Positions 1 to 64,000 are shown, counted from the stretch's first letter. The stretch is DNA of 64,000 nt from Acidimicrobiia bacterium (GCA_041577335.1 JBFGJH010000004.1:22549-86548), one strand, 5' to 3'. Notes: generated from the sequence alone by a model not told the origin. Numbers and translations are program-made.

Positions 1-2
1 TC

Positions 3-191
3 TACACGGTTGAATTCCGCGTCGCGTGGTCTGACCTGGGTATGACTCCCGAACCGGGAATGGTCCTCGGCTTCAGGGTGTCGGCCAACGACAACGACGT
101 CTTCGAGCTGCGGCAGGAAGTGATGTATTCCAACGTCGCCGAAAGCACCTTGCTCGACGTCACGTCGTGGGGCACACTTGAACTGGGCTGA
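3..191 (+). CDS. 3' end of an upstream gene (partial, start lies outside the window); hypothetical protein C-terminus ...EFRVAWSDLGMTPEPGMVLGFRVSANDNDVFELRQEVMYSNVAESTLLDVTSWGTLELG*
   Basis: Frame 3 is open from the window edge to TGA at 189-191. The amino-acid composition looks protein-like. It is convergent with the next gene. No start codon lies inside the window. Confidence 0.3.
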   Translation, partial: YTVEFRVAWSDLGMTPEPGMVLGFRVSANDNDVFELRQEVMYSNVAESTLLDVTSWGTLELG

Positions 192-197
192 CGAGCC

Positions 198-3100
198 TCA
201 GCCTGGCACGATCACCGCGTGTGGGTGGGCGTAGACCGTATAGGCCAGCCAGGTCGCATCCCCGGCGTCGGCCGCGGCCTGGCGCGCTGCGATCACCGCG
301 TCGGTCATGCTCTTGCGTTTCAACAACTCTTCGTACAACGTCTCCGTGAAGGTCCGTGCCGGCCGGTCGCCGACCGACCAGAGCGACGACACGAACGCGC
401 CCGCCCCTCGATTGATGAATGCCGCTGCGAAGCCACCGATACCGGTGAGCTGATAGCCGGCTCTGCCAACCTGGCAAGCGTTCAAGACAACCAGCGGCCG
501 GTTGCCGTCGTCGCCGGTCAAGCTGGCGAACTCCGAAACCGTCGTAGCGTTGAGGTACTCAGGGATATAGCTGCCACTTTCAACCCGCCCCTGCATCATC
601 AAGCGCGCGTTGGTGACGTCCGATTGCTCGGCCGTACCGTGACCGGCAAAGTGCAACAGGTCGAAAGATCCGGGTTGCGAGAGCAGTTTGCGGACCTCGC
701 GAACCGTTGGCTCTACCGCCTGCGCACCGAACTGCTGCTGCATGTACCCGAGTTCGGCCTCGGCCTCGGGTAGCCGGAAGTTCGTGCCCTCCGGGTAGGA
801 CGGCACCACAGCCCGAACATGTTCGGGTCGAACACGTATCGCGTCGGGCGGCCAACTTCCATGAAGCCAGCGCACCAACCCCTTGGCTCCCAAGAAATGC
901 TCTTCGGCCCCGAGTGACCCACCCGGTTCCTTCAGATGAACGATCTCCCATGGGATGAAGGGCTCAGTGGACAGAACCTGAATGGCCTTGATCTGATCTC
1001 GGTGCTCCCACAGAGCAGCCCGGATCTCAGGAGGTACCAGCTCTTCGAACAGGGACGAGCCATACGCTCGGATGTCTTGCCGGAAATTGTCGGCATCTTG
1101 TCCGCTGCCGGTCCAGCGATCTTCGATCTCCTTGAAGAGGCGCTCCACATAGGTTTCCCGATCGACCTTCAGCGGCTGCGAGTCGGCGCGAATCAGGAGG
1201 CCTAGTTCTTCTGACTCGAAGTCGAACTCATAGACGACCTGTCCGTCGCTGTAGCGCTCGTTGATCCGCAGCTGGTGTAGTGGTGTCACAAGCGGCGCCG
1301 CCGGCGTCGCCACGCCCTCGCCTCGGATGGTGCCCGACTCGCTGACGGCCGTCTCCACAACGGTTGGCTCGAGCGCCAGGGTGAGGATCGGCACAACGCC
1401 CTGCCGAACCACAATGTCGACCTGTCCTGGTCCCACATCGGTGGCGCGAACGTCGAAGTAGAACTCCAATGAGCCCTCACCTGGTGGGAGCGTTTCCACC
1501 CGGCTTGGTCCCGCCGACTCGAAACCGCGCCGGCACATGACCTGCAAAACGAGTGGCGCCCCCAGCTCAACCTCGCCACTCCCGGACACGGTGACATCGC
1601 CGGCGATCTGGTCGGTGCCCACCCGCACCTCGATCGAGGTGACCTCGCCGAGAACGACCGAATCGTCCATCCCGGCTGCAAACGCCATCTCGGTGGTTTC
1701 GGCCGGGGCATCGGCCGGCGGTTCCACCACAATGGGAGCCGCTACCGCACCTCCGCCTCGGCGAGGCGAACTCGGGGGTGCGTTGACCGCCGCGGGCGGC
1801 GCGGCCGCCATTTCGGCGAACAATCCCCACCAGCGGCGCAACGCTTCGGCCGTGTTTGCCTGCTGGAAGTAGTTGGTGTGGAAAACCGTGCCGTTCGTAC
1901 CGAACTCGAACCTGTCCTTCAGGTATCCGGCCTCCATGCCGGTCATCGAGGACGTGTTGACCACGAGATCGTTGGACTCCCGCATCAGCCTGTCCATGAG
2001 CCCATCTTTCAATATGAACTTCATGCGCGAGGGCAGGCTGTCAGTTGACTCGTCGGCATCGAAGTTCGACGTGACGGCGAAGTAGTCGATGTCGGTTGGC
2101 AGAGGCTGATCAGGGTTTTCCGCATTGAGGTCGACCACGAAGGGGCCGTCTGGAAGCATCGCCGCCAGCCCAGGGATCGTGTCTTCGTCGATCAGCTCGG
2201 TCGCCAGGGCCTTCACAGCGGCCCCGATCAGCTTCAGGCCGCCGGCAATGAGCGCCGCAGGAGCGGCTGCTCCGGGAATCACGGCCCCCGCGCCGGTCGC
2301 ACCGGCGACGATGAGGTTGGTGTAGAGGTCGACCAGGCGGTGCCAATGCTCAGGGCTGGCGAGGAGGGTGCCTCGGTGCGTGGAACCCACGAACACAGCC
2401 CGCTCGACGGTGGCCGTCCAGCCTGACGTCGGGATGACCTTCTCGATCACGCTGCGCAGAACCAGACCACCCCGGCTATACCCGAGTGCATCGATGGTGA
2501 TGTCTTCGGCGCCGGGAATCGAACGAAGCACCGCCACGATGTCTCTGGCGTTCTCCAGCGGATCGACGCTGAGCGTTCGATGGTCGACACCAATCACCAG
2601 GTCGTAGCGATCATGCGCACCGGCCAAGAGGTCGCGGCCTTCCGGCGTGACCCACAGCGGCCCGAAGCTGTTGGACGTCGACGAGAAGGTGCCGTGCACA
2701 AACAGCAGCATCCTTCCGCCAGGAGGCATTGACAGGTCTCCGGGTTCGGCGTGCCGCCACGCAGACGGCCCGTCGGCCGACATCACGACGATGCCCTCCT
2801 CGACATCCTCGAAGTGATTGATGGCGGCCCGTCCCAATGGCGGAGCCACGTACCGGAGGACAAACGCCGTCGCCTTCGCGTAGATCAGATCGCTCACAAA
2901 CCCGCGGGTCGGGTCGATGTCGGGAGCAACCGGACTCAGTTCTATCGAGAATGTCCGTAGCCCACCCGCCGAACGGGTAGCCGCCGGCGCGGCGGAATCT
3001 TGGGGAAGGACCCATGAGTACACGCCATCCTGCTCGACCAGCACCACTGCGTCCTGTCCGGGAGGTGCTTCCAGGGAGATCTCAACCGGCTGGCTTCCGG

Positions 3101-3353
3101 CGAGTGCCGGGGCACTGCGCCGCCTGACACCAGACGGGGGCGTCTGTTCCACGGTTGGCGTCAGCACAACGCGGTCTACCACTTCGAAGTCTGCTCCTGC
3201 CAGAGCGACGCCGAGATCTGGGGCGCCACCTACATCGATCGGCACGGGGCCTGTGGGCAGGTCCACAGAGCCCCGGTCAGCCTCCTGCGTACTGACGCGT
3301 ACAGTCTCGGGCGCATCGATGTGAACCCCTGATGGCAAATCGGCACTCGCCAT
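198..3353 (-). CDS. Large multidomain protein (~1051 aa): N-terminal region, alpha/beta-hydrolase (lipase/esterase-like, GxSxG = GYSRGG) and C-terminal CHAT (caspase-like) protease domain
   Basis: Uninterrupted ORF 198..3434. The internal ATG at 3351-3353 is preceded by AAGGGGAG; an alternative GTG sits at 3434. Hydrolase motifs: LLFVHGTF, ALGYSRGGLV, NDLVVN, VFHTNYF. CHAT motifs near the C-terminus: LLHFAGHG (His) and VVLNACQVG (Cys), then LWSVGD. Codon usage has high GC3. Confidence 0.75.
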   Translation of the reverse strand: MASADLPSGVHIDAPETVRVSTQEADRGSVDLPTGPVPIDVGGAPDLGVALAGADFEVVDRVVLTPTVEQTPPSGVRRRSAPALAGSQPVEISLEAPPGQDAVVLVEQDGVYSWVLPQDSAAPAATRSAGGLRTFSIELSPVAPDIDPTRGFVSDLIYAKATAFVLRYVAPPLGRAAINHFEDVEEGIVVMSADGPSAWRHAEPGDLSMPPGGRMLLFVHGTFSSTSNSFGPLWVTPEGRDLLAGAHDRYDLVIGVDHRTLSVDPLENARDIVAVLRSIPGAEDITIDALGYSRGGLVLRSVIEKVIPTSGWTATVERAVFVGSTHRGTLLASPEHWHRLVDLYTNLIVAGATGAGAVIPGAAAPAALIAGGLKLIGAAVKALATELIDEDTIPGLAAMLPDGPFVVDLNAENPDQPLPTDIDYFAVTSNFDADESTDSLPSRMKFILKDGLMDRLMRESNDLVVNTSSMTGMEAGYLKDRFEFGTNGTVFHTNYFQQANTAEALRRWWGLFAEMAAAPPAAVNAPPSSPRRGGGAVAAPIVVEPPADAPAETTEMAFAAGMDDSVVLGEVTSIEVRVGTDQIAGDVTVSGSGEVELGAPLVLQVMCRRGFESAGPSRVETLPPGEGSLEFYFDVRATDVGPGQVDIVVRQGVVPILTLALEPTVVETAVSESGTIRGEGVATPAAPLVTPLHQLRINERYSDGQVVYEFDFESEELGLLIRADSQPLKVDRETYVERLFKEIEDRWTGSGQDADNFRQDIRAYGSSLFEELVPPEIRAALWEHRDQIKAIQVLSTEPFIPWEIVHLKEPGGSLGAEEHFLGAKGLVRWLHGSWPPDAIRVRPEHVRAVVPSYPEGTNFRLPEAEAELGYMQQQFGAQAVEPTVREVRKLLSQPGSFDLLHFAGHGTAEQSDVTNARLMMQGRVESGSYIPEYLNATTVSEFASLTGDDGNRPLVVLNACQVGRAGYQLTGIGGFAAAFINRGAGAFVSSLWSVGDRPARTFTETLYEELLKRKSMTDAVIAARQAAADAGDATWLAYTVYAHPHAVIVPG

Positions 3354-3502
3354 ATGCTCCCCTTTTCGAGTGGTCTTGAACCTACATGGCCATCCGCGCC
3401 GGCGGAGGGCATTGACCCGGTCCCAACCGCCCACTCAGCGCTGCAGGGACGGTCTGTTCAGGGCTATCGTTTGGTCAGATAGTCGCTGAGGGGAAGCTCA
3501 CC

Positions 3503-5233
3503 ATGACGACAACCGTAGGCAGCATCATTCATCCCGAGGGCCGGCACGTCATCGAGCCGACTACCCATGAGCAGATCGATGTCGCCATCGCCGCGCTTCA
3601 GGACAACAAGCAGCGTTGGCTGAATCTATCCATCGAGGACCGCATCTTTCACCTCGAGCAAACGATGGCAAACACCTTGGCAGTCTCCGAGCGATGGGTG
3701 GAAGCAGCTTGCGAAGCCAAGGGCATCGATTTCGATGCTGCGGTGGCCGGTGAGGAGTGGTCATCTGGCCCGTATCTCCTCATTCGCAATGCTCGTTTGC
3801 TGCGCGACTCATTGAGAGCGCTCGCAGATGGCCGCAAACCCGAACTGCCGGCGGTTTCGACGCGGCCGGACGGTCAGGTAGTCGCCAAGGTCTTTCCGAC
3901 CGACCTTTATGACCAGGCCGTCTTGAACGGGTTCGTGGGCGAAGTATGGATGCAGCCCGGTGTCACACCCGGCAATCTCGCCAGCACCCAGGCGGTGGCT
4001 TACGACAGCCTGCCTGAGGCCGCCGTCGGGCTGGTGCTCGGTGCCGGCAACATTTCCTCCATCGCGCCAATGGATGCACTCACGATGCTCTTCACCAAGA
4101 AACACGTGGCGCTCCTGAAACTCAACCCTGTCAATGAGTACCTCGGTCCCTTCATTGCTGAGGCCTTGGCTTCGCTCATCGAGGAAGGCTTCGTGCGGAT
4201 CATCTACGGCGGCGTCGAGGCCGGCCACTATGCCTGTGTCCACGATGGGGTAGATACGATTCACGTCACTGGGGCAGACAAGACCTACTACTCGATCCTA
4301 TTCGGCGACGGGGAGGAAGGCGAGGCTCGCCGTATGCGGGACGAGCCGCTCCTCACCAAGCCCGTGTCTGCCGAGTTGGGCAATGTCACTCCGGTGATCG
4401 TGGTGCCAGGTCCGTGGACCACAGCCGACATCGAGTATCAGGCGAAGAACCTCGCCGGGATGCTGACCCACAACGCCGGCTTCAACTGCATTGCGACGCG
4501 GGTGTTGCTCACTCACGGACACTGGAAGCATCGTGAAGCCCTCCTGTCAGCAATCGGGGACACGCTGACTGCAACTCCAACCCGTCCCGCCTACTACCCC
4601 GGAGCCGAAGAACGACTCGCCAGATTCGTCGAGGCGCATCCCGAAGCGCGCCGCTACGGCAACGGAGTCGCAGCCGACTGGACTTTCATCACCGATCTCG
4701 ACGAGAACGAAGAAGACCTGTGCTTTTCCGTAGAGCCCTTCGCAGGGATCTTCGCCGAAGCTCCTTTGGATGCTCCCCGGTCGGTGCCGGAATTCATCGA
4801 GCAGGCCGTCGAGTTCTGCAACAGCAAGCTGTGGGGAACACTGGCCGCCACCTTGATTGTGCACCCCGAATCGCTGAAGGACCCAGCCATCGCCGACGCC
4901 GTCGAAGATGCCATCGCCGGGCTCCGGTATGGAACGGTCACCGTGAATGCCTGGTCCGGCATCGGGTACCTGTTGGTTTCGACCACCTGGGGGGCATACC
5001 CCGGCCACACCCGATCGGAAATCGGCTCCGGCCTCGGCGTTGTGCACAACACCTATCTGTTCGATCAGGCCCAGAAGTCAGTGGTGCGAGCGCCATTCAA
5101 GTCGTACCCCAAACCGTTGTGGTTCGCCGAAAACAAACAAACTCACAATGTGGCCCGATATCTCACCCAGTTCGAAGCGGATCCGCAGCCTTGGAAGCTG
5201 CTTCCTGTGTTCGGGGCTGCCCTCGCTGGATGA
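3503..5233 (+). CDS. Aldehyde dehydrogenase family protein
   Basis: ATG at 3503 is preceded by GAGGGGAAG. ALDH-like motifs: ELGNVTPVIVVPGPW and NAGFNCIATRVLL (catalytic Cys region). 576 aa. Divergent from the CHAT gene. Confidence 0.75.
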   Translation: MTTTVGSIIHPEGRHVIEPTTHEQIDVAIAALQDNKQRWLNLSIEDRIFHLEQTMANTLAVSERWVEAACEAKGIDFDAAVAGEEWSSGPYLLIRNARLLRDSLRALADGRKPELPAVSTRPDGQVVAKVFPTDLYDQAVLNGFVGEVWMQPGVTPGNLASTQAVAYDSLPEAAVGLVLGAGNISSIAPMDALTMLFTKKHVALLKLNPVNEYLGPFIAEALASLIEEGFVRIIYGGVEAGHYACVHDGVDTIHVTGADKTYYSILFGDGEEGEARRMRDEPLLTKPVSAELGNVTPVIVVPGPWTTADIEYQAKNLAGMLTHNAGFNCIATRVLLTHGHWKHREALLSAIGDTLTATPTRPAYYPGAEERLARFVEAHPEARRYGNGVAADWTFITDLDENEEDLCFSVEPFAGIFAEAPLDAPRSVPEFIEQAVEFCNSKLWGTLAATLIVHPESLKDPAIADAVEDAIAGLRYGTVTVNAWSGIGYLLVSTTWGAYPGHTRSEIGSGLGVVHNTYLFDQAQKSVVRAPFKSYPKPLWFAENKQTHNVARYLTQFEADPQPWKLLPVFGAALAG

Positions 5234-5270
5234 GAACCGGGTCGGCCCGAGGCATCCAACCTCATAGGGG

Positions 5271-6119
5271 ATGACGATGAAACACGGTGTGGTGATCTTC
5301 CCAACCGATAAGGCCATCCAGCCCGTCGAGCTGGCACAGGCCGCCGAGGACCGGGGCTTTGAGTCACTCTGGTTCCCGGAGCACTCGCACATTCCTGCGT
5401 CGCGTCGAACGCCATGGGGTGGCCGTAAGGACGCAGACGACCTGCCAGAAGAGTATTGGCGCTTGCACGACCAGTTCGTCGCCTTGTCTGCGGCCGCTGC
5501 GGTCACGTCCACGATCCGGCTCGGAACTGGCATCACGCTGGTGGTGCAGCGCGACCCATTCTGGTTGGCCAAGCAGGTGGCGTCGTTGGATGTCATCTCC
5601 AACGGCCGGTTCATCTTCGGTGTGGGTTTTGGGTGGAATGTCGAGGAAGCCGAAGACCATGGGATCAACTTCAAGAAACGCCATCGGATCGTTGACGAGA
5701 TGTTGAGCGCCATGAAGCTGATCTGGACAGAGGACGAGCCTGAGTTCCACGGCGAATTCGTGGACTTCGACCGTCTGTGGGCCTGGCCCAAGCCGGTCCA
5801 GCAGCCGCACCCCCCGATCGTGTTTGGGACCGGTACCGGTCCCTTGGGGACCAAAGCGGTGATTGCTCATGCCGATGGCTGGATGCCCCTGCGGTTGTCC
5901 CGCAGCTACGAAGAGGAGATCGCCGCCATGCGCAAGGCATTGGCGGCGGCGGGCCGCGACCCAGAAGAGCTCGAGATCACGATCTTCTACGCCAAGCCTG
6001 ACGAGGATCTGCTCTCCGAATTCCGCAAGCTCGGCGTCGCCAGAGTCATCTTCTCGCTCCCGCCGGCCGGTCGTGAGGTTGTGATCCCCAAGCTCGACGA
6101 GTTGGCCCGGCTCAGCTGA
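5271..6119 (+). CDS. LLM class (luciferase-like) F420-dependent oxidoreductase
   Basis: MKHGVVIFPTDKAIQPVELAQAAEDRGFESLWFPEHSHIP is a typical TIM-barrel LLM N-terminus. 282 aa. RBS TAGGGGATGA before the ATG. Confidence 0.85.
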   Translation: MTMKHGVVIFPTDKAIQPVELAQAAEDRGFESLWFPEHSHIPASRRTPWGGRKDADDLPEEYWRLHDQFVALSAAAAVTSTIRLGTGITLVVQRDPFWLAKQVASLDVISNGRFIFGVGFGWNVEEAEDHGINFKKRHRIVDEMLSAMKLIWTEDEPEFHGEFVDFDRLWAWPKPVQQPHPPIVFGTGTGPLGTKAVIAHADGWMPLRLSRSYEEEIAAMRKALAAAGRDPEELEITIFYAKPDEDLLSEFRKLGVARVIFSLPPAGREVVIPKLDELARLS

Positions 6120-7605
6120 CCGATTCGGTCGCGAATCGAGTAATCAGAGGCGCGAACCGGTCGACGATCGCCGGGCTGAGGGCGGGCGGGGAGATCATCG
6201 CCTCGCTGACGCCCACCTCCACATATCGGCGAAAGTGACCGACCAGATCGTCGACGGTGCCGCCATTGACCTCTTGGGCGAACTCCTCGGCGGTCGTGTT
6301 GGGGGGGCGCAGCTCTTCGAGGAGGGCGCCCAGGTCGTCGCGGTCAGCAGCCGCCAGGGCGGAGCCGAGGTGGGTAAGGGCGATCTCGCCCGGATCCCTC
6401 CCAACTGCTGCACAGTGATTCTCCAATACCTTTCGTTTGGCACTGACTCGGTCGGGGTCCCCCATGAAGTTGGCGGCATCGGCGTGGCGGGCGACCAGGA
6501 GGAGGGTGCGCTGCTCACCGGACCCGCCCACGAGGAGCGGGATCTTCTCTTGGAGCGGGCGCGGATAGTTCATTGCCTCGAGCATCGAGATCGTGGCACC
6601 GTCAAAGGGCTTGCCGCCGGGACCCCACACCAGCGGTAGCGCCTGGAGCGCATCCTCGAGCCCGTCGAGGCGGACCTTGGCTGGGGGGAACTCGTAGCCG
6701 AACGCCTTGGCCTCCTGCTCGAACCATCCGGCCCCGAGCCCGCACCGGGCCCGGCCCCCTGACAGCACGTCGAGGGTGGCGATGATCTTGCCGAGGTAGC
6801 CGATATTGCGAAACCCGACGTTGGTCACCAGCACGCCCAGCTTGATCGTCGTCGTGATCCCGGCCAAGTACGCCAGCGTTGTGTAGCTCTCCAGCAGCGG
6901 GTCCCACGCCCGACCGACCTGGGGGATCTGGCGCAGGTGGTCCATCACCCACAGCGTTGTGAAACCAGCTTGTTCTGCGGCACCCGCAACCTCACCGAGG
7001 CGTACTGCGATCTCCTCGTCGGGCCAGTCGAACCGCGCCACGACGAGACCGAATTCCAACTGGGCGGGGGTGGATGTCTGGCGCTCCGCCGCTTCGGCCG
7101 CAGCCGCCGAGGCGGCCGGGCCACGGGCGACCTCGGAGGGCGCCGTTGCGATTCGATCGAATCCGTCGTCGGGAAGTTCGCCAACCACCTCGCGGTGCCG
7201 TCGGAGCTGCGCATCGAGCACCCGGACGGGTACCGGATCGCGGCGGCGCCGGTTGCGCTCTCGAGACACTTCAGCGGGTGCGTCCAGCACCACGGCCACG
7301 GCCTCCAAACCGGCTTCTTTGGCCAGTTGTGCCCATCGGCGACGGGCACCCCGGTCGAATCCGGTCGTGTCGACGACGGTGGTCAATCCCCGTCCGAGCC
7401 GAAGTACGACAATCCGCTCCAGCAGTTCGAACGCATCCACCGAAGCCTCTTGGTCCCAGTCGCCTCGGCCCACCATGCCGCGCAGAGCGTCGGAGGAGAC
7501 CACCGCCCCGGGGAAATGCGAGTGGGCCCAGGTGGACTTGCCCGACCCGGCCGGGCCCACGAGCACCACCAGCGCCGGGCGTTCGAATCGGAGCGGCTCG
7601 CTCAC
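6112..7605 (-). CDS. Fusion protein: N-terminal AAA_33-type P-loop kinase/ATPase domain plus C-terminal LLM class F420-dependent oxidoreductase domain
   Basis: P-loop LVVLVGPAGSGKST followed by VVSSDALRG (AAA_33-like). C-terminal LLM motifs: TLWVMDHL, DVLSGGRARCGLGAGW. The likely start is GTG at 7605..7603, forming a GTGA overlap with the stop of the upstream SDR gene. A TTG at 7617 is the alternative. Confidence 0.75.
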   Translation of the reverse strand: MSEPLRFERPALVVLVGPAGSGKSTWAHSHFPGAVVSSDALRGMVGRGDWDQEASVDAFELLERIVVLRLGRGLTTVVDTTGFDRGARRRWAQLAKEAGLEAVAVVLDAPAEVSRERNRRRRDPVPVRVLDAQLRRHREVVGELPDDGFDRIATAPSEVARGPAASAAAAEAAERQTSTPAQLEFGLVVARFDWPDEEIAVRLGEVAGAAEQAGFTTLWVMDHLRQIPQVGRAWDPLLESYTTLAYLAGITTTIKLGVLVTNVGFRNIGYLGKIIATLDVLSGGRARCGLGAGWFEQEAKAFGYEFPPAKVRLDGLEDALQALPLVWGPGGKPFDGATISMLEAMNYPRPLQEKIPLLVGGSGEQRTLLLVARHADAANFMGDPDRVSAKRKVLENHCAAVGRDPGEIALTHLGSALAAADRDDLGALLEELRPPNTTAEEFAQEVNGGTVDDLVGHFRRYVEVGVSEAMISPPALSPAIVDRFAPLITRFATESVS

Positions 7606-8366
7606 TGCGCCGTCCAACCCCCGTCCACCGGGAGCACGGTGCCGTTGACCATGCCCGAGCCGGGTGAGGCGAGGTAGACGACGGCGGACGCAACATCGTC
7701 GATGGTGGCCACCCGCCCTGCAGGAATCCGTTCGACCACCGCCTTCAGATAGTCCGGGTCGTCGAGGCGTTCAGCCGTTCCCGGGGTGTAGACAAACGTC
7801 GGGGCGACTGCATTGACCGTGACGCCGTGTGGAGCCCACTCCAGCGCCAGAACCTTGATCATCGCGTTGATGCCCCCCTTCGACGTCGTATAGACAGCGT
7901 GGTCACGGATCCCTACGATGCCGGCCTGGGAGCTCATGACCACGATCCGTCCATATCCGTTGGGCACCATATGGCGGCCGGCCGCCTGACAAGTGAAGAA
8001 GGCGCCTTTGAGATTCACGGCCATCATCCGGTCCCAATCGTCCTCGGTGACCTCCAACGCCGGCTGATTGTCGCCGAGACCGGCGTTGACCACGCAGATA
8101 TCGAGGCCGCCGAGTGAAGCGACGGCCCGGTCGATCGCCCCACCGGTGGCGTCCACGTTGGTCACATCGAAAACCACAGCCACAACCTCGTGTCCGTTCG
8201 CGGCGAGCTCCGCTTCCAGCGATCGAAGGAGGCCCTCGTCGCGCCCGCAGACCGCTACTGAGGCGCCTGCCTCGGCCAGAGCCAGGGCCAGGCCGCGACC
8301 GATACCGCGAGTTGCGCCGGTGACGAGGGCTCGCGAACCCTCTAGCAGTTGAGCAGTTGCCATCAT
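7602..8366 (-). CDS. SDR family NAD(P)-dependent oxidoreductase (short-chain dehydrogenase)
   Basis: TGATRGIGRGLALALAEAGASV (TGxxxGxG) and YTTSKGGINAMIK (YxxxK). 254 aa. Start MM at 8366. Confidence 0.9.
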   Translation of the reverse strand: MMATAQLLEGSRALVTGATRGIGRGLALALAEAGASVAVCGRDEGLLRSLEAELAANGHEVVAVVFDVTNVDATGGAIDRAVASLGGLDICVVNAGLGDNQPALEVTEDDWDRMMAVNLKGAFFTCQAAGRHMVPNGYGRIVVMSSQAGIVGIRDHAVYTTSKGGINAMIKVLALEWAPHGVTVNAVAPTFVYTPGTAERLDDPDYLKAVVERIPAGRVATIDDVASAVVYLASPGSGMVNGTVLPVDGGWTAQ

Positions 8367-8479
8367 TGCAATCTAACTCCCAGGTTCCGGGGCCACCCGT
8401 TGCGAACCCTGAGGTGCTCCGGGGATTGACAGGGAAAGTCCCGATACAAGCTGGTGCCGGTTTGCGAGACGATCAGGCC

Positions 8480-8854
8480 ATGCAAACAGTTACTCAATCC
8501 CAAACAAACCGTCTCGAGCGGCCCGTCAGCGATCGGTTGGTTGCCGGCGTCGCTGCCGGGGTGGCCGACTACTTCTCGATCTCGACACTGGCCGTCAGAA
8601 TCGGATTCATCGCTCTGACACTCGTCGGCGCCGGGATCCCCTTGTACGCCATCGGCTGGCTCTTGCTTCCTTCATCGGACGAAACCCAGTCACCGGCCGA
8701 AGGTCTCCTGGCCCGGGTGGATAGTCGAGGTAAGCAGGCCGCCGCAATCGTCATCGGTTTCTTGGTGCTGGCCGCGGTGGTCGGCTACTCGCCCGTGATT
8801 CTGCTGATGGCGGTGGCGCTCGGCGTCGTCTCGTATCGCCTCTTGGAAAACTGA
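8480..8854 (+). CDS. PspC domain-containing membrane protein
   Basis: RLVAGVAAGVADYFSISTLAVRIGFIALTLVGAGIPLYAIGWLLLP is a typical PspC domain plus transmembrane helix. The ATG at 8480 was chosen inside the longer ORF 8357..8854 to avoid overlap with the SDR gene. Confidence 0.65.
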   Translation: MQTVTQSQTNRLERPVSDRLVAGVAAGVADYFSISTLAVRIGFIALTLVGAGIPLYAIGWLLLPSSDETQSPAEGLLARVDSRGKQAAAIVIGFLVLAAVVGYSPVILLMAVALGVVSYRLLEN

Positions 8855-8867
8855 AGGAGAACTGACC

Positions 8868-9545
8868 ATGCGCGTTCTCAAGATCTTGTCAGCGGTAGCC
8901 GGAATCGGAGCCCTCATCGTCAGCGCGGCATTGGTCGTCGGCGGCGCCACGATCCTGACCGCCACGGGCGATGACGGCTTCACTCAGGTTCCCACGCTCC
9001 ACGTGACCAACCCGGCCGCCGGAGTGGTTGCCGACGACATCGACCTCTACGTCGATGGAAACCGCAACGGGTTCACGATCAGCCCGGGCGAATTCCGAGT
9101 GCTCGCCGACATCGAGTCGAGCAAGGATGTGTTCGTCGGCATCGGCCCGGACCACGAGGTGATGAGCTATCTCGAAGAGGCTGGATACACGCAGACTCGC
9201 TTTCGGGGCGACGAGGTCCGGCTCACGGTCCCCGAAGGGTCGGTGGTCGGAGATCCGAGCGACCAAGATTTCTGGCTGGCCACCAACGCCGATTCGTCCC
9301 TCGACTGGACGGTGACCGAAGGCGACTACGCCTTCGTGATCGTGAACCGGGATGGCTCGGCGGGCCTCGACCTCTCGATCGACGGCGCGGTCAGAGTTCC
9401 ATTCCTTCGCCCGATCGGCGGTGCCCTGCTCGGAATCGGCATCGTGATGGCAGTGGCGGGATTGGCGCTCGTGTACTTCGGACTGCGCCGGGAGGATCCA
9501 CCTCCGCCACCGGAACCCGAAGGTGTGACTCCGCTGCCGGCATAG
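8868..9545 (+). CDS. Hypothetical membrane-anchored protein (N- and C-terminal TM helices, Pro-rich tail)
   Basis: ATG at 8868 with a strong RBS AAGGAGA. N-terminal [22 protein letters not shown]-terminal TM, then PPPPPEPEG. Confidence 0.6.
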
Positions 9546-9565
9546 GCAATTCCTTTTTCCCCTTC

Positions 9566-9594
9566 AGCGGCTGCGCCACGCTCGGGCGCAGCCG
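9566..9594 (+). terminator. GC-rich stem-loop (11-bp perfect inverted repeat GCGGCTGCGCC / GGCGCAGCCGC, 7-nt loop) just after the stop at 9545
   Basis: Seen directly in the sequence. It is preceded by a TTTTTCCCCTT tract. There is no U-tail after the stem, so terminator function is uncertain. Confidence 0.35.
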
Positions 9595-9600
9595 CATCAC

Positions 9601-10119
9601 GTGGGTACCCTTGGAGCTGTGACGGTCCTGCGAATTCAACGAGGCGACATCACCACTCTCAGCGTGGACGCCATCGTGAACGCCGCCAACTCGTCGCTGC
9701 TGGGAGGGGGAGGCGTCGATGGGGCCATCCACCGGGCCGCCGGCCCGGGTTTGCTCGAGGAGTGCCGCCGCTTGGGAGGCTGCCCGACGGGCGAGGCCCG
9801 CATCACCGGCGGATACGACCTGCCCGCCACATTCGTCATCCATACCGTCGGTCCGGCATGGCAGGGAGGAGCAGCAGGAGAGCCCGGTCTGCTCGCCTCT
9901 TGTTATCGCAACAGTCTCAGGCTGGCGGTCGAGAACGGAGCCACAACGATTGCATTCCCTGCCATCAGCTGCGGCGTGTACGGGTACCCGCCCGGCCGAG
10001 CGGCCGTGGTCGCCATCGAAGAGGTGCGGAGGTTTCCCCGACTCGCAGAGCTGGAAACGGTGCTTTTCGTGGTCTTCGGGGACGATGTGGCGGCCGCGTA
10101 TGAGGCCGCACTCAGCTAG
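9601..10119 (+). CDS. Macro domain protein (O-acetyl-ADP-ribose deacetylase / ADP-ribose-binding, YmdB-like)
   Basis: [34 protein letters not shown] is the classic macro-domain motif. GTG start at 9601; an alternative GTG at 9619. Confidence 0.8.
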
Positions 10120-10628
10120 GCCTCTTCGGGCGGTTCGGCAATACGCGCTCCGAGCTCACGGTCCATCAGCAGCAGTGCTGCCCCGTCGTCGCCGATCCGG
10201 CGGAGGTCGTCGACGATCTGCGACACGGTGGCTTCTTCTTCTACCTGCTCGGTTATGAACCAGTTGAGGAGCGGAAGCGACGCAAAGTCCTGCTCGCTCT
10301 GGGCCAGGGCATAGAGGTTGTGTATCGATGCAGTCACGCCACGCTCTTGGCGCAAGGAAGCATCAAATACGTCGACGAGCGACTCGAACGACGTCGCCGG
10401 CGCCGGGAGCGCCTGGATCTCGATGTTCGCCTCGCGTTCGACCATGAAATCGAAGAAGCGCAGACCATGGGAGCGCTCCTCGTCGGCCTGGATCCGCATC
10501 CACGCCGCCATCCCCGGCAGGGACGCATTCTCCAAGAATGCCGCCATTTGTAGGTAGGCGTTCGAAGAAGCCAACTCGAGTGAGATCTGGTCGTTGAAGG
10601 CTCGGACCAGTTTCTCGGGCATCGACAT
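10116..10628 (-). CDS. Ferritin-like (bacterial non-heme ferritin) protein
   Basis: Ferritin four-helix signature: [13 protein letters not shown]...[13 protein letters not shown]...[12 protein letters not shown]...[14 protein letters not shown] at 10626-10628 with GGAGCC upstream. Convergent 4-bp overlap with the macro gene. Confidence 0.85.
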
Positions 10629-10889
10629 AAGAGGCTCCTTGGGTCTGTGAGGTCACCAGAAACGGTACTCCGTGGAAGCGGGTTCGCGTAACCACACCAA
10701 TTGGCGAAGTTGCTGGTCGACATCCTATTCGTTGGCGGGCTGGATTCCATCGTGACTCAGCCGACGCGAGTGCTTGCGACGTGAAGTCAGTCCTCGGCAG
10801 CCCGCGCTGGCTCTCTTTGGGACTATCGGCCCTTTTTGTGTACACGCCTACCCTGGTAGGTTGCTTGCAGTCTGCAAGGAGTTGACCCG

Positions 10890-11513
10890 GTGCGAAATCT
10901 CGCGTTGATCGCATCCATTGTCCTGATCGTCGCGGCCTGTGGCACGGAGGCATCGACTCCAACGGTCGATGCGGCTGCCCAGCAAACCAGTGTGGTCACG
11001 TCCGCTCCCGCGGCCACGACTAGTCAGCCGCCGGCTACCGAAATGACAATGGATAGCACGATGCACGACGACGCGGATCACGAGGAGCCAGCCGACCACG
11101 AAGAGGAACCGGCGAACCACGACGACGAGGCCGATCACGAGGAGAGTCTGGAAACGCCCGATCGTGACATGACGATCATCATGAATGAGTTCGCCTTTGA
11201 GCCCGACTCGATCACGGTCGCTGCCGGCGAAACAGTTCGCTTTGTAGTCAGTAATGAAGGCGCCATCGAGCATGAATTCAGGCTGACGACCAAACATTCC
11301 GCACAAGAGCACATTGAAGCCGGCCACGAGGGCCATGACGACGAGGCCGCCTCGACCGACCACGGCCACAAAGAGGTGCTGCTTCTTGTTGCCGCCGGCG
11401 AAACCGCGGACATAATCGTCACCTTTGACGACGCCGATGAGTTCGACGTCGTTGCCTGCCTTCTGCCCGGTCACTACGAGGCTGGAATGCTCGCCGAGTT
11501 CGCTATCGAATAG
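10890..11513 (+). CDS. Lipoprotein with His/Asp/Glu-rich linker and a C-terminal cupredoxin (type-1 copper) domain
   Basis: GTG start at 10890 after AAGGAG. Lipobox LIVAACGT. Acidic His-rich stretch HDDADHEEPADHEEEPANHDDEADHEE. Blue-copper ligand pattern ...IEHEF... and VACLLPGHYEAGM (Cys-X2-P-X-His-X4-Met). Confidence 0.7.
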   Translation: MRNLALIASIVLIVAACGTEASTPTVDAAAQQTSVVTSAPAATTSQPPATEMTMDSTMHDDADHEEPADHEEEPANHDDEADHEESLETPDRDMTIIMNEFAFEPDSITVAAGETVRFVVSNEGAIEHEFRLTTKHSAQEHIEAGHEGHDDEAASTDHGHKEVLLLVAAGETADIIVTFDDADEFDVVACLLPGHYEAGMLAEFAIE

Positions 11514-11576
11514 GTGACCACACGCGAAAGACGCACGCCAGGAATGCGTGCGTCTTCCTCAGTCGCCTGTGGTCGC

Positions 11577-13337
11577 CTAGTAGGTGACGCTCGCCTCGTT
11601 CGAGCAAACCGTGGTGCCTTCTTCACAGATCTGATACACGTACGTCCCCGAGGGTGGTGTCCGGAATCGATCCAGATACGAGCCATCATTGGACGTCCGT
11701 CGCAACACGACGCCGTCTCGGACCACGTCCACGGCGCGTCCTTCGGCTCCTGACCAGGTCAGGTCGGTAGCGCTGCGGCCACGATCCTCGGTGGCGACCG
11801 CCGTCAGGGTGATGTCACCACCACCGACGACCTCCAGCGTCACCGACACCGTGTCCGATGCCGAATTGCCTGACGAGTCCGTGACTGACGCGGTCACCAC
11901 GTGAGTGCCGTCGGTCAACGCGGCCGTCACCGACCCACCGGTGCCGAGGTCGCCGTCGAGGTCCGAGGACCACGATATGTCGGCCGTGAGATCGCCGTCT
12001 TCGTCATCGTCGGCTGTAGCCACGAACGGCACCGAGTCGCCAGATGTGAAGGTCGAGCCGTTGGCCGGCGACGAGATCGACACGCTGGGGTCGCCGTCGC
12101 CACCGCCGCCAGTTGCTGCGAGCACCGGAACAATCCCGGTCACATCGAGCAGCGGCTCGAGGATTCCGTCGCCCGAGTCGTCGACCCAGTTGAAGTTGCC
12201 GTTGCCGGTGATCTGGCCGTAGAGCGACGCAACGTCGCCGGCATTGTTGGGTTTGTCTGCGCTGGCCAGGAGAGCCAATGCGCCTGCGACGTGAGGGCTC
12301 GCCATCGACGTTCCGCTGATGGTCCCGTACGAGCCCCGCTCGATGGGAAATGTGGACAGAATGCACGACCCGGGGCCGGCGATGTCGACGGCCGAGCCGA
12401 AGTTGGAGTACCACGCGAGCGTGTCGTCTTGATCGACATCGCAGAACGGGCCACCGCCTGCACCGGGAGCGCCGTCGAAGTCGGCAATGGCGCTGACGGT
12501 GAGGACATTGTCGAATGCAGCCGGGCTGTAGTTGGAGGCGTTCTGAGAGTCGTTGCCGGCCGCGACGGCAAAGGCCACGCCTGCGTCGACGGCCCCTTGG
12601 ATGGCGTCGTACTCGGCTTGGTTGAACCCAAAGCCGCTCAGGCTCATGTTGGCAACCTCGATCGTGCCGGCGTTGGCGGCTACCCAGTCAATGCCCGCAA
12701 TGATCCACGAACTGGACCCGGAGCCGCGCCGGTTGAGAACTTTCACCGACCAGATGCGGGCGCCGGGGGCGACCCCGACGACCCCGTCTCCGTTGTCGAT
12801 GGCGCCGATCGTGCCGGCGACATGGGTGCCGTGATAGTGGTCATCGTCGCCGCCGGTCACGCATGAGCCCGACGTGCAGGTGACGCCGCCAACCGCGTTG
12901 AGGTCGGGATGCTCGAGATCGACACCGGTATCGAGGACCGCCACATCGACGTCGACGCGGAAGTCATCAGAACCGTCGATGTCGATGGAGGTGTTGGCAT
13001 CAGCGAACACCCGCTGGATTCCGGTCGGGATGTCCTGGGCGGCGATCGACCGCACCTGGTCGGGAACGACGTACTTGACCCGGGGATTGCGTGCCAGATT
13101 GTCGGCAGCCTGGGCAGTCATGGAGGCAGAGAAGCCCCGGATGGCGTGGCGGTAGACCTGGTCCAGCTCACCTTCATGCGCCCTGGTCAGCTCTTCGGCA
13201 GCGTCGCCGACATCGGTTGCCTCTTCGTTGAGGACAACGATGTAGCCCTGCTGGCTGGTCGGAGCAGCCGCAGTGGCGCCGGCCAAAACACCCAACACCA
13301 TGGCAACGGCGAGCAAGGCCTTCAATGAACGATTCAC
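11577..13337 (-). CDS. Secreted S8 family serine peptidase (subtilisin-like) with C-terminal Ig-like/beta-sandwich extension
   Basis: Catalytic triad motifs AVLDTGVDLEHPDL, HGTHVAGTIGA, GTSMASPHVAGALALL. The preferred start is GTG at 13337, with GGAGGGAAG nine nt upstream and signal peptide VNRSLKALLAVAMVLGVLAGATAAAP. The ORF extends to a TTG at 13400. Confidence 0.9.
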   Translation of the reverse strand: MNRSLKALLAVAMVLGVLAGATAAAPTSQQGYIVVLNEEATDVGDAAEELTRAHEGELDQVYRHAIRGFSASMTAQAADNLARNPRVKYVVPDQVRSIAAQDIPTGIQRVFADANTSIDIDGSDDFRVDVDVAVLDTGVDLEHPDLNAVGGVTCTSGSCVTGGDDDHYHGTHVAGTIGAIDNGDGVVGVAPGARIWSVKVLNRRGSGSSSWIIAGIDWVAANAGTIEVANMSLSGFGFNQAEYDAIQGAVDAGVAFAVAAGNDSQNASNYSPAAFDNVLTVSAIADFDGAPGAGGGPFCDVDQDDTLAWYSNFGSAVDIAGPGSCILSTFPIERGSYGTISGTSMASPHVAGALALLASADKPNNAGDVASLYGQITGNGNFNWVDDSGDGILEPLLDVTGIVPVLAATGGGGDGDPSVSISSPANGSTFTSGDSVPFVATADDDEDGDLTADISWSSDLDGDLGTGGSVTAALTDGTHVVTASVTDSSGNSASDTVSVTLEVVGGGDITLTAVATEDRGRSATDLTWSGAEGRAVDVVRDGVVLRRTSNDGSYLDRFRTPPSGTYVYQICEEGTTVCSNEASVTY

Positions 13338-13449
13338 CGGATTCTTCCCTCCACAAACCACAAAAAGTGAAGCAGTCTGCTCTCTTCGTGATGTTGACAA
13401 CGCCGAACAGTAACGGACACGGCGGCTGCTGGAAAGGGGCGCCGTCGAT

Positions 13450-14019
13450 ATGCGTCAGCATCAACCCGACTGCGACCTCTGCTCAACCAATCGGTCGGGA
13501 TCGCCTTTCAAGGTCGGTACCATCCGCCCTGTGCCAGCATCCGTCATAGGAACCACACTATTTGGACTCGTCTTTTGGTTCGGGGCTCCCCTCGTCGTGC
13601 GCGCCCTTGGTTACACCCCAATCGCTCGGGCTCGCGTGTGGCTGGTGCTGGGCATCGCGGCTGTCGGCGTGTCGTGGTTTCTACCAAGTCCCTTCTTCTC
13701 GAACCACACGGTGACCTTTTCCCAGCACGCCGTGGGAGGTGGCGTGGCATCGGTTTGCGTGGCCTACTACCTCATCAGCCATGTTCCGAACACCACCTTC
13801 TTCCAGCGCGGCCTGGGGGTCTTGGCGGTGACTTCGGTGCTGGGCGTCGGCAACGAGATGCTGGAGCTGGTTCTCGATGAAGTGAGGGGCACGCGGTTGA
13901 CGGCCGATGCAGCGTGGGATCTCTTCGCCAACACCCTGGGGGCGCTGATTGCCTTCTTGGTGGTCGAGTTGGGTCGAACCGTCTTCAGGCGGCCGCCGAC
14001 GCCTGAGCTTCCCGCCTAG
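13450..14019 (+). CDS. VanZ-like family membrane protein (hypothetical)
   Basis: Multiple TM helices. The C-terminal DAAWDLFANTLGALIAFLV resembles the VanZ DxDDxxxNxxG motif. ATG at 13450. Confidence 0.5.
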   Translation: MRQHQPDCDLCSTNRSGSPFKVGTIRPVPASVIGTTLFGLVFWFGAPLVVRALGYTPIARARVWLVLGIAAVGVSWFLPSPFFSNHTVTFSQHAVGGGVASVCVAYYLISHVPNTTFFQRGLGVLAVTSVLGVGNEMLELVLDEVRGTRLTADAAWDLFANTLGALIAFLVVELGRTVFRRPPTPELPA

Positions 14020-14314
14020 CCGCCTCGTCGTCCACCATCCAGGCGAAAAAGCACGAGTCGTTGCGTTCGGCCATCCGTTTCATCCGCCAATCGGCCACTA
14101 CCGATTCTTCGTCGGAGCCTCTTGATTCAGTTGTGATGATTGCAAAACAGCGTTCGTCGAGCCGCGTCTTGGCCAGCCGGTCAGCCAGCAAGTTCAACGT
14201 GGCGGCGCCACGGATCCTTCGCACGCGATGCGACCGGTCGGTCACGACAGCCCAATGCGGGTGACCCCCTGGCTTGCACCCCAGCCACTGTGCGATCCGG
14301 GCGAGATCGCTCAT
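13985..14314 (-). CDS. Small hypothetical protein (~109 aa; MSDLARIAQWLGCKPGGHPHWAVVTD...)
   Basis: ORF 13985..14479 with in-frame ATGs at 14356, 14329 and 14314. Composition is protein-like (D/E/K/F/W/M), unlike the R/P-rich off-frame ORFs around it. It lies in a 490-bp gap between two annotated genes. No homology was recognised. Confidence 0.3.
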   Translation of the reverse strand: MSDLARIAQWLGCKPGGHPHWAVVTDRSHRVRRIRGAATLNLLADRLAKTRLDERCFAIITTESRGSDEESVVADWRMKRMAERNDSCFFAWMVDDEAARREAQASAAA

Positions 14315-14510
14315 ATCCCGACAAGCCATTCCACGAAACTCTCTCTTTGATCTCATGTGCGGCAACGTAGAAGACGGGTGTGACAGAAACGCGTGGACTC
14401 GTCCCAAACAAGCACGACCAGCGTCGGGATCGAATCGCTCCGCTCCCCTCAGACAGCACGCCGGAAGCGCAGTTGGCACGGCGTTTCAGGACGGAAGAAG
14501 GCCAAGCCGC

Positions 14511-16100
14511 TCACGCCTCGGCGAGGTCTCCGAGAACCTGTTGAGCAGCCAGCTTGCCGGGCGCTCCCATGACACACCCACCGGGATGGGTGCCCGAGCC
14601 GCACTGGTAGTAGCTCTCGATGGGCGTCCGGTATTGATTCCAGCCCGGCGCCGGCCGGAAGAAGTACATCTGAGGGGTGAGGAACTCGCCCGCAAAGATA
14701 TTGCCCTCGCTGAGGCCCACCCTGCGTTCGATGTCGAGCGGAGTCACCACCTCCCGGAACATGACCAGGTCGCCGAACCCGGGAAAGAACGACTCGAGCG
14801 TGGCCTGGACTGTGTCGCCGAGATTGTCCCGCTCGGCGTCCCAATCAGTGCCATCGAGCTCGAAGGGCGTGTACTGAACAAAACACGACATGATGTGTTT
14901 GCCAGGCGGGCTCATGTTGGGGTCGAGCATCGACTGCACGCACGCGTCGATGAACGGGCGCTTCGAGAAGGTGCCGTATTTGGCCTCGTCGAAGGCCCGC
15001 TCGAGGTAGTCCATAGAAGGCCCGATGTTGACGAACCCGCGATAGACGTCAGTCCGATCGCCCAAGGCCGGGTAACGGGGCAGGCCCTCGAGGGCGAAGT
15101 TGACTTTCGAGGAGCTCCCCTGGAACTTGTACTCCTCGACGCTCTGGACGAGATCAGTCGGCAGTTGCCGGGGATCCAGGAGCTGGAGGAACGTGCGTCG
15201 CGGATCGAGGGCACTCACCACCGTTGTCGCGTGGATCTCTTCGCCGGACTCGAGAGCGACGCCGACGGCTTGGCCGTTCTTCACGATCACCTCGGCCACC
15301 GACGCTCCAAGGCGGATGTCTGCTCCGAACGCCTGCGCAGCCCGCCCGACGGCCTGGGTGAATCCGCCGTTGCCGCCTTTGTGGAATCCCCACTCGCCGA
15401 AGACACCGTCGATCTCACCGAGCAGGTGATAGAGCAGCACCAACCCAGATCCTTGTGAACGCGGACCCACCCGGCTGCCGATGATGCCGCTCGACGCGAA
15501 GAGACCTTTGAGGATGTCCGACTCGAAGTAGCCGTCGAGAACGTCGGCGGCGCTCCCGGTCAAGAGCCGAACCAGGAGATGCAGCACCTTGGGATCGAGA
15601 CCCCGGAGATGCTGGCCGAGCCGGGCAACGCGGGCCAGCTCCGCCGGATCGGTGCTGACGATGTTGGGCGGAATCTCATCGAGCAGAGGCTTCACCGCAT
15701 GGCCGACTCTTTCCATGAGGTGGGAGTAGTCGCGGTAGGCCTCGGCATCGCGCTTCGAGTGGCGGGCGATCTCGTGATAGTTCTCACCCCCGTCGGGACC
15801 AAGGTGGAGGTAGTCGCCGTTCTCCATTGGAGCGAAGTGGTGTTCGAGCGGGATGACGAGCATGCCGTGCTTCACGAGGTCGAGATCGTGGACGATGTCT
15901 GGCCGCAGCAGGCTGATCGCATACGAGAAGGTCGTGAAATGAAAGCCCGGGTGGAGCTCTTCGGTGATGGCCGCTCCGCCGACCATCTCGTTGCGTTCCA
16001 AGACCAAGGCCTTCAGTCCCGCTTTGGCTAGATAGGCGGCGTTGACCAGCCCGTTGTGGCCGCCGCCCACCACGAGAACGTCATATTCTGTCCTGGTCAT
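14511..16100 (-). CDS. FAD/NAD(P)-dependent oxidoreductase (phytoene-desaturase-like amine oxidase family)
   Basis: YDVLVVGGGHNGLVNAAYLAKAGLKALVLERNEMVGGAA is a Rossmann GxGxxG dinucleotide-binding motif. The start ATG at 16100..16098 overlaps the stop of the upstream GcvT-like gene (ATGA). The long N-terminal extension to 16541 is rejected. Confidence 0.85.
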   Translation of the reverse strand: MTRTEYDVLVVGGGHNGLVNAAYLAKAGLKALVLERNEMVGGAAITEELHPGFHFTTFSYAISLLRPDIVHDLDLVKHGMLVIPLEHHFAPMENGDYLHLGPDGGENYHEIARHSKRDAEAYRDYSHLMERVGHAVKPLLDEIPPNIVSTDPAELARVARLGQHLRGLDPKVLHLLVRLLTGSAADVLDGYFESDILKGLFASSGIIGSRVGPRSQGSGLVLLYHLLGEIDGVFGEWGFHKGGNGGFTQAVGRAAQAFGADIRLGASVAEVIVKNGQAVGVALESGEEIHATTVVSALDPRRTFLQLLDPRQLPTDLVQSVEEYKFQGSSSKVNFALEGLPRYPALGDRTDVYRGFVNIGPSMDYLERAFDEAKYGTFSKRPFIDACVQSMLDPNMSPPGKHIMSCFVQYTPFELDGTDWDAERDNLGDTVQATLESFFPGFGDLVMFREVVTPLDIERRVGLSEGNIFAGEFLTPQMYFFRPAPGWNQYRTPIESYYQCGSGTHPGGCVMGAPGKLAAQQVLGDLAEA

Positions 16101-17326
16101 GACGTCGCCAGTGCGAGCGGAGCGGTCTTGCGGTCGGGGTTGTACATGGGCATCGACGTCACATGGCATTTGACGTAGGCGGGTCGGTGCAGGACCGTCC
16201 GCTCGAGGTAGACCTCCGAGCCGACGTTTGCCCGATCGAGCGGTACCTTGGCGATGCCGATGTGGCGTTTCAGCAGGGGCGAGAACATGAAGCTGGTCAC
16301 GTAGCCAAGGTATTGCCCGCCGGAATCTGCGTTGAAGTCCCGGTCGTACAAGCTCTGAGAAGAATCCACGTACACACCCTGCTTCGGTGCGATCAGGCCC
16401 CGGCTGTTGAACAGCGTCTCGTAGGCACCAGGGTCGGCCTGGATGCCCACCGTCTTCCAGCGAGAAGCGCCGAGCTCCCGTTCTCGAGCAATGGCGGCGG
16501 CTCCCACGTACGGCCGGGAATCGGGATTCTTCATCATCCAACCCAATCCGAGCTCGTCCGGGGTTTCACGCTCGGCGGCGGTCCAGGCATGGCGGGCCGA
16601 CGTGAAGTCGACATCGATGAGCAGCATACCGGCGTCCAGCCGGGCCATGGTCAGTGCCCGTGATCCAATGGGCACGAGGTTGAAGGCCGCGCCGGCACCA
16701 ACAATCGTGTCGAACACCGGAACGGCATCGAGCGCCTCCACCCATATCTCGTAGCCGAGGTCGCCGGTGAAGCCGGTTCGGGAGATCATGACGCTCCTGT
16801 CGGCAAGCGTTGCCGACGTCACGCCGAAATGCGGCAATGCCCAGACATCCGCGCCGGCTGCCGCCAGCACTTCGATCGACAGCGGACCCTGCAACGCCAG
16901 GATCCCGTATCGCTCAGAGACATCGTCGATGACCACATCCTGCCGGCCGGCGACGCGGGTGAGGTAGTCGAGGTTCGGTTTGGCGGTGCTCAGCCAGAAC
17001 TCCACGTCTCCCGTCCGGAGGAGCACGCCGTCTTCGAGCACGAACCCCTGATCGTCACACCACACCGTGTACTGGCCGGCACCGACCGAGCAGCGACCGG
17101 GGTCCCGAGCCATCACGCCGCTCAGAAACCCGACGGCATCTGGGCCGACAATCCGGTATTTGAAGAGAGGAGAGGTATCGAAGATCGCGGCCGAGTTTCG
17201 GACCGCGTAGTACTCGTACGTGCTGGATTGCTGGTACTTCACGGCCGACAGGTACCCCGACCACGCTTCCCACAGGTGGGTTGTATTCAGCGGTTCCAGG
17301 CGGTTGTGAAACGGGGTCTTTTTCAT
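16097..17326 (-). CDS. Aminomethyltransferase (GcvT / glycine-cleavage T-protein) family protein
   Basis: KKTPFHNRLEPLNTTHLWEAWSGYLSAVKYQQSSTYEYYAVRNSAAIFDTSPLFKYRIVGPDA is the GcvT_N folate-binding family. ATG at 17326..17324; the upstream in-frame extension is rejected. Confidence 0.8.
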   Translation of the reverse strand: MKKTPFHNRLEPLNTTHLWEAWSGYLSAVKYQQSSTYEYYAVRNSAAIFDTSPLFKYRIVGPDAVGFLSGVMARDPGRCSVGAGQYTVWCDDQGFVLEDGVLLRTGDVEFWLSTAKPNLDYLTRVAGRQDVVIDDVSERYGILALQGPLSIEVLAAAGADVWALPHFGVTSATLADRSVMISRTGFTGDLGYEIWVEALDAVPVFDTIVGAGAAFNLVPIGSRALTMARLDAGMLLIDVDFTSARHAWTAAERETPDELGLGWMMKNPDSRPYVGAAAIARERELGASRWKTVGIQADPGAYETLFNSRGLIAPKQGVYVDSSQSLYDRDFNADSGGQYLGYVTSFMFSPLLKRHIGIAKVPLDRANVGSEVYLERTVLHRPAYVKCHVTSMPMYNPDRKTAPLALATS

Positions 17327-17527
17327 CGCGGCCGAGCCTACCGGTCGGCGAAGGGAGGATTGGCGCCGCTGAGCAGTGCCTCGCCGCTCCACGTCGGTCG
17401 TGCGGCGACCCGCTACCCGCAGAGGACCGGATCGACGGAAGAACAACTAGTAGGCCGAGAAAGCACTCAACCCTCAATCACACGCGTAACCTGACCGATA
17501 ACCACCGAATCTCAGGATGAGGAACCA

Positions 17528-18286
17528 ATGCAGACGACGTGCATGAACTGTGGAAAGTCATGGGAGCCGGCCGAGAACGAGTTCGAATGCCCCTCCTGCG
17601 GATGGGACCTTCCGGGTGGGCCTCCTCCTCCGCCGGGTGAGATCTCGTCCGAGGGTTCCGACCCGGCGCCTCAGGTCGACCCGTTCGGCGCCCCGTCATC
17701 GGCGCCGGATCCCTACGGCGGGAACCCCTTCCTTGGCGAGGCTCCGCCGACCGCCGACCCGCCCCCCGCATCGGCGACGGCCTATCAGGCGCCACCCAAG
17801 ACAGGGATGTCCACAACGGCCAAGGTGCTCATCGGCGTCGGTGTTGCCGCAGTGGGCCTGATCATCATGGGTGTGTTGGCCGTCGTGTTGTTGTTCAACC
17901 GAGCCGCCGACGTCATCGTAGAGGAAGGCGGAGCGGACCTGTTCGGGGGGACCGCCGCCACCAACCTCCAAGTCGGGGCCTGCTATGACACCGCCCGACC
18001 GGATGTCGAGGTCGACTGCTCGAGCTCCCACACGCACGAGGTTTTCGGGTTGATCGAATGGACCAAGACCAGCAGCTACCCGAGTGAGCTCGACGTATTT
18101 GCCGAGGTGTACTGCGAAGACCTGTTCCAGGCCTACGTAGGCATCGATTACTTCGAATCCGACCTCTGGTACGAAACTGCACGGCCGTCCGAAGCCGCCT
18201 GGGACTCGGGCGACCATGACATTCGTTGTGTTCTCTACCAGCCAGGCACCACGCTCACCGGCTCTGAGTTTGGTTCTGCCCGGTAG
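17528..18286 (+). CDS. Membrane protein with N-terminal zinc-ribbon (CxxC...CxxC), Pro-rich linker, one TM helix and a 4-Cys extracytoplasmic domain
   Basis: MQTTCMNCGKSWEPAENEFECPSCGW; PPPPPGE...; TM KVLIGVGVAAVGLIIMGVLAVVLL; C-terminal GACYD...DCSSSHTHEVFG...YCEDL...IRCVLYQP. Confidence 0.6.
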   Translation: MQTTCMNCGKSWEPAENEFECPSCGWDLPGGPPPPPGEISSEGSDPAPQVDPFGAPSSAPDPYGGNPFLGEAPPTADPPPASATAYQAPPKTGMSTTAKVLIGVGVAAVGLIIMGVLAVVLLFNRAADVIVEEGGADLFGGTAATNLQVGACYDTARPDVEVDCSSSHTHEVFGLIEWTKTSSYPSELDVFAEVYCEDLFQAYVGIDYFESDLWYETARPSEAAWDSGDHDIRCVLYQPGTTLTGSEFGSAR

Positions 18287-18325
18287 GCCAAGACGTCGGC
18301 TGGTGTCGTACGGAAAGCAACGGTG

Positions 18326-19639
18326 TCACCCTCCAAACGACGACAGCACGTCGGCCAGCGTCGGGGAGCCGATCTCCACCAGTGAGTAGCGGGCCCGAGT
18401 TCGCGGGATGTCGCCGAGGTCGATGACCTGCTCGAGGTCGATGGGCGTACCGATGATCACCGCGTCCGGGGCGATGGCCTCGATGGTCGCTTCGAGCTCG
18501 TGGCGCTGCCTGTCGCTGTAGCCCATGGCAGGGAGCACCGGGCCGATGTGTGGATATTTCTCGTAGGTGGCCGCGATCGATCCGATCGCGGCAGGCCGCG
18601 GATCGATCAGCTCGGCGGCGCCATGAGCACGAGCGGCCACCACCCCGGCACCGAACGGCATCTCTCCGTGGGTGACGGTGGGGCCATCCTCGATCACCAG
18701 AACTCGCTTGCCTGCAACGAGCTCCGGTCGATCGAGCGTGACCGGCGAGGCCGCTTCGATCACCGTGGCGTTGGGGGCCAGGGCGGCGACGTTGTGGCGG
18801 ACCAGCTCCAATCCATCTGGGGGCGCGGTGTCGACCTTGTTGATGACGACCACGTGTGCTTGCCGGAGGTTGACCTCTCCCGGCCAATAGCGCAGCTCGT
18901 GTCCGGCCCGATGTGGATCGACAACGCAGATTGCCAAGTCGGCTGCAATGAAAGACAAGTCGTTGTTGCCGCCATCCCATACGATCACGTCAGCTTCGGA
19001 CTCGGCCGCTTCGAGGATGGCGGCGTAGTCGATACCGGCGTGAATCACTGCCCCCTGCTCGATGTACGGCTCGTACTCCTCACGCTCCTCGATGGTGACA
19101 TCCGCATCGAGCAGATCCTGAGGAGAAGCGAATCGCTGTTGCCGTTGCCGAGCCGGATCGCCATACGGCATCGGGTGTCGGATAGCTGCCACCCGCCGGC
19201 CGCGTTCCACCAGGAGGCGCTGCACCTTGCGACTGGTCTGGCTCTTTCCCGTTCCCGTGCGAACCGCCGTTATTGAAATCACCGGCTTGGAAGACCGAAG
19301 CAGAACATCGGAGCCATGGAGATGGAACGACGCGCCGGCCGCCACGGAACGGGCTGCCAAATGCATCACATGTTCATGGGTGACGTCCGAGTACGCGAAA
19401 ACCACTTCATCGACCCCCAGCCGGGCGATCAATCCTTCGAGCTCGTCCTCCTCGAATACCGGTATCCCGCCTTGGTAGAGGGCTCCGGCAAGTTCGGGCG
19501 GATAGACCCTGCCCGCGATATCGGGAATCTGGGTGGCGGTGAACCCGACCACCTCGACCTCAGCAGCATGGCGGTAGCGCACGTTGAAGTTGTGAAAGTC
19601 ACGACCTGCCGCACCCAGGATCAGAACTCGCTTTCGCAT
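18326..19639 (-). CDS. Cyclic 2,3-diphosphoglycerate synthetase-like P-loop protein (tentative)
   Basis: ATG at 19639 with a strong RBS GGAGGAAAT. The N-terminus MRKRVLILGAAGRDFHNFNV... and P-loop ITAVRTGTGKSQTSRKV resemble cpgS-family proteins as I remember them. 437 aa. Confidence 0.55.
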   Translation of the reverse strand: MRKRVLILGAAGRDFHNFNVRYRHAAEVEVVGFTATQIPDIAGRVYPPELAGALYQGGIPVFEEDELEGLIARLGVDEVVFAYSDVTHEHVMHLAARSVAAGASFHLHGSDVLLRSSKPVISITAVRTGTGKSQTSRKVQRLLVERGRRVAAIRHPMPYGDPARQRQQRFASPQDLLDADVTIEEREEYEPYIEQGAVIHAGIDYAAILEAAESEADVIVWDGGNNDLSFIAADLAICVVDPHRAGHELRYWPGEVNLRQAHVVVINKVDTAPPDGLELVRHNVAALAPNATVIEAASPVTLDRPELVAGKRVLVIEDGPTVTHGEMPFGAGVVAARAHGAAELIDPRPAAIGSIAATYEKYPHIGPVLPAMGYSDRQRHELEATIEAIAPDAVIIGTPIDLEQVIDLGDIPRTRARYSLVEIGSPTLADVLSSFGG

Positions 19640-19673
19640 TCGGCCATTTCCTCCGACTTCTGACTCGACCGCT

Positions 19674-20147
19674 TCAGTGGGATTCTTCTATCCGTTCGAG
19701 CCTCGCCTCGAGGTGGAACTGCAGGTCTTGCCCCACTGCGGCCATCTCGAGCACATAATGCAGGACATCGCCGCTCACATCGAGGGATCGGCGCACCGCA
19801 CTGACTTCCTTGGCCGTGAAGCTGTTGCCCACCTCCACAGCAATGAGGTCCACCCGACCCGCGTGGACACGACCCTCGTGGATCTCCGTGACCCCCGTGG
19901 GCTGAGCAATCACCATTTCAAGGCGATCGTCACCCACCGGTCGGAGGTAGCCCGTCTCGGCATGGAGGGGAAGTCCGTCGTCGCCCTTGGTTTTCTGGCT
20001 GTAGTGGAGGAACGGCTTGCCGACGTGGGAGAAGGTCACTTCTTCGCTGTATTCGAACGATTCGATCGTCGGGTAGTCGCCACGACCTCGGCCACGCCAT
20101 GTTCCCAGCAGAAATCCGAGGTGCGAGGTGTCAGGATGGAGGTTCAT
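19674..20147 (-). CDS. Nitrobindin / THAP4-like heme-binding beta-barrel (DUF1794, FABP-like) protein
   Basis: LGFLLGTWRGRGRGDYPTIESFEYSEEVTFSHVGKPFLHYSQKT is the canonical nitrobindin N-terminal signature. ATG at 20147..20145. Confidence 0.7.
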   Translation of the reverse strand: MNLHPDTSHLGFLLGTWRGRGRGDYPTIESFEYSEEVTFSHVGKPFLHYSQKTKGDDGLPLHAETGYLRPVGDDRLEMVIAQPTGVTEIHEGRVHAGRVDLIAVEVGNSFTAKEVSAVRRSLDVSGDVLHYVLEMAAVGQDLQFHLEARLERIEESH

Positions 20148-20240
20148 CTTCGGCAAGCTAGCCGACCCAAACGCTGCCGCTGTCGGAGTCGGCAGATGAT
20201 CCATACACTGAGCGAGTAACACCGAACGCCAAGGAGAACC

Positions 20241-20489
20241 ATGGAGCCACTACTGGGCCAGATCCAAGCTTTTGCGTATGCCAACGGGCGCGATCCGATT
20301 GGTTGGATGGCGTGCGAAGGGCAATTGCTCAACATCAACGACAACACGGCCCTCTTCAGCCTCGTCGGAACGATGTATGGCGGTGATGGCGTCGCCACCT
20401 TCGGAATACCCGACCTCAAAGAGGCCAGCGCCAGGGACAAGGTCATCTATCACATCGCCGTTCAAGGCAACTTCCCGCAGTTCCACTGA
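20241..20489 (+). CDS. Phage tail collar domain protein (microcystin-dependent protein MdpB-like), short 82-aa form
   Basis: Strong RBS AAGGAGAACC then ATG. GWMACEGQLLNINDNTALFSLVGTMYGGDGVATFGIPDL matches the Collar domain consensus (W..C.GQ.L.I..N.ALFSL.GT.YGGDG...F.LPDL). It lacks the usual C-terminal half. Confidence 0.7.
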   Translation: MEPLLGQIQAFAYANGRDPIGWMACEGQLLNINDNTALFSLVGTMYGGDGVATFGIPDLKEASARDKVIYHIAVQGNFPQFH

Positions 20490-20497
20490 CCCACGCC

Positions 20498-21055
20498 TCA
20501 CTCGGCGAATCGCACCGGGCCAAACCGTCCGGGCGATCGGCCGTGCTTGTCGGCATAGAAGGCCGCGATCGTCGCCAGGTCGGCTTCCTCGTAGCCAGTC
20601 AACGCGATGGTCGGCCCGACCCCGGCACGCTTGGTTCGATAGTCGATGAATCCCAGCACAACTGGCACGTGAGCGGCAAGAGCAATCCGATAGAAGCCAG
20701 AGTGCCACGCATCGGTGTAGCTGCGGGTCCCCTCCGGGGCAATGGCGATTGCCATCGTCTCCTTGCGCGCAAACACCTCAACGATCTGATCGACCAGATG
20801 CTTGGCGGCGGAGCGATCGACGGCGATCCCGCCCAGAGCGCGAAAGAACCATCCAGCCGGGCCCCGAAACAGCGAATCCTTGGCGAGAAAGCCGATCTCG
20901 AGGCCCAGAGCCCACTTCACCGCCAAGAGGATGGGAAAGTCCCAATTCGACGTATGAGGCGCCGCCACGGCTACATATTTCGGAGTGGTCGGCCGCTCGC
21001 CGACCACGGTCCAGCCGGTCAGACGAAGATACGTTGTGCCTATCCAGCGAAACAT
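20498..21055 (-). CDS. Lysophospholipid acyltransferase (1-acyl-sn-glycerol-3-phosphate acyltransferase, PlsC family)
   Basis: HTSNWD (HX4D acyltransferase motif) and IAPEGTRSY (second motif). ATG at 21055. Confidence 0.75.
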   Translation of the reverse strand: MFRWIGTTYLRLTGWTVVGERPTTPKYVAVAAPHTSNWDFPILLAVKWALGLEIGFLAKDSLFRGPAGWFFRALGGIAVDRSAAKHLVDQIVEVFARKETMAIAIAPEGTRSYTDAWHSGFYRIALAAHVPVVLGFIDYRTKRAGVGPTIALTGYEEADLATIAAFYADKHGRSPGRFGPVRFAE

Positions 21056-21119
21056 GCGCGCTCGATTGTATGGCGCGTGCCGGCCGGCGCGCGGCGAACA
21101 GCCGCGGTGATGTGATTGC

Positions 21120-21992
21120 CTACAGGCTCGCCAGTCGAGGCACCACGGAGGCGGCTCGCTCAGCGAAGCCGACCGGATCGTCACCGGACGGCATCACCAT
21201 CACCCCCTCGACCCCGACCTTGGCGAAATCCGCCATCTCCTGGACGAACGCATCGGTGTCCCCCCGCGCCAGCGTTTGCCCGACATACAGGAGCGTCTTG
21301 TGGATGGCGTCGTAGTCGGTGCCAAGCCGATCGCAGTGTTGGCGCAGCACACCAAGCTTGTGAGCAACCGCCTCAGGGCTGGGTTCGATCAGATTCGAGG
21401 CGTTGGCGTATTGCGCCACGAGCCGAAGCGTCTTCTTCTCACCTCCGCCTCCGATCATGATCGGCGGATGGGGCTGAGTGACCGCCGGTGGCTGATTGAG
21501 CGTCTCGGCAAGTTGATAGTGCACGCCCTCGAATGAGCCGGTGTTGCCAGACCACATCTGCAGGCAGATCTGGAGCGTTTCCTCGAGTCGCTCGAATCGC
21601 TCAGCGGTCGAGGGAAACGGAACTCCCAAGCCGAGGTGTTCGCGCTCATACCAGCCCGCACCGATACCCAGAATGGCCCGACCACCCGAAAGGACATCGA
21701 GGGTCGTTATCGTCTTGGCCAGTAGACCCGGATAACGGTAGGTCACGCCACCGACCAACAAACCCACCTGAATCTGCGAAGTCACCCCGGCAACGTAGCC
21801 AAGCGTCGTGTAGCCCTCCAGCATCGGCTCCTCCGCAGGAATGTACTGGTCCAACTGGAAGAAATGGTCCATCACGTGCAGGGAGCGCATCCCGCCTTGG
21901 TCGGCCACCCGCGCTACTTCGGCGAGCGTCCCGGCGGTGTCCTGCGGCGTGTTCGGCCAACTGAAATTGGCTACGTGGAGTCCAATATCCAT
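21120..21992 (-). CDS. LLM class F420-dependent oxidoreductase
   Basis: MDIGLHVANFSWPN...SLHVMDHFFQ...TSQIQVGLLVGGVTYRYPGLLAKTITTLDVLSGGRAILGIGAGWYE. ATG at 21992. Confidence 0.85.
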   Translation of the reverse strand: MDIGLHVANFSWPNTPQDTAGTLAEVARVADQGGMRSLHVMDHFFQLDQYIPAEEPMLEGYTTLGYVAGVTSQIQVGLLVGGVTYRYPGLLAKTITTLDVLSGGRAILGIGAGWYEREHLGLGVPFPSTAERFERLEETLQICLQMWSGNTGSFEGVHYQLAETLNQPPAVTQPHPPIMIGGGGEKKTLRLVAQYANASNLIEPSPEAVAHKLGVLRQHCDRLGTDYDAIHKTLLYVGQTLARGDTDAFVQEMADFAKVGVEGVMVMPSGDDPVGFAERAASVVPRLASL

Positions 21993-22041
21993 ACGGGTGC
22001 TCCTGGTGCGGCGGCAGACAAGGGTACCCAGCGTTGCCGAA

Positions 22042-22512
22042 TCAGCGAAGTCCGATCTTGCGGCCGACCTGACGGGGCCGCTTGATGAAGGAATGGGCGG
22101 ACACGACTTCGCTGATCCGCTCACTCACGTCAGAGGGAAAGGGAGCGCTGCGTCGATGCTCGAGGTCCACGTTGATGGATACCAGTTCGTTGGTGGCAAC
22201 GAGCTTGTCGTCGCCCTTGTACATCTGATGGAAATAGTGCATCCGGCGTCCATCAAAGTCCAGCATCATGGTGTCGATGGTGCCGGTATCGCCCTCGAAC
22301 ATCTCCGCCAAATAATCGGTGCGCGAGGCGATGGAGAACACCGACATGTTGCGCTCGGCGATGTAATCCTGTCCCAGCCCCAGCCAGTCGTACATTGGAT
22401 CGGTCGCCTCGAAGTCGAACGCAACGCCGTAGAACCCCATGTTCATGTGGCCGTTGTAGTCCACCCAGTCGGCGGGGACGGTGAACGTCTGCTGTGGGAT
22501 GGGCGCAGGCAT
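22042..22512 (-). CDS. Acyl-CoA thioesterase (hotdog-fold, YbgC/4HBT-like)
   Basis: VPADWVDYNGHMNMGFYGVAFDFEATDPMYDWLGLG is a hotdog thioesterase N-terminal signature. 156 aa. Confidence 0.7.
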   Translation of the reverse strand: MPAPIPQQTFTVPADWVDYNGHMNMGFYGVAFDFEATDPMYDWLGLGQDYIAERNMSVFSIASRTDYLAEMFEGDTGTIDTMMLDFDGRRMHYFHQMYKGDDKLVATNELVSINVDLEHRRSAPFPSDVSERISEVVSAHSFIKRPRQVGRKIGLR

Positions 22513-22604
22513 GCTCGCACCAAGGTAGCGCCGGCCTGCCTCCTGCGCTCAAACGACCGACGTTCCTACAGTGGGTTGGCCGTGGGGACCCAGGAGGAGA
22601 CACC

Positions 22605-23264
22605 ATGACCGACTCGAGACTCAGCCAGACACTCCCAATCGCCGTGGTCATGTTGGCGGCAGCCCTGATCGGGCTCCTCGCCCTTGTAGTCACGCTGAAT
22701 GGGCGGCTGACCGACGTCGAGGCAGAGGCCAACCAGACCCGGGAAGACCTCGAGCGGATCGAGCAGGGGGCAGCGACGGCAGCCCTGCAGGTCACGTTGT
22801 TCACGCAGGCGCTCGCCGAAGAAGGGCCCGCAATCAACGCCGGTCTCGACGAGGCGGTGGCGGGCCTCGACTCGTTCGCAACGTCGACGATCACGGTCGA
22901 CATCGATGTTGACGAGGTGGTACCCATCGAAACCTCCATTGATCTCAATCGCCAGATAGTGGTCCCTATTCGGACCACTATCCCGATCGACGAGACCATC
23001 GAGACGACCATCATCGTGTCGGGGCCTCTCAACACAGAGATCCCTGTCGACGTCACTGTGCCAGTCATGCTCGATTTCCCACTCGAGCTCGATGTGCCCA
23101 TAGTCGTGGATGAGACCATTCCCATCCGAACGCAGGTGCCGATCGCCGTCACCGTTCCGGTTCAGATCCAGGTAGCCGACACCGAGCTGGCCACGATGGC
23201 CACATCTTTGCGCGACGGCCTGGCAGCACTCCAGGACGTGCTCTCAGCTCTGGGCGGCGGCTGA
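22605..23264 (+). CDS. Hypothetical membrane-anchored protein with coiled-coil and VP(I/V)xT-type repeats
   Basis: ATG at 22605 after AGGAGGAGA. TM helix LPIAVVMLAAALIGLLALVVTL. Repetitive VPIETSIDL / VPIRTTIPIDETIETTIIV / VPVDVTVPV / VPIVVDETIPIRTQVPIAVTVPVQIQV. Confidence 0.55.
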   Translation: MTDSRLSQTLPIAVVMLAAALIGLLALVVTLNGRLTDVEAEANQTREDLERIEQGAATAALQVTLFTQALAEEGPAINAGLDEAVAGLDSFATSTITVDIDVDEVVPIETSIDLNRQIVVPIRTTIPIDETIETTIIVSGPLNTEIPVDVTVPVMLDFPLELDVPIVVDETIPIRTQVPIAVTVPVQIQVADTELATMATSLRDGLAALQDVLSALGGG

Positions 23265-23657
23265 CAGGCGGGTCACCCCGTGATCGGGCATTCCGGTGCT
23301 TCCTCCCCCAGCGAGCCAATGCGATCTACCTGCAAGGAGGTCGGCGCCGCCGATACCTGCCGGTGTACCCCTCCCGACGTGCGAACACTTCACGTTGTCC
23401 CCGAATAGGCCTTGCGACCCATTTCGCCCGTCCGGTGGGGCGGATACAGTGCTTGCAGCCGGGAAACCGGTCAAAGGGAAGGGCGGGAGACGTGGTCTGT
23501 TACGACTCGCGGGCATATGGGCCCGATCGAGGCTTCTATACGTTTCGTTGGTTCGCGCCGTTTGAACCATCTTCCGCCGAGGCAGCCATGTCCGTTAAGC
23601 AGAGTTTCAGACTCGTCGCCGACTATGGACATGGTCATCACGAGGGGCTGGGACGCT

Positions 23658-23807
23658 AATGGATCATGAAACGTATCGATTGTTCAGGAAGACGCTCATT
23701 TGGTTGGCGGCGCTCCTCCTCTTCGCACTGATCATCGCCCAGGCATTCCCGGCCGCAGGACAGCAGGAGCTGACCGGCAGCCTCACCACCATCGCCACCA
23801 GCCAGTA
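23658..23807 (+). CDS. Candidate small membrane peptide (49 aa: MDHETYRLFRKTLIWLAALLLFALIIAQAFPAAGQQELTGSLTTIATSQ)
   Basis: Short ORF in an unusually long, AT-richer intergenic region. GAGGGG lies 12 nt upstream. One hydrophobic helix. Purely ab initio. Confidence 0.2.
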
Positions 23808-23991
23808 GACCGCCACCTCGCTCGAGCCAGAAGCCGCACTCGACGCCTCGAGCTTCGCCAAACTGCGCCACCACCCAGAGCGTCACGCAGTGTCTGTCGC
23901 GTGTACGCTCGGTGACGGCCACCGTCGGGCGGGGATAACCGGGTACTGGCGGCGGGTTGGAGGATTGCCGACAATTGGAAGGGGTACCGGC

Positions 23992-25515
23992 ATGTCCCGA
24001 CGTAGGTTCTTGGCGCTTGTCTTCACGGGCGCTCTCTTGATAGCTTCGGTGCCGGGCACGGCAAGCGCAGCCGGGGGCTATCTCACCCCGCAAGCACCAT
24101 TCATAACTCTGGATCCCAGCGTTCCAGCCGGCTCCAACGTGCGAGCCATCATCAACAGCGGCGACACCCTCGGGGACTTCACGTTCCAAGGCATCCCAGA
24201 CGGAATTGGGATCGCGCCAGGCGCACCCGGCACCGCCGAGGTGTACGTGGCGCACGAAGAGACGACGGTGCCGTTCTTTGGATCAGCCGATTTCCAAGCC
24301 GCCTCCGTGTCGAGGCTGACGTTGTCGACGGCGCGAGGGATGCAGGGGGCGGTTTTGTCCGCCGACGTTGCCATATCACCCGACCTCGGATATCTCCGCT
24401 TCTGCTCGGCCTCGATGGCCGGGCCATACGAGGGTTTCGACGACTACGTCTTTTTGACGGGTGAAGAGACCAACGACATCGTCGCAGTTCCAGCCGGTGC
24501 TCCCTATGGTCCCGATCCGTCATTGCGGCCCGACCGCCAAGGCGGCTATGCGGTAGCTCTGAACACGAGCACGGGTGATTCCGCGCCCATCCAGGGAATG
24601 GGCCGACTCAACCACGAGACGGCGCTGGCATTGCCCGGGTATGACGAGATCGCAATGCTGACAACGGACGACACCTTCAGCGGGCCGTCTTCTCAGCTCT
24701 ACATGTATCTAGCCGATGACCAGGACGCGGTGTTCGCCGATACGGGCAGCCTGTGGGCTTTCCAGGTGACGGCCACCGATGCCGGCCGAGTTGACGCGTA
24801 CGACGCCTTCAACGGCGCCAACGACTACCTCGACATACGCCCCGGCGATACGTGGCAAGGTCGGTTCATCAAAGTGCCGAACGACATAGCCGACGGCACG
24901 ACCGGTGTTGCGCCTCAACAGGCGCTCGAGGACTGGTCCAATCAGAACAACGTGTTCCAGTTCATCCGCCTGGAAGACGCTGCCTACGACGTCAACAACC
25001 CGCACATCGTGTGGATTGCCGACACTGGCCGCAGCCGCGTTGTTCCAGATCCCGCTACCGGCCGCCTCGTCAGAGGACCATCGGGAACGGTCGGCTTCGC
25101 CGACAACGGAGCCATCTTCCAGTTCGTGTTCGACGCCAACGACCCGAAAAAGGTCGTGTCCTTCTCAATGGTTGCCCAGGGCGATGACGACTCGATCGGC
25201 GCCTATGTACCGTTTGTGTCGCCCGACAACATGGGCTCGAGCAGGCGTAGCCTGATGGTCCAAGAGGACGCCGATAACGCCAAGATCTGGCGACTTGACC
25301 TCCGCTCCGGCAACTGGAGCGTTGTGGCGACGGTGAATGACCCGGACGGCGAGTCGAGCGGCATCGTGGACGCCTCTGCTTGGTTCGGCCCCGGCTCCTG
25401 GCTGTTGGACGTACAAGGACACGGAGCGAACGTCGCTGAAGAAATCCTGCCTGACGGGACACTCCTGAAGCTGGAGTCTGGCCAGCTGCTGCTCATGAAG
25501 ATCCGAGGAAGCTGA
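23992..25515 (+). CDS. Tat-exported PhoX-like (DUF839) beta-propeller protein, putative secreted phosphatase/esterase
   Basis: GGAAGGGG RBS, ATG at 23992. Twin-arginine signal MSRRRFLALVFTGALLIASVPGTASA. Segments NNVFQFIRLEDAAYDVNNPHIVWIADTG and GAIFQFVFD resemble the PhoX RPED motif and propeller blades. Confidence 0.6.
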   Translation: MSRRRFLALVFTGALLIASVPGTASAAGGYLTPQAPFITLDPSVPAGSNVRAIINSGDTLGDFTFQGIPDGIGIAPGAPGTAEVYVAHEETTVPFFGSADFQAASVSRLTLSTARGMQGAVLSADVAISPDLGYLRFCSASMAGPYEGFDDYVFLTGEETNDIVAVPAGAPYGPDPSLRPDRQGGYAVALNTSTGDSAPIQGMGRLNHETALALPGYDEIAMLTTDDTFSGPSSQLYMYLADDQDAVFADTGSLWAFQVTATDAGRVDAYDAFNGANDYLDIRPGDTWQGRFIKVPNDIADGTTGVAPQQALEDWSNQNNVFQFIRLEDAAYDVNNPHIVWIADTGRSRVVPDPATGRLVRGPSGTVGFADNGAIFQFVFDANDPKKVVSFSMVAQGDDDSIGAYVPFVSPDNMGSSRRSLMVQEDADNAKIWRLDLRSGNWSVVATVNDPDGESSGIVDASAWFGPGSWLLDVQGHGANVAEEILPDGTLLKLESGQLLLMKIRGS

Positions 25516-25640
25516 GCCCAAAAAGTGGTGGCGCACCGCGATATATCCAGCTGTTGCGGGGTTGGGCCGGCCTGCAAAGGGGACGAACCCGGCCCCATCT
25601 TGAACGATCTCTCTCTGAGAAAGGGGTAGCGTTGCGCTCC

Positions 25641-27161
25641 ATGCGTGGGCTTCTATCGGTTCTTGCTGCGTCGGTGGCGCTGTCTTTCGTAGTTGCTCCG
25701 CCCGTCGCAGCCAACGGCACTTTCACCGACGATGACGGGAGTGTCCACGAGTCGGCCATCGAAGCGATCGCGGCCGAGGGCATCACCACCGGGTGCAATC
25801 CACCCGACTTCGACCATTTCTGCCCTGCCGATCCGGTCACCCGCGGGCAAATGGCCGCCTTCCTGGCACGAGCCTTCGACCTGCCAGACGCCCCCGCCAA
25901 AAACACCTTCACTGACGACGACAACTCCGTGTTCGAAGCCGACATCGAAAAACTCGCTGCCGCCGAAATCACCGCCGGATGCAACCCACCCGATCTCGAC
26001 CAGTACTGCCCCGGCGATCCGGTCACCCGCGGGCAAATGGCCGCCTTCCTGGCACGAGCCTTCGACCTGCCAGACGCCCCCGCCAAAAACACCTTCACCG
26101 ACGACGACAACTCCGTGTTCGAAGCCGACATCGAAAAACTCGCTGCCGCCGAAATCACCGCCGGATGCAACCCACCCGATCTCGACCATTTCTGTCCGTC
26201 CGACTCGATAACTCGGGGCCAAATGGCGACGTTCCTGGCGCGGGGGCTGGGTCTGGCGCTCACCCCGGTCCCTCCTGCTGCGGCCTGCGAGATATTCCCG
26301 TCGGACAACATCTGGAACACCAGAGTGGACACCCTTCCGCTCGACCCGCGATCCAACGTATACATCGCGTCGATGGGCAACGGTCAGCTTCATCCGGATT
26401 TTGGATCTGGATTCTGGCCGCCGCTGTCGGACTCCCCGATCGGCATCCCCTTCGTCGAAGTAGGTGCCGGCCAGGAGCTGGTGGACATCGATTTCACGGC
26501 CTACGGCAGCGAGAGCGACCCGGGTCCCTATCCCGTGCCGACCGACGCCCCCGTCGAAGGTGGACCGGATGGGACCGGTGATCGACATGTGATCGTGCTG
26601 GACACCGACGACTGTGTCCTCTATGAGATGTTCAATGCGTTCCCGCAGACGGGGGGATCATGGTCAGCCGACTCCGGGGCGGTATTCGACCTGTCGTCAC
26701 ACGACCTCCGGCCCGAGGGTTGGACGTCGGCTGATGCGTCCGGCCTACCGATCTTCCCCGGGCTCGTTCGTTACGACGAGGTCGCCAACGGAGCCATCGA
26801 GCACGCTATCCGGTTCACGGCCAACCAAACTCAGGAGGCGTATGTATGGCCGGCCCGCCATTTCGCATCGTCCAACACCGACCCGGACATTCCCCCGATG
26901 GGGCAGCGATTCCGGATGAAGGCCGACTTCGACATCTCCGGCTTCCACCCCGATGTGCAGGTCATACTCACGGCCTTCAAGGAATACGGCCTCATCCTTG
27001 CCGACAACGGATCGTCGTGGTTTGTCACAGGAGCACCCGACGACCGGTGGAACAACGCTGTGCTCGATGAACTCAAGACCGTGCCCGGGAGCGCGTTCGA
27101 AGCCGTGGATGTGAGTGGCCTCATGATCGATCCGGACAGCGGCCAAGCCATCCAGCCCTAG
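25641..27161 (+). CDS. Secreted cell-surface protein with three N-terminal SLH-like repeats and a C-terminal domain of unknown function
   Basis: Signal peptide MRGLLSVLAASVALSFVVAPPVAANG. Three copies of FTDDD.SV(H/F)E..IE..AA.(G/E)IT.GCNPPD.D.(F/Y)CP.DPVTRGQMAAFLARAFDLPDA. The pattern matches the SLH consensus (F.D...H...I..L...GI..G....F.P...VTR...A..L.RA) with Cys replacing Tyr/Arg. Confidence 0.7.
   Translation: MRGLLSVLAASVALSFVVAPPVAANGTFTDDDGSVHESAIEAIAAEGITTGCNPPDFDHFCPADPVTRGQMAAFLARAFDLPDAPAKNTFTDDDNSVFEADIEKLAAAEITAGCNPPDLDQYCPGDPVTRGQMAAFLARAFDLPDAPAKNTFTDDDNSVFEADIEKLAAAEITAGCNPPDLDHFCPSDSITRGQMATFLARGLGLALTPVPPAAACEIFPSDNIWNTRVDTLPLDPRSNVYIASMGNGQLHPDFGSGFWPPLSDSPIGIPFVEVGAGQELVDIDFTAYGSESDPGPYPVPTDAPVEGGPDGTGDRHVIVLDTDDCVLYEMFNAFPQTGGSWSADSGAVFDLSSHDLRPEGWTSADASGLPIFPGLVRYDEVANGAIEHAIRFTANQTQEAYVWPARHFASSNTDPDIPPMGQRFRMKADFDISGFHPDVQVILTAFKEYGLILADNGSSWFVTGAPDDRWNNAVLDELKTVPGSAFEAVDVSGLMIDPDSGQAIQP
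25830..26188 (+). repeat. Near-perfect tandem duplication (two 186-bp units; copies 25830..26002 and 26016..26188 identical except one T/C) inside the SLH-like gene
   Basis: Direct comparison of the sequence lines. The period of 186 bp equals 62 codons, so the duplication is in-frame. Confidence 0.85.
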
Positions 27162-27262
27162 CCCAGGGCCAAACGATCGTCACAGTTGGGACCTTCGCTC
27201 CCGGTGCCAGACCTTCTGATTCGATAACCTGCAGTGAACCGATCAAGGAAGGAAGCCTCACC

Positions 27263-28330
27263 ATGGGCGTGTTTTCCTCGGCGGACCTAATAGGGCACAC
27301 CCACGTCCTGTATGGCGCCGACGATGCCTCGGGCCTGCGGGCCATTATCGCCATCCACTCGACGGCGCTCGGCCCTGCGCTCGGCGGCACCCGTTTCTAC
27401 CCGTATGAATCGGACGAAGAGGCGCTGAGCGATGTCCTCCGGCTCTCGAGAGGGATGACGCTGAAGAACGCCGTCGCCGGTCTCGATCTCGGCGGAGGCA
27501 AGGCCGTCATCATCGGGGACCCTCGTCAGATCAAGACGGAGCGACTCCTTCGGGCGTACGGGCGGATCATCGACTCGCTGGGCGGCCTTTTTGTGACCGC
27601 TGAAGATGTCGGAACCACCACAACCGATATGGCCATCATCAGGCGGGAGACCAAATGGGTGGCTGGACAAGCCGCTATCGAGGGGGGTTCCGGCGACCCG
27701 TCACCCTTGACCGCTCTCGGTTTGTTCTCGTCCTTGCAGGCCGTCGCCGAACACCTATGGGGAAAGCCCGAGCTCCGAGACAAGTCCGTAGCGGTTCAAG
27801 GCGTCGGAAAAGTGGGGTATCACTATGTGAAGCTGCTCACCGAAGCCGGCGCACGTGTCTTGGTGACAGACGTATGGCAGCCGGCGGTCGACCGCGTCGT
27901 TGCTGAATTCGGAGTTGTGGCCGTCCCAGGCGATGAGCTGCTCACCCTGGAAGTCGATATCCTCTCGCCGTGCGCTCTCGGAGCAGTCCTCGATGAGGAA
28001 ACGATCCCGCAATTGAACTGCAAGGCGATCGTCGGCTCCGCCAACAACCAGCTTGCTTCCGACAAGGACGCAGAACGGCTCGACGATCGTGGCATCCTGT
28101 ACGCACCCGATTTCGTCGTCAACGCGGGTGGTGTCATCAACGTGGCAGAGGAGTTGCGGGGATATCAAGGCGAACGAGCCGAAGCGCGCGTCCGGGAACT
28201 GCAAAGCCGCACGAAAGAGATCCTGGCGGTGGCGGCAGAGCGCCAGGTAACGCCGCATGACGCCGCCGTCGAGCTCGCTAATCAGCGCATCCAGGAAATC
28301 GGTGGACTTGGCGTCATCCGTCGTCCGTGA
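27263..28330 (+). CDS. Glu/Leu/Phe/Val dehydrogenase family (leucine/valine dehydrogenase-like)
   Basis: AAGGAAGG RBS. LDLGGGKAVIIGDPRQ (GGGK motif) and Rossmann VAVQGVGKVGYHYVKLLTEAGARVLVTD. Confidence 0.85.
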   Translation: MGVFSSADLIGHTHVLYGADDASGLRAIIAIHSTALGPALGGTRFYPYESDEEALSDVLRLSRGMTLKNAVAGLDLGGGKAVIIGDPRQIKTERLLRAYGRIIDSLGGLFVTAEDVGTTTTDMAIIRRETKWVAGQAAIEGGSGDPSPLTALGLFSSLQAVAEHLWGKPELRDKSVAVQGVGKVGYHYVKLLTEAGARVLVTDVWQPAVDRVVAEFGVVAVPGDELLTLEVDILSPCALGAVLDEETIPQLNCKAIVGSANNQLASDKDAERLDDRGILYAPDFVVNAGGVINVAEELRGYQGERAEARVRELQSRTKEILAVAAERQVTPHDAAVELANQRIQEIGGLGVIRRP

Positions 28331-28339
28331 ATTTGGGGC

Positions 28340-28882
28340 CTAGTTTCTCAGTTCCACGAGGCCGACAGCTGATTCGAGAGAGATCTGATCCCGTGAGGCG
28401 ACGATGGCGATTTGGCGGATGTCGGGCCAGCTGAAACCTGTTGCCACCTGAAATTCCCGGATCTCCACCACTGAGAAGCCGGTGCTCTCCGCGATACGCG
28501 CTGCCTGATCCGCGCCGCTGCGCGAGTTGCCGTCCCGATCGTTCCTCGATCGATCGCCGACGCGATCATCGTCGTCGGACCCAACGGCTTCCGAGCGGCT
28601 GACGATGTCCTCGCGGATACGCTCGAGCGCCTCATCGACCGAGATCCCTTCAGCGGCCACGATGTCGGCCGCTTGGCGGATGAGCGACCACGCCACCCCC
28701 CGCTCTCGTAAGTCGCGGATCTCTGCTTCTGACAGGCCGATCAGCTCAGCCGCCCTGACCGCGTCATCTCGCTGATCGGTCGCCTGGGCGGCCGAAATCT
28801 GTCCCGACAAAGCCTGGGCGCCGATCCCAACGACAGCCAGGGAAACGCCGACCACCACGGTGAGAAAAATCTGCTTCCACAT
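28340..28882 (-). CDS. Hypothetical secreted/membrane-anchored protein (N-terminal TM, acidic Asp/Arg-rich middle)
   Basis: ATG at 28882..28880. MWKQIFLTVVVGVSLAVVGIGAQA signal/anchor. Repeated helix-hairpin-like segments EAEIRDLRERGVAWSLIRQ / VVEIREFQVATGFSWPDIRQ. Confidence 0.5.
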   Translation of the reverse strand: MWKQIFLTVVVGVSLAVVGIGAQALSGQISAAQATDQRDDAVRAAELIGLSEAEIRDLRERGVAWSLIRQAADIVAAEGISVDEALERIREDIVSRSEAVGSDDDDRVGDRSRNDRDGNSRSGADQAARIAESTGFSVVEIREFQVATGFSWPDIRQIAIVASRDQISLESAVGLVELRN

Positions 28883-28985
28883 CCCGGCCGAAGTCTCTCA
28901 CGCAGCGTGACCAGCGTCAAAGACAGACACGGGCCTCGCGGATCCCCGGCCGGGGCACAACCCGCCATGTGGCTACGATCGGTTC

Positions 28986-29978
28986 ATGGGAAGTCGGCGG
29001 ACCAACCTCGGCCTGATGGCTTTGTTGCCACTGGCGGCTGCCACGGGATTCATTGCCATGGGAGTCGGCACCCGCTGGGCGCTGCCGGCGGCATTCATTC
29101 ATGGCGCCACCGGCCTCGGCCTGGTGGTCCTGAGCCCTTGGAAGCAGGTGATCGTTCGGCGAGGTTGGCAGCGCGGGCCATCGGCGCGGTTGTCTTCGAC
29201 ATCCCTCACGATTCTGTCGATCGCGGCAGTGGCGAGCGGAGCAGCTCACGCAGCCGGTGCCTCGACCATCGGGCCCATGACCATCATGCAAGTCCACGTC
29301 ACATCCGGCCTCGGGGCTCTGGCCGCCGGGATAGTGCACTACCGCCGGCATGCGCTGCGCCCCCGAGCGACCGACTTCGGTCGGCGAAGCCTCCTCCTCG
29401 GGGCCAGTACAGCTGCCGCCGCCGGCCTGACATGGTTGGCCTGGGAAGGCGTGCTCGATGCAGCCGGCTGGCGTGGTTCAGAGCGGCGATTCACGGGATC
29501 CCACGAAGTGGCCTCGGGATCTCCCGATCTCATGCCGGTGACCGCATGGTTCAACGATCGTGTGCCAGAGGTCGATTCAAACACCTGGACCGTCACCATC
29601 GCCGGAAGAGCATGGTCCGTGGCGGAGTTGACTGCCTTGCCACAACACTCGGTGCGCGCGACGCTCGATTGCACGGGCGGGTGGTACTCGACTCAGGACT
29701 GGCTAGGCGTGCCGCTGAGCGGCCTTCTGCCCGAGGGCGATTGGCGCAGCGTGGTGGTCACGTCGAGCACCCGATACCGTCGCCGCCTCCCCCGCCGGGA
29801 CACGGAGGATGCGCTACTGGCGCTCGCGGTTGGAGACCAGCCCCTCACCGCAGGACACGGCGCGCCCGCCCGTTTGATCGTTCCGGGCCGCCGAGGATTC
29901 TGGTGGGTGAAATGGGTCACCACCGTCGAGGTTTCTTCACGACCGTGGTGGGCTCAATTGCCCTTCCCGGTCACCTGA
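28986..29978 (+). CDS. Membrane-anchored molybdopterin-dependent oxidoreductase (sulfite-oxidase / YedY-MsrP family)
   Basis: Four to five N-terminal TM helices, then ...TWTVTIAGRAWSVAELTALPQHSVRATLDCTGGWYSTQDWLGVPLSGLL (Mo-cofactor domain with a conserved Cys). Confidence 0.7.
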   Translation: MGSRRTNLGLMALLPLAAATGFIAMGVGTRWALPAAFIHGATGLGLVVLSPWKQVIVRRGWQRGPSARLSSTSLTILSIAAVASGAAHAAGASTIGPMTIMQVHVTSGLGALAAGIVHYRRHALRPRATDFGRRSLLLGASTAAAAGLTWLAWEGVLDAAGWRGSERRFTGSHEVASGSPDLMPVTAWFNDRVPEVDSNTWTVTIAGRAWSVAELTALPQHSVRATLDCTGGWYSTQDWLGVPLSGLLPEGDWRSVVVTSSTRYRRRLPRRDTEDALLALAVGDQPLTAGHGAPARLIVPGRRGFWWVKWVTTVEVSSRPWWAQLPFPVT

Positions 29979-30088
29979 CAACGCCGGGGCTGAGACAGCC
30001 AAGATTGGAGCTTCCGCTTGCGAGGCTCGTGAGACGACCGGCATGTCGCCGCCTGCACTGCGGCGTTGGCACTTGGTGACACCAACCA

Positions 30089-30910
30089 TTGGTTAGCCTC
30101 TCACCGATGCAGGCGATCTTTGTAGGAGGCACCGGACGGTCGGGGACCACAGTCATCGGCCAGTTCCTCGGGCAGCATCCAACAGTGGTGGCAACCCTCC
30201 CGAAAGAGGTTCGATTCATCACCGACCCGGGCGGTCTCATCGAGCTCGTCGAAGAACCAGATCCAGCGAGTCTCGAACGGTTTCTGGCGTTGTTGCGTGG
30301 AAGATGGTGGAGCCGGGCCGGACCCGACGGTGGGGCGCGGGGCCTCCATCGCGGCATCGACATCGAAACCCTCGAGGCAGCTGCAACCCGGTTCGAGCAA
30401 GCCTTCAGTGGCGACCCTCGCGATGCCGCCGAGCAACTGATCCGGGACCTCATCGACCCCCTAGGGCGGGGAGGCAACGCCTGGGTAGAGACGACGCCTG
30501 ACAACGTCACCGCCGCATCGTCGCTGCGCAAGCTGATCCCATCGATGAAGCTGATCTGGATTCGTCGAGACGGCCGTGACACGGTTGCGTCGGTGCTCTC
30601 GCAACCGTGGGGACCCTCGACCGTTGCCGAGGCGATCCAATGGTGGAAGCAGCGGAATGACCTCGCCGAAGCCGAGACCGCCCAGGTGCCTGCCGAGCAG
30701 TTTCTGGCGCTCTCTTTGGAAGCGCTGGTCCGCGATCAGCGGGACGACACCTACCATCGATTACTGGCATTCGTAGGCGTCGAGGACCACCCGGCAGTCC
30801 GTCGGTTCTTTGACGAGGAGATGACGCCGAGTGCGGCGGGGATCGGGCGGTGGGAAGCGCTCGAGCGTCGCGACCGGGCAGCACTGGTGCACTTCTTCGG
30901 CCCAGACTGA
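30089..30910 (+). CDS. Sulfotransferase family protein (P-loop PAPS-binding)
   Basis: IFVGGTGRSGTTVIGQ (5'-PSB loop) and WIRRDGRDTVAS (3'-PB). TTG at 30089 or ATG at 30107. Confidence 0.65.
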   Translation: MVSLSPMQAIFVGGTGRSGTTVIGQFLGQHPTVVATLPKEVRFITDPGGLIELVEEPDPASLERFLALLRGRWWSRAGPDGGARGLHRGIDIETLEAAATRFEQAFSGDPRDAAEQLIRDLIDPLGRGGNAWVETTPDNVTAASSLRKLIPSMKLIWIRRDGRDTVASVLSQPWGPSTVAEAIQWWKQRNDLAEAETAQVPAEQFLALSLEALVRDQRDDTYHRLLAFVGVEDHPAVRRFFDEEMTPSAAGIGRWEALERRDRAALVHFFGPD

Positions 30911-31038
30911 CCAGATCGACGGCGTCAACGCTATTCGTATGGCCCCTTGGAAAGAATCCCCTTGATCGACGGACACTCAGCTGATCGCGGCGTAGGGTCG
31001 GATGGTCGAGTCGTACATCCAACCAAAGGAGGTTGCGC

Positions 31039-31911
31039 ATGCAAGACGACACCAGTACCCGGAAGAGGTCGCTCTGGATTCGCTATGGATTCATCGCGCT
31101 GGCCACGGCTCTCATGTTGGCGCCTGCGGCCGCCTACGCCTCACATACCTTCACCGACGTGCCCGACACCAATATCTTCCATAACGACATCCAATGGATG
31201 GCCGATAACGACATCACGGCGGGTTGCGGAGGCGGAGGCACGCTCTACTGTCCGACGGACAACGTGACCAGGCAACAGATGTCGGCCTTCATGAGGCGGC
31301 TGGCAGAAAACCAGGTAGTTGACGCGGCGACAGCCTTGGAAGCCGATAATGCCACCACGGCGGATGATGCTGACACGCTCGACGGTTTGGACTCGGCAGG
31401 ATTCGTGCAGAAGGGCGAAGCGAACTCGGTCGACTCGTCAATGATCGTCGACGAGCCGTCGGTCGCCCAGCAGGTCGAAGCATCAGGGTTCGCGCTCAGC
31501 GGGCCGACCGAGGACGTCGCCTCGGTGACCATCGAGGCACCCGCGGCCGGGACCGTTATCGTCTGGGGGTCCGCGGAGTTCGTGTTGAGTCACACGACAG
31601 GTACGTCGACATTGGCGATTCCGGCAATCAGCGACACCTCGGCTACAGCTCCAGGCGGTGGGTTCGTTGCCGGAATAGGTGTTCCATCCGGTGCCGCAAC
31701 CGGTTCCTACTTCCAGATATTCTCGAGCCAGCGCGCCTTCCCGGTTGCGGCAGGCTCTCACACGTTCTATCTGGTGGCGAGCGAGTCGTCGGGTAGCGTT
31801 TCGGTGGACGACACGGTTCTGACCGCACTATTCGTCTCCACCACGGGAGGAACAGTAGACACCGCGGGCGCCCCAACTGGTATCGGTGAGGATGCCACCG
31901 ACGGCTCCTAG
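31039..31911 (+). CDS. Secreted protein with one N-terminal SLH-like repeat and a Thr/Gly/Ser-rich beta-rich C-terminal region
   Basis: AAAGGAGG six nt before the ATG at 31039. Signal peptide. FTDVPDTNIFHNDIQWMADNDITAGCGGGGTLYCPTDNVTRQQMSAFMRRLAE is an SLH-like repeat with the same Cys pair. Confidence 0.6.
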   Translation: MQDDTSTRKRSLWIRYGFIALATALMLAPAAAYASHTFTDVPDTNIFHNDIQWMADNDITAGCGGGGTLYCPTDNVTRQQMSAFMRRLAENQVVDAATALEADNATTADDADTLDGLDSAGFVQKGEANSVDSSMIVDEPSVAQQVEASGFALSGPTEDVASVTIEAPAAGTVIVWGSAEFVLSHTTGTSTLAIPAISDTSATAPGGGFVAGIGVPSGAATGSYFQIFSSQRAFPVAAGSHTFYLVASESSGSVSVDDTVLTALFVSTTGGTVDTAGAPTGIGEDATDGS

Positions 31912-31950
31912 TAGGGCGTCGCAGTAGCTGAGTAGGAACCAACATCAGAA

Positions 31951-31984
31951 GCTGAGGGTCCCGGCGCTGGCCGGGACCCTCAGC
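31951..31984. terminator. Strong hairpin: 15-bp perfect inverted repeat GCTGAGGGTCCCGGC / GCCGGGACCCTCAGC with 4-nt loop, between convergent genes
   Basis: Seen directly in the sequence. It lies between the stop of 31039..31911 (+) and the stop of 32139..32801 (-). It is a candidate bidirectional terminator, but no U-tract follows. Confidence 0.45.
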
Positions 31985-32138
31985 CACCGGGCGTAGGGCT
32001 GATCGCTACCCACCATCTAACCGTGGTAGGGACCGCCGCTATCGTCGGGTTGGAGGCCCCAGCCAATAGGTCGCTGTAGAAGCGCCTGACATCGTCTGCC
32101 GCTGAGGGTGCCGAGGCCCCGTGCTCTAGCCGCCAGCG

Positions 32139-32801
32139 TCACCGCACCCGGCGACCAACCAAGAGACCTTCCCTGATCGAAAGGAGTGCCGTCTCATAGT
32201 CGGGATCCTCGGCGGCCATCCGGTTCGCCTCGTCGATGGCGCGAACGCCAGGCGAGGACAGGTCGTCGATCCAGGTCGAGCCGGTTCCGAGGGCGTTGTC
32301 AATGAGAATCAGCCCTCCCACCCGAACCATCGAACGGAGTGCTCGCCAGTAGGCCGGGTAGCCATCCTTGTCGGCATCCACGAAGACCAGGTCGAGCGAG
32401 TCGTCGCCGAGCTCTCCTTGAAGAGCGGCAACGATGTCATGGCCGTCGCCCCGGCGAACCTCAATGCGATCGGCCAGGCCGGCCTTCTCAAATTGCGCTT
32501 CGGCAAAGTCGGCGTGCCGATCTTCGTATTCGACCGTGATGAGACGGCCATCGGGCGCCATGCCCCTGGCCAGCCAGATCGTCGAGTATCCCCCGAGTGT
32601 TCCGATTTCGAGAATGTCCCGAGCATCCGCCATCGACGCCAGCAACTGCAAGAACCGACCTTGGCCCGAGCTCACCTCGATGGCAGGAAGACCCGCCGCC
32701 CGCGCCTCGACTCGTAACTCCTCCAATATCGAATCCTCTTGACCAAACAAGGCGTCGATGTAGCGATTGGTGGCGTCCCACCGGTCCGATGACATCGTCA
32801 T
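32139..32801 (-). CDS. Class I SAM-dependent O-methyltransferase (caffeoyl-CoA OMT-like, family 3)
   Basis: ILEIGTLGGYSTIWLARG (SAM motif I) and LVFVDADKDGYPAYW (DADK motif). 220 aa. Confidence 0.85.
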   Translation of the reverse strand: MTMSSDRWDATNRYIDALFGQEDSILEELRVEARAAGLPAIEVSSGQGRFLQLLASMADARDILEIGTLGGYSTIWLARGMAPDGRLITVEYEDRHADFAEAQFEKAGLADRIEVRRGDGHDIVAALQGELGDDSLDLVFVDADKDGYPAYWRALRSMVRVGGLILIDNALGTGSTWIDDLSSPGVRAIDEANRMAAEDPDYETALLSIREGLLVGRRVR

Positions 32802-32833
32802 TCAGCCACGCTCTTTCGGGCTGGGCGGCCTCA

Positions 32834-33259
32834 TCAGCGCACGGTGCCGTAGAACGAACTCGGTTCCAGTCGAAGCACGAGACGCTGTTCCGCAACCATC
32901 GCCGCGTAGAACTCGTCAGGGTCCGGATGCGGATTCGAAGCGATGGCGTTGTAGACATCGAGCAGCTCTCGCCCAACCGGGTCGCCGGCCTCCGTTGTCA
33001 CCGACGACACCTGCACGGTCCCGTCGACGACCACGTACTGCCAGAAATCGTCGCTGGACACGTGGAGAGCGGCCCGTGGATCGCGGCGAAGGTTGGCTGT
33101 CTTGGCACGAGACTCGGTTACCGAGATGAGCGCAGCTTCGCCGTTCCAGTGATAGACGACATTCGAGGACTGTGGCCGCCCATCCGAGCGGAGAGTCACG
33201 AGCACTGCCTTGGTGTGCGCGCCGAGAAATGGAGAAGCCTTCGCGATATTCACGGTCAC
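32834..33259 (-). CDS. PPOX class F420-dependent enzyme / pyridoxamine 5'-phosphate oxidase family
   Basis: HTKAVLVTLRSDGRPQSSNVVYHWNGEAALISVTESRAKTANLRRDPRAALHV is a split-barrel PNPOx-like signature. GTG start at 33259. Confidence 0.7.
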   Translation of the reverse strand: MTVNIAKASPFLGAHTKAVLVTLRSDGRPQSSNVVYHWNGEAALISVTESRAKTANLRRDPRAALHVSSDDFWQYVVVDGTVQVSSVTTEAGDPVGRELLDVYNAIASNPHPDPDEFYAAMVAEQRLVLRLEPSSFYGTVR

Positions 33260-33767
33260 AAACTAGCCACACCGCTGCGGTACACGGATCACGCGCGTTG
33301 TATCACGACCCACACCACGATCGCAGTTACCGCGAGCATCATTGCCGGCATCAGCATCCGGTTGAGAGCCACGTCGAGCGTGGCGCCAAGAGCCCCAACT
33401 GGTCGGCCCCGCTCTAGCTGAAGGCGACCCGCTGCCTGCAGCGCGACCCACACGGCGGCAACCCGCCATGTGACGCGCTGCTCGACAATTTCCCTGGCAT
33501 CAAATCGCTCCACCCTTCTCTATCGGAGTTCTTGGCCCTCGATCTTGAGTCGAACTCAGGATTGAGGATGACGACCCGCCTACGACGGCAGCGACCGAAC
33601 GTCGCTCACGGCCGGCCCTCGGTAGGCTGGCGGCCGATGATTACAGAGCCTCCCAACGCTCTCCGACGGGACGAGATGCCAACCGCCGGGATGGTCCTAT
33701 TGGCATTGTCGACAGCAATCAGCCCGACATTCCCACGCCGGCCGCCTCGTCCGATGGGGACCGACTC

Positions 33768-34292
33768 GTGACCCTGAAGGCCGGCTACGACGTCACCGAG
33801 GACGACATCCGGGGGTGGATCCGATTCGCTTTGGCTCAACGGGGTGAGGTGCAACGGTCTGTGCGGATGGCCATGGTCCTACTCCCCATCATCGCGACAC
33901 TGCTCGGATGGCTCATCGAGGGCGCGCTCGGTGCCGCGGTGGGCCTGGCTCTCGGTCTCATCGTTGGACTGCTCGTCTTTCCGCAACTGATGAAGCGCAC
34001 GATCGACGGACGAATCGAAACGGCGATCGAGCAATTGCCCGATGGCATCGTGGGCCCGCACTCGTTGGAGGTGCTGGACGATCGGATCGTGTGGACGACG
34101 ACGGCAGTGCACAGCACATGGAAGAGGTCGGCGATCAGGCGCGTCGCCAAGACCGCCGACCACGCGTTCGTGATGCTGGGAGCAGAGAACGCCATCGTCG
34201 TGCCGCTCCGCAACGATGCGGCCGGTCAAGTCAGCGCCGTCGTGGGCGCCATCGAAGGGGCCCCACCACCGATTCTGCCGCGGCCCGGCTAG
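33768..34292 (+). CDS. Hypothetical membrane protein (YcxB-like)
   Basis: GTG at 33768. Two central TM helices: MAMVLLPIIATLLGWLIEGALGAAVGLALGLIVGLLVF. Confidence 0.45.
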   Translation: MTLKAGYDVTEDDIRGWIRFALAQRGEVQRSVRMAMVLLPIIATLLGWLIEGALGAAVGLALGLIVGLLVFPQLMKRTIDGRIETAIEQLPDGIVGPHSLEVLDDRIVWTTTAVHSTWKRSAIRRVAKTADHAFVMLGAENAIVVPLRNDAAGQVSAVVGAIEGAPPPILPRPG

Positions 34293-34681
34293 CGCCGGCG
34301 CCCTGGGCCTTCAGGTCGGCTTGCCCTCGCCACCTCCAATCGAAGCAGCCGCGCCGCGAGGTATCGCTGAGTGCCCCAAAAGGCGAATACGCCGACTGCG
34401 GCGATCCAAACGAAGCTGGGCAGCAGCCCCAACGTCACGAGCGCAACATTGAGCCCGATCGAGCCTGCAACACCCAGCATCAGGCGAGCTGTGAACGCCT
34501 TCGGCTGTTCGAGGTCGAGGATCACAAAGCCGGGCACCGTCAATACGAAGACGATCGAGAGAGACGGCTGGAGTGGCGGGCCGGCATCCGCCCACACACT
34601 GGCTGTTTGTCCGATGGCGACGATGACCACCCACATCTGACCGGCTCCCGGTCTCCATCCTCGGCCGATGAACTTCCTCAT
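34289..34681 (-). CDS. Small integral membrane protein (3-4 TM), translationally coupled to the upstream large membrane protein
   Basis: ATG 34681..34679 overlaps the TGA of the upstream gene (ATGA). Hydrophobic throughout. Confidence 0.5.
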   Translation of the reverse strand: MRKFIGRGWRPGAGQMWVVIVAIGQTASVWADAGPPLQPSLSIVFVLTVPGFVILDLEQPKAFTARLMLGVAGSIGLNVALVTLGLLPSFVWIAAVGVFAFWGTQRYLAARLLRLEVARASRPEGPGRRR

Positions 34682-36609
34682 TGCTGACCTGCCGGCGCAA
34701 AGACTCGGGCGTCACGGTCCTCAAACACGAGTTCGAACTCGTCCGATTCGAGCAACGACTGCTCGACGCGGTCCAAAGTCGGAGACAGCAGCGTCCCCAG
34801 GGCAGTGACCGATTCGCGCTGCGATCGAGTGATGATCACAAAACCACCGCTGTACCGTTCGGTATCGCTCATCCAACCGGCGATCCGAGTGGCAGGATCT
34901 TGGAGTAGGCCCTCGAGCGTCTCCGGCGTCGACCGGTCAAGCGGCAGATATTGGAAGAGCTCGTAGTTGCGGTGCTGGCGCGGGTAGTCGCGGCTGCCCT
35001 CGACGATGAGCGCTCCCGCCCGAGCGTTCTCGAAAAGGAACTCGGCCGCGGCCACCTCGGCGTCACTGAACACCTGCCGATTGTCGGCTCCAAAGCCGGC
35101 GATGAGCAGGGTCGCGGTCAAACCTACGAGCACAACGCCCATGGCGACGATGCCGAGGCGGGTTGACACGGTCTGGCTGCGCGGAAACCACAGCGACGCG
35201 GCGAGGAATGCTGCGAACGGCAGGGCAAACAAATAGGCGCGAAACAGAACCTCGCCGCCGTACGAGCTGAGTAGGACGAGTAGGACAGGAGCACCGGCCG
35301 CAACGACAACCCATTTGGTGGGAAGTCGATGGCGCCTTCGCCGCCACAACCCAAGGCCGGCGAAGGCCGCGATCAACGCGCTGAGCAGGCGGGACATCTG
35401 AGAGATTCGGAGCTGAGTCTCGTTGAAGAATTCGGCGGCGACGAGGTTGTTCTCCAGATTCGATTCGACGCCGCCTATCTCAGTGACCACGCCTCGGATA
35501 TTGTCGACCACAAAATCCCTGGCCGGCCCAAACATCCAAGCGAGGGAAAACACCACGATCGCCACGACCGGCCATGTCACTTTCATGACCCGGGCCAGTC
35601 GCAGCGCGGCAAGAACAACGATCGTGGCGATGGGCGTGATCTGATGAGTGCTTGCGATGGTCATCAGTGCAAGTGTCAGTACGACGCCAACGGCCAAGGA
35701 GGGCAGGGTTCCTGGCTCGATTGCATCGTCCAGGGGGTCACTCGATCCATGAATCCCGCTCGCGTCGGTGGCGTACCAGCGCAACACGATGGCGAGGACC
35801 ATGAGATACATGAAATAGGCAAGCGCCTGAGGTGCGAAATAGTCTTGACCCACCCAGTTGCCGAGCGTGAAGAAGAGAATGCCGGTCCACAGAAGCCTGG
35901 GGTCCGAGGTCACGCCGCGGAACAACACAAACAGCGCACCAACGAAGAGCAGCTCGAATAGCACCGGCGCCCACGAGGCATAGGAAAGCGCCGAGTCGAG
36001 ATTGCTTGCTTCGGTGATCCATGCGTTGATGCCAAAGAACCCCGGCCAGCTCTGATACACCGGATGAACCGGCACCGAAGGGTCGACACCACCCGTTCGC
36101 TGGATGAACTCCACAACTCCAACGTGCTTCCACGCCCACGAGAATCGCAGATGGTCGTAGACGAACGCCGGGACGCCGTGCACCATCACCGTGATCACAG
36201 TGACATAGGTGCCCAGAACGGGACCTCGTTCGGCTCGTCCCGCCGCGACGGCGTATCCAACCAACGCGCCCATCAGAGCTACGAACGCCGTGATGGGCAG
36301 GATGGTCACCAGCCCGTAACCTCCCATCGCGGACTCGTCGGTTTGCGCCAGAGACCATGCCCAGAGGAGGACCATGGCAGCGACGAACATGAAGTGACGG
36401 CGTGCCGAGGGTCCGCGAGAAGGATGGAGAAGAGCCTGGCGCAAGTCTTCGGGAGACTCTCCCTGAGTCGTTGGCTCGGCTTTCGTTACGCGATCGATGG
36501 CCACGGAGGCTTTCCGCGACAACTGGCGTACCGAACTCAGCGGTGCGACGGCCGTCGCTTGCTTGTTGCTATCGGATGAAAGGCGCGCCTGGCACGCAGA
36601 ACCCCCCAA
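34678..36609 (-). CDS. Large polytopic membrane protein, putative GT-C-fold glycosyltransferase / polysaccharide polymerase-like (start uncertain: TTG 36609 or ATG 36390)
   Basis: More than ten predicted TM helices. A large loop HVGVVEFIQRTGGVDPSVPVHPVYQSWPGFFGINAWITEASN is typical of lipid-linked-sugar GT-C enzymes. Last gene but one of the envelope operon. Confidence 0.55.
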   Translation of the reverse strand: MGGSACQARLSSDSNKQATAVAPLSSVRQLSRKASVAIDRVTKAEPTTQGESPEDLRQALLHPSRGPSARRHFMFVAAMVLLWAWSLAQTDESAMGGYGLVTILPITAFVALMGALVGYAVAAGRAERGPVLGTYVTVITVMVHGVPAFVYDHLRFSWAWKHVGVVEFIQRTGGVDPSVPVHPVYQSWPGFFGINAWITEASNLDSALSYASWAPVLFELLFVGALFVLFRGVTSDPRLLWTGILFFTLGNWVGQDYFAPQALAYFMYLMVLAIVLRWYATDASGIHGSSDPLDDAIEPGTLPSLAVGVVLTLALMTIASTHQITPIATIVVLAALRLARVMKVTWPVVAIVVFSLAWMFGPARDFVVDNIRGVVTEIGGVESNLENNLVAAEFFNETQLRISQMSRLLSALIAAFAGLGLWRRRRHRLPTKWVVVAAGAPVLLVLLSSYGGEVLFRAYLFALPFAAFLAASLWFPRSQTVSTRLGIVAMGVVLVGLTATLLIAGFGADNRQVFSDAEVAAAEFLFENARAGALIVEGSRDYPRQHRNYELFQYLPLDRSTPETLEGLLQDPATRIAGWMSDTERYSGGFVIITRSQRESVTALGTLLSPTLDRVEQSLLESDEFELVFEDRDARVFAPAGQQ

Positions 36610-36735
36610 TACTGATGTCTCTGACCGCGTATGCCGGCCAGAATGTCGTCAATGTAAACAGGCGCTGCCCCTGCGGACAACTGATCGGTCACCTCCGACG
36701 TTCGCCCCTCGACCGCTGGGATGCGAGCCGGGCCT

Positions 36736-39042
36736 TCACAGCCGGTGCAGCACCGCCTCGAAGTTACGAACGTACCAGGGCGAGCCCGGCCGATAGCGCT
36801 CAGAAACCTCGAGGTTCAAGGCAGCACTATGCCACCACAACGCGATGATGGCGGTGACACCAGCCGCCCATTGCAGGTCGTGGGCAGCTTCAAGCAGCTG
36901 CCGTTCCCGCTCGTCCCATCGCTCGTCGGCTTCGATGAGCTCGAGCACGACCTGCCCCGTTTCGCGACCTTCTAATGCCACCCTTGTCGTCACGAGAAGA
37001 GATACGAGGTCGAAGTCCACGGGTCCGGCGACGTCGGATGCATCCCAGTCGATGACACCGACCAAATGGCCGTCAGCTTCGTCGACGAGGAGATTTCCGA
37101 GCCAGAAGTCGCCGTGGATCATGGCGCTCGGAACGGGTGTCAGTTGCTGTCCGAGCCGGTCAGCCATCGCTCGAGCAGCGTCGATCGTGGCATCGGCTGC
37201 TCCTCCGGCTCGCAGCTGATCGAGGATGATGGCGGTCCTCCGATTCAGCCAATCGACTGGGCTGACGCCTGGATCGACGGTGCGACGGGTCAGCGTCGCC
37301 GCCCAGTCCGCTGCTTCGCCAATCGTGGTTTCGAGAACCCCGGGCTTGGCGAGGAGCCGGGTCGCCGGAAGCCCACCGAGATGGCGTTCCATCACGAAGA
37401 CTCGACCGTCCAGGTATCCATGTCCGAGTACGGGCGGGATCGTTGATCGAAGGGGGTCCAGCCGGCCATTCTCGCTCGCCCGTTCCAGAGCGGTCGTCGA
37501 ACGCTGGATAGACGTTTCTCCTTTGCCAGAGCGCCCCGTCTTGATGATCGCGCCGGGCCGACCGCCAGGATCACCCACGGTCACTGCCCGCACATCCGTG
37601 AGGCTCGACAGGCTCCGCAGCGGAACCCAGGAAGGGTGGCCAAGTGTGTCGGCGAGGCTGTCGAGCACGGCTCGCGCGTAGGCGCGATCCGATCGGTGGC
37701 CACGCAGCTGCATGGCTCGATCGCGCAGTGCACCGAGCGACTCGATGAAGCGAGGACTCAGGTTGGCCAGCAGCAGCGACCGCAAGCCCGTAACGAGAAG
37801 TACTGCCGCCACCACCGACTGGCCGACGAGCCAGGCAACACCAACGCCGGTGATCCCCATCGTGCCGAGGAGGAACCACGACAGGCCGAGCACTACCACC
37901 GCCAGGACCGACATGAGCACCACGAGCCGCTTCATGCGACGTTCGGCGCGGAGCAACGCCGTGTAGATGGTTGTCACCACCGTCGGAAGCGACGCAATGG
38001 CGAGTAGTCGAAGGAGTGACGCGCCCTCAGTCGAGTACTCCTGCCCGAACAGGCGCAAGACCAACGGCGCGGCGATCACCAACACGGCGACCGCCGGGAT
38101 CATGAGGAGCGTTGTCTGGCGCAGCGTCCGGTACGTGAGAACGGCGGCGGCGCTGGGATCGGCAGTCGTTTCGGTGAGCATTGACATACCGAAGTTGCGC
38201 CCTATGAGGTACAGGACGTACGCAACGCTCCACGCCAGGTAGAAATAGGCCGTCTCCGCCGCACTCGTTCGTTCCAGCACGATTACCGGAAGCAGGCTGA
38301 CAGTGCCAGTCCATACCAGGGAAGCTGCATAGTCACCGGCCACGAAGGCCCGCAGGATGCGGCCGGTCACATGCTCAGGATCGTCGCGCGTGGCACGTAC
38401 GTGTTTGGGAACGAGCCGTAGAAACATCAGCGCATTCACCACGACCACGACCGGCACCACCGGGACCGTCCACGCCACGAAGACACCCGAATCTGTCAGG
38501 GCATCAGCGACGAAAATCAGCACAGCTATCTTGGCGATCGCGAAGATGAGGTTCTCCACAGTTACCCAGTGAGCAGCCCGCAGGCCGGTGAGGGCGCCAT
38601 CCTGCAGCACGAAGATTGTCCAGGCCCCTACCGCAACCGGGAACCAGACGATCATCCCGGCGGACTCGCGTACGAAGCCAAGGGTTGGCGCCCAGATATC
38701 CACGCCGGCGACAAACAGTGCGCCCGCTGCCAAACCCGCTGATCCGGCAACCAGGTACGACCCAACGATGATCCGCGGCGTGGCATGACCGCCGCGCGGC
38801 ACGAAACGGTTCAGACCATTGAAGAGATTGAACGACGACAGATTGGCAAGGAACACCATCGTCGCGATCGCCGCGGATCCGACACCGATTTCGGCAGGCT
38901 CGAATAGCGCAGTCGCCAGAGTCCAAAATGCGAGGCCGAGCACCGACGACAGAACAGAGCTGGCTGCCAGAAAGTACCCGTTGCGATAGAGCGGATCGGA
39001 CCAGTGCCCCGCCAGCTTGGTCCGCCAGGTCACGCCGGCCAT
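36736..39042 (-). CDS. Fusion: MOP-superfamily polysaccharide flippase/exporter (Wzx-like, ~12-14 TM) plus C-terminal aminoglycoside-phosphotransferase-like (APH/ChoK) kinase domain
   Basis: The N-terminal ~430 aa are hydrophobic with Wzx-like topology. C-terminal MIHGDFWLGNLLVDEADGHLVGVIDWDASDVAGPVDFDL matches Brenner's motif HGDxxxxN plus the DWD activation loop. ATG at 39042 avoids overlap with the GH16 gene; the ORF extends to 39153. Confidence 0.75.
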   Translation of the reverse strand: MAGVTWRTKLAGHWSDPLYRNGYFLAASSVLSSVLGLAFWTLATALFEPAEIGVGSAAIATMVFLANLSSFNLFNGLNRFVPRGGHATPRIIVGSYLVAGSAGLAAGALFVAGVDIWAPTLGFVRESAGMIVWFPVAVGAWTIFVLQDGALTGLRAAHWVTVENLIFAIAKIAVLIFVADALTDSGVFVAWTVPVVPVVVVVNALMFLRLVPKHVRATRDDPEHVTGRILRAFVAGDYAASLVWTGTVSLLPVIVLERTSAAETAYFYLAWSVAYVLYLIGRNFGMSMLTETTADPSAAAVLTYRTLRQTTLLMIPAVAVLVIAAPLVLRLFGQEYSTEGASLLRLLAIASLPTVVTTIYTALLRAERRMKRLVVLMSVLAVVVLGLSWFLLGTMGITGVGVAWLVGQSVVAAVLLVTGLRSLLLANLSPRFIESLGALRDRAMQLRGHRSDRAYARAVLDSLADTLGHPSWVPLRSLSSLTDVRAVTVGDPGGRPGAIIKTGRSGKGETSIQRSTTALERASENGRLDPLRSTIPPVLGHGYLDGRVFVMERHLGGLPATRLLAKPGVLETTIGEAADWAATLTRRTVDPGVSPVDWLNRRTAIILDQLRAGGAADATIDAARAMADRLGQQLTPVPSAMIHGDFWLGNLLVDEADGHLVGVIDWDASDVAGPVDFDLVSLLVTTRVALEGRETGQVVLELIEADERWDERERQLLEAAHDLQWAAGVTAIIALWWHSAALNLEVSERYRPGSPWYVRNFEAVLHRL

Positions 39043-39058
39043 GGGTGGGGTCGGGCGG

Positions 39059-39955
39059 TCAGCCACTCGGCGTTGCTTCCTGCCACACCCTGATGTAATC
39101 GACCGCGAACTCGGCGGGGAAGTCGGTGCCATCGGTAGGCCCCGCATATTCACCGCCGACCGCCAGATTGGCGATCAGGTACATGGGCTCTGCGGGTAGG
39201 TGATCGGCCTCGTGAAAGCTCCACACTTGGCGACCATCGACGAACCAGATCACTGCGTCCTCAGACCATTCGACGGCGAAGGTGTGCCATCCGTCGGCGA
39301 AGTTAGGGCCCGGCCAGCGATTGCCCTCGCTGCGGCTCTCTCCGGTCTCGTTGCGCCAATGAATGTGCGATCGGAATAGATGGGGATCCTGGCCCAGGAA
39401 TTCGAGGATGTCGATCTCCGGCTTGGAGTCGTGAGTTATCGGTAGCAGCCAGAACGCCGGCCAGAGCCCGGCACCGGCCGGGATGCGTGCGCGCATCTCC
39501 ACGTAGCCGAATTGGAATGCATAGCCAGGATCAGGTTCCTTGTCGTTCGTCGGGCGACCACTGCTGACCATCCCGCTGACGTACGGGAAGACTGCGTCGT
39601 CGAACCCCACGACGGGGCCGTGATCAGCAGTCAGGTGGAGGACCCCTTCGCTGACGGTGACTTGTTCGGGGACGTACCATTGCTGCTCATTGGTGGACAG
39701 GTTCGTGCACCCGTTGTCATCCCACCAGAAACAGGTTGCCCACACTTCTCGGTCGAGAATCTCTCCATCGAATTCGTCGCTGAACCGTAGGTCCCAGCGC
39801 AGCGCGTCTTGGCCCAAAGGCACAACGGGCTTCTCGCCACGGCGCAGCTCAAACGTCGGCCAGCCGAAGTTCTTCTCTGGGTATCTCAGTGGGAGCAACG
39901 CCAGCCCGAGCAGGAACAAGGCGGTGAGGGTGACCGCCACCGCCAACCTATGCAT
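39059..39955 (-). CDS. Secreted glycoside hydrolase family 16 (beta-glucanase/laminarinase-like)
   Basis: Signal peptide MHRLAVAVTLTALFLLGLALLP. GH16 catalytic motif EIDILEF (ExDxxE) and GLWPAFWLL. ATG at 39955. Confidence 0.8.
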   Translation of the reverse strand: MHRLAVAVTLTALFLLGLALLPLRYPEKNFGWPTFELRRGEKPVVPLGQDALRWDLRFSDEFDGEILDREVWATCFWWDDNGCTNLSTNEQQWYVPEQVTVSEGVLHLTADHGPVVGFDDAVFPYVSGMVSSGRPTNDKEPDPGYAFQFGYVEMRARIPAGAGLWPAFWLLPITHDSKPEIDILEFLGQDPHLFRSHIHWRNETGESRSEGNRWPGPNFADGWHTFAVEWSEDAVIWFVDGRQVWSFHEADHLPAEPMYLIANLAVGGEYAGPTDGTDFPAEFAVDYIRVWQEATPSG

Positions 39956-40970
39956 CACGGAACCCAATGAGCTTCTTCACGGCGGTCCGGGCAGCCGTGT
40001 CGACGCGCGTCACCGGCAGTCGCTCGAGTCGGTACTCGGCGTAGGGAATCGAGTGGGCGCCGAGGCGCTCTTTGAATTCGGCCAATCCTCGAGACGACCC
40101 GCTCTCTCCCATGTGGTAGGCAGCACACCCGGCGCGACAGGCGTCCTCGATCGCCCGTACCTGCAGCAGATACGATGCCTCCGTGCGACCCGACAACTCC
40201 TCGTCGACGACGCCCCGCGTGTAGTGGGCGTTGGCGCCCTGGGTCACGATGATGGCTGCCGCAGGTCGACCGTCGACCGACGCTATCCACAGTCGAAACG
40301 CTTCACCGAGTGCCTCGGCCATCCTCTGGAACTTGGCGAGCGGATCCCGCCTCCGTCCTCGCCACAGGGCCATGGCTCTGGGCTCGTTCTGCCGCCGTGC
40401 CCACCGCTCCAGAGACTGCTGGAACAGGGCGTAGAACACTTCGAGACCCTCGCCGTTCGTCGATCGACTCACCTCGACGCCGAGCCGGTCTGCTCGGTTG
40501 GCTCGCTTGCGAGCTCCTCGACTCATTCGATCGTTCCAGACCTCCTCGAACCCACCTCGGAGATCGATGACATGTGCACGGCGCTCGATCTCGAGTGCGA
40601 GATCGGCGGCTGCCTTCCAGGCGTCGGCATTCAGCGGGTTGGGACGCACCGAGAAGGCCAGGTTCCCGGCGCGCGAAACATCGCGAAGGACCGATTGCAC
40701 CAGCCCTCGGGTGAGGGGCTCGGAGCTGATCAGACCCCCCATGCCCCACGCCGGTGGCATCGACCACACACGGGTCATCGGACCCCTCGCCACCCCGACG
40801 GCCGGCAGAACAGCCGTTGTTCCAGAGGGAAATACATAAGCCCGGCTGGCATCGAAATACCGTCCCATCGCCGTGATGGCATCCACCCAGGCAGGGCTTT
40901 GGGACTCCAGATGGGCACGGTCGGCCGCCAGCACTTCTTGCCAGATTCCTCGCGGAGCGGGCGTGATCAC
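39948..40970 (-). CDS. FemAB-like / GNAT-fold acyltransferase (Acetyltransf_6 family; peptidyl or glycan N-acyl/aminoacyl transferase)
   Basis: The proposed start is GTG at 40970..40968, forming GTGA with the deacetylase stop. The C-terminal region AIIVTQGANAHYTRGVVDEE...YLLQVRAIEDACRAGCAAYHMGESGSSRGLAEFKERLGA is a typical FemAB/BioF2-like GNAT core. Confidence 0.6.
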   Translation of the reverse strand: MITPAPRGIWQEVLAADRAHLESQSPAWVDAITAMGRYFDASRAYVFPSGTTAVLPAVGVARGPMTRVWSMPPAWGMGGLISSEPLTRGLVQSVLRDVSRAGNLAFSVRPNPLNADAWKAAADLALEIERRAHVIDLRGGFEEVWNDRMSRGARKRANRADRLGVEVSRSTNGEGLEVFYALFQQSLERWARRQNEPRAMALWRGRRRDPLAKFQRMAEALGEAFRLWIASVDGRPAAAIIVTQGANAHYTRGVVDEELSGRTEASYLLQVRAIEDACRAGCAAYHMGESGSSRGLAEFKERLGAHSIPYAEYRLERLPVTRVDTAARTAVKKLIGFRDA

Positions 40971-41791
40971 CTCCACGATGAGCCTCCAGCCAGGCTCGCC
41001 GACATCTTCCGGTGCGCCGGCCTCTGGAGCGAACGCCCGAGTCGCCAGAGGTTCTCCTGGGCTCGACGGCCCCATTTGGGTCGCAGACCTCGGCCGCCGA
41101 TGGTGGCGATGAGGTCCTCGGCGCTGTAGTCGCCCTCCACGATCACACGCGGGATCTCGAGGCCCTCCGATAGGCCATCGCTCAGCGAATGATGGACCGA
41201 CACCGCCGATTCGAAGCCCGCTTCAACAACCGCACTGCGCACGGACCGATTGGAATAGCCATGGGGATAGGCGAAGCTGCGCACTGCTTGGCCGCTCGCC
41301 TCGCGGAGAACCGTACGTGGTGCCTGCACCTCGGATCCCAGTTGGCCCGGACGGAGCAAGTCGAGCATGGCGTGGCTGTGGCTGTGCGCACCGACTTCCA
41401 CGCCGCGATCGGCAAGCTGGGAGAGGTCATTCAGATCCAACATCGGAATTGTCCCTGCAGCACTGGACGCAAGCCAGCGGCTGGTTGAGCCGAGGTAGCC
41501 GGTAGTTATGTACAGCGTGACCGGGAATCCGCGCTTCTCGAGGGCTGGGAGGGCGTTGGCACCGAAGTCGGCAAAGCCGTCGTCGACCGTGATGATCACA
41601 GCCCGTGGTGGGAGCTTCCCGTGGGAGCGAACTCGATCGACAGCATCCGAGATCGTCAGGCCCTGGTAGCCCGCCGATACCAGCGCATCCAGGTGTGAGG
41701 CAAACACAGCCGGTGCAACGGTCCAACGCCGAAAACTCTCCGGCCCGCTGGACGCAACGCTGTGATACATCAGAACCGGCACGGCAACCAT
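40967..41791 (-). CDS. Polysaccharide deacetylase (CE4 / NodB family)
   Basis: PVLMYHSV and VIITVDDGFADF (NodB TFDDG-like). ATG at 41791. Confidence 0.8.
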   Translation of the reverse strand: MVAVPVLMYHSVASSGPESFRRWTVAPAVFASHLDALVSAGYQGLTISDAVDRVRSHGKLPPRAVIITVDDGFADFGANALPALEKRGFPVTLYITTGYLGSTSRWLASSAAGTIPMLDLNDLSQLADRGVEVGAHSHSHAMLDLLRPGQLGSEVQAPRTVLREASGQAVRSFAYPHGYSNRSVRSAVVEAGFESAVSVHHSLSDGLSEGLEIPRVIVEGDYSAEDLIATIGGRGLRPKWGRRAQENLWRLGRSLQRPAHRKMSASLAGGSSWR

Positions 41792-41802
41792 TCCCACAAC
41801 GG

Positions 41803-43041
41803 TCAACTCTCGGAGTCGCGATGGAGTGCTCGGCGTCCGCGAAGATAGGCGACCGGCCCAGCAACGAGACCGGCTAGCCGCGGTCCCATCGGCACGCCCA
41901 CGCGCGATTCCATGCCCGCCCCGTTGATCTGCGCCAGATGGCGAAGACCCGCCGGGATGCCCATGATCATCCTTGGCAGCAGCTCCGGGTGATCCACGGC
42001 GCATCGAGTCAGATAGGCACCAAGGCCGGTGCCGTATTGTCGTACCTGTCGCCGGAACCGATCCTTGTCCGGATCGTGATGGTGCCGCACCAATGCTGCC
42101 GGCTCATAGATCAGCGCGTGCCCTGCCAAGATCACGTCGAAGAACGCAGCCAGGTCGTCCCCACCCCGACCAGGACTTCCAGTCCCGAGGGCCCCATCGA
42201 AGCCACCGACGGCCCGCAGCGCTTGGGTTCGGAACGCCATATTGGCTCCTGATCCACATGCCCCGACCGCGTAGGGAAACAAGCCCGACTTCGGCCGGTT
42301 CTCAGCCAGGTCAAAGACCCGGCGCTCAAAGGCCTTGCCCAACCCGAGATGTTCGACGAGATACTGTGCTTCATGGTCGAGGCTGGCGGGATATATGAGG
42401 CCAGTGACGCACGCTGCATTGGGAAACTCAGCGAATGTTCGGGCTATGGCAGATAGCCAACCGACGTCCGGCACCACGTCGTCGTCGGTGAAGGCGACGA
42501 TGGGCGCTTCAACATATGGCAGCGCAGCATTGTGAGCGTTGGCCAGTCCCGGCGTGGTCTCGTGAACATATCGAACGGAACGACCCTTCACCGACGCCGA
42601 CTCCACCGTGCTGCGAGCAGATGGAGAGGCTGGATCGTTGTCGACAACGATCACCTCGAAATCACTGTGATCCTGGCGATCGAGCGCTGCCAGGCACGCC
42701 CCGAGTTGCTCGAGCCGGTCTCTCGTGGCGATGACCACTACGGCCGGCATCGGATCACCCTCGATTGCGGGGGCGGCCGATCTTGGCCCACCAGGTACTC
42801 GGTTTCGCACCTGGTCCACTGCGTCCTCTACCTGATCCCCGCTCAGCCCTTCCGGGGGCAGGTCCAGCGCAACCTGACCGAGCGGGCCCCGATCGTCGAA
42901 CACCAGTATCTGGACCCTCCCATACTGGCGACCGTCCGGGGTGCTGGCGGGTGTCACGGGCACTGCCGGCTTCGAGATGGCTCGATCCACGAGCAACACG
43001 GGGCGGTATTCGCCGCTGTCGTTCTCCTGCTTGCTGCTCAT
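41803..43041 (-). CDS. Glycosyltransferase family 2
   Basis: VVVIATRDRLEQLGACLAALDRQDHSDFEVIVVDNDP and FTDDDVVPD (DxD). ATG at 43041 after a GGAG-containing leader. First gene of the envelope polysaccharide operon. Confidence 0.8.
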   Translation of the reverse strand: MSSKQENDSGEYRPVLLVDRAISKPAVPVTPASTPDGRQYGRVQILVFDDRGPLGQVALDLPPEGLSGDQVEDAVDQVRNRVPGGPRSAAPAIEGDPMPAVVVIATRDRLEQLGACLAALDRQDHSDFEVIVVDNDPASPSARSTVESASVKGRSVRYVHETTPGLANAHNAALPYVEAPIVAFTDDDVVPDVGWLSAIARTFAEFPNAACVTGLIYPASLDHEAQYLVEHLGLGKAFERRVFDLAENRPKSGLFPYAVGACGSGANMAFRTQALRAVGGFDGALGTGSPGRGGDDLAAFFDVILAGHALIYEPAALVRHHHDPDKDRFRRQVRQYGTGLGAYLTRCAVDHPELLPRMIMGIPAGLRHLAQINGAGMESRVGVPMGPRLAGLVAGPVAYLRGRRALHRDSES

Positions 43042-43251
43042 GCGATGGCGAATCCAGATTGCTGTGAACGGGCAATCCGAAAACCATGTTGGATTGACCG
43101 CGTGACGATGCGCCCCCGAGCATCCATTATCCCACCCTGTCTCCCTGTCAGATGGCAGCAGATTGGCTACCGATGCGCCTCCACTGCACATCTTCGTCGC
43201 CCAGTCGGGCGATCGTCAACTGCTCGACGGCGGGAAGATTCGGCGCGGGAC

Positions 43252-43689
43252 CTACTCGCCGATGTCCTCGCTCCACAATTCAGGGTGGGTCGCCATGAAG
43301 TCGACCATCAAATCGACGCAGTCGATCCGATCTAAGACCTCGAGGTGGACGCCGCGTTCCGCGAGGTAGGCCTCGGGGCCTCGGAATGAGCGGTTCTCGC
43401 CCACGAAGACGGTAGGAATCCCGTAGAGGAGAATCGCGCCCGAGCACATGTCGCATGGGGAGAGAGTCGTGTAGAGCTGCGACCTGCGGTAGGCCTCACC
43501 CGACAGCCGTCCGGCGTTTTGCAGTGCGTCCATCTCGGCGTGAAGGATGACGCTTCCTTGCTGAACTCGCCGGTTGTGGCCGCGACCGATCAGTTCGCCG
43601 TCGAGCACGAGAACCGAGCCTATGGGGATGCCGCCCTCGGACAGCCCAAGTCGAGCTTCCTCGACAGCCACGTCCATCGGATCGAACAT
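43252..43689 (-). CDS. Nucleoside deaminase (cytidine/deoxycytidylate deaminase family; TadA/guanine-deaminase-like)
   Basis: Zinc-binding HAEMDALQNAG (H-A-E) and SPCDMCSGA (PCxxC). Confidence 0.8.
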   Translation of the reverse strand: MFDPMDVAVEEARLGLSEGGIPIGSVLVLDGELIGRGHNRRVQQGSVILHAEMDALQNAGRLSGEAYRRSQLYTTLSPCDMCSGAILLYGIPTVFVGENRSFRGPEAYLAERGVHLEVLDRIDCVDLMVDFMATHPELWSEDIGE

Positions 43690-43832
43690 GCGGGCCGCTC
43701 CTCGTCTCGCGGGCTGCTGTCGTCAGTGCCAACCTACTCCCCTTTGGTCGGCCTCGGGTGGTGAGAGCACAGTCCTTGATGCCAGCGTTGATTTGAACCC
43801 AAACCGGCAGATTCCGGGCGCAAGAGTCGCAG

Positions 43833-45401
43833 CTAGCCCGCCAAAAGCATGTCGGCACCTTTTTCGGCGATCATGATCGTGGGAGCGTTGGTGTTCCCCC
43901 GGACAACGGATCTCATCACCGAGGCATCTGCTACTCGGAGGCCCTCGGTGCCGAACACGCGGAGCTGCGGATCAACCACAGCATCATCGGGGCCGGCACC
44001 CATTCGAGCTGTGCATGACGGGTGGTAGAGCAACTCGGCGCGATCCCGCAAGAACTGGACGACTTCTTCTTCGCTTTCGGCCGTCGATGCACCGGGGATC
44101 TGCTCTTTCCCCCAGTAGGTCGCCAATGCATCTTGGCTGACGATCTCTCTGGCCATGCGGAAGCCGGCAACGAGAGACGCCACGTCGTCCGGGTGTTCGA
44201 GCGCTCTCGTTTCGATGTCGGGATGGGTCGTCGGGTCGGCATTGCGAAGCTTGATCGACCCGCGGCTCTTCGGCGCGACCAAGGTAGGCCCAAACGACAT
44301 CCCATCTCCTTCGATCGTCTCGAAGCCGTGCCGGATGAAGACGCCAGGAGCAAAATGAAACTGGATGTCGGGTGCGGCAAGATCGTCTCGTGTCTTCACG
44401 AACAGCCCGGCCTCGCCGACATTCGACGAGAGCATCCCCTTCTTCCTCGACAGATACTCGACCAGCTTGGCCGGCTCCTCGGCGTGGGCAAGCGAAACTG
44501 GTTGTGTCACAGAATGGATCTGCAGGATGACGGGGTGATCCTGCAGATGGCGGCCCACATTGGCGTTGTCGACTCGAACGTCGATGCCTTTCTGGCGCAG
44601 GTGCTCGCCATCACCGACGCCCGACAGCATCAGCAGCTGCGGCGTGTTCACAGCCCCACCCGCCAAGACGACCTCGGATGCGAGCGCCTTTTCGATGTTG
44701 CGTCCAATGGAGTACTCCACGCCGATGGCAGTGGTCCCGTCGAACAACACTCGGTGGACGAGGGCATCCGTGAGCACGGTCAAATTCTCCCGTCCCATCG
44801 CCGGTTGGAGGAACGCCTTCCACGTCGACCATCGTGCGGCCTTCTTCTGCGTGACCTGATACAGGCCGGCCCCTTCCTGATTCGCGCCGTTGAAGTCGGG
44901 GTTGCGACGGATGCCCGCTTGCACGGCAGCCTCAACGAAAGCCAGAGAAAGCTCGTTGGGGCTGGTCAGATCGGCGACGTTGAGCGGTCCGTCTGCGCCG
45001 TGATAGTCGTCGCTACCGCGCTCGTTGGCTTCGGACTTTTTGAAATATGGAAGCACATCGTCGTACGCCCAGCCGGAGGCTCCCTCGGCCGCCCACCCGT
45101 CGTAGTCGGCTCGGTGGCCCCTGATGTAGATCATGGCGTTCATGGACGATGAACCACCCAACATCTTCCCTCGGGGGATATAGAGCTGACGATTGCTACA
45201 GCATCCCTCCGGCATGGTGAAGTAGTTCCAATCCCGTTTGGTTTGGAACAACTTCGAAAACGCCACCGGCGTGTCGACATTGAGATGCTTGGCCGATCCA
45301 CCGGCCTCGAGGACGAGGACTTTTACGGACGGGTCGAGGCTGAGACGGTTGGCGAGAACGGATCCTGCGGATCCCGCCCCCACGATGATGAAGTCGTACA
45401 T
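43833..45401 (-). CDS. GMC family oxidoreductase (choline-dehydrogenase-like flavoprotein)
   Basis: MYDFIIVGAGSAGSVLANRLSLDPSVKVLVLEAGG is the N-terminal FAD-binding signature. ATG at 45401. Confidence 0.85.
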   Translation of the reverse strand: MYDFIIVGAGSAGSVLANRLSLDPSVKVLVLEAGGSAKHLNVDTPVAFSKLFQTKRDWNYFTMPEGCCSNRQLYIPRGKMLGGSSSMNAMIYIRGHRADYDGWAAEGASGWAYDDVLPYFKKSEANERGSDDYHGADGPLNVADLTSPNELSLAFVEAAVQAGIRRNPDFNGANQEGAGLYQVTQKKAARWSTWKAFLQPAMGRENLTVLTDALVHRVLFDGTTAIGVEYSIGRNIEKALASEVVLAGGAVNTPQLLMLSGVGDGEHLRQKGIDVRVDNANVGRHLQDHPVILQIHSVTQPVSLAHAEEPAKLVEYLSRKKGMLSSNVGEAGLFVKTRDDLAAPDIQFHFAPGVFIRHGFETIEGDGMSFGPTLVAPKSRGSIKLRNADPTTHPDIETRALEHPDDVASLVAGFRMAREIVSQDALATYWGKEQIPGASTAESEEEVVQFLRDRAELLYHPSCTARMGAGPDDAVVDPQLRVFGTEGLRVADASVMRSVVRGNTNAPTIMIAEKGADMLLAG

Positions 45402-45457
45402 ACGACGAGCATACGTCGCTGTAGTGGGCCCAGGTCGGCCTCTGACCCAAGTCGTTG

Positions 45458-47017
45458 TCAGGCTTCGACGACGACCGAGATCGTATGCCAGCCAGTCGCC
45501 CCATCGGGCCGGGGTGGCGCCAGTGCGTCTGTCTGGGTTTCTCCAGTGCCGTCGGTGGCCCGGACGGCAACGAGGTGACGGCCCTCGGTTGCCTGCCACG
45601 CAAGGCTCCATTGCCGCCATGAGTCGTCCGAAATGGACTCGGCGAGATCGGCTTCCATCCACGGGCCGTCATCGATGGATACTTCGACTTTGCTGATCCC
45701 GCGATTGGGAGCCCAAGCCACTCCGGCAATCGTTTCCATACCGGCTTGAATCCGCCGGTTGTGCAAAGGCCGGTCGATCCGCGACTGGGTCTTGATCGGG
45801 CCTTGCTTGGACCAACCGCGCGGCACCCAATACGCATCGAAGGCGTCCCAGGTGGTCAACTCGATTTCCGAGAGCCATTTTGTCGCCGATACGTAGCCAT
45901 ACAGCCCGGCGACGACCAGTCGCGCCGGGTATCCGTGGTCGACCGGGAGCGGCTCGCCGTTCATGCCCACTGCTATGAGCGCTTCCCGCCCATCAAATGC
46001 CACCTCGGTGGGGAAGCCAACCGTGAAATCATCGACGGAGCGCCCAACGATCTGGGTGGCACCTTCCTGGACCCGGGCCAGGTCGAGCACGTGGCTGAGA
46101 GGAACTCCCGTCCACTTTGCATTGCCGACCAATCCGCCACCGACCCGGTTCGACACGCAGGAGAGGGTCACATAGCGCTCGACCATGGGCAGCTCGAGCA
46201 GCTGGTCGTACGTCATCTCGAAGGGACGATCCACCATTCCGGAAATCTTGAGGGACCAGTTGTCGGGGTTGACGAGCGGCGAGGTCACCGCAGTGTCGAT
46301 CTTGTAGAACTCATCGTTGGGTGTGATCAGGTCCACTGCTCCGACCACTTGGGCGCCTGGGGGCGCAGCCGTTACCCGCTCAGCGGCGTCCACGACGGGC
46401 AGAACGGAAGCATCCCTCCGCACGGCGGTTGCCATGCGAGCGATCGCCCACCGTCCTGTGATCGCTGACGCCAATGCCAGCGCCGTCACTGCCCCGGCGG
46501 ACCGGAGGAACGTGCGACGAGCGGCGTCGGGCTCTCGATCCTTGGTCCCGGTGAGAAAGAACAAGGCCATCGACAGAAGGCCGACAACCACGGCTACCAA
46601 CGAAGCAACCGCAGCAGAGCTGAGGTCGGCGAGTGGATCCTGTGATGCAGCCACAAACGCGACGGCACCGAAGGCGATGAAAGCCGCCACGGCGACAAGG
46701 AAAGTCTTGCGGGTGGCCAATCCCACGATCGCACCGATGAGCAGCGCCACCGCAACGATCGAAACGATCAACGCCACCTTGTCGTAGGTGCCGAACAAGT
46801 CGATGGCCCACTTCGCCATCGAGGATGGGACGGTATCGATGACCCACGCTCCGAGAGCGCCGATCAGCGATTGGTCGCCACCGGAAAGGCCGGTCGCCAG
46901 TTCGGAGACGCCGAGTGCCACGGCAACCGACACGATCCCGAACAGTGCTGCCAGCCACCCACTGATACGACGGGGTGCCGATTCCTCAGTGCCTGTGATC
47001 ACGACATCCTCTTCCAT
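45458..47017 (-). CDS. Membrane-anchored molybdopterin-dependent oxidoreductase (sulfite-oxidase family with dimerisation domain)
   Basis: N-terminal TM helices, then YVTLSCVSNRVGGGLVGNAKWTGVPLSHVL (Mo-domain Cys motif) and a C-terminal Ig-like dimerisation region. ATG at 47017. Confidence 0.75.
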   Translation of the reverse strand: MEEDVVITGTEESAPRRISGWLAALFGIVSVAVALGVSELATGLSGGDQSLIGALGAWVIDTVPSSMAKWAIDLFGTYDKVALIVSIVAVALLIGAIVGLATRKTFLVAVAAFIAFGAVAFVAASQDPLADLSSAAVASLVAVVVGLLSMALFFLTGTKDREPDAARRTFLRSAGAVTALALASAITGRWAIARMATAVRRDASVLPVVDAAERVTAAPPGAQVVGAVDLITPNDEFYKIDTAVTSPLVNPDNWSLKISGMVDRPFEMTYDQLLELPMVERYVTLSCVSNRVGGGLVGNAKWTGVPLSHVLDLARVQEGATQIVGRSVDDFTVGFPTEVAFDGREALIAVGMNGEPLPVDHGYPARLVVAGLYGYVSATKWLSEIELTTWDAFDAYWVPRGWSKQGPIKTQSRIDRPLHNRRIQAGMETIAGVAWAPNRGISKVEVSIDDGPWMEADLAESISDDSWRQWSLAWQATEGRHLVAVRATDGTGETQTDALAPPRPDGATGWHTISVVVEA

Positions 47018-47140
47018 ATGCACAAGATTCGGAGACACTCCCTCGGAAATCAAGTTCAACGCAAGGAGTTTCGGAACTGTTCATGTATCTGGAACGCGTT
47101 CCGCAGGGGCTTGTGAGGGTCTCGAATTGGGTTACACGGT

Positions 47141-48427
47141 TCAGGGTGACTCGTTGACCCGCTCCTCCGCCGGGGCTTGCTCGCTCTCGAGGGTCTTCTG
47201 AACACGACTGGCGATCAAGAACGACGTAACAACGGCAAAGCCTGCCGGTGCAGTCTCCACGGGCCCAAGTCCGACGGATAGCGCTGCGAGTGCCACGGCA
47301 GCAAACGGTGCTTCGAGTTTCGCTCCCGGGACTGCGACGAGCATCGCCGAGAGCGAGACACCCAACGGAAGGCCGGGGAACAGCTGATTGATGGCAAGGC
47401 CGGCCATCCCCCCTATGGCCAAGAGAGGCATGACCGGCCCACCGACAAAGCCCGTAGCCAAGCTGGTAGCCATCGTAAACACTTTGGCAACCACGGCCAC
47501 GATGAGAACGCCCCCACCGATGGCCACGGCGCCGCTCACCGCATCCGTGAGCTGGTCTTTCCCGGAGAACATCGCCAGCGGAGAGATAGCGCCGACGATT
47601 CCTATGAGCGCTCCGCCAATCGTCGCCTTTGCCACTGGATGGAGCGAAGCAGTAAGCCGGGTCATGATCCGAAGGGTCACTCCGACCATGATGGCCAGGG
47701 CCGCGCCGATAACGCCGAGACCGATCGCGGCCAGGAAATGCCACGCCTTCACCTCGTATGGCGGGGCGTCGAACACATTGAGAAACGGCTGGCCGACCGT
47801 GAAATAGAACACGAAGAACCCGGTCGTTGCCGAAACGAGGCTGGGCACCAACAACCGGTAGTAGCGATCGCCACTCGGCTTCAGGATCTCGAGAATCAGC
47901 AGTGGTGCGATGAGCGGTGATGCCATGAGAGCACCAATGCCACCGCTGGTTCCGCTCACGGCATTCAAGGCACGCTCCTCTTCGGGAAGCTTGCGCCACT
48001 TCGAGAACCACTCACCAATAGCCCCACCCGACCGAGCTCCGGCGTCGAACGGACCGAGACTCGAACCGCTGATCAACGAAACCGCCGAAACGAGCACGAG
48101 ATGTGGCGCGGTCCGGTAGTCGATACGTGAGCTCCGGACGGCGTCGAACGTTCCCGCCGGATCCTTTGGTACCGCCGGCCACGCACGCAGCAATCCGACA
48201 ATCAGACCTCCAAGTGTCGTCACGAAAATCCACCATGGTTCCCCGCTGCCCAAGGCATAATCAACATCCCCTGAAAACCAGAGGTCGGTTCCCCACCCAA
48301 CCACGGCCACGAAGATCAACGCCGCCAACCCGGCAGCGACACCGATGATCGCGGCGTGCCCGGTCAATCTGAGGAACCGGGGTGGAGGAGACTCGGGAAT
48401 CGTGGTCGACCGGTCGCCATCAGTCAT
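47141..48427 (-). CDS. ClC family voltage-gated chloride channel / H+/Cl- antiporter
   Basis: Selectivity-filter-like motifs GSSLGPF (GKEGP equivalent) and GFVGGPVMP (GxFxP). About 10-12 TM helices. ATG at 48427. Confidence 0.75.
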   Translation of the reverse strand: MTDGDRSTTIPESPPPRFLRLTGHAAIIGVAAGLAALIFVAVVGWGTDLWFSGDVDYALGSGEPWWIFVTTLGGLIVGLLRAWPAVPKDPAGTFDAVRSSRIDYRTAPHLVLVSAVSLISGSSLGPFDAGARSGGAIGEWFSKWRKLPEEERALNAVSGTSGGIGALMASPLIAPLLILEILKPSGDRYYRLLVPSLVSATTGFFVFYFTVGQPFLNVFDAPPYEVKAWHFLAAIGLGVIGAALAIMVGVTLRIMTRLTASLHPVAKATIGGALIGIVGAISPLAMFSGKDQLTDAVSGAVAIGGGVLIVAVVAKVFTMATSLATGFVGGPVMPLLAIGGMAGLAINQLFPGLPLGVSLSAMLVAVPGAKLEAPFAAVALAALSVGLGPVETAPAGFAVVTSFLIASRVQKTLESEQAPAEERVNESP

Positions 48428-48598
48428 TCGAAGGACAGCTCCCCTGCGGGTTCGGTTCTCTGAACAATTGGGTCTCGGTTCGTATGCGCCGATCTTCAAG
48501 ATAGGCGCGCCGATACCACGGTCCATGGACCGCTGACCTCTTGCGGAAGGACCGGCGCTGAGGCACCCACGGCTTGGCTACGCCGATAGGCTTCGGGC

Positions 48599-49339
48599 AT
48601 GTCAGTTCGCGTCGAAACCTCCGGTCCCGTCACCACCGTCGTTCTCTCGCGCCCCGAGGTCCGGAACGCCGTCAATGCTGCGACGGCCGCGAGGCTGCGA
48701 GATGCTTTCGACGATTTTGTGGCCGACGAGAATCAGCTCGTCGCCGTGCTGTGGGGTGAGGGAGGAACCTTCTGCTCCGGCTACGACCTCAGAGAGGCGA
48801 TGGATGGACGACTCCGCTACGACCCGACCGGCCACGGCCCGATGGGCCCCACCCGCCGGATCATCGACAAACCCGTGATAGCGGCCGTCGAGGGATATGC
48901 CGTTGCCGGTGGTTTGGAGTTGGCACTTTGGTGCGACATGCGGGTGATTGCCGACGATGCGTCGTTCGGGGTGTTCTGTCGACGATGGGGGGTACCGCTG
49001 GTCGACGGAGGCACGGTGCGGCTCCCCAGGCTGATCGGTCAGGGTCGCGCGCTCGACATGATCCTGACGGGCCGAGAGGTACCTGCCGCAGAAGCGTTGA
49101 GCTGGGGCCTAGCCGATCGAGTGGTCCCATCGGGCACAACCCGGGAGGCAGCCGAGGCTCTTGCGGCCGAGATTGCCCAGTTTCCTCAGCTCTGCATGAG
49201 GGCAGATCGATATTCGTCGCTGAAGCAGTGGGGCAAGGACATCACGGGCTCGCTCGCCGCGGAGGCGGCCGGAGGCGTCGCTCCGTTGGAAACGATTCGT
49301 GATCAGATCGCACCCTTTTTTGAGGAGAAGAGCCGATGA
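48599..49339 (+). CDS. Enoyl-CoA hydratase/isomerase (crotonase) family protein
   Basis: VVLSRPEVRNAVNAATAARLRDAF...GEGGTFCSGYDLRE and IAAVEGYAVAGGLELALWCDMRV. Confidence 0.85.
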   Translation: MSVRVETSGPVTTVVLSRPEVRNAVNAATAARLRDAFDDFVADENQLVAVLWGEGGTFCSGYDLREAMDGRLRYDPTGHGPMGPTRRIIDKPVIAAVEGYAVAGGLELALWCDMRVIADDASFGVFCRRWGVPLVDGGTVRLPRLIGQGRALDMILTGREVPAAEALSWGLADRVVPSGTTREAAEALAAEIAQFPQLCMRADRYSSLKQWGKDITGSLAAEAAGGVAPLETIRDQIAPFFEEKSR

Positions 49340-49992
49340 TGGAGTTGACCCGGCACGGCTCTGTGTTTGTGCTCGCCATGAACTCCGACGACAACCGATT
49401 CAACGTTGAATCGATGAAGGCAATCCACGCAGGACTCGACGAAGTCGAGGCGGCGGCTGTCCCGTCTGCCCTGGTTGTCACCGGTGTCGGCAAGTTCTTC
49501 TCGAATGGTCTCGATCTTGCCGCGGTGGAGACCGGCGAATCCGACCTCATGACGCTGGCGAGAGGGTCGCAGGAGCTGATGGCCAGGACGCTGGTGTTTC
49601 CACGGCCCACCGTTGCCGCCATAAACGGTCATTGCTTCGCGGCAGGTGCCATGTGGTCGTTGTCGTTCGATCACCGCATCATGCGTGTGGACCAAGGCTT
49701 CTGGTCGTTGCCCGAAGTCGACCTCGGCATCCCGTTCACCAAAGGCATGAACGATCTCATCATGGCCCGCCTCACACCGCAAGCAGCGACGGTCGCGATG
49801 ACGACCGGCAACCGATACGGCGGAGACGCCGCAGCCATGGCGGGAATCGTTGACCGGGCCGTGGCTCAGGAGGCGGTGGTTCCGGACGCCATCGAGCTGG
49901 CCGAGGCGCTCTCGGCGAAATCATCCGAAGCGCTGGGGACCATCAAGAGGATGATGCATCAGGGCGTGGTGGAAAGCTTGCGATCGGGATGA
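49336..49992 (+). CDS. Enoyl-CoA hydratase/isomerase (crotonase) family protein, second paralog
   Basis: ATGA overlap with the previous gene. VVTGVGKFFSNGLDL, AAINGHCFAAGAMWSLSFDHRIM. Confidence 0.8.
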   Translation: MMELTRHGSVFVLAMNSDDNRFNVESMKAIHAGLDEVEAAAVPSALVVTGVGKFFSNGLDLAAVETGESDLMTLARGSQELMARTLVFPRPTVAAINGHCFAAGAMWSLSFDHRIMRVDQGFWSLPEVDLGIPFTKGMNDLIMARLTPQAATVAMTTGNRYGGDAAAMAGIVDRAVAQEAVVPDAIELAEALSAKSSEALGTIKRMMHQGVVESLRSG

Positions 49993-50831
49993 TCTTCCTC
50001 GAAGTCGATCGGCTTCCGCCGGATCATGACAACGGCCCACGCCACGAAGGCAGCCGCTACGAGGCCGACCAGCAACGGCCGATCACCGATGAAGCCGGTC
50101 ACCGATGCCGAGGCTTCATCCACCCATCGGACGATACTTGAGCTCCCGAGGCTGGCGGCTCCGGAACTGAGCACGGTCAGCCAGTACCAAACAATGAAGA
50201 CGCCGGCGCCGATCAAGACGAAACCCGAGATCTTGGTGACGTATCGCGAAAGCCATCGCATTTTGGTGATGATCGAGTCCCGCCCAAGCGCAATGGCCAC
50301 GGTGACGGCCATGAGAACGACGGACATGCCCAGCCCGTACGCCAGAAAGGCGGCCAGGCCGGCTCCGAAGGATGCCTGAGTAAACGTGCCGGCTACCAGC
50401 GCCAAAAAGATCGGAAGTGTGCAAGATAAGGACGCCAGCGCATACGAGACGCCGAAGACGATGATCGAGCGAGCGGACGACGTCTTCTGCACGGTCCCCG
50501 AGCCAAGACGAACGTTGAGGTAGCCGCCACGAAGCGTGTAGATACCCAAACCAACCAGGAAGACGCCGACGACGACCGCCACCCAAGGGATGTACACGGC
50601 CGCCGAACGGACGCCGGCAGCCAGGATGGCTCCGGCTATGCCGAACACGGCGATGAATCCCAACGACACCAAGCCGCCCACCCGTAGAGCCGACCGTAAC
50701 GCCCCAGGTCGGCCCTGGGACTCGTCGGAGCCCATGAAGTAGCCGAGGTACGCAGGCAACATCGCAAAGCCGCATGGGTTCACCGTGCTCACCAAACCCG
50801 CCGAGAACGCCGAAGCGAGCAGCGGGATCAT
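49959..50831 (-). CDS. ccdA: Cytochrome c-type biogenesis protein CcdA (DsbD-like thiol-disulfide transporter)
   Basis: STVNPCGFAMLPAYLGYF (NPC motif). Six TM helices. ATGA overlap with the upstream TlpA gene. Confidence 0.8.
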   Translation of the reverse strand: MIPLLASAFSAGLVSTVNPCGFAMLPAYLGYFMGSDESQGRPGALRSALRVGGLVSLGFIAVFGIAGAILAAGVRSAAVYIPWVAVVVGVFLVGLGIYTLRGGYLNVRLGSGTVQKTSSARSIIVFGVSYALASLSCTLPIFLALVAGTFTQASFGAGLAAFLAYGLGMSVVLMAVTVAIALGRDSIITKMRWLSRYVTKISGFVLIGAGVFIVWYWLTVLSSGAASLGSSSIVRWVDEASASVTGFIGDRPLLVGLVAAAFVAWAVVMIRRKPIDFEEDHPDRKLSTTP

Positions 50832-51352
50832 GCGCCGAGCAGGAGCGTTTCGACTCGCTCTGCCAGGTCGGCGGCGAAGAGCGCTCCTGCATGCGTGTCC
50901 ACGATGCGGCCCTGGGCATCGATGAAGACTGTGGTTGGCATCGCCAAGCCGCCGAACTGGGAGTAGACCGCGCCAATGGGATCATCCACGAGCTGGTACG
51001 AAACACCCGTTTCCTCCACGAGTTGCAGAGCGGCGTCTCGCGAGATGTCCTGCATGTCGACGCCGATGAATGTCACGTCGTCTCCCAATGCCTGGTGTAC
51101 CTGCTCGAAGTCGGGCATCTCGGCGGCGCAGGCTGGGCACCACGACGCCCAGAAGTTGAGTACGACCGGCTTTCCCTCGAAGTCAGAAAGGGCGACCGTC
51201 TCGCCCTCAAACGTCTCGAACTCGACGCTCGGTGTTGCGATGAGGCCCTGAGCGCCCTCGCCGTCAGATGAGGCTGACAACGTAACGAATATGGCAGAAG
51301 CGATCGCGCCGACGAGAACGATCGCAAAGATTCTGTTCGTGAAGAGGCTCAT
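50828..51352 (-). CDS. TlpA/ResA family thiol-disulfide oxidoreductase (thioredoxin-like, secreted/anchored)
   Basis: VVLNFWASWCPACAAEMPDF (WCPAC). Confidence 0.85.
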   Translation of the reverse strand: MSLFTNRIFAIVLVGAIASAIFVTLSASSDGEGAQGLIATPSVEFETFEGETVALSDFEGKPVVLNFWASWCPACAAEMPDFEQVHQALGDDVTFIGVDMQDISRDAALQLVEETGVSYQLVDDPIGAVYSQFGGLAMPTTVFIDAQGRIVDTHAGALFAADLAERVETLLLGA

Positions 51353-51409
51353 ATCAGACCCAACCGATCATCTCGATGTTCGTTGCCCACAATGTCAGGT
51401 CGCCGACGT

Positions 51410-51793
51410 TCACGCTGTCTCGGTTTGGGCGACTGGCCGCGAGCCGACGAGCAGGAGGCCGATGACCGCCCCGATCGCCGCGCCGACCGCGCCCTCGAGT
51501 GCGGCGCCGCCGAAAGGCAGAAGTGACGGACCCAACAGCCCTCCGGCAGCAGCAAGCACTCCGGTGGCTGCCAGCGCTATTCCCGCGCTAGCAATCGTGA
51601 GAATGACGAACGAGGCCCGATCGAGTCCCACCGAGTCGTCGAAACGAGCGAAGAATCCAGGTACCGCCGCGACCAGCAGCGGGGCCAGGTGATAGGTCAC
51701 GGTCGACCGCACGATGGCGAGCACCGCCCATAACACTGCGAGGCCGAGCGCGAACCCAAGGACTTTGACGATGGACCGGCCTCGTTCACTCAT
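51410..51793 (-). CDS. Hypothetical small membrane protein
   Basis: ATG at 51793 (ORF extends to a GTG at 51850). Hydrophobic Ala/Gly/Leu-rich helices. Confidence 0.4.
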   Translation of the reverse strand: MSERGRSIVKVLGFALGLAVLWAVLAIVRSTVTYHLAPLLVAAVPGFFARFDDSVGLDRASFVILTIASAGIALAATGVLAAAGGLLGPSLLPFGGAALEGAVGAAIGAVIGLLLVGSRPVAQTETA

Positions 51794-51861
51794 AGCATCG
51801 ACAACGTGCGGGGCATGCGTTTCGGCCGTCGAGTGTCGCTCGTCGGACACTGTTCGCTCGC

Positions 51862-52212
51862 TCAGGGAGAGCCGGCTTGATCCTGAAGGTCTTCGAGCAG
51901 CTGCTGCGCCTTCTCGGAGGTAGCGGTGATCGTGTCGAGGTTGTCTTCGATCAGCGAGCGCATGTCATCTGGAGAGCACCCGAGGTCCTCGGCACGATTG
52001 ATGGCCCCTTGCAGATCAATGTCAGGAAGTTCTACGTCGACCTGATCCGTGATGGTGGTGAGCTGAATCTCTATCTGGCGGGTGAGCTGCTCGGCGAAGT
52101 TTTCGCAGGTTGCCGCGATGATGCCATCCATGTCGACCGAGACGTTGTCTGAGATCGTGCTGCAGCCGACCAGCAGGAAACCTGTCGATAGAAGAGCAAT
52201 AATTCGTCGCAT
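51862..52212 (-). CDS. Hypothetical lipoprotein
   Basis: MRRIIALLSTGFLLVGCSTI is a lipobox LVGC. Acidic helical mature region. Confidence 0.55.
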   Translation of the reverse strand: MRRIIALLSTGFLLVGCSTISDNVSVDMDGIIAATCENFAEQLTRQIEIQLTTITDQVDVELPDIDLQGAINRAEDLGCSPDDMRSLIEDNLDTITATSEKAQQLLEDLQDQAGSP

Positions 52213-52214
52213 CC

Positions 52215-52910
52215 CTACAGCCTATCGGCGACCAGCGTCCTTCCGGCGATCGATTCGAGAACACGACGATCGGTGACGCGGATCAAGCGATAGCCCGTCG
52301 TAATCCCGCCTCGGTCGCGGAGCTCGCCAAGTGCCTCATTGACGGTCTGGCGGCTCGCTCCGAGAAGACCTGCAACGCTCGACTGCGAGAGGTGCACTTC
52401 CCCACGGGCGTCTGCCTCGTCGAGCATCAACTCGGCGACTTGCTCTTTGACGGTTCGATGCATGAGCCCGAGCACCCGGCGCTGGGTCGATTCCAGCTGG
52501 GAAAGGCCCGCCACCAACCACCGCAGCGTGATCACGGGCCGCTGTACGAGCACGGGGAGAAGCTTGTCGCGTTCGAACTCGAACGCCGTCACCCGGTCAA
52601 TTGCCCGGGCCGATGACATATACGGCTCAGCCCGGAACATCGCGATATCGCCGAGAACGTTGCCCTCGCCGGCCCGGCCAACCACGCGCCGCCCATTCTT
52701 CGGACCTCGGTAGAGCTCTACCTGTCCGCTCACGATCAGATAGGCGTGCGTCGATGGGGATCCCTCTTTGAAGAGGTGTGTTCCCGGGTACTTCTCGACG
52801 ATCGAACCGGTTCGACTAAGAGCGTCGAGGTCGGATGGCCTGAGCGGGAGATAGTCGGTGCGCCCGAACGTCTTGGCGAGCCAGGCGAAGTGTTTCTGAT
52901 CTTGGTCCAT
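52215..52910 (-). CDS. Crp/Fnr family transcriptional regulator
   Basis: cNMP-binding fold (GTHLFKEGSPSTHAYLIVSGQVELY) and C-terminal HTH (VHLSQSSVAGLLGASRQTVNEALGELRDRGGI). ATG at 52910; the upstream extension to 53699 is rejected. Confidence 0.8.
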   Translation of the reverse strand: MDQDQKHFAWLAKTFGRTDYLPLRPSDLDALSRTGSIVEKYPGTHLFKEGSPSTHAYLIVSGQVELYRGPKNGRRVVGRAGEGNVLGDIAMFRAEPYMSSARAIDRVTAFEFERDKLLPVLVQRPVITLRWLVAGLSQLESTQRRVLGLMHRTVKEQVAELMLDEADARGEVHLSQSSVAGLLGASRQTVNEALGELRDRGGITTGYRLIRVTDRRVLESIAGRTLVADRL

Positions 52911-53272
52911 CAAATTGCCTTCCTGCCGACAATCAACACAGCGGACCGGGATTGTGTTCCCTGCCTCAGCGCCTGACCCGCCCGAGAGGGAACGACGGCG
53001 GTCAGCGCATTGGGCGGTTTCCGCTCGCGCGCCGGCTGACCGGCCCACTGCCCAGCATCGACGCCAGCGATCGCTGGATCGCGCTGGCGACGCTCGCTTG
53101 CGGGTGGAACGCTGTCGTGGCGAGTTCGAGCTGTGAACAGGGAGCCTGCGACTGGTTGTGACAGTCACGGTTGCCATTCCTGACCGCCCAGAGGGGTCGT
53201 CCTCGGGCCGAAGGCCTCTGGGCGGAGACCGCGAAGCGGGAGATGCTGGGCGATGGTCAATGACCGGAGTGG
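52911..53272. promoter_or_regulatory. Divergent intergenic region between the Crp/Fnr regulator and the alpha/beta-hydrolase gene, containing palindromes (AACACA-N14-TGTGTT at 52935..52959; GTGACAGTCAC at 53158..53168)
   Basis: Inverted repeats seen directly. A TGTGA half-site is also present at 53132. Spacing does not match canonical CRP (TGTGA-N6-TCACA) or FNR (TTGAT-N4-ATCAA) sites. Confidence 0.3.
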
Positions 53273-54322
53273 GTGATGCGGGCGCATTGGTCCGAAAAAG
53301 TAGTGGCTTCGCTCGATGAACGAGCGACCGTGATCCAAACCCGCCATGGCGAGGTGCAACTGGCGAGGATCGGCGCGGGCCCGCCCGTGCTCGTGTCTCA
53401 CGGCGGACCGGGAGGGTTCGACCTCGGGCTGGCATGGAGCCAACACCTCCGCCTCGGTGGATGCGAAGTGCTTGCCGTGTCTCGCCCCGGGTACCTTCGG
53501 ACGCCTCTTGCCTCCGGCCGAAGCCCGGCGAGCCAGGCCGACCTCTTTGCGGCTCTTCTCGAAGAGCTTCACATCGAACGGGCAGCCGTATTCGGGTTCT
53601 CATCGGGTGGACCGGCTGCGATTCACTTCGCCGCTCGCTACCCCGATCGCGCGACCGCCCTGTTCCTCGATACGGCGATTCTGGCGCCGTTTGAGCCACC
53701 GATAGGTGCGCTCAGGCGAGCCACCTACGAATCCAGCTTCGCGGTGTGGCTTGCCTATCAGGTGGCGACGCGGAATCCGTCCTTGGCGACGAGACTGATG
53801 GTTGATGGCGTGTCGCAAGGCCTCGACAAGGAGCAGCTAGGCCTAGCGGTCGACTGGATCACTTCCGACCCAGCCCGGATCCAGAGCGTGCAACAACAAT
53901 GGACCTCCATTGCCCCGCAGAGGTACCGCCAGCCAGGATGGACCAACGACAAGGCCAACGAGCGCAGCCTCGAACCACTGCCCTTCGCCGATGTCGCGGC
54001 ACCGACAGTGATCGCCTTTGGCACCAACGACGCCATCGTCCCCGAGGAACACGGGGTCAACGCCGCCAACAAGATCGCAGGTGCTGAGCTGATGTTCGTC
54101 GAAGGAGGCCACCACCTGTTGTCTGTAAGCCGCAATTATGGCCCCGTTGCGCAGCGTCAGCTGGAGCTCCTTCGGGGCGAGCGACGAGCCATAACATCGT
54201 CCTGGCGCACTCCGGCACCATCTCCGGCTGCGCACCCACCACCTACGGGCCCGCAGACCACGTCACCGGAGCCCAGTTGGCCGCCTTCCTCCATCTTGCC
54301 GTCGACTGAGTCTGAAGAGTGA
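53273..54322 (+). CDS. Alpha/beta hydrolase fold protein
   Basis: VLVSHGGPGGF (oxyanion HGG) and FGFSSGGPAA (GxSxG nucleophile elbow). C-terminal Pro/Ser-rich tail. Confidence 0.75.
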   Translation: MMRAHWSEKVVASLDERATVIQTRHGEVQLARIGAGPPVLVSHGGPGGFDLGLAWSQHLRLGGCEVLAVSRPGYLRTPLASGRSPASQADLFAALLEELHIERAAVFGFSSGGPAAIHFAARYPDRATALFLDTAILAPFEPPIGALRRATYESSFAVWLAYQVATRNPSLATRLMVDGVSQGLDKEQLGLAVDWITSDPARIQSVQQQWTSIAPQRYRQPGWTNDKANERSLEPLPFADVAAPTVIAFGTNDAIVPEEHGVNAANKIAGAELMFVEGGHHLLSVSRNYGPVAQRQLELLRGERRAITSSWRTPAPSPAAHPPPTGPQTTSPEPSWPPSSILPSTESEE

Positions 54323-54348
54323 GCGAGATCGCCTTGGCGTGAGATCGG

Positions 54349-55569
54349 ATGGTGAGCGAACCTGACGTTGACGGTATGTACACGCGGTGCGGGTTCGATA
54401 ATGTCGCCAGTCGGACAATCCAGCTGGAATTCAAAGGTTCGGATGGTTGCCAACAGGCAGTGCGGGTTCTGCCTTCAACGATCGAGACTCGGCGCCGGGC
54501 GTTGGCCTGGACATTGCCACTCGCTGTCACGATGGCTTGGGCAGGGTGGGTGCTGACGCACAGCCACTGGGACCGCGTCGTCGGACATTGGGAAGCCGCA
54601 ATCACCATGGTGTTCGGCTCCTTCGTCGCCGGGGCTACCCCGCAGGGCGGCGGTGCGGTTGCATTCCCTGTCTTCACCAAAGTGCTCAACGTCTCAGCCC
54701 CACTGGCTCGGACATTCTCACTCAGCATCCAAGCAATCGGAATGGGGATCGCGTCGCTCATCATCCTGTTGACACGCCGGCCGATCTCGGGCCGGGCGGT
54801 CTTGGTGGGCGGCAGCGCCGGTGCAGCTGGATTCCTGTTCGGGTTGTATGTCCTTTCCGACCCGGCCACCACCTATTGGTCGTCGTACATGCCCGGCCCC
54901 TACGTAAAGGTCACGTTCACGTTGGTACTCGCCGCGATGTCGTGGATCGTGATGAAGTCGATACGCGACAAGGATCGCGGCACTATGAGCTTGCCCAAGA
55001 ACCGTCGAGTGATGGTGGGCATGGTCGTCGCCGGGTTCGTGGGTGGTGTCGCCTCGGCACTCACCGGCTCAGGCGTCGATGTAGCGGTGTTCCTCTTCGT
55101 GGTGGTGCTGTGCGGCCTTCATCCTCGGGTTGCCGTGCCCACCTCAATCCTGGCAATGGCGTTCGTTTCCACGATCGGGTTCGTGATACTCGGCATCATC
55201 GGAGGCCAGCTCTCCGTGTACCTCGACGCAGCCGGAGCCGTAACAGGCATGGGAACCTCGGACATGGCGGCACTGCCTCCTGGCCAATTCGATCTCTACG
55301 GTTTGTGGCTAGCTGCAGTGCCCATCGTGGTGTGGGGGGCGCCCCTCGGGACCTGGGTGGCACACGTGCTCCACGAGACCGGCCTCATCGTGATGGTCGC
55401 AATCATGGCCGCGGCCGAGGTTCTCTCTACCGCACTGTTTCTCGATGAGCTTCGGACCGACACCGCCCTCCTCACGTTTGCGGTTGGCGGCCTGGTTGTC
55501 GCGATTGCCCTCGTCTCTTGGCTGGGCGACAAGCGCAGCTTCTTCGTGACGCCGGCCTATTCCCACTAA
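54349..55569 (+). CDS. TauE/SafE (DUF81) family sulfite/anion exporter-like membrane protein (start uncertain)
   Basis: Two internal repeats with VFGSFVAGATPQGGGAVAFPVF and VVAGFVGGVASALTGSGVDVAVFLF. About 8-10 TM helices. Confidence 0.65.
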   Translation: MVSEPDVDGMYTRCGFDNVASRTIQLEFKGSDGCQQAVRVLPSTIETRRRALAWTLPLAVTMAWAGWVLTHSHWDRVVGHWEAAITMVFGSFVAGATPQGGGAVAFPVFTKVLNVSAPLARTFSLSIQAIGMGIASLIILLTRRPISGRAVLVGGSAGAAGFLFGLYVLSDPATTYWSSYMPGPYVKVTFTLVLAAMSWIVMKSIRDKDRGTMSLPKNRRVMVGMVVAGFVGGVASALTGSGVDVAVFLFVVVLCGLHPRVAVPTSILAMAFVSTIGFVILGIIGGQLSVYLDAAGAVTGMGTSDMAALPPGQFDLYGLWLAAVPIVVWGAPLGTWVAHVLHETGLIVMVAIMAAAEVLSTALFLDELRTDTALLTFAVGGLVVAIALVSWLGDKRSFFVTPAYSH

Positions 55570-55581
55570 TACAGTTCGGGC

Positions 55582-56067
55582 ATGGAACCCATTGAGCAAA
55601 GGGTCATCGACGCACTCGACGCCCTTGACGCTGACTACACCGTCATGCCGTGCGATCCGGAGCTGGCAGACACCGCAGCGTTTTGTGAGCACTACAGCGT
55701 GGCGTTGGAGGATTCTGCCAACGCCATTCTCGTGGCCTCGAAGAAACCGGCCGGCCAGCTCGCATTGTGCCTCGTTCTGGCTACCCAGCGCCTCGACGTG
55801 AACCGGCGCGTACGCGACGCCATGGCGGTCAAAAAGCTGAGTTTCGCATCGCCCGAGATGACGGCTGAGGCGACCGGCATGGTCATCGGCGGTGTTACAC
55901 CGTTCGGTCTCGACGGCATCACGACATTGGTGGATCGGGCCGTTGTTGCTCGGCAGCGGGTGATCATCGGAGGTGGCAGCCGGTCGATGAAGATCGAACT
56001 CGATCCTGAGGTCTTCGGTCGTGCCCCCGGGATCGAAGTCACCGACATCGCGCAGCCCCCAGCGTGA
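55582..56067 (+). CDS. YbaK/EbsC-type aminoacyl-tRNA deacylase (Cys-tRNA(Pro) editing domain protein)
   Basis: AILVASKKPAGQLALCLVLATQRLDVNRRVRDAMAVKKLSFASPEMTAEATGMVIGGVTPFG is the YbaK fold signature. Confidence 0.8.
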   Translation: MEPIEQRVIDALDALDADYTVMPCDPELADTAAFCEHYSVALEDSANAILVASKKPAGQLALCLVLATQRLDVNRRVRDAMAVKKLSFASPEMTAEATGMVIGGVTPFGLDGITTLVDRAVVARQRVIIGGGSRSMKIELDPEVFGRAPGIEVTDIAQPPA

Positions 56068-56109
56068 GCATCTTCTGACCAAGCCCCGACCGGGACTACC
56101 ATCGCTCCG

Positions 56110-56622
56110 ATGCCTGCCCTGACAGGACCATTCACAGTCTCGATCTTGCTGCTCTTGCTCGCCGGCGCGTTCAAGATCTGGCAGCCGACTGCTACGTCCA
56201 ATGCGATGTCTGCGACAGGGCTTCCTGGCAACGACGGCTTCACCCGTCTCCTCGGAGCGGCAGAGATCGCCATCGGATTGGCTGCGCTGCTGGTCGGCGG
56301 CTTGATGCCGGCGCTTCTCATGGGCGGGGCGTACGTCGGGTTCACCGCGTTCGTGGCGGTCGCCCTCCGGCGAGAATTGGCGATCCAGTCGTGCGGGTGT
56401 TTCGGAAAGGCTGACACTCCACCATCGTGGGCACACGTTGCCGTGAACGCGAGTGCCGCCGCGGTAGCACTCATCTTCGGACTCACTGCCACCGAGCCGG
56501 TCGGCGTCTATCTCACCCAAGCCGATGCCGGCACACTGGTGCTCGCCATCCTCGTAGCCACCTACCTCGTCTACGTGCTTCTCGCCGTGTTGCCTGCCGC
56601 CCCGACCGCGAGGCGCGCATGA
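56110..56622 (+). CDS. MauE-like (methylamine utilisation protein MauE / DoxX-related) membrane protein
   Basis: Four TM helices and the diagnostic CGCFG motif (ELAIQSCGCFGKAD). Confidence 0.7.
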   Translation: MPALTGPFTVSILLLLLAGAFKIWQPTATSNAMSATGLPGNDGFTRLLGAAEIAIGLAALLVGGLMPALLMGGAYVGFTAFVAVALRRELAIQSCGCFGKADTPPSWAHVAVNASAAAVALIFGLTATEPVGVYLTQADAGTLVLAILVATYLVYVLLAVLPAAPTARRA

Positions 56623-57997
56623 GCACGTGGCTGGTGGAGCGGTCGAGCCGCTTCCTCGAGAAGCGGGTGAGTCGACGCGGGTTCCTCGAGCGGGTGGCAC
56701 TGGCGGGATCCGCCCTCGTAACGGCGCCGCTGACGTTTGCCCTCAAGCCCATATCGGCTTTCCAAGCCGTGTGCAGCTGTTCCGGACAGTCGTGTACGTG
56801 CAGCTCTTTGTGCTGCGATGGATATACCGAATTCTGCTGCACCATCTACGGAACCAACACGTGCCCGCCGGGCTCGAGAGCAGCCGGATGGTGGAAGGTC
56901 GACGGCTCTGGCTTCTGCGGAGGCAAGAACCGCTACTACCTCGATTGCAACGCCTCGTGCAACGGCTGCGGTTCGGGAGCAGCGGTCTCTGCTCCAACTC
57001 CTGCGCCGACTGCAACTGCGGCTGTGCACAAGGCTCGTGCGGAAACCGCAAAGCATGCTGCACCAGTTTCCGCTACGGGCAATGTGGCAACGACGTCGCC
57101 TGCCTCGGTCCCATCATCTGCCGGGTCGTCACTTGCACCGCTCCCTGGGTGTTCGACGCGACCTGTACCACCACCAGCGCTACGGATAACAACACCCGCT
57201 ACCACGATCGTCCCTGCCTGCACGAGAAGACTGCCTATCCCGAGTTCCCGGCCGTGTTCGTCCCTGACGAGCGCCGCTGGTACCTAGCCGACAGCCTGGA
57301 TAGCCCAACGATCAGCTCCTTCGACTACGGGACCGTCGGAGAAACACCGGTCACTGGTGACTGGGATGGCGACGGCACACGAACCACCGGCGTTGTGAGG
57401 AACAGCCGGTTTGGACGATTCGGCGATGGAACCATGTGGTGGAGGCTCCGGAATAGCGTTGGTGAGGGCGAGCCGAGCATGATCTTCTCATACGGGGAGC
57501 CTGGTGACATTCCCATAACCGGAGATTGGAACGGTGACGGCGAAGACACCATCGGAGTCATTTCAGGCAATGTATGGAAGCTGCGCCTTGCCAACAGCGG
57601 CGGAGACCCTGACATCGAATTCACGTTCGGCGAGCCCGGCGACGTGTTCGTCACCGGCGACTGGAACGGCGACGGCGTCGACACACCTGGGTACATCCGC
57701 GGCAACCGGTTGTTTCTCCGCAACTCGAATTCGTCGGGAAGCGCGGACATCGAGTTTGACTACGGCAGCGGAACGAGCGTCGGCCGCTACGTCATGGGCG
57801 ATTGGAACGGCGACGGCACCGACACACCGGCATTCGTCGACGGCACCACATGGTCGATCCGCAACACGAACGCCGCCGGAATCGCCGACGTGACACTTGC
57901 AATGCCGACCACCGGCGTTCCTCTGGCCTGGAGCCCTGGCTCGGTCTCCGTTGGTCCGACCTTGCCGGCACCCGACGGAAGCGCTCGGCTGGCGTGA
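56619..57997 (+). CDS. Tat-signal, hyper-Cys-rich secreted protein with four C-terminal FG-GAP-like repeats; reading frame shifts by -1 near 56975-56995 (frameshift, sequencing error or pseudogene)
   Basis: ATG 56619 overlaps the MauE stop (ATGA). Tat leader MSTWLVERSSRFLEKRVSRRGFLERVALAGSALVTAPLTFA. Cys-rich segment CSCSGQSCTCSSLCCDGYTEFCCTIYGTNTCPPGS...DCNASCNGCG in frame 0. It continues CSNSCADCNCGCAQGSCGNRKACC...ICRVVTCTAPW in frame -1, where GC3 stays high while frame 0 loses GC3 bias. Four repeats follow, of type F(D/T)YGE.GD.P.TGDWNGDG.DT.G. The stop at 57997 overlaps the next gene's start. Confidence 0.6.
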
Positions 57998-58746
57998 CGG
58001 CGCTGGTCGTGACCCTCATTCTGATCGTCTTCCTGCTTGGCGTGCTCGTGGCCGGTGTTCTTCGCAGCCATGCAGAGATCATGCGCACGCTCCACGACAT
58101 GGGCATGCGCGAAGACGGCACATTCGCCGAGCAGCCCCGCAACGCACCGCTCACGCAGCCGGGTGTCTCCCCTCCCCGAACGTCGGATGCACCCGGCGCC
58201 GACATCACCGGGACGAAACCGGACGGATCGCCCCGCCAAATAAGTGTGGTCGGGACCGATCACACGACGTTGCTGGCTTTTCTCTCCACGGGCTGTTCAA
58301 CCTGCAAGGTGTTCTGGCAAGAATTCGGGAGACGACGCGATCTCCACCTGCCCGGCACCGACACTCGCATGGTCATCGTCACGAAGAGCGCCAATGCCGA
58401 ATCGGCATCCCAACTCGCCTCGCTCGCGCCCGCCCACTGGCCGCTGGTGATGTCGACTGAAGCGTGGGATCACTACGGCGTACCCGTCTCGCCATACTTC
58501 ATCCTCGTTGACGGGCCCAATGGGCAGATTGTTGGTGAAGGAGCCGGCACCAACTGGAAACAGGTTCATTCTTTGCTCGGACAAGCCGTCGCTGACGCAG
58601 GGCTCTTTACGGGTGCCGGACGGAACGCAGGCACCGCTACCGGCGCCGAGCGGGAGGCCCGGGCCGATCAAGAGCTGCGAGCTGCCGGCATAGAGCCGGG
58701 CGATCCCAGCCTCTACACCACCGAAGCACCGGAGTCGGGGCAGTGA
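57994..58746 (+). CDS. MauD/TlpA-like membrane-anchored thioredoxin-fold thiol-disulfide oxidoreductase
   Basis: GTG 57994 overlaps TGA 57995-57997 (GTGA). N-terminal TM VTALVVTLILIVFLLGVLVAGVL. Redox motif LAFLSTGCSTCKVFW (CxxC). Gly/Ala-rich C-terminal tail. Confidence 0.75.
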   Translation: MTALVVTLILIVFLLGVLVAGVLRSHAEIMRTLHDMGMREDGTFAEQPRNAPLTQPGVSPPRTSDAPGADITGTKPDGSPRQISVVGTDHTTLLAFLSTGCSTCKVFWQEFGRRRDLHLPGTDTRMVIVTKSANAESASQLASLAPAHWPLVMSTEAWDHYGVPVSPYFILVDGPNGQIVGEGAGTNWKQVHSLLGQAVADAGLFTGAGRNAGTATGAEREARADQELRAAGIEPGDPSLYTTEAPESGQ

Positions 58747-58823
58747 CCTTGCCGTTCATCGTCGGGCTCACCGTCGGGATCAGCGCGGCCATCCGGTCGA
58801 GCTGGTCCCCTTGAGGAGAATCG

Positions 58824-59432
58824 ATGCTTTCGAGCATCACCCCGCTCGGCGAGCGGGGACGGCACAACCGATGGAGCATCACCGCTGCGTGGTACTTGGC
58901 CGGATCAATAGCTGGTGGAATCACCTTCGGGTTGGTGATGGGGGCGCTCGGTGAGGCTTTGGCAACTGTGGCAGAGCCGATGCCGACCGAGGCGGTGAGC
59001 GTGTTTGTGGCGAGCGCGCTGGCTCTGGCCTTGTTGTTCGACACTGGTGTCCTTGGCGAGCGAGTGCCATCGATCCACCGACAGGTGAACGAAGACTGGC
59101 TGGACCTCTATCGCAACTGGGTATACGGCGGGGGCTTTGGATGGCAACTCGGTTTGGGTGTCATCACGATCGTGCCGACGGCCGGCACGTACGTCACGTG
59201 GCTCATGGCCCTTGCGACGGGGCAACTCTGGATGGGGGCTGTCATCGGTGGCGTTTTTGGACTGGCCAGAGGGCTGCCGATTCTGGCGGTCGCCTCTGCC
59301 ACCGATCCACACCGGCTCCGCCGGTTCCACCGAAGGATGGCCTCTGCCGCTCCTGCGGCTCATCGGGCCGTCATTGCGGTCACGGCCGTCGCCCTCGCAG
59401 GATCGTTCGCGGTCATGATCGGCGGCGGGTGA
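58824..59432 (+). CDS. Hypothetical polytopic membrane protein (5-6 TM, no Cys)
   Basis: ATG at 58824. Hydrophobic helices WSITAAWYLAGSIAGGITFGLVMGALG, VSVFVASALALALLF, etc. Confidence 0.5.
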   Translation: MLSSITPLGERGRHNRWSITAAWYLAGSIAGGITFGLVMGALGEALATVAEPMPTEAVSVFVASALALALLFDTGVLGERVPSIHRQVNEDWLDLYRNWVYGGGFGWQLGLGVITIVPTAGTYVTWLMALATGQLWMGAVIGGVFGLARGLPILAVASATDPHRLRRFHRRMASAAPAAHRAVIAVTAVALAGSFAVMIGGG

Positions 59433-59902
59433 TGGCTCAGCTCACCGACCAGGGGATCACCGTGGAGGTTCCGAACGGGTGGGAGGTCGATTTCTACCGA
59501 AGGACGCCCGACGCCATCGCGCTGTCGAACACCAAGCCCGAGAGCACCTACACCGTCGTTCACCTCGCCAACTGGCCGCTTCCTGCCGAGAGGGGCGATT
59601 TCGGCGGCGGGGCAGTGGAATTGATGCGGCGGTCTGATCTCTTGATCATCCTGTTTGAATATGGCCCCGAGCATGTCGGTTCTGCCCTTTTTGCTTCCGA
59701 GGGTGTCCCGTGGCCCCTCGATCCCGATGCATTTGCGGCAAACCAGATGCAGCGTCCGCTCCCCGGCCAGGGTGGCCTTCAACAGTTCTTCACGGTCAGC
59801 CGGCGTCCGTTTTGTCTCTACGTGGTGCTCGGCAGTCTCAGTGATGCCGATTCGCTCGTAGCGGAGGCGAACGAAGTTCTGGCAGGAGTCAGCATCGCAT
59901 GA
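59432..59902 (+). CDS. Hypothetical cytoplasmic protein (156 aa)
   Basis: ATG 59432 overlaps the previous TGA by 1 nt. There is no signal peptide. A degenerate paralogous fragment of its C-terminus lies at ~61990-62060. Confidence 0.5.
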   Translation: MAQLTDQGITVEVPNGWEVDFYRRTPDAIALSNTKPESTYTVVHLANWPLPAERGDFGGGAVELMRRSDLLIILFEYGPEHVGSALFASEGVPWPLDPDAFAANQMQRPLPGQGGLQQFFTVSRRPFCLYVVLGSLSDADSLVAEANEVLAGVSIA

Positions 59903-60897
59903 GGCGCCGCATTGCCTTGATGGTTGCGCTCGTCGCGGCTATGACGATCGCAGCCCCCGCCGGATCAGCGCAGAGCTGGCCGCTCGATGCGTTCATCGAT
60001 GACGACAACAGCGTTCACGAATCGGCAATCGATGTGATCGCCAACCTCGGAATAACGAGCGGCTGCAATCCGCCCGACTTCGACGAATTCTGTCCCGGAG
60101 ACAGCGTCACTCGCGGGCAAATGGCCGCCTTCCTGCGGCGAAGCATCGGTTTGCCGACCAGCAGTACCGACGCCTTCACTGACGACAACTCGTCAGTTTT
60201 CGAAGCAGACATCAACGCCATCGCCGCCGCCGGAATCACGACCGGATGCAACGCGGCAGGTACCGAGTTCTGTCCGGGTGGGACGGTGACGAGAGGTCAG
60301 ATGGCCGCCTTCCTACGGAGAGCAGCCGGAGTGCCGTCGAGCGCAACCGACTTCTTCACCGACGACGACTCGTCCATATTCGAAGCAGACATCAACGCCA
60401 TCGCCGCCGCCGGGATCACGACCGGCTGCGACGCAGCAGACAGCGAATTCTGCCCGAGCGAGGAGGTGACTCGGGCTCAGATGGCCACATTCCTGGTCAG
60501 AGCTTTTGACCTCGTCGCCGGTCCGCCCGAACCCGCCCTCGACTTCGTCCTGGCCTTCACTGGAATCTGCAACGACGACCAGCTGGTCTGCGAAGACGAG
60601 ATCTACTTTCCCGCCGACACTCCGTGGCAATTCGAGGAGGGTTGGTTCTATGTTCTTCCCTTCGAGCCCGGAGACCAGGAAGATTTCGAGTCGGTGGGCA
60701 CGAGCTTCCGTGTGTGGCTCGATGGGGCGTCCATCCCGATGAGTCCCCAGGCCACCGAGACGGTGGGCGGAGAGTCGATTCGCCGGTTCACGGGGACACT
60801 GCCTCGCCTGCAGCCCGGCACTCACTCACTCGTCGGCGAATGGTGGTGGGCAGGAGAACCGCTATATCGAAGCGAGCTCACCGTCTACGTTCCCTAG
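59899..60897 (+). CDS. Secreted cell-surface protein with three SLH-like repeats plus a C-terminal domain (paralog of 25641..27161)
   Basis: ATGA overlap with the previous gene. Signal peptide MRRRIALMVALVAAMTIAAPAGSAQS. Three repeats F(I/T)DD(D/N)(N/S)SV(H/F)E(S/A)(A/D)I..IA..GIT.GC(N/D)....(E/D)FCPG.(S/T)VTRGQMAAFLRR. Confidence 0.7.
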   Translation: MRRRIALMVALVAAMTIAAPAGSAQSWPLDAFIDDDNSVHESAIDVIANLGITSGCNPPDFDEFCPGDSVTRGQMAAFLRRSIGLPTSSTDAFTDDNSSVFEADINAIAAAGITTGCNAAGTEFCPGGTVTRGQMAAFLRRAAGVPSSATDFFTDDDSSIFEADINAIAAAGITTGCDAADSEFCPSEEVTRAQMATFLVRAFDLVAGPPEPALDFVLAFTGICNDDQLVCEDEIYFPADTPWQFEEGWFYVLPFEPGDQEDFESVGTSFRVWLDGASIPMSPQATETVGGESIRRFTGTLPRLQPGTHSLVGEWWWAGEPLYRSELTVYVP

Positions 60898-61156
60898 CCG
60901 CCAGGGCCACGTGGCTAGAAGCCAGCGTGGTGACGGGCCACGAAAGCGTGTCCAGCAATCAACGGTGTATTGCCGCCATGTTCCGCCCATGGGCCAGGGC
61001 CCAAACCATGATGTCCGCTGAGCACAGCTGCGAGAGCCGGAAGGTTCATTCCGTCATTCTGGTGGGGGTCCGAACCTGGTCCAGCGTTCTAGGCATGGAC
61101 GCCTCGCCCTCACCCGGTGCTCATGTTGACCGGATGAGGGTCGCCGGCGAGGAGAC

Positions 61157-61729
61157 CTACTCGTACAGCGGAATCCAGCTGCTCCCGACGTTGGTGGGAT
61201 CGTCGCCCACGAACACACCCTCGGTGTTCACGAGGACGTCACCCGTGAAGACAATCCTCATGTGGGGGGAGTGCATGTCGGGCACCCTGCACGGAATAAT
61301 GTCTCCGAGGTGCAGTCGGATTGTATCGGGGTTGGGGCACGTGTAGAACTTCGCCAGAGCTGCGTAGCCCCTGGCAGGGTCGATGAGCAATTCGTCATCG
61401 CAGCCACCGTACACACCGTCGTCCCAGCCGGTCTCGAGGTTCCATCCGAACGGGAACCCATCATCATCGATGCTTGCAACCTCGACGCCTTGGAAGAAGA
61501 TCTTGAAGTGGGCTTGGCGACCACCGTCGTTCAATCGCACGATGACCTCATCGTTGCTGACGTTCCGGATGACATTGACGCCCGGCGCCGCAGTATCGCC
61601 AGATACATCGTCGATAGGGGTCATGGCCATCGGCGCCGGCTGGGCAGCCACCGCCGGTAATGCCGCCAACATCGTCAACGCGCTGGTGACGACGACGAGA
61701 GGAACCAGGAATCGGGCCTTGCTGAACAT
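61157..61729 (-). CDS. Hypothetical secreted protein (190 aa, 4 Cys)
   Basis: ATG at 61729 with GGAGGCAA upstream. Signal peptide MFSKARFLVPLVVVTSALTMLAALPAVAAQPAPMA. No recognised domain. Confidence 0.6.
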   Translation of the reverse strand: MFSKARFLVPLVVVTSALTMLAALPAVAAQPAPMAMTPIDDVSGDTAAPGVNVIRNVSNDEVIVRLNDGGRQAHFKIFFQGVEVASIDDDGFPFGWNLETGWDDGVYGGCDDELLIDPARGYAALAKFYTCPNPDTIRLHLGDIIPCRVPDMHSPHMRIVFTGDVLVNTEGVFVGDDPTNVGSSWIPLYE

Positions 61730-61872
61730 GTTGCCTCCGATCGGCTCTTCAGAGCCAGCCATACCCCGGTGAAATCAAACGTAGCACACGCGGCTACGGG
61801 GCGTCCGGCCGATCCGGCGGCTTCCAGCCGCAAAAACTGCACTCAGGATCTGCTCCGCCCCGCAGGACGCCG

Positions 61873-61927
61873 GGCAAGGTCACAAAGGTCGCCAGGCAAG
61901 GTCAAAAAGGTCGCCGGGCAAGCAAGG
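61873..61927. promoter_or_regulatory. Tandem direct repeat: GGCAAGGTCA(C/A)AAAGGTCGCC(A/G) x2 followed by a partial third unit GGCAAGCAAGG, 145-200 bp upstream of the secreted-protein gene start (61729)
   Basis: Seen directly in the sequence. Each unit carries two AGGTC(A/G) half-sites 11 bp apart, one helical turn, which suggests a response-regulator or direct-repeat-binding site. Confidence 0.3.
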
Positions 61928-61989
61928 CCTCAACCCTTTTTGCGGCTCGAGGAGCACCATGGCCACTGCATCCGGCGGACTTCCCAGCC

Positions 61990-62165
61990 AACCTGAGGCG
62001 ACGCCTCTTCGTCGTTCTCGGGAGCCTTGCCTACGTGAATGCGCTGCTCGCCGAGGCGAACGACGTTCTCTTCACAGGCGCCGACAAACCGTGTCCATGA
62101 TTTGGCGATTGATGTGATCGCCAGACTCGACATCACGATCGGGTGCAATCCATGGGACAAAGTCC
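61990..62165 (+). pseudogene. Degenerate remnant of a paralogous copy of the hypothetical/SLH gene pair (59432..60897): ...FVVLGSLAYVNALLAEANDVLFTGADKPCP* then, out of frame, an SLH-like fragment HDLAIDVIARLDITIGCNPWDKV
   Basis: Nucleotide and protein similarity to 59840..59902 (LYVVLGSLSDADSLVAEANEVLAGVSIA) and to 60015..60080 (VHESAIDVIANLGITSGCNPPDF). The region has no intact ORF or start. Confidence 0.4.
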
Positions 62166-62180
62166 CCGAGTGGCGCACCG

Positions 62181-62861
62181 CTACGAGAGGGTGTCGGCCA
62201 GCCAGCGATGTAATGGCGCCATCTTGCGCCAATGTGCCATCGCCCAACCAACGATGGCCGCTGAGCGCAGCTCCGGCGGGTGGCGGTAGTCCTCTCCGAC
62301 CCAGAGGGCGTTGTATCTGATGAAGCGCTCCGGCATGGCTCCCTCCACGTCGTACCCGCGCGGCGTTGTCTTGTAATGCTCGCCCTTGACCTCGTACCCG
62401 GCTTTCTCGACCTTCTTCACGGCCGCCACCAACGGTTTCATTGTCGCCGGATCGGCTACGGCATCCCGATACAACACCCGGCGGTCCTCATCAAAACGAT
62501 GGGCACCGACCCCGATCCCTGTCTTCGTGGCAGTCACACGCAGGTAGAACCCGGAAACAGCAGCCTTCCGCTCGCCCTCCCAGAACCAGAAATCCAGATG
62601 ATTTTTGTATGGCGATTTGTCTTGCGAGAAACGGATATCTCGATTCACGCGGAAGATCGAGCCGTTCACCTTGGGCTGATATTCGACCGGCGCCACCTTC
62701 TGGAGCGCCTCGCCTGCGGCAATCACGAACTCCCTGGCGGGGGCCAGCCAATAGCTTTCGTAGTCGGCGCGATTCGCATCGAACCACTCCTTGGAGTTGT
62801 ACCTGGAGAGGTTCTTGAGGAAGGTGGTGGTCTTGGTGGGGAACCCAGCGAACTCTGACAT
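62181..62861 (-). CDS. DUF2461 (TIGR02453) family protein
   Basis: AAGGAG eight nt before ATG 62861. FLKNLSRYNSKEWFDANRADYESYWLAPAREFV and SIFRVNRDIRFSQDKSPYKNHLDFWF are the family hallmark. Confidence 0.8.
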   Translation of the reverse strand: MSEFAGFPTKTTTFLKNLSRYNSKEWFDANRADYESYWLAPAREFVIAAGEALQKVAPVEYQPKVNGSIFRVNRDIRFSQDKSPYKNHLDFWFWEGERKAAVSGFYLRVTATKTGIGVGAHRFDEDRRVLYRDAVADPATMKPLVAAVKKVEKAGYEVKGEHYKTTPRGYDVEGAMPERFIRYNALWVGEDYRHPPELRSAAIVGWAMAHWRKMAPLHRWLADTLS

Positions 62862-62973
62862 GGCTATCGCTCCTTGTGGCGGCGAGTGTTGCGTGGCGAC
62901 CCCTCCCAGCGACCGTACCAGGAGCGAAGGACGGTTATAAGTGGGTCGATTCAGCGGCCGCTACGCTCCGGCC

Positions 62974-64000
62974 ATGCAGTTTCCAGAAGAGTTTGTGTGG
63001 GGAGCGGCAACCTCTGCGTATCAGATAGAAGGCGGCCGACACGAGGGGGGCAAGGGCGAATCGATCTGGGATCGATTCGCGGACCTGGGCCGCATCGAAG
63101 TCTCAGGCGACACTGCATGTGATCACTTCCACCGGTACGCCGAAGACGTGGACCTCATGGCCGATCTCGGCATTGACGCATACCGGTTCTCGATCGCGTG
63201 GACGAGGGTGCTGCCTGATGGGGTTGGTCGCGTGAACCAAGAAGGACTCGATTTCTACAAGCGCCTCGTCGACTTGCTCCTCGAGAAAGACATCACTCCG
63301 TTTGCGACGTTGTACCACTGGGACCTGCCCCAAAGCTTGGAGGACGCCGGCGGCTGGCCGGCCCGAGCAACGGTTGACGCATTCGTTGAGTATGTCGATG
63401 TAACGACGGCCGCCCTCGGAGATCGCATCAAATACTGGACCACCCACAACGAGCCATGGGTATCGGCGTACATGGGCCACCTGGAAGGCGAGTTTGCTCC
63501 CGGCAGGAGCGACTGGGCAGAAGCCGTGGCAGCCAGCCACCACCTCTTGCTGTCCCACGGCCGCGCCCTCCCGGCGATTAGGTCCAACGTAGTAGGCGGT
63601 TCGGCAGGGATCGTGCTCGATTGCCGCCATTCCTATCCGGCGTCTGATCGGCCCGAGGATGTTGCCGCCAACCTCCACTTCGACGGGTTTCGCAACCGTT
63701 GGTTCTTCGATCCGGTCTTCGGCCAGGGCTATCCCGTAGACATGTGGGCCGCGTTTGACGAGCAGGGTCGAATCCGCCCGGGACTTGTGCAACCGGGCGA
63801 TCTGGAAGAGATCGCAACCCCCATCGACTTCTTGGGCCTCAACTTCTATACGTCGCTTCCCATCTCGGCAGGCACCGAGGAAACCGAGGACAGCGGAGTC
63901 CCTCGCGGCGCCAACCCCCCACCGGGTTACACCGAAATGGGTTGGCCGATCGTGCCGCAGGCTTTGACAGAATTCTTGGTACGGCTCCAGGAGGATTACG
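62974..64000 (+). CDS. Glycoside hydrolase family 1 beta-glucosidase (3'-truncated at window end)
   Basis: FPEEFVWGAATSAYQIEGG, acid/base motif TTHNEPW, RFSIAWTRVLPDG. The ORF is open to the window edge. Confidence 0.85.
   Translation, partial: MQFPEEFVWGAATSAYQIEGGRHEGGKGESIWDRFADLGRIEVSGDTACDHFHRYAEDVDLMADLGIDAYRFSIAWTRVLPDGVGRVNQEGLDFYKRLVDLLLEKDITPFATLYHWDLPQSLEDAGGWPARATVDAFVEYVDVTTAALGDRIKYWTTHNEPWVSAYMGHLEGEFAPGRSDWAEAVAASHHLLLSHGRALPAIRSNVVGGSAGIVLDCRHSYPASDRPEDVAANLHFDGFRNRWFFDPVFGQGYPVDMWAAFDEQGRIRPGLVQPGDLEEIATPIDFLGLNFYTSLPISAGTEETEDSGVPRGANPPPGYTEMGWPIVPQALTEFLVRLQEDY

Follow-up and report, generated by a model that had tools for sequence, protein, structure and literature searches.

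A 64,000-nt stretch of DNA from an Acidimicrobiia bacterium (GCA_041577335.1, JBFGJH010000004.1:22549-86548; hereafter the window) carries a gene in which a flippase is joined to a kinase, which raises the question of what such a protein does and what the genes around it make. A preliminary description had read the locus as a nine-gene cell-envelope polysaccharide operon; it is supported here as a cell-envelope glycan operon. Overall, the earlier observation was confirmed in part and its interpretation was supported in part.

Gene content and layout of the operon

Seven minus-strand open reading frames, all lying where the preliminary description had placed them, occupy positions 34289-43041 (Table 1), and the seven-gene operon is real and conserved in several bacterial phyla. 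The count of nine is reached only by adding a deaminase gene and a GMC oxidoreductase gene outside these coordinates, neither of which is part of the cassette in other taxa. The domain identities first proposed (GT2, Polysacc_deac_1, Acetyltransf_6, Glyco_hydro_16 and APH) all scored above curated Pfam cut-offs, and the complete GT2 and GH16 products are present among NCBI gene calls.

The genes had been described as tightly spaced, which holds for most junctions. The CE4 stop overlaps the FemAB-type start in a real GTGA coupling (40967-40970), and the ATGA coupling (34678-34681) between the GT-C and small-protein genes is equally real. The FemAB-type and GH16 genes overlap by 8 nt, the GH16 gene is followed after 16 nt by the fusion gene, and the GT2-CE4 junction ranges from a 4-nt overlap to a 20-nt gap, depending on the CE4 start, which is ambiguous (41806 or 41782) when compared with the closest relative, L001. 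The fusion and GT-C genes, however, are separated by 231 nt of non-coding DNA, and a gap of about 50-250 nt is found at this junction in most other loci. An Rfam search of this gap returned no match; it is possibly an internal promoter or a 5' leader. The region upstream of the GT2 gene is presumed to be the promoter region of the operon, and a consensus scan of it found no sigma-70-like site.

Table 1. Operon genes, domains and flanking features, in the direction of transcription; positions are nucleotides counted from the first letter of the window.
Feature	Position	Strand	Length	Family match or remark	Motifs
GMC oxidoreductase gene	43833-45662	-		outside 34289-43041	
Deaminase gene	43252-43689	-		outside 34289-43041, beyond the 210-nt gap	
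Upstream region	43042..43251	-	210 nt	non-coding; between deaminase gene end (43252) and GT2 start (43041)	
GT2 glycosyltransferase	41803..43041	-	412 aa	Pfam Glycos_transf_2 (3e-17, 63.5 bits)	DDD, aa 186-188 (42478-42486)
CE4 polysaccharide deacetylase	40967..41806	-	about 271-279 aa	Pfam Polysacc_deac_1 (9.5e-21, 74.5 bits)	metal and catalytic: TVDDG (41576-41590), HSHSH (41372-41386)
FemAB-type (Acetyltransf_6) transferase	39948..40970	-	about 340 aa	Pfam PF13480 (8.3e-13, 49.1 bits), FemAB (2.9e-6, 26.8 bits)	
GH16 glycoside hydrolase or transglycosylase	39059..39955	-	298 aa	Pfam Glyco_hydro_16 (1.2e-24, 87.1 bits), SKN1_KRE6_Sbg1 (1.3e-16)	catalytic: EIDILE, aa 180-185 (39401-39418)
Fusion, N-terminal domain	37654..39042	-	aa 1-463	predicted 12-helix MOP/Wzx-type flippase and long linker helix	
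Fusion, C-terminal domain	36736..37653	-	aa 464-768	APH-family phosphotransferase; Pfam APH (2.2e-14, 54.3 bits)	catalytic loop: HGDFWLGN, aa 643-650 (37093-37116); metal-binding D665 in GVIDWD, aa 662-667 (37042-37059)
Fusion/GT-C intergenic gap	36505..36735	-	231 nt	non-coding; conserved islands against a 78%-identity relative	
Predicted GT-C-fold membrane glycosyltransferase	34678..36504	-	608 aa	unnamed family; GTG start at 36504 by homology	WAWKH (36124-36138), WVGQDYFAPQ (35827-35856), GGEVLFR (35239-35259)
Small polytopic membrane protein	34289..34681	-	130 aa	start overlaps GT-C stop (ATGA)	VPG (34529-34537)

The flippase-kinase fusion

The fusion gene is an uninterrupted reading frame for 768 aa, with an identical product (P0001) among NCBI gene calls, and in it a 12-helix Wzx-type flippase is covalently joined, at its predicted cytoplasmic C-terminus, to an APH domain. 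The fusion of a Wzx-like protein to an APH/choline-kinase-like domain, as first described, is thus genuine and conserved, and the motifs quoted for it are present, but the Wzx call does not come from Pfam, which returned nothing relevant for the flippase half even at E <= 10 (the sole match, to Tweety at E 1.2, is at chance level). The half is assigned as Wzx-type solely from a high-confidence AlphaFold2 model (pLDDT 94.3, pTM 0.86) and from homologues, some of which carry PF01943. With this model, Foldseek placed the lipid III flippase WzxE first (9g9n, TM-score 0.81 on target), and MATE transporters and MurJ came next.

Profile comparison of the kinase half with the PDB found the APH domain of ACAD11, APH(3')-VIII and macrolide 2'-phosphotransferase (E 1e-10 to 1e-6), and Foldseek found APH(2'') and APH(3'). 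Among 85 homologues, H643, N650 and D665 are kept in all and D645 in 84; the beta-3 lysine (K501) is kept in 66 and replaced by arginine in 15, and no conserved alpha-C glutamate was evident. Since the catalytic residues are kept, phosphorylation coupled to export, as suggested earlier, is a reasonable reading, yet with the beta-3 arginine and the lack of an evident alpha-C glutamate full competence of the kinase is not certain.

The fusion had been called unusual, which applies only in that it is uncharacterised: a literature search found neither the fusion nor the cassette described in any paper, but the family is large, with 4183 cluster representatives at E <= 1e-30, the best 150 of which are nearly all full-length fusions. 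Wzx-APH fusions account for 97 of 120 matches and triple Wzx-APH-GT-C fusions for 10. Wzx-GT-C, APH-GT-C, GT2-GT-C and GT2-CE4 (P0324) fusions were also found, and fusions link every module of the cassette. Longer variants (P0090, P0109 and L021) carry NTP_transf_5-like and P-loop kinase-like domains, both below threshold, between Wzx and APH. The kinase is a separate gene in only a minority of loci (e.g. L047 and L057) and there stays in the same cluster, which speaks for rather than against functional coupling.

Enzymes on either side of the membrane

The GT2, CE4 and FemAB-type enzymes and the APH domain are predicted to work in the cytoplasm, as no membrane or signal segment is present in any of them. 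The GT2 has no hydrophobic or transmembrane segment and would be cytoplasmic or peripheral, the CE4 enzyme is placed in the cytoplasm because it has neither a signal peptide nor a hydrophobic segment, and the FemAB-type enzyme has no hydrophobic segment either. The best NCBIfam matches of the GT2 (MftF-like, at 107 vs 280 bits, EpsD, HpsE, AglG, PglI and GlfT1) all fall far below cut-off, and its likeness to the polyprenyl-phosphate sugar synthases ArnC, GtrB and GacI is no greater than to other GT2s. A Pfam and NCBIfam scan of the operon genes found no initiating phosphoglycosyltransferase. Since the GT2 is not specifically synthase-like and no phosphoglycosyltransferase was found, the lipid-linked unit could be either a monosaccharide on phosphate or an oligosaccharide on diphosphate. 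The CE4 enzyme matches TIGR03006 and NodB weakly, below their cut-offs. The family profile of the FemAB-type enzyme matches an aminoacyl-tRNA-dependent peptide synthase (9wqy, E 1.6e-8) and FemX (E 5e-6), and 18 of 21 FemAB orthologues match TIGR03019, the PEP-CTERM-associated FemAB family, below the family cut-off.

The GH16 protein has a single N-terminal hydrophobic anchor and is predicted to be extracytoplasmic and membrane-anchored; its NCBIfam matches, EglC-like (2.4e-41) and ExoK (1.4e-7), are below cut-off. The protein described as GT-C-like has a polytopic N-terminal part, a C-terminal alpha/beta domain and three invariant motifs (Table 1). Its GT-C fold is supported by structure prediction (high-confidence model, pLDDT 92.5), the top structural matches being the GT-C transferases OST, PMT, ArnT and Aft and not Wzy-like proteins. 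The small membrane protein has no Pfam match and carries a conserved [C/V]PG motif. An ORF of 104-149 aa with a 4-nt overlap of the GT-C stop occurs at nine other loci, and in seven of these (L003, L011, L013, L018, L034, L048 and L053) its product is a predicted membrane protein with three to four hydrophobic segments and the same PG motif. The same arrangement is present in L026, L028, L086 and a Pseudonocardia plasmid (L083).

Distribution and co-variation of the cassette

Chloroflexota, Actinomycetota and Rhizobiaceae all contain the cassette with its gene order preserved. The order GT2-CE4-FemAB-GH16-[Wzx-APH]-GT-C is found in Anaerolineae (L003 and L012), Acidimicrobiia (L023, L048 and L053) and an uncultured actinomycete (L034); L007 matches as far as the fusion and has no GT-C match. 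In L004, L019, an alphaproteobacterial metagenome-assembled genome (L024) and Ensifer (L038), the core order is kept, except that one or two genes have moved or been inverted. In some genomes (L084), the FemAB-type gene abuts the Wzx-APH gene, and no GT2, CE4 or GT-C gene was called within 10 kb. Streptomyces contains a kinase-less core of CE4, flippase and GT-C genes, and has no orthologue of the window GT2, only a weakly related GT2 at 23-29% identity.

Co-variation was assessed in loci flanked by 7 kb or more on each side. Of 18 loci with a fused kinase, 16 have the FemAB-type gene, 14 the GH16 gene and 17 the orthologous GT2, whereas none of the three occurs in any of 34 kinase-less loci, 30 of which have CE4 and 31 GT-C (Fisher p = 1.5e-11, uncorrected for phylogeny). 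The kinase, FemAB-type enzyme, GH16 and this subtype of GT2 are acquired or lost as a set. The closest relative, L001, has kept the kinase and lost the FemAB-type gene; thus, the kinase cannot strictly need an aminoacyl substituent.

Proposed pathway and alternatives

We propose, with a probability of about 0.55, that the operon is a self-contained pathway in which a tailored polyprenyl-lipid-linked sugar unit is made inside the cell, at the inner membrane face, flipped and attached to something in the envelope. The chemistry, substrates and acceptor are read at each step from family membership. The GT2 would put an N-acetyl-hexosamine-containing sugar on a lipid-linked acceptor, the CE4 enzyme would remove the N-acetyl group to give a free amine, and the FemAB-type enzyme would re-acylate this amine with an amino acid from an aminoacyl-tRNA. 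The APH domain may then transfer phosphate from ATP, at the mouth of the flippase, to a hydroxyl on either the amino-sugar or the newly added substituent; among solved structures its nearest relatives are aminoglycoside and macrolide kinases, which typically act on amino-sugar hydroxyls. The Wzx domain would flip the finished unit, and outside, where the small membrane partner and the membrane-anchored GH16 would also be located, the GT-C enzyme would take it off the lipid carrier and place it on an envelope acceptor, the product being trimmed or transglycosylated by the GH16. The kinase, FemAB-type enzyme, GH16 and GT2 subtype may represent an accessory tailoring module that has joined an older core made up of CE4, flippase, GT-C and small protein.

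A classical Wzx/Wzy exopolysaccharide pathway, with the polytopic protein as polymerase and the GH16 as a chain-length glycanase like rhizobial ExoK/EglC, is rather unlikely. The GH16 matches noted above, the repeat-unit flippase WzxE as top structural match, the three GT2 genes in each of L085 and L086 (enough for an oligosaccharide repeat) and the extension of polymers by some GT-C enzymes (Emb and AftD) are consistent with it. However, the polytopic protein resembles GT-C transferases rather than Wzy, and the window operon has a single GT2 and no initiating phosphoglycosyltransferase, co-polymerase or outer-membrane export gene; the Streptomyces core, too, is without an orthologue of this GT2. 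That the operon makes a secondary cell-wall polymer anchoring SLH-domain proteins, as first suggested, is very improbable. Two of the three SLH-like proteins originally reported were verified in the window (25554-27161 and 59899-60897), and L001 keeps one SLH-like gene nearby, but this syntenic relative is the only one of 81 cassette-bearing loci with an SLH-like sequence within 10 kb, and the cassette itself is often found in Rhizobiaceae, Streptomyces-like actinomycetes and Chloroflexota. No pyruvyltransferase was found among the part of the window ORFs scanned.

Two other roles may be considered for the APH domain. It could be a regulatory or gating module that switches the flippase on by binding ATP, by autophosphorylation or by phosphorylating a protein, as in the precedent of mycobacterial MviN, a MOP flippase with a fused regulatory kinase-like domain (PMC6180346). 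The beta-3 arginine and the lack of an evident alpha-C glutamate point this way, and so does NCBIfam, in which the RdoA/SrkA-type Ser/Thr kinase family matches weakly (E 0.0015). We regard such gating as unlikely, since the catalytic and metal-binding residues are kept, unlike in a pseudokinase, fold and profile are those of an APH small-molecule kinase and not a Hanks kinase, and the kinase co-varies with the FemAB-type enzyme, GH16 and GT2 subtype and not with the flippase, the same core having kinase-less flippases. Phosphocholine or phosphoethanolamine transfer, as raised in the preliminary description, found little backing. A LicA-like kinase activating a small head-group (choline, ethanolamine, an amino alcohol or an amino acid) for phospho-transfer to the glycan is improbable: choline kinase LicA matches only at E 0.0085, far behind the ACAD11 APH domain and antibiotic kinases, there is no Choline_kinase Pfam match at E <= 0.01, and the window operon has no cytidylyltransferase, LicC- or LicD-like gene. 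LicA-type choline kinases do belong to the same Pfam family, and the NTP_transf_5-like insert of the longer variants would suit a kinase plus nucleotidyltransferase route, but there is no obvious reason to tether a soluble-metabolite kinase to a flippase, and sometimes also to a GT-C enzyme.

Comparison with known systems

The proposed CE4 deacetylation step follows the same logic as NodB and ArnD. In the Arn pathway of Gram-negative bacteria (ArnC, ArnD, ArnE/F and ArnT), however, the flippase is the small ArnE/F pair and not of Wzx type, and the FemAB, kinase and GH16 steps of the window have no counterpart; neither ArnC nor ArnD was listed by NCBIfam for the operon proteins at E <= 0.01. 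Rhizobial NodC/NodB/NodA and the pair encoded in XrtA/PEP-CTERM exopolysaccharide loci (TIGR03006 and TIGR03019) similarly glycosylate, de-N-acetylate and re-acylate the amine through adjacent genes. These systems have no flippase-kinase or GT-C enzyme, and the window proteins match their families below cut-off; in addition, NodA, a fatty-acyl transferase, is unrelated, and the XrtA/PEP-CTERM deacetylase and FemAB pair is itself uncharacterised.

GacI/GacJ/GacK/GacL of Streptococcus pyogenes is a transmembrane glycosylation system with a Wzx-family flippase, GacK (bioRxiv 10.1101/180810), and related multi-component systems include GtrABC, CsbB/GtcA/YfhO and mycobacterial PpgS/Rv3632/Rv3779 (PMC8035078). 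Gac-type systems share with the window a GT2 in the cytoplasm, a small protein in the membrane, a flippase of the Wzx family and a GT-C-fold transferase working outside on the flipped lipid-linked sugar, but have no kinase, CE4, FemAB-type enzyme or GH16. The window GT2 shows no specific likeness to GacI or GtrB, the small protein, unlike GacJ, lacks a DUF2304 match, its gene being coupled to that of the GT-C protein rather than to the GT2 gene, and the GT-C protein falls outside the named families.

To our knowledge, mycobacterial MviN is the only MOP flippase fused to a kinase-like domain that has been studied. In 2012, Gee et al. reportedly described MviN as a lipid II flippase of the MurJ type, in which the kinase-like domain is a catalytically dead Hanks-type pseudokinase with a regulatory role. 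MviN (MurJ) resembles the window protein in that a MOP-superfamily flippase for lipid-linked glycans is joined to a cytoplasmic kinase-like domain (PMC6180346), whereas the window fusion is predicted to have a 12-helix Wzx-like flippase half, and the catalytic residues of its APH-type small-molecule kinase are intact.

Organization of the operon

The operon consists of seven consecutive minus-strand open reading frames (ORFs) at 34289-43041, whose starts were set from homology and from sequence-identical NCBI gene calls. Five of the products score above curated Pfam cut-offs (Glycos_transf_2, Polysacc_deac_1, Acetyltransf_6/FemAB, Glyco_hydro_16 and APH), the APH match spanning residues 522-751 of the fusion ORF. 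The operon is real and its original observation was essentially correct, except that the preliminary description counted nine genes. This number is reached only by adding the same-strand upstream deaminase and GMC oxidoreductase genes, which are syntenic in the closest relative only and are absent from the cassette elsewhere. The GTGA (40967-40970) and ATGA (34678-34681) overlaps are both present. The tight spacing described along with them holds for the other junctions, but not for a 231-nt gap before the gene of the polytopic protein. The operon is bordered by a 210-nt gap upstream and by a convergent plus-strand gene downstream.

The 231-nt gap may hold an internal promoter or leader element. 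An Rfam search of this gap gave no match, and promoter and terminator consensus scans, like Rfam, were uninformative. Short islands in the gap are conserved in L001, the closest relative (78% identity), e.g. GCCTGTTTACA(T)TGAC and TGGGGGGTTCTnCGTG, and a gap of roughly 50-250 nt is kept at the fusion/GT-C junction in most other loci. A plus-strand ORF at 39657-41129 (490 aa, high third-position G+C) was rejected as a high-G+C artefact and not a gene, because it runs antisense to FemAB and GH16, two genes that homology confirms.

Two molybdopterin-oxidoreductase-domain genes flank the region, and a Sulfotransfer_3 family gene is located about 3.4 kb past the 3' end of the operon. The positions of all three are conserved in L001, and no association between these genes and the cassette was seen in other loci. 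The window also encodes a Septum_form protein and a 1078-aa protein with DUF7362, DUF7379 and DUF7363 and a C-terminal CHAT protease domain.

Table. Genes of the operon and other features discussed in the text, by nucleotide position in the window
Feature	Position	Strand	Product
GT2	41803-43041	-	412 aa
CE4 deacetylase	40967 to about 41782-41806	-	about 271-279 aa
FemAB-type transferase	39948-40970	-	about 340 aa
GH16	39059-39955	-	298 aa
Wzx-APH fusion	36736-39042	-	768 aa
Gap at fusion/GT-C junction	36505-36735	-	
Polytopic membrane protein (GT-C)	34678-36504	-	608 aa
Small membrane protein	34289-34681	-	130 aa
Convergent downstream gene	33768-34292	+	
DUF7362/DUF7379/DUF7363/CHAT protein	198-3434	-	1078 aa
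SLH-like protein	25554-27161	+	
Molybdopterin-oxidoreductase-domain gene	28986-29978	+	
Sulfotransfer_3 family gene	30089-30910	+	
Molybdopterin-oxidoreductase-domain gene	45458-47059	-	
SLH-like protein	59899-60897	+	

The flippase-kinase fusion

The N-terminal half of the window fusion showed no relevant match to Pfam, including Polysacc_synt (PF01943), at E <= 10. Precomputed PF01943 matches exist in a minority of homologues, many of which carry the JGI label of an O-antigen/teichoic acid export COG. An AlphaFold2 model of the fusion based on 85 homologues (pLDDT 94.3, pTM 0.86) contains 12 long helices, followed by a linker helix and a bilobal alpha/beta domain. In a Foldseek comparison of the flippase half with the PDB, the lipid III flippase WzxE was the top match (9g9n and 9g9p; TM-score on target 0.81 and 0.76), with MATE transporters and MurJ, a 14-helix protein, ranking below it. 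The earlier Wzx-like call agrees with this predicted MOP fold of 12 transmembrane helices, and the modelled fold places the N-terminal half in the MOP superfamily as a putative Wzx-type flippase.

The C-terminal half scores 54.3 bits with Pfam APH (PF01636) against a cut-off of 23.2, and Foldseek matched this domain to APH(2'')-IVa/Id and APH(3')-II. Similarly, the family profile matched the ACAD11 APH domain, APH(3')-VIII, macrolide 2'-phosphotransferase and capreomycin phosphotransferase in the PDB (E 2e-10 to 7e-7). Amino-sugar hydroxyls are the usual substrates of the closest solved APH relatives. The catalytic loop HxDxxxxN and the metal-binding Asp are found in the fusion as HGDFWLGN and IDWD, and in an 85-sequence alignment H643, N650 and D665 are invariant (85/85 each) and D645 is kept in 84/85. 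The beta-3 Lys is K501 in the window fusion, with Lys in 66/85 and Arg in 15/85 sequences across the family; no alpha-C Glu partner for it is conserved in the expected helix of these 85 sequences. By sequence and predicted fold, the C-terminal half is a member of the APH phosphotransferase family with intact catalytic residues. A choline/ethanolamine-type kinase, as proposed earlier, finds no specific support: there was no match to the Choline_kinase Pfam at E <= 0.01, and the family profile matched the choline kinase LicA (4r77) at only E 0.0085, far more weakly than the antibiotic kinases or the ACAD11 APH domain.

The joining of flippase and kinase is genuine and conserved among homologues, 97 of the 120 best database matches being Wzx-APH proteins, 13 flippases only and 10 triple fusions (Wzx-APH-GT-C, 1315-1407 aa). 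When 1.84 billion cluster representatives were searched exhaustively with a profile, 4183 proteins matched at E <= 1e-30. An artefact of assembly or gene calling was rejected because there are more than 100 independent full-length homologues and because nearly all of the best 150 of the 4183 representatives are full-length fusions. A separate kinase gene in orthologues, which the preliminary description had set against a true fusion, does exist as a stand-alone 372-aa gene in L047 and L057 (Streptacidiphilus and Kitasatospora loci), but there the kinase remains inside the same cluster. The L047 cluster (9872-18945; Streptacidiphilus sp. MAP5-3) encodes, in order, an unfused flippase of 455 aa, a 1039-aa protein with a weak HAD-like match only, the APH kinase, a GT-C protein and two tandem GH16 proteins.

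Five of the 97 Wzx-APH proteins have an insert of about 500 aa between the two domains, with sub-threshold matches to NTP_transf_5 and thymidylate-kinase-like P-loop kinase domains. The long variants of the fusion with this insert (homologues P0090, P0091, P0097, P0101 and P0109) measure about 1230-1250 aa; in locus L021 (9983-13619) the APH part of a long variant is a separate, overlapping ORF. Elsewhere the GT-C family is joined to the flippase alone, to the APH domain alone or to a second GT2 paralogue. At least 15 protein clusters combine flippase and GT-C in a single polypeptide, and the GT2 family includes a GT2-CE4 fusion. Each module of the operon is therefore joined to another by a gene fusion somewhere.

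The GT-C protein and its small partner

The 608-aa polytopic protein had no Pfam or NCBIfam match even at E <= 10, and its 90-sequence profile matched no PDB sequence. PGAP names its relatives 'hypothetical protein', and in PLSDB the loci of Ensifer and Pseudonocardia carry either no annotated features or the same name. The predicted structure (pLDDT 92.5, pTM 0.92) clearly has a GT-C fold, with oligosaccharyltransferases as top structural matches, and the initial 'GT-C-like' guess was correct at this level. As modelled, the protein is a GT-C fold member outside the named families (STT3, PMT, ArnT/PMT_2, Emb/Aft and others). Acidic residues are kept in at least 85% of sequences at E132, D201, D221, E418, D474, E483 and E515, none of the conserved ones lying in the short loop after helix 1.

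A Pfam search with the small 130-aa protein at E <= 10 gave nothing relevant. An ORF of 104-149 aa overlapping the GT-C stop by 4 nt occurs in nine other loci, and seven of the nine encode membrane proteins with 3-4 hydrophobic segments and a [C/V]PG motif. The overlap arrangement is also found in L026, L028, L086 and the Pseudonocardia plasmid locus L083. Because of this recurrence, the 130-aa protein is regarded as a genuine component of the cassette.

Putative tailoring enzymes and their compartments

The GH16 protein (Pfam 87.1 bits, cut-off 22) has the catalytic ExDxxE motif as EIDILE at aa 180-185, and the CE4 protein (74.5 bits, cut-off 23.1) has the Asp-His-His metal motifs (TFDDG, H[ST]xxH) as TVDDG and HSHSH. 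The FemAB-type protein matched PF13480 (49.1 bits, cut-off 22) and PF02388 (26.8 bits, cut-off 24). Its single sequence had no match in the PDB; with the orthologue profile, matches appeared to an aminoacyl-tRNA-dependent peptide synthase (E 1.6e-8) and FemX (E 5e-6). The TIGR03019-type FemAB family of PEP-CTERM exopolysaccharide loci was matched by 18 of 21 FemAB orthologues. These similarities assign the protein by sequence to the FemAB/FemX aminoacyl-tRNA-dependent transferases, and its donor may be aminoacyl-tRNA or acyl-CoA. The best NCBIfam matches of the GT2 (MftF, EpsD, HpsE, PglI and GlfT1) all fall below cut-off, no ArnC- or GtrB-type model is listed among its matches, and its closest relatives by sequence in the PDB are soluble GT-A enzymes. 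None of the seven proteins reached an NCBIfam equivalog cut-off, by which core peptidoglycan or arabinogalactan genes of known function are ruled out.

No hydrophobic segments were found in the GT2, the CE4, the FemAB-type protein or the kinase domain, and the GH16 protein has one N-terminal hydrophobic anchor. The CE4 enzyme would therefore be a cytoplasmic deacetylase, as NodB or ArnD, unlike the secreted PgaB or IcaB. Since the flippase domain has a basic N-terminus and 12 helices, the positive-inside rule would put the C-terminus of the fusion, and with it the kinase, in the cytoplasm. The triple fusions suit this topology, because GT-C enzymes begin in the cytoplasm.

Distribution and modularity of the cassette

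The window proteins were compared by tblastn with 81 loci encoding flippase relatives. Loci of Anaerolineae (L003, L012), Acidimicrobiia (L023, L048, L053) and an uncultured actinomycete (L034) share the order GT2-CE4-FemAB-GH16-[Wzx-APH]-GT-C. It extends through the fusion, with no GT-C match, in L007, and is kept at its core, apart from one or two genes that are shifted or inverted, in L004, L019, the alphaproteobacterial MAG L024 and Ensifer L038. The fusion also occurs on megaplasmids of Ensifer, Shinella and Sinorhizobium. A reduced cassette of CE4, unfused flippase, GT-C and often a distantly related GT2 is present in Streptomyces, Kitasatospora-like and some Chloroflexota loci. The flippase gene adjoins the GT-C gene in the window and in most loci.

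Gene content was counted in loci extending 7 kb or more to each side: the 18 with a fused kinase contain the GT2 orthologue in 17, CE4 in 16, FemAB in 16, GH16 in 14 and GT-C in 16 cases, while the 34 kinase-less loci contain CE4 in 30 and GT-C in 31 and none of the other three. The co-occurrence of kinase and FemAB gives a Fisher p of 1.5e-11, which is merely indicative because the loci share phylogeny. In L084, a FemAB-type gene abuts the fusion gene and no GT2, CE4 or GT-C was called within 10 kb; a WhiB gene also lies beside this fusion homologue and, like the Septum_form protein of the window, points to Actinomycetota.

L001, whose fusion is 78% identical, has lost FemAB and kept all other cassette genes. 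The whole FemAB-type gene is missing from its positions 8244-10008 as compared with window 39948-40970, and CE4 and GH16 overlap directly. As loci further removed carry FemAB at this place, L001 seems to have cleanly lost this one gene. The number of GT2 genes varies from one in the window to three in some loci. L085, a Logan contig encoding the Chloroflexota protein P0026, has two FemAB-type, two GT-C and three consecutive GT2 genes (8901-22358), so this organism may have paralogous pathways or build a longer glycan unit.

Proposed pathway and alternative readings

An envelope glycan pathway with a kinase coupled to export, as put forward in the preliminary description, is supported at the level of architecture. 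From the parts list, compartments, conservation and fusions we infer the whole of its chemistry. The GT2 would add an N-acetylated amino-sugar to a lipid-linked acceptor, the CE4 enzyme would then unmask the amine, and the FemAB-type enzyme would aminoacylate it. The tethered APH domain may phosphorylate a hydroxyl of the unit beside the flippase entrance, after which the Wzx domain would flip the unit. The GT-C enzyme and its small partner would pass it to an envelope acceptor, and GH16 may trim or transglycosylate the product. By analogy, the carrier-linked unit could be either a monosaccharide borne on a monophosphate, like the units of the Arn, Gtr and Gac systems, or an oligosaccharide borne on a diphosphate, like the substrates of oligosaccharyltransferases. 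On a more far-reaching reading, Wzx-APH, continuing into GT-C in some lineages, would act as a physically coupled tailor-phosphorylate-flip-transfer machine, in which ATP-dependent phosphorylation of a de-N-acetylated, aminoacylated lipid-linked sugar licenses export. Its product would be an unrecognised phosphorylated, amino-acid-bearing envelope glycan common to Chloroflexota, many Actinomycetota and Rhizobiaceae, and a new GT-C family would install it along with a new small membrane subunit. We hold this further reading only tentatively, at a probability of about 0.3.

The kinase could instead be regulatory, as in MviN, a reading disfavoured by the conservation of its catalytic residues and by its co-variation with the tailoring enzymes. 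A LicA-like head-group kinase is likewise disfavoured, the similarity being weak and the partner enzymes absent, although the nucleotidyltransferase-like insert of the long variants keeps this reading alive. A classical Wzx/Wzy exopolysaccharide pathway, with GH16 as chain-length glycanase, is partly compatible with the cassette. However, none of the seven products matched an initiating phosphoglycosyltransferase, a Wzy polymerase or a co-polymerase, and the sole candidate polymerase has a GT-C transferase fold.

It had also been suggested that the operon makes a secondary cell-wall polymer anchoring SLH proteins. This link is not supported: of the 81 loci, only the syntenic relative L001 shares with the window an SLH-like sequence close to the cassette. 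No pyruvyltransferase, such as CsaB, was found among the scanned window genes, which cover part of the window ORFs. Three SLH-like proteins had been claimed in the window and two are confirmed; their repeats follow the pattern FTDDD..S.FE.DI..AAA.IT.GCNPP..FCP.D.VTRGQMAAFL, and the two proteins share 48% identity over 272 residues.

The recognition of finished substrates by Wzx flippases, and the coordination of cytoplasmic tailoring with export, are open questions of envelope biogenesis. A catalytically intact kinase (by its residues) tethered to a flippase, and in some organisms also to a GT-C enzyme, offers a natural system for studying substrate channelling and licensing by modification. 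The cassette further defines two protein families, that of the GT-C enzyme and that of the small partner, for which neither Pfam nor NCBIfam has a model. It also points to an unrecognised envelope glycan modification in Chloroflexota, Acidimicrobiia and Thermoleophilia, of whose envelopes little is understood. Its carriers include the culturable and genetically tractable Sinorhizobium fredii (CCBAU 83666), Ensifer adhaerens (CTYH.Ch1), Shinella, Nocardia (sp. NPDC058480) and Streptacidiphilus (S. pinicola), and the predictions are therefore directly testable.

Comparison with known systems

Fusions of the mycobacterial MviN/MurJ type join a 14-helix MurJ domain to a catalytically inactive Hanks-type kinase domain. 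To our knowledge, no flippase fused to a kinase-like domain has been studied apart from mycobacterial MviN (PMC6180346). The window fusion differs from it in both halves, having a predicted 12-helix Wzx-like domain and an APH-type domain with intact catalytic residues. No description of a flippase-APH fusion or of the cassette was found in a limited literature collection.

The best functional analogues appear to be multi-component transmembrane glycosylation systems. The closest would be GacI/GacJ/GacK/GacL, comprising a GT2, a small membrane protein, a Wzx-family flippase and a GT-C protein (10.1101/180810; PMC8035078). Systems of the GacIJKL/GtrABC/Arn type share with the window a flippase and a GT-C transferase encoded together. 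The Arn pathway, with a GT2, a deacetylase-family enzyme, a flippase and a GT-C protein (PMC12690121, PMC8495848), is also close to the operon. The operon is a widespread, uncharacterised variant of this theme of lipid-linked glycan modification, and its new elements are the Wzx-fused APH kinase with intact catalytic residues, the unnamed GT-C family and its small partner.
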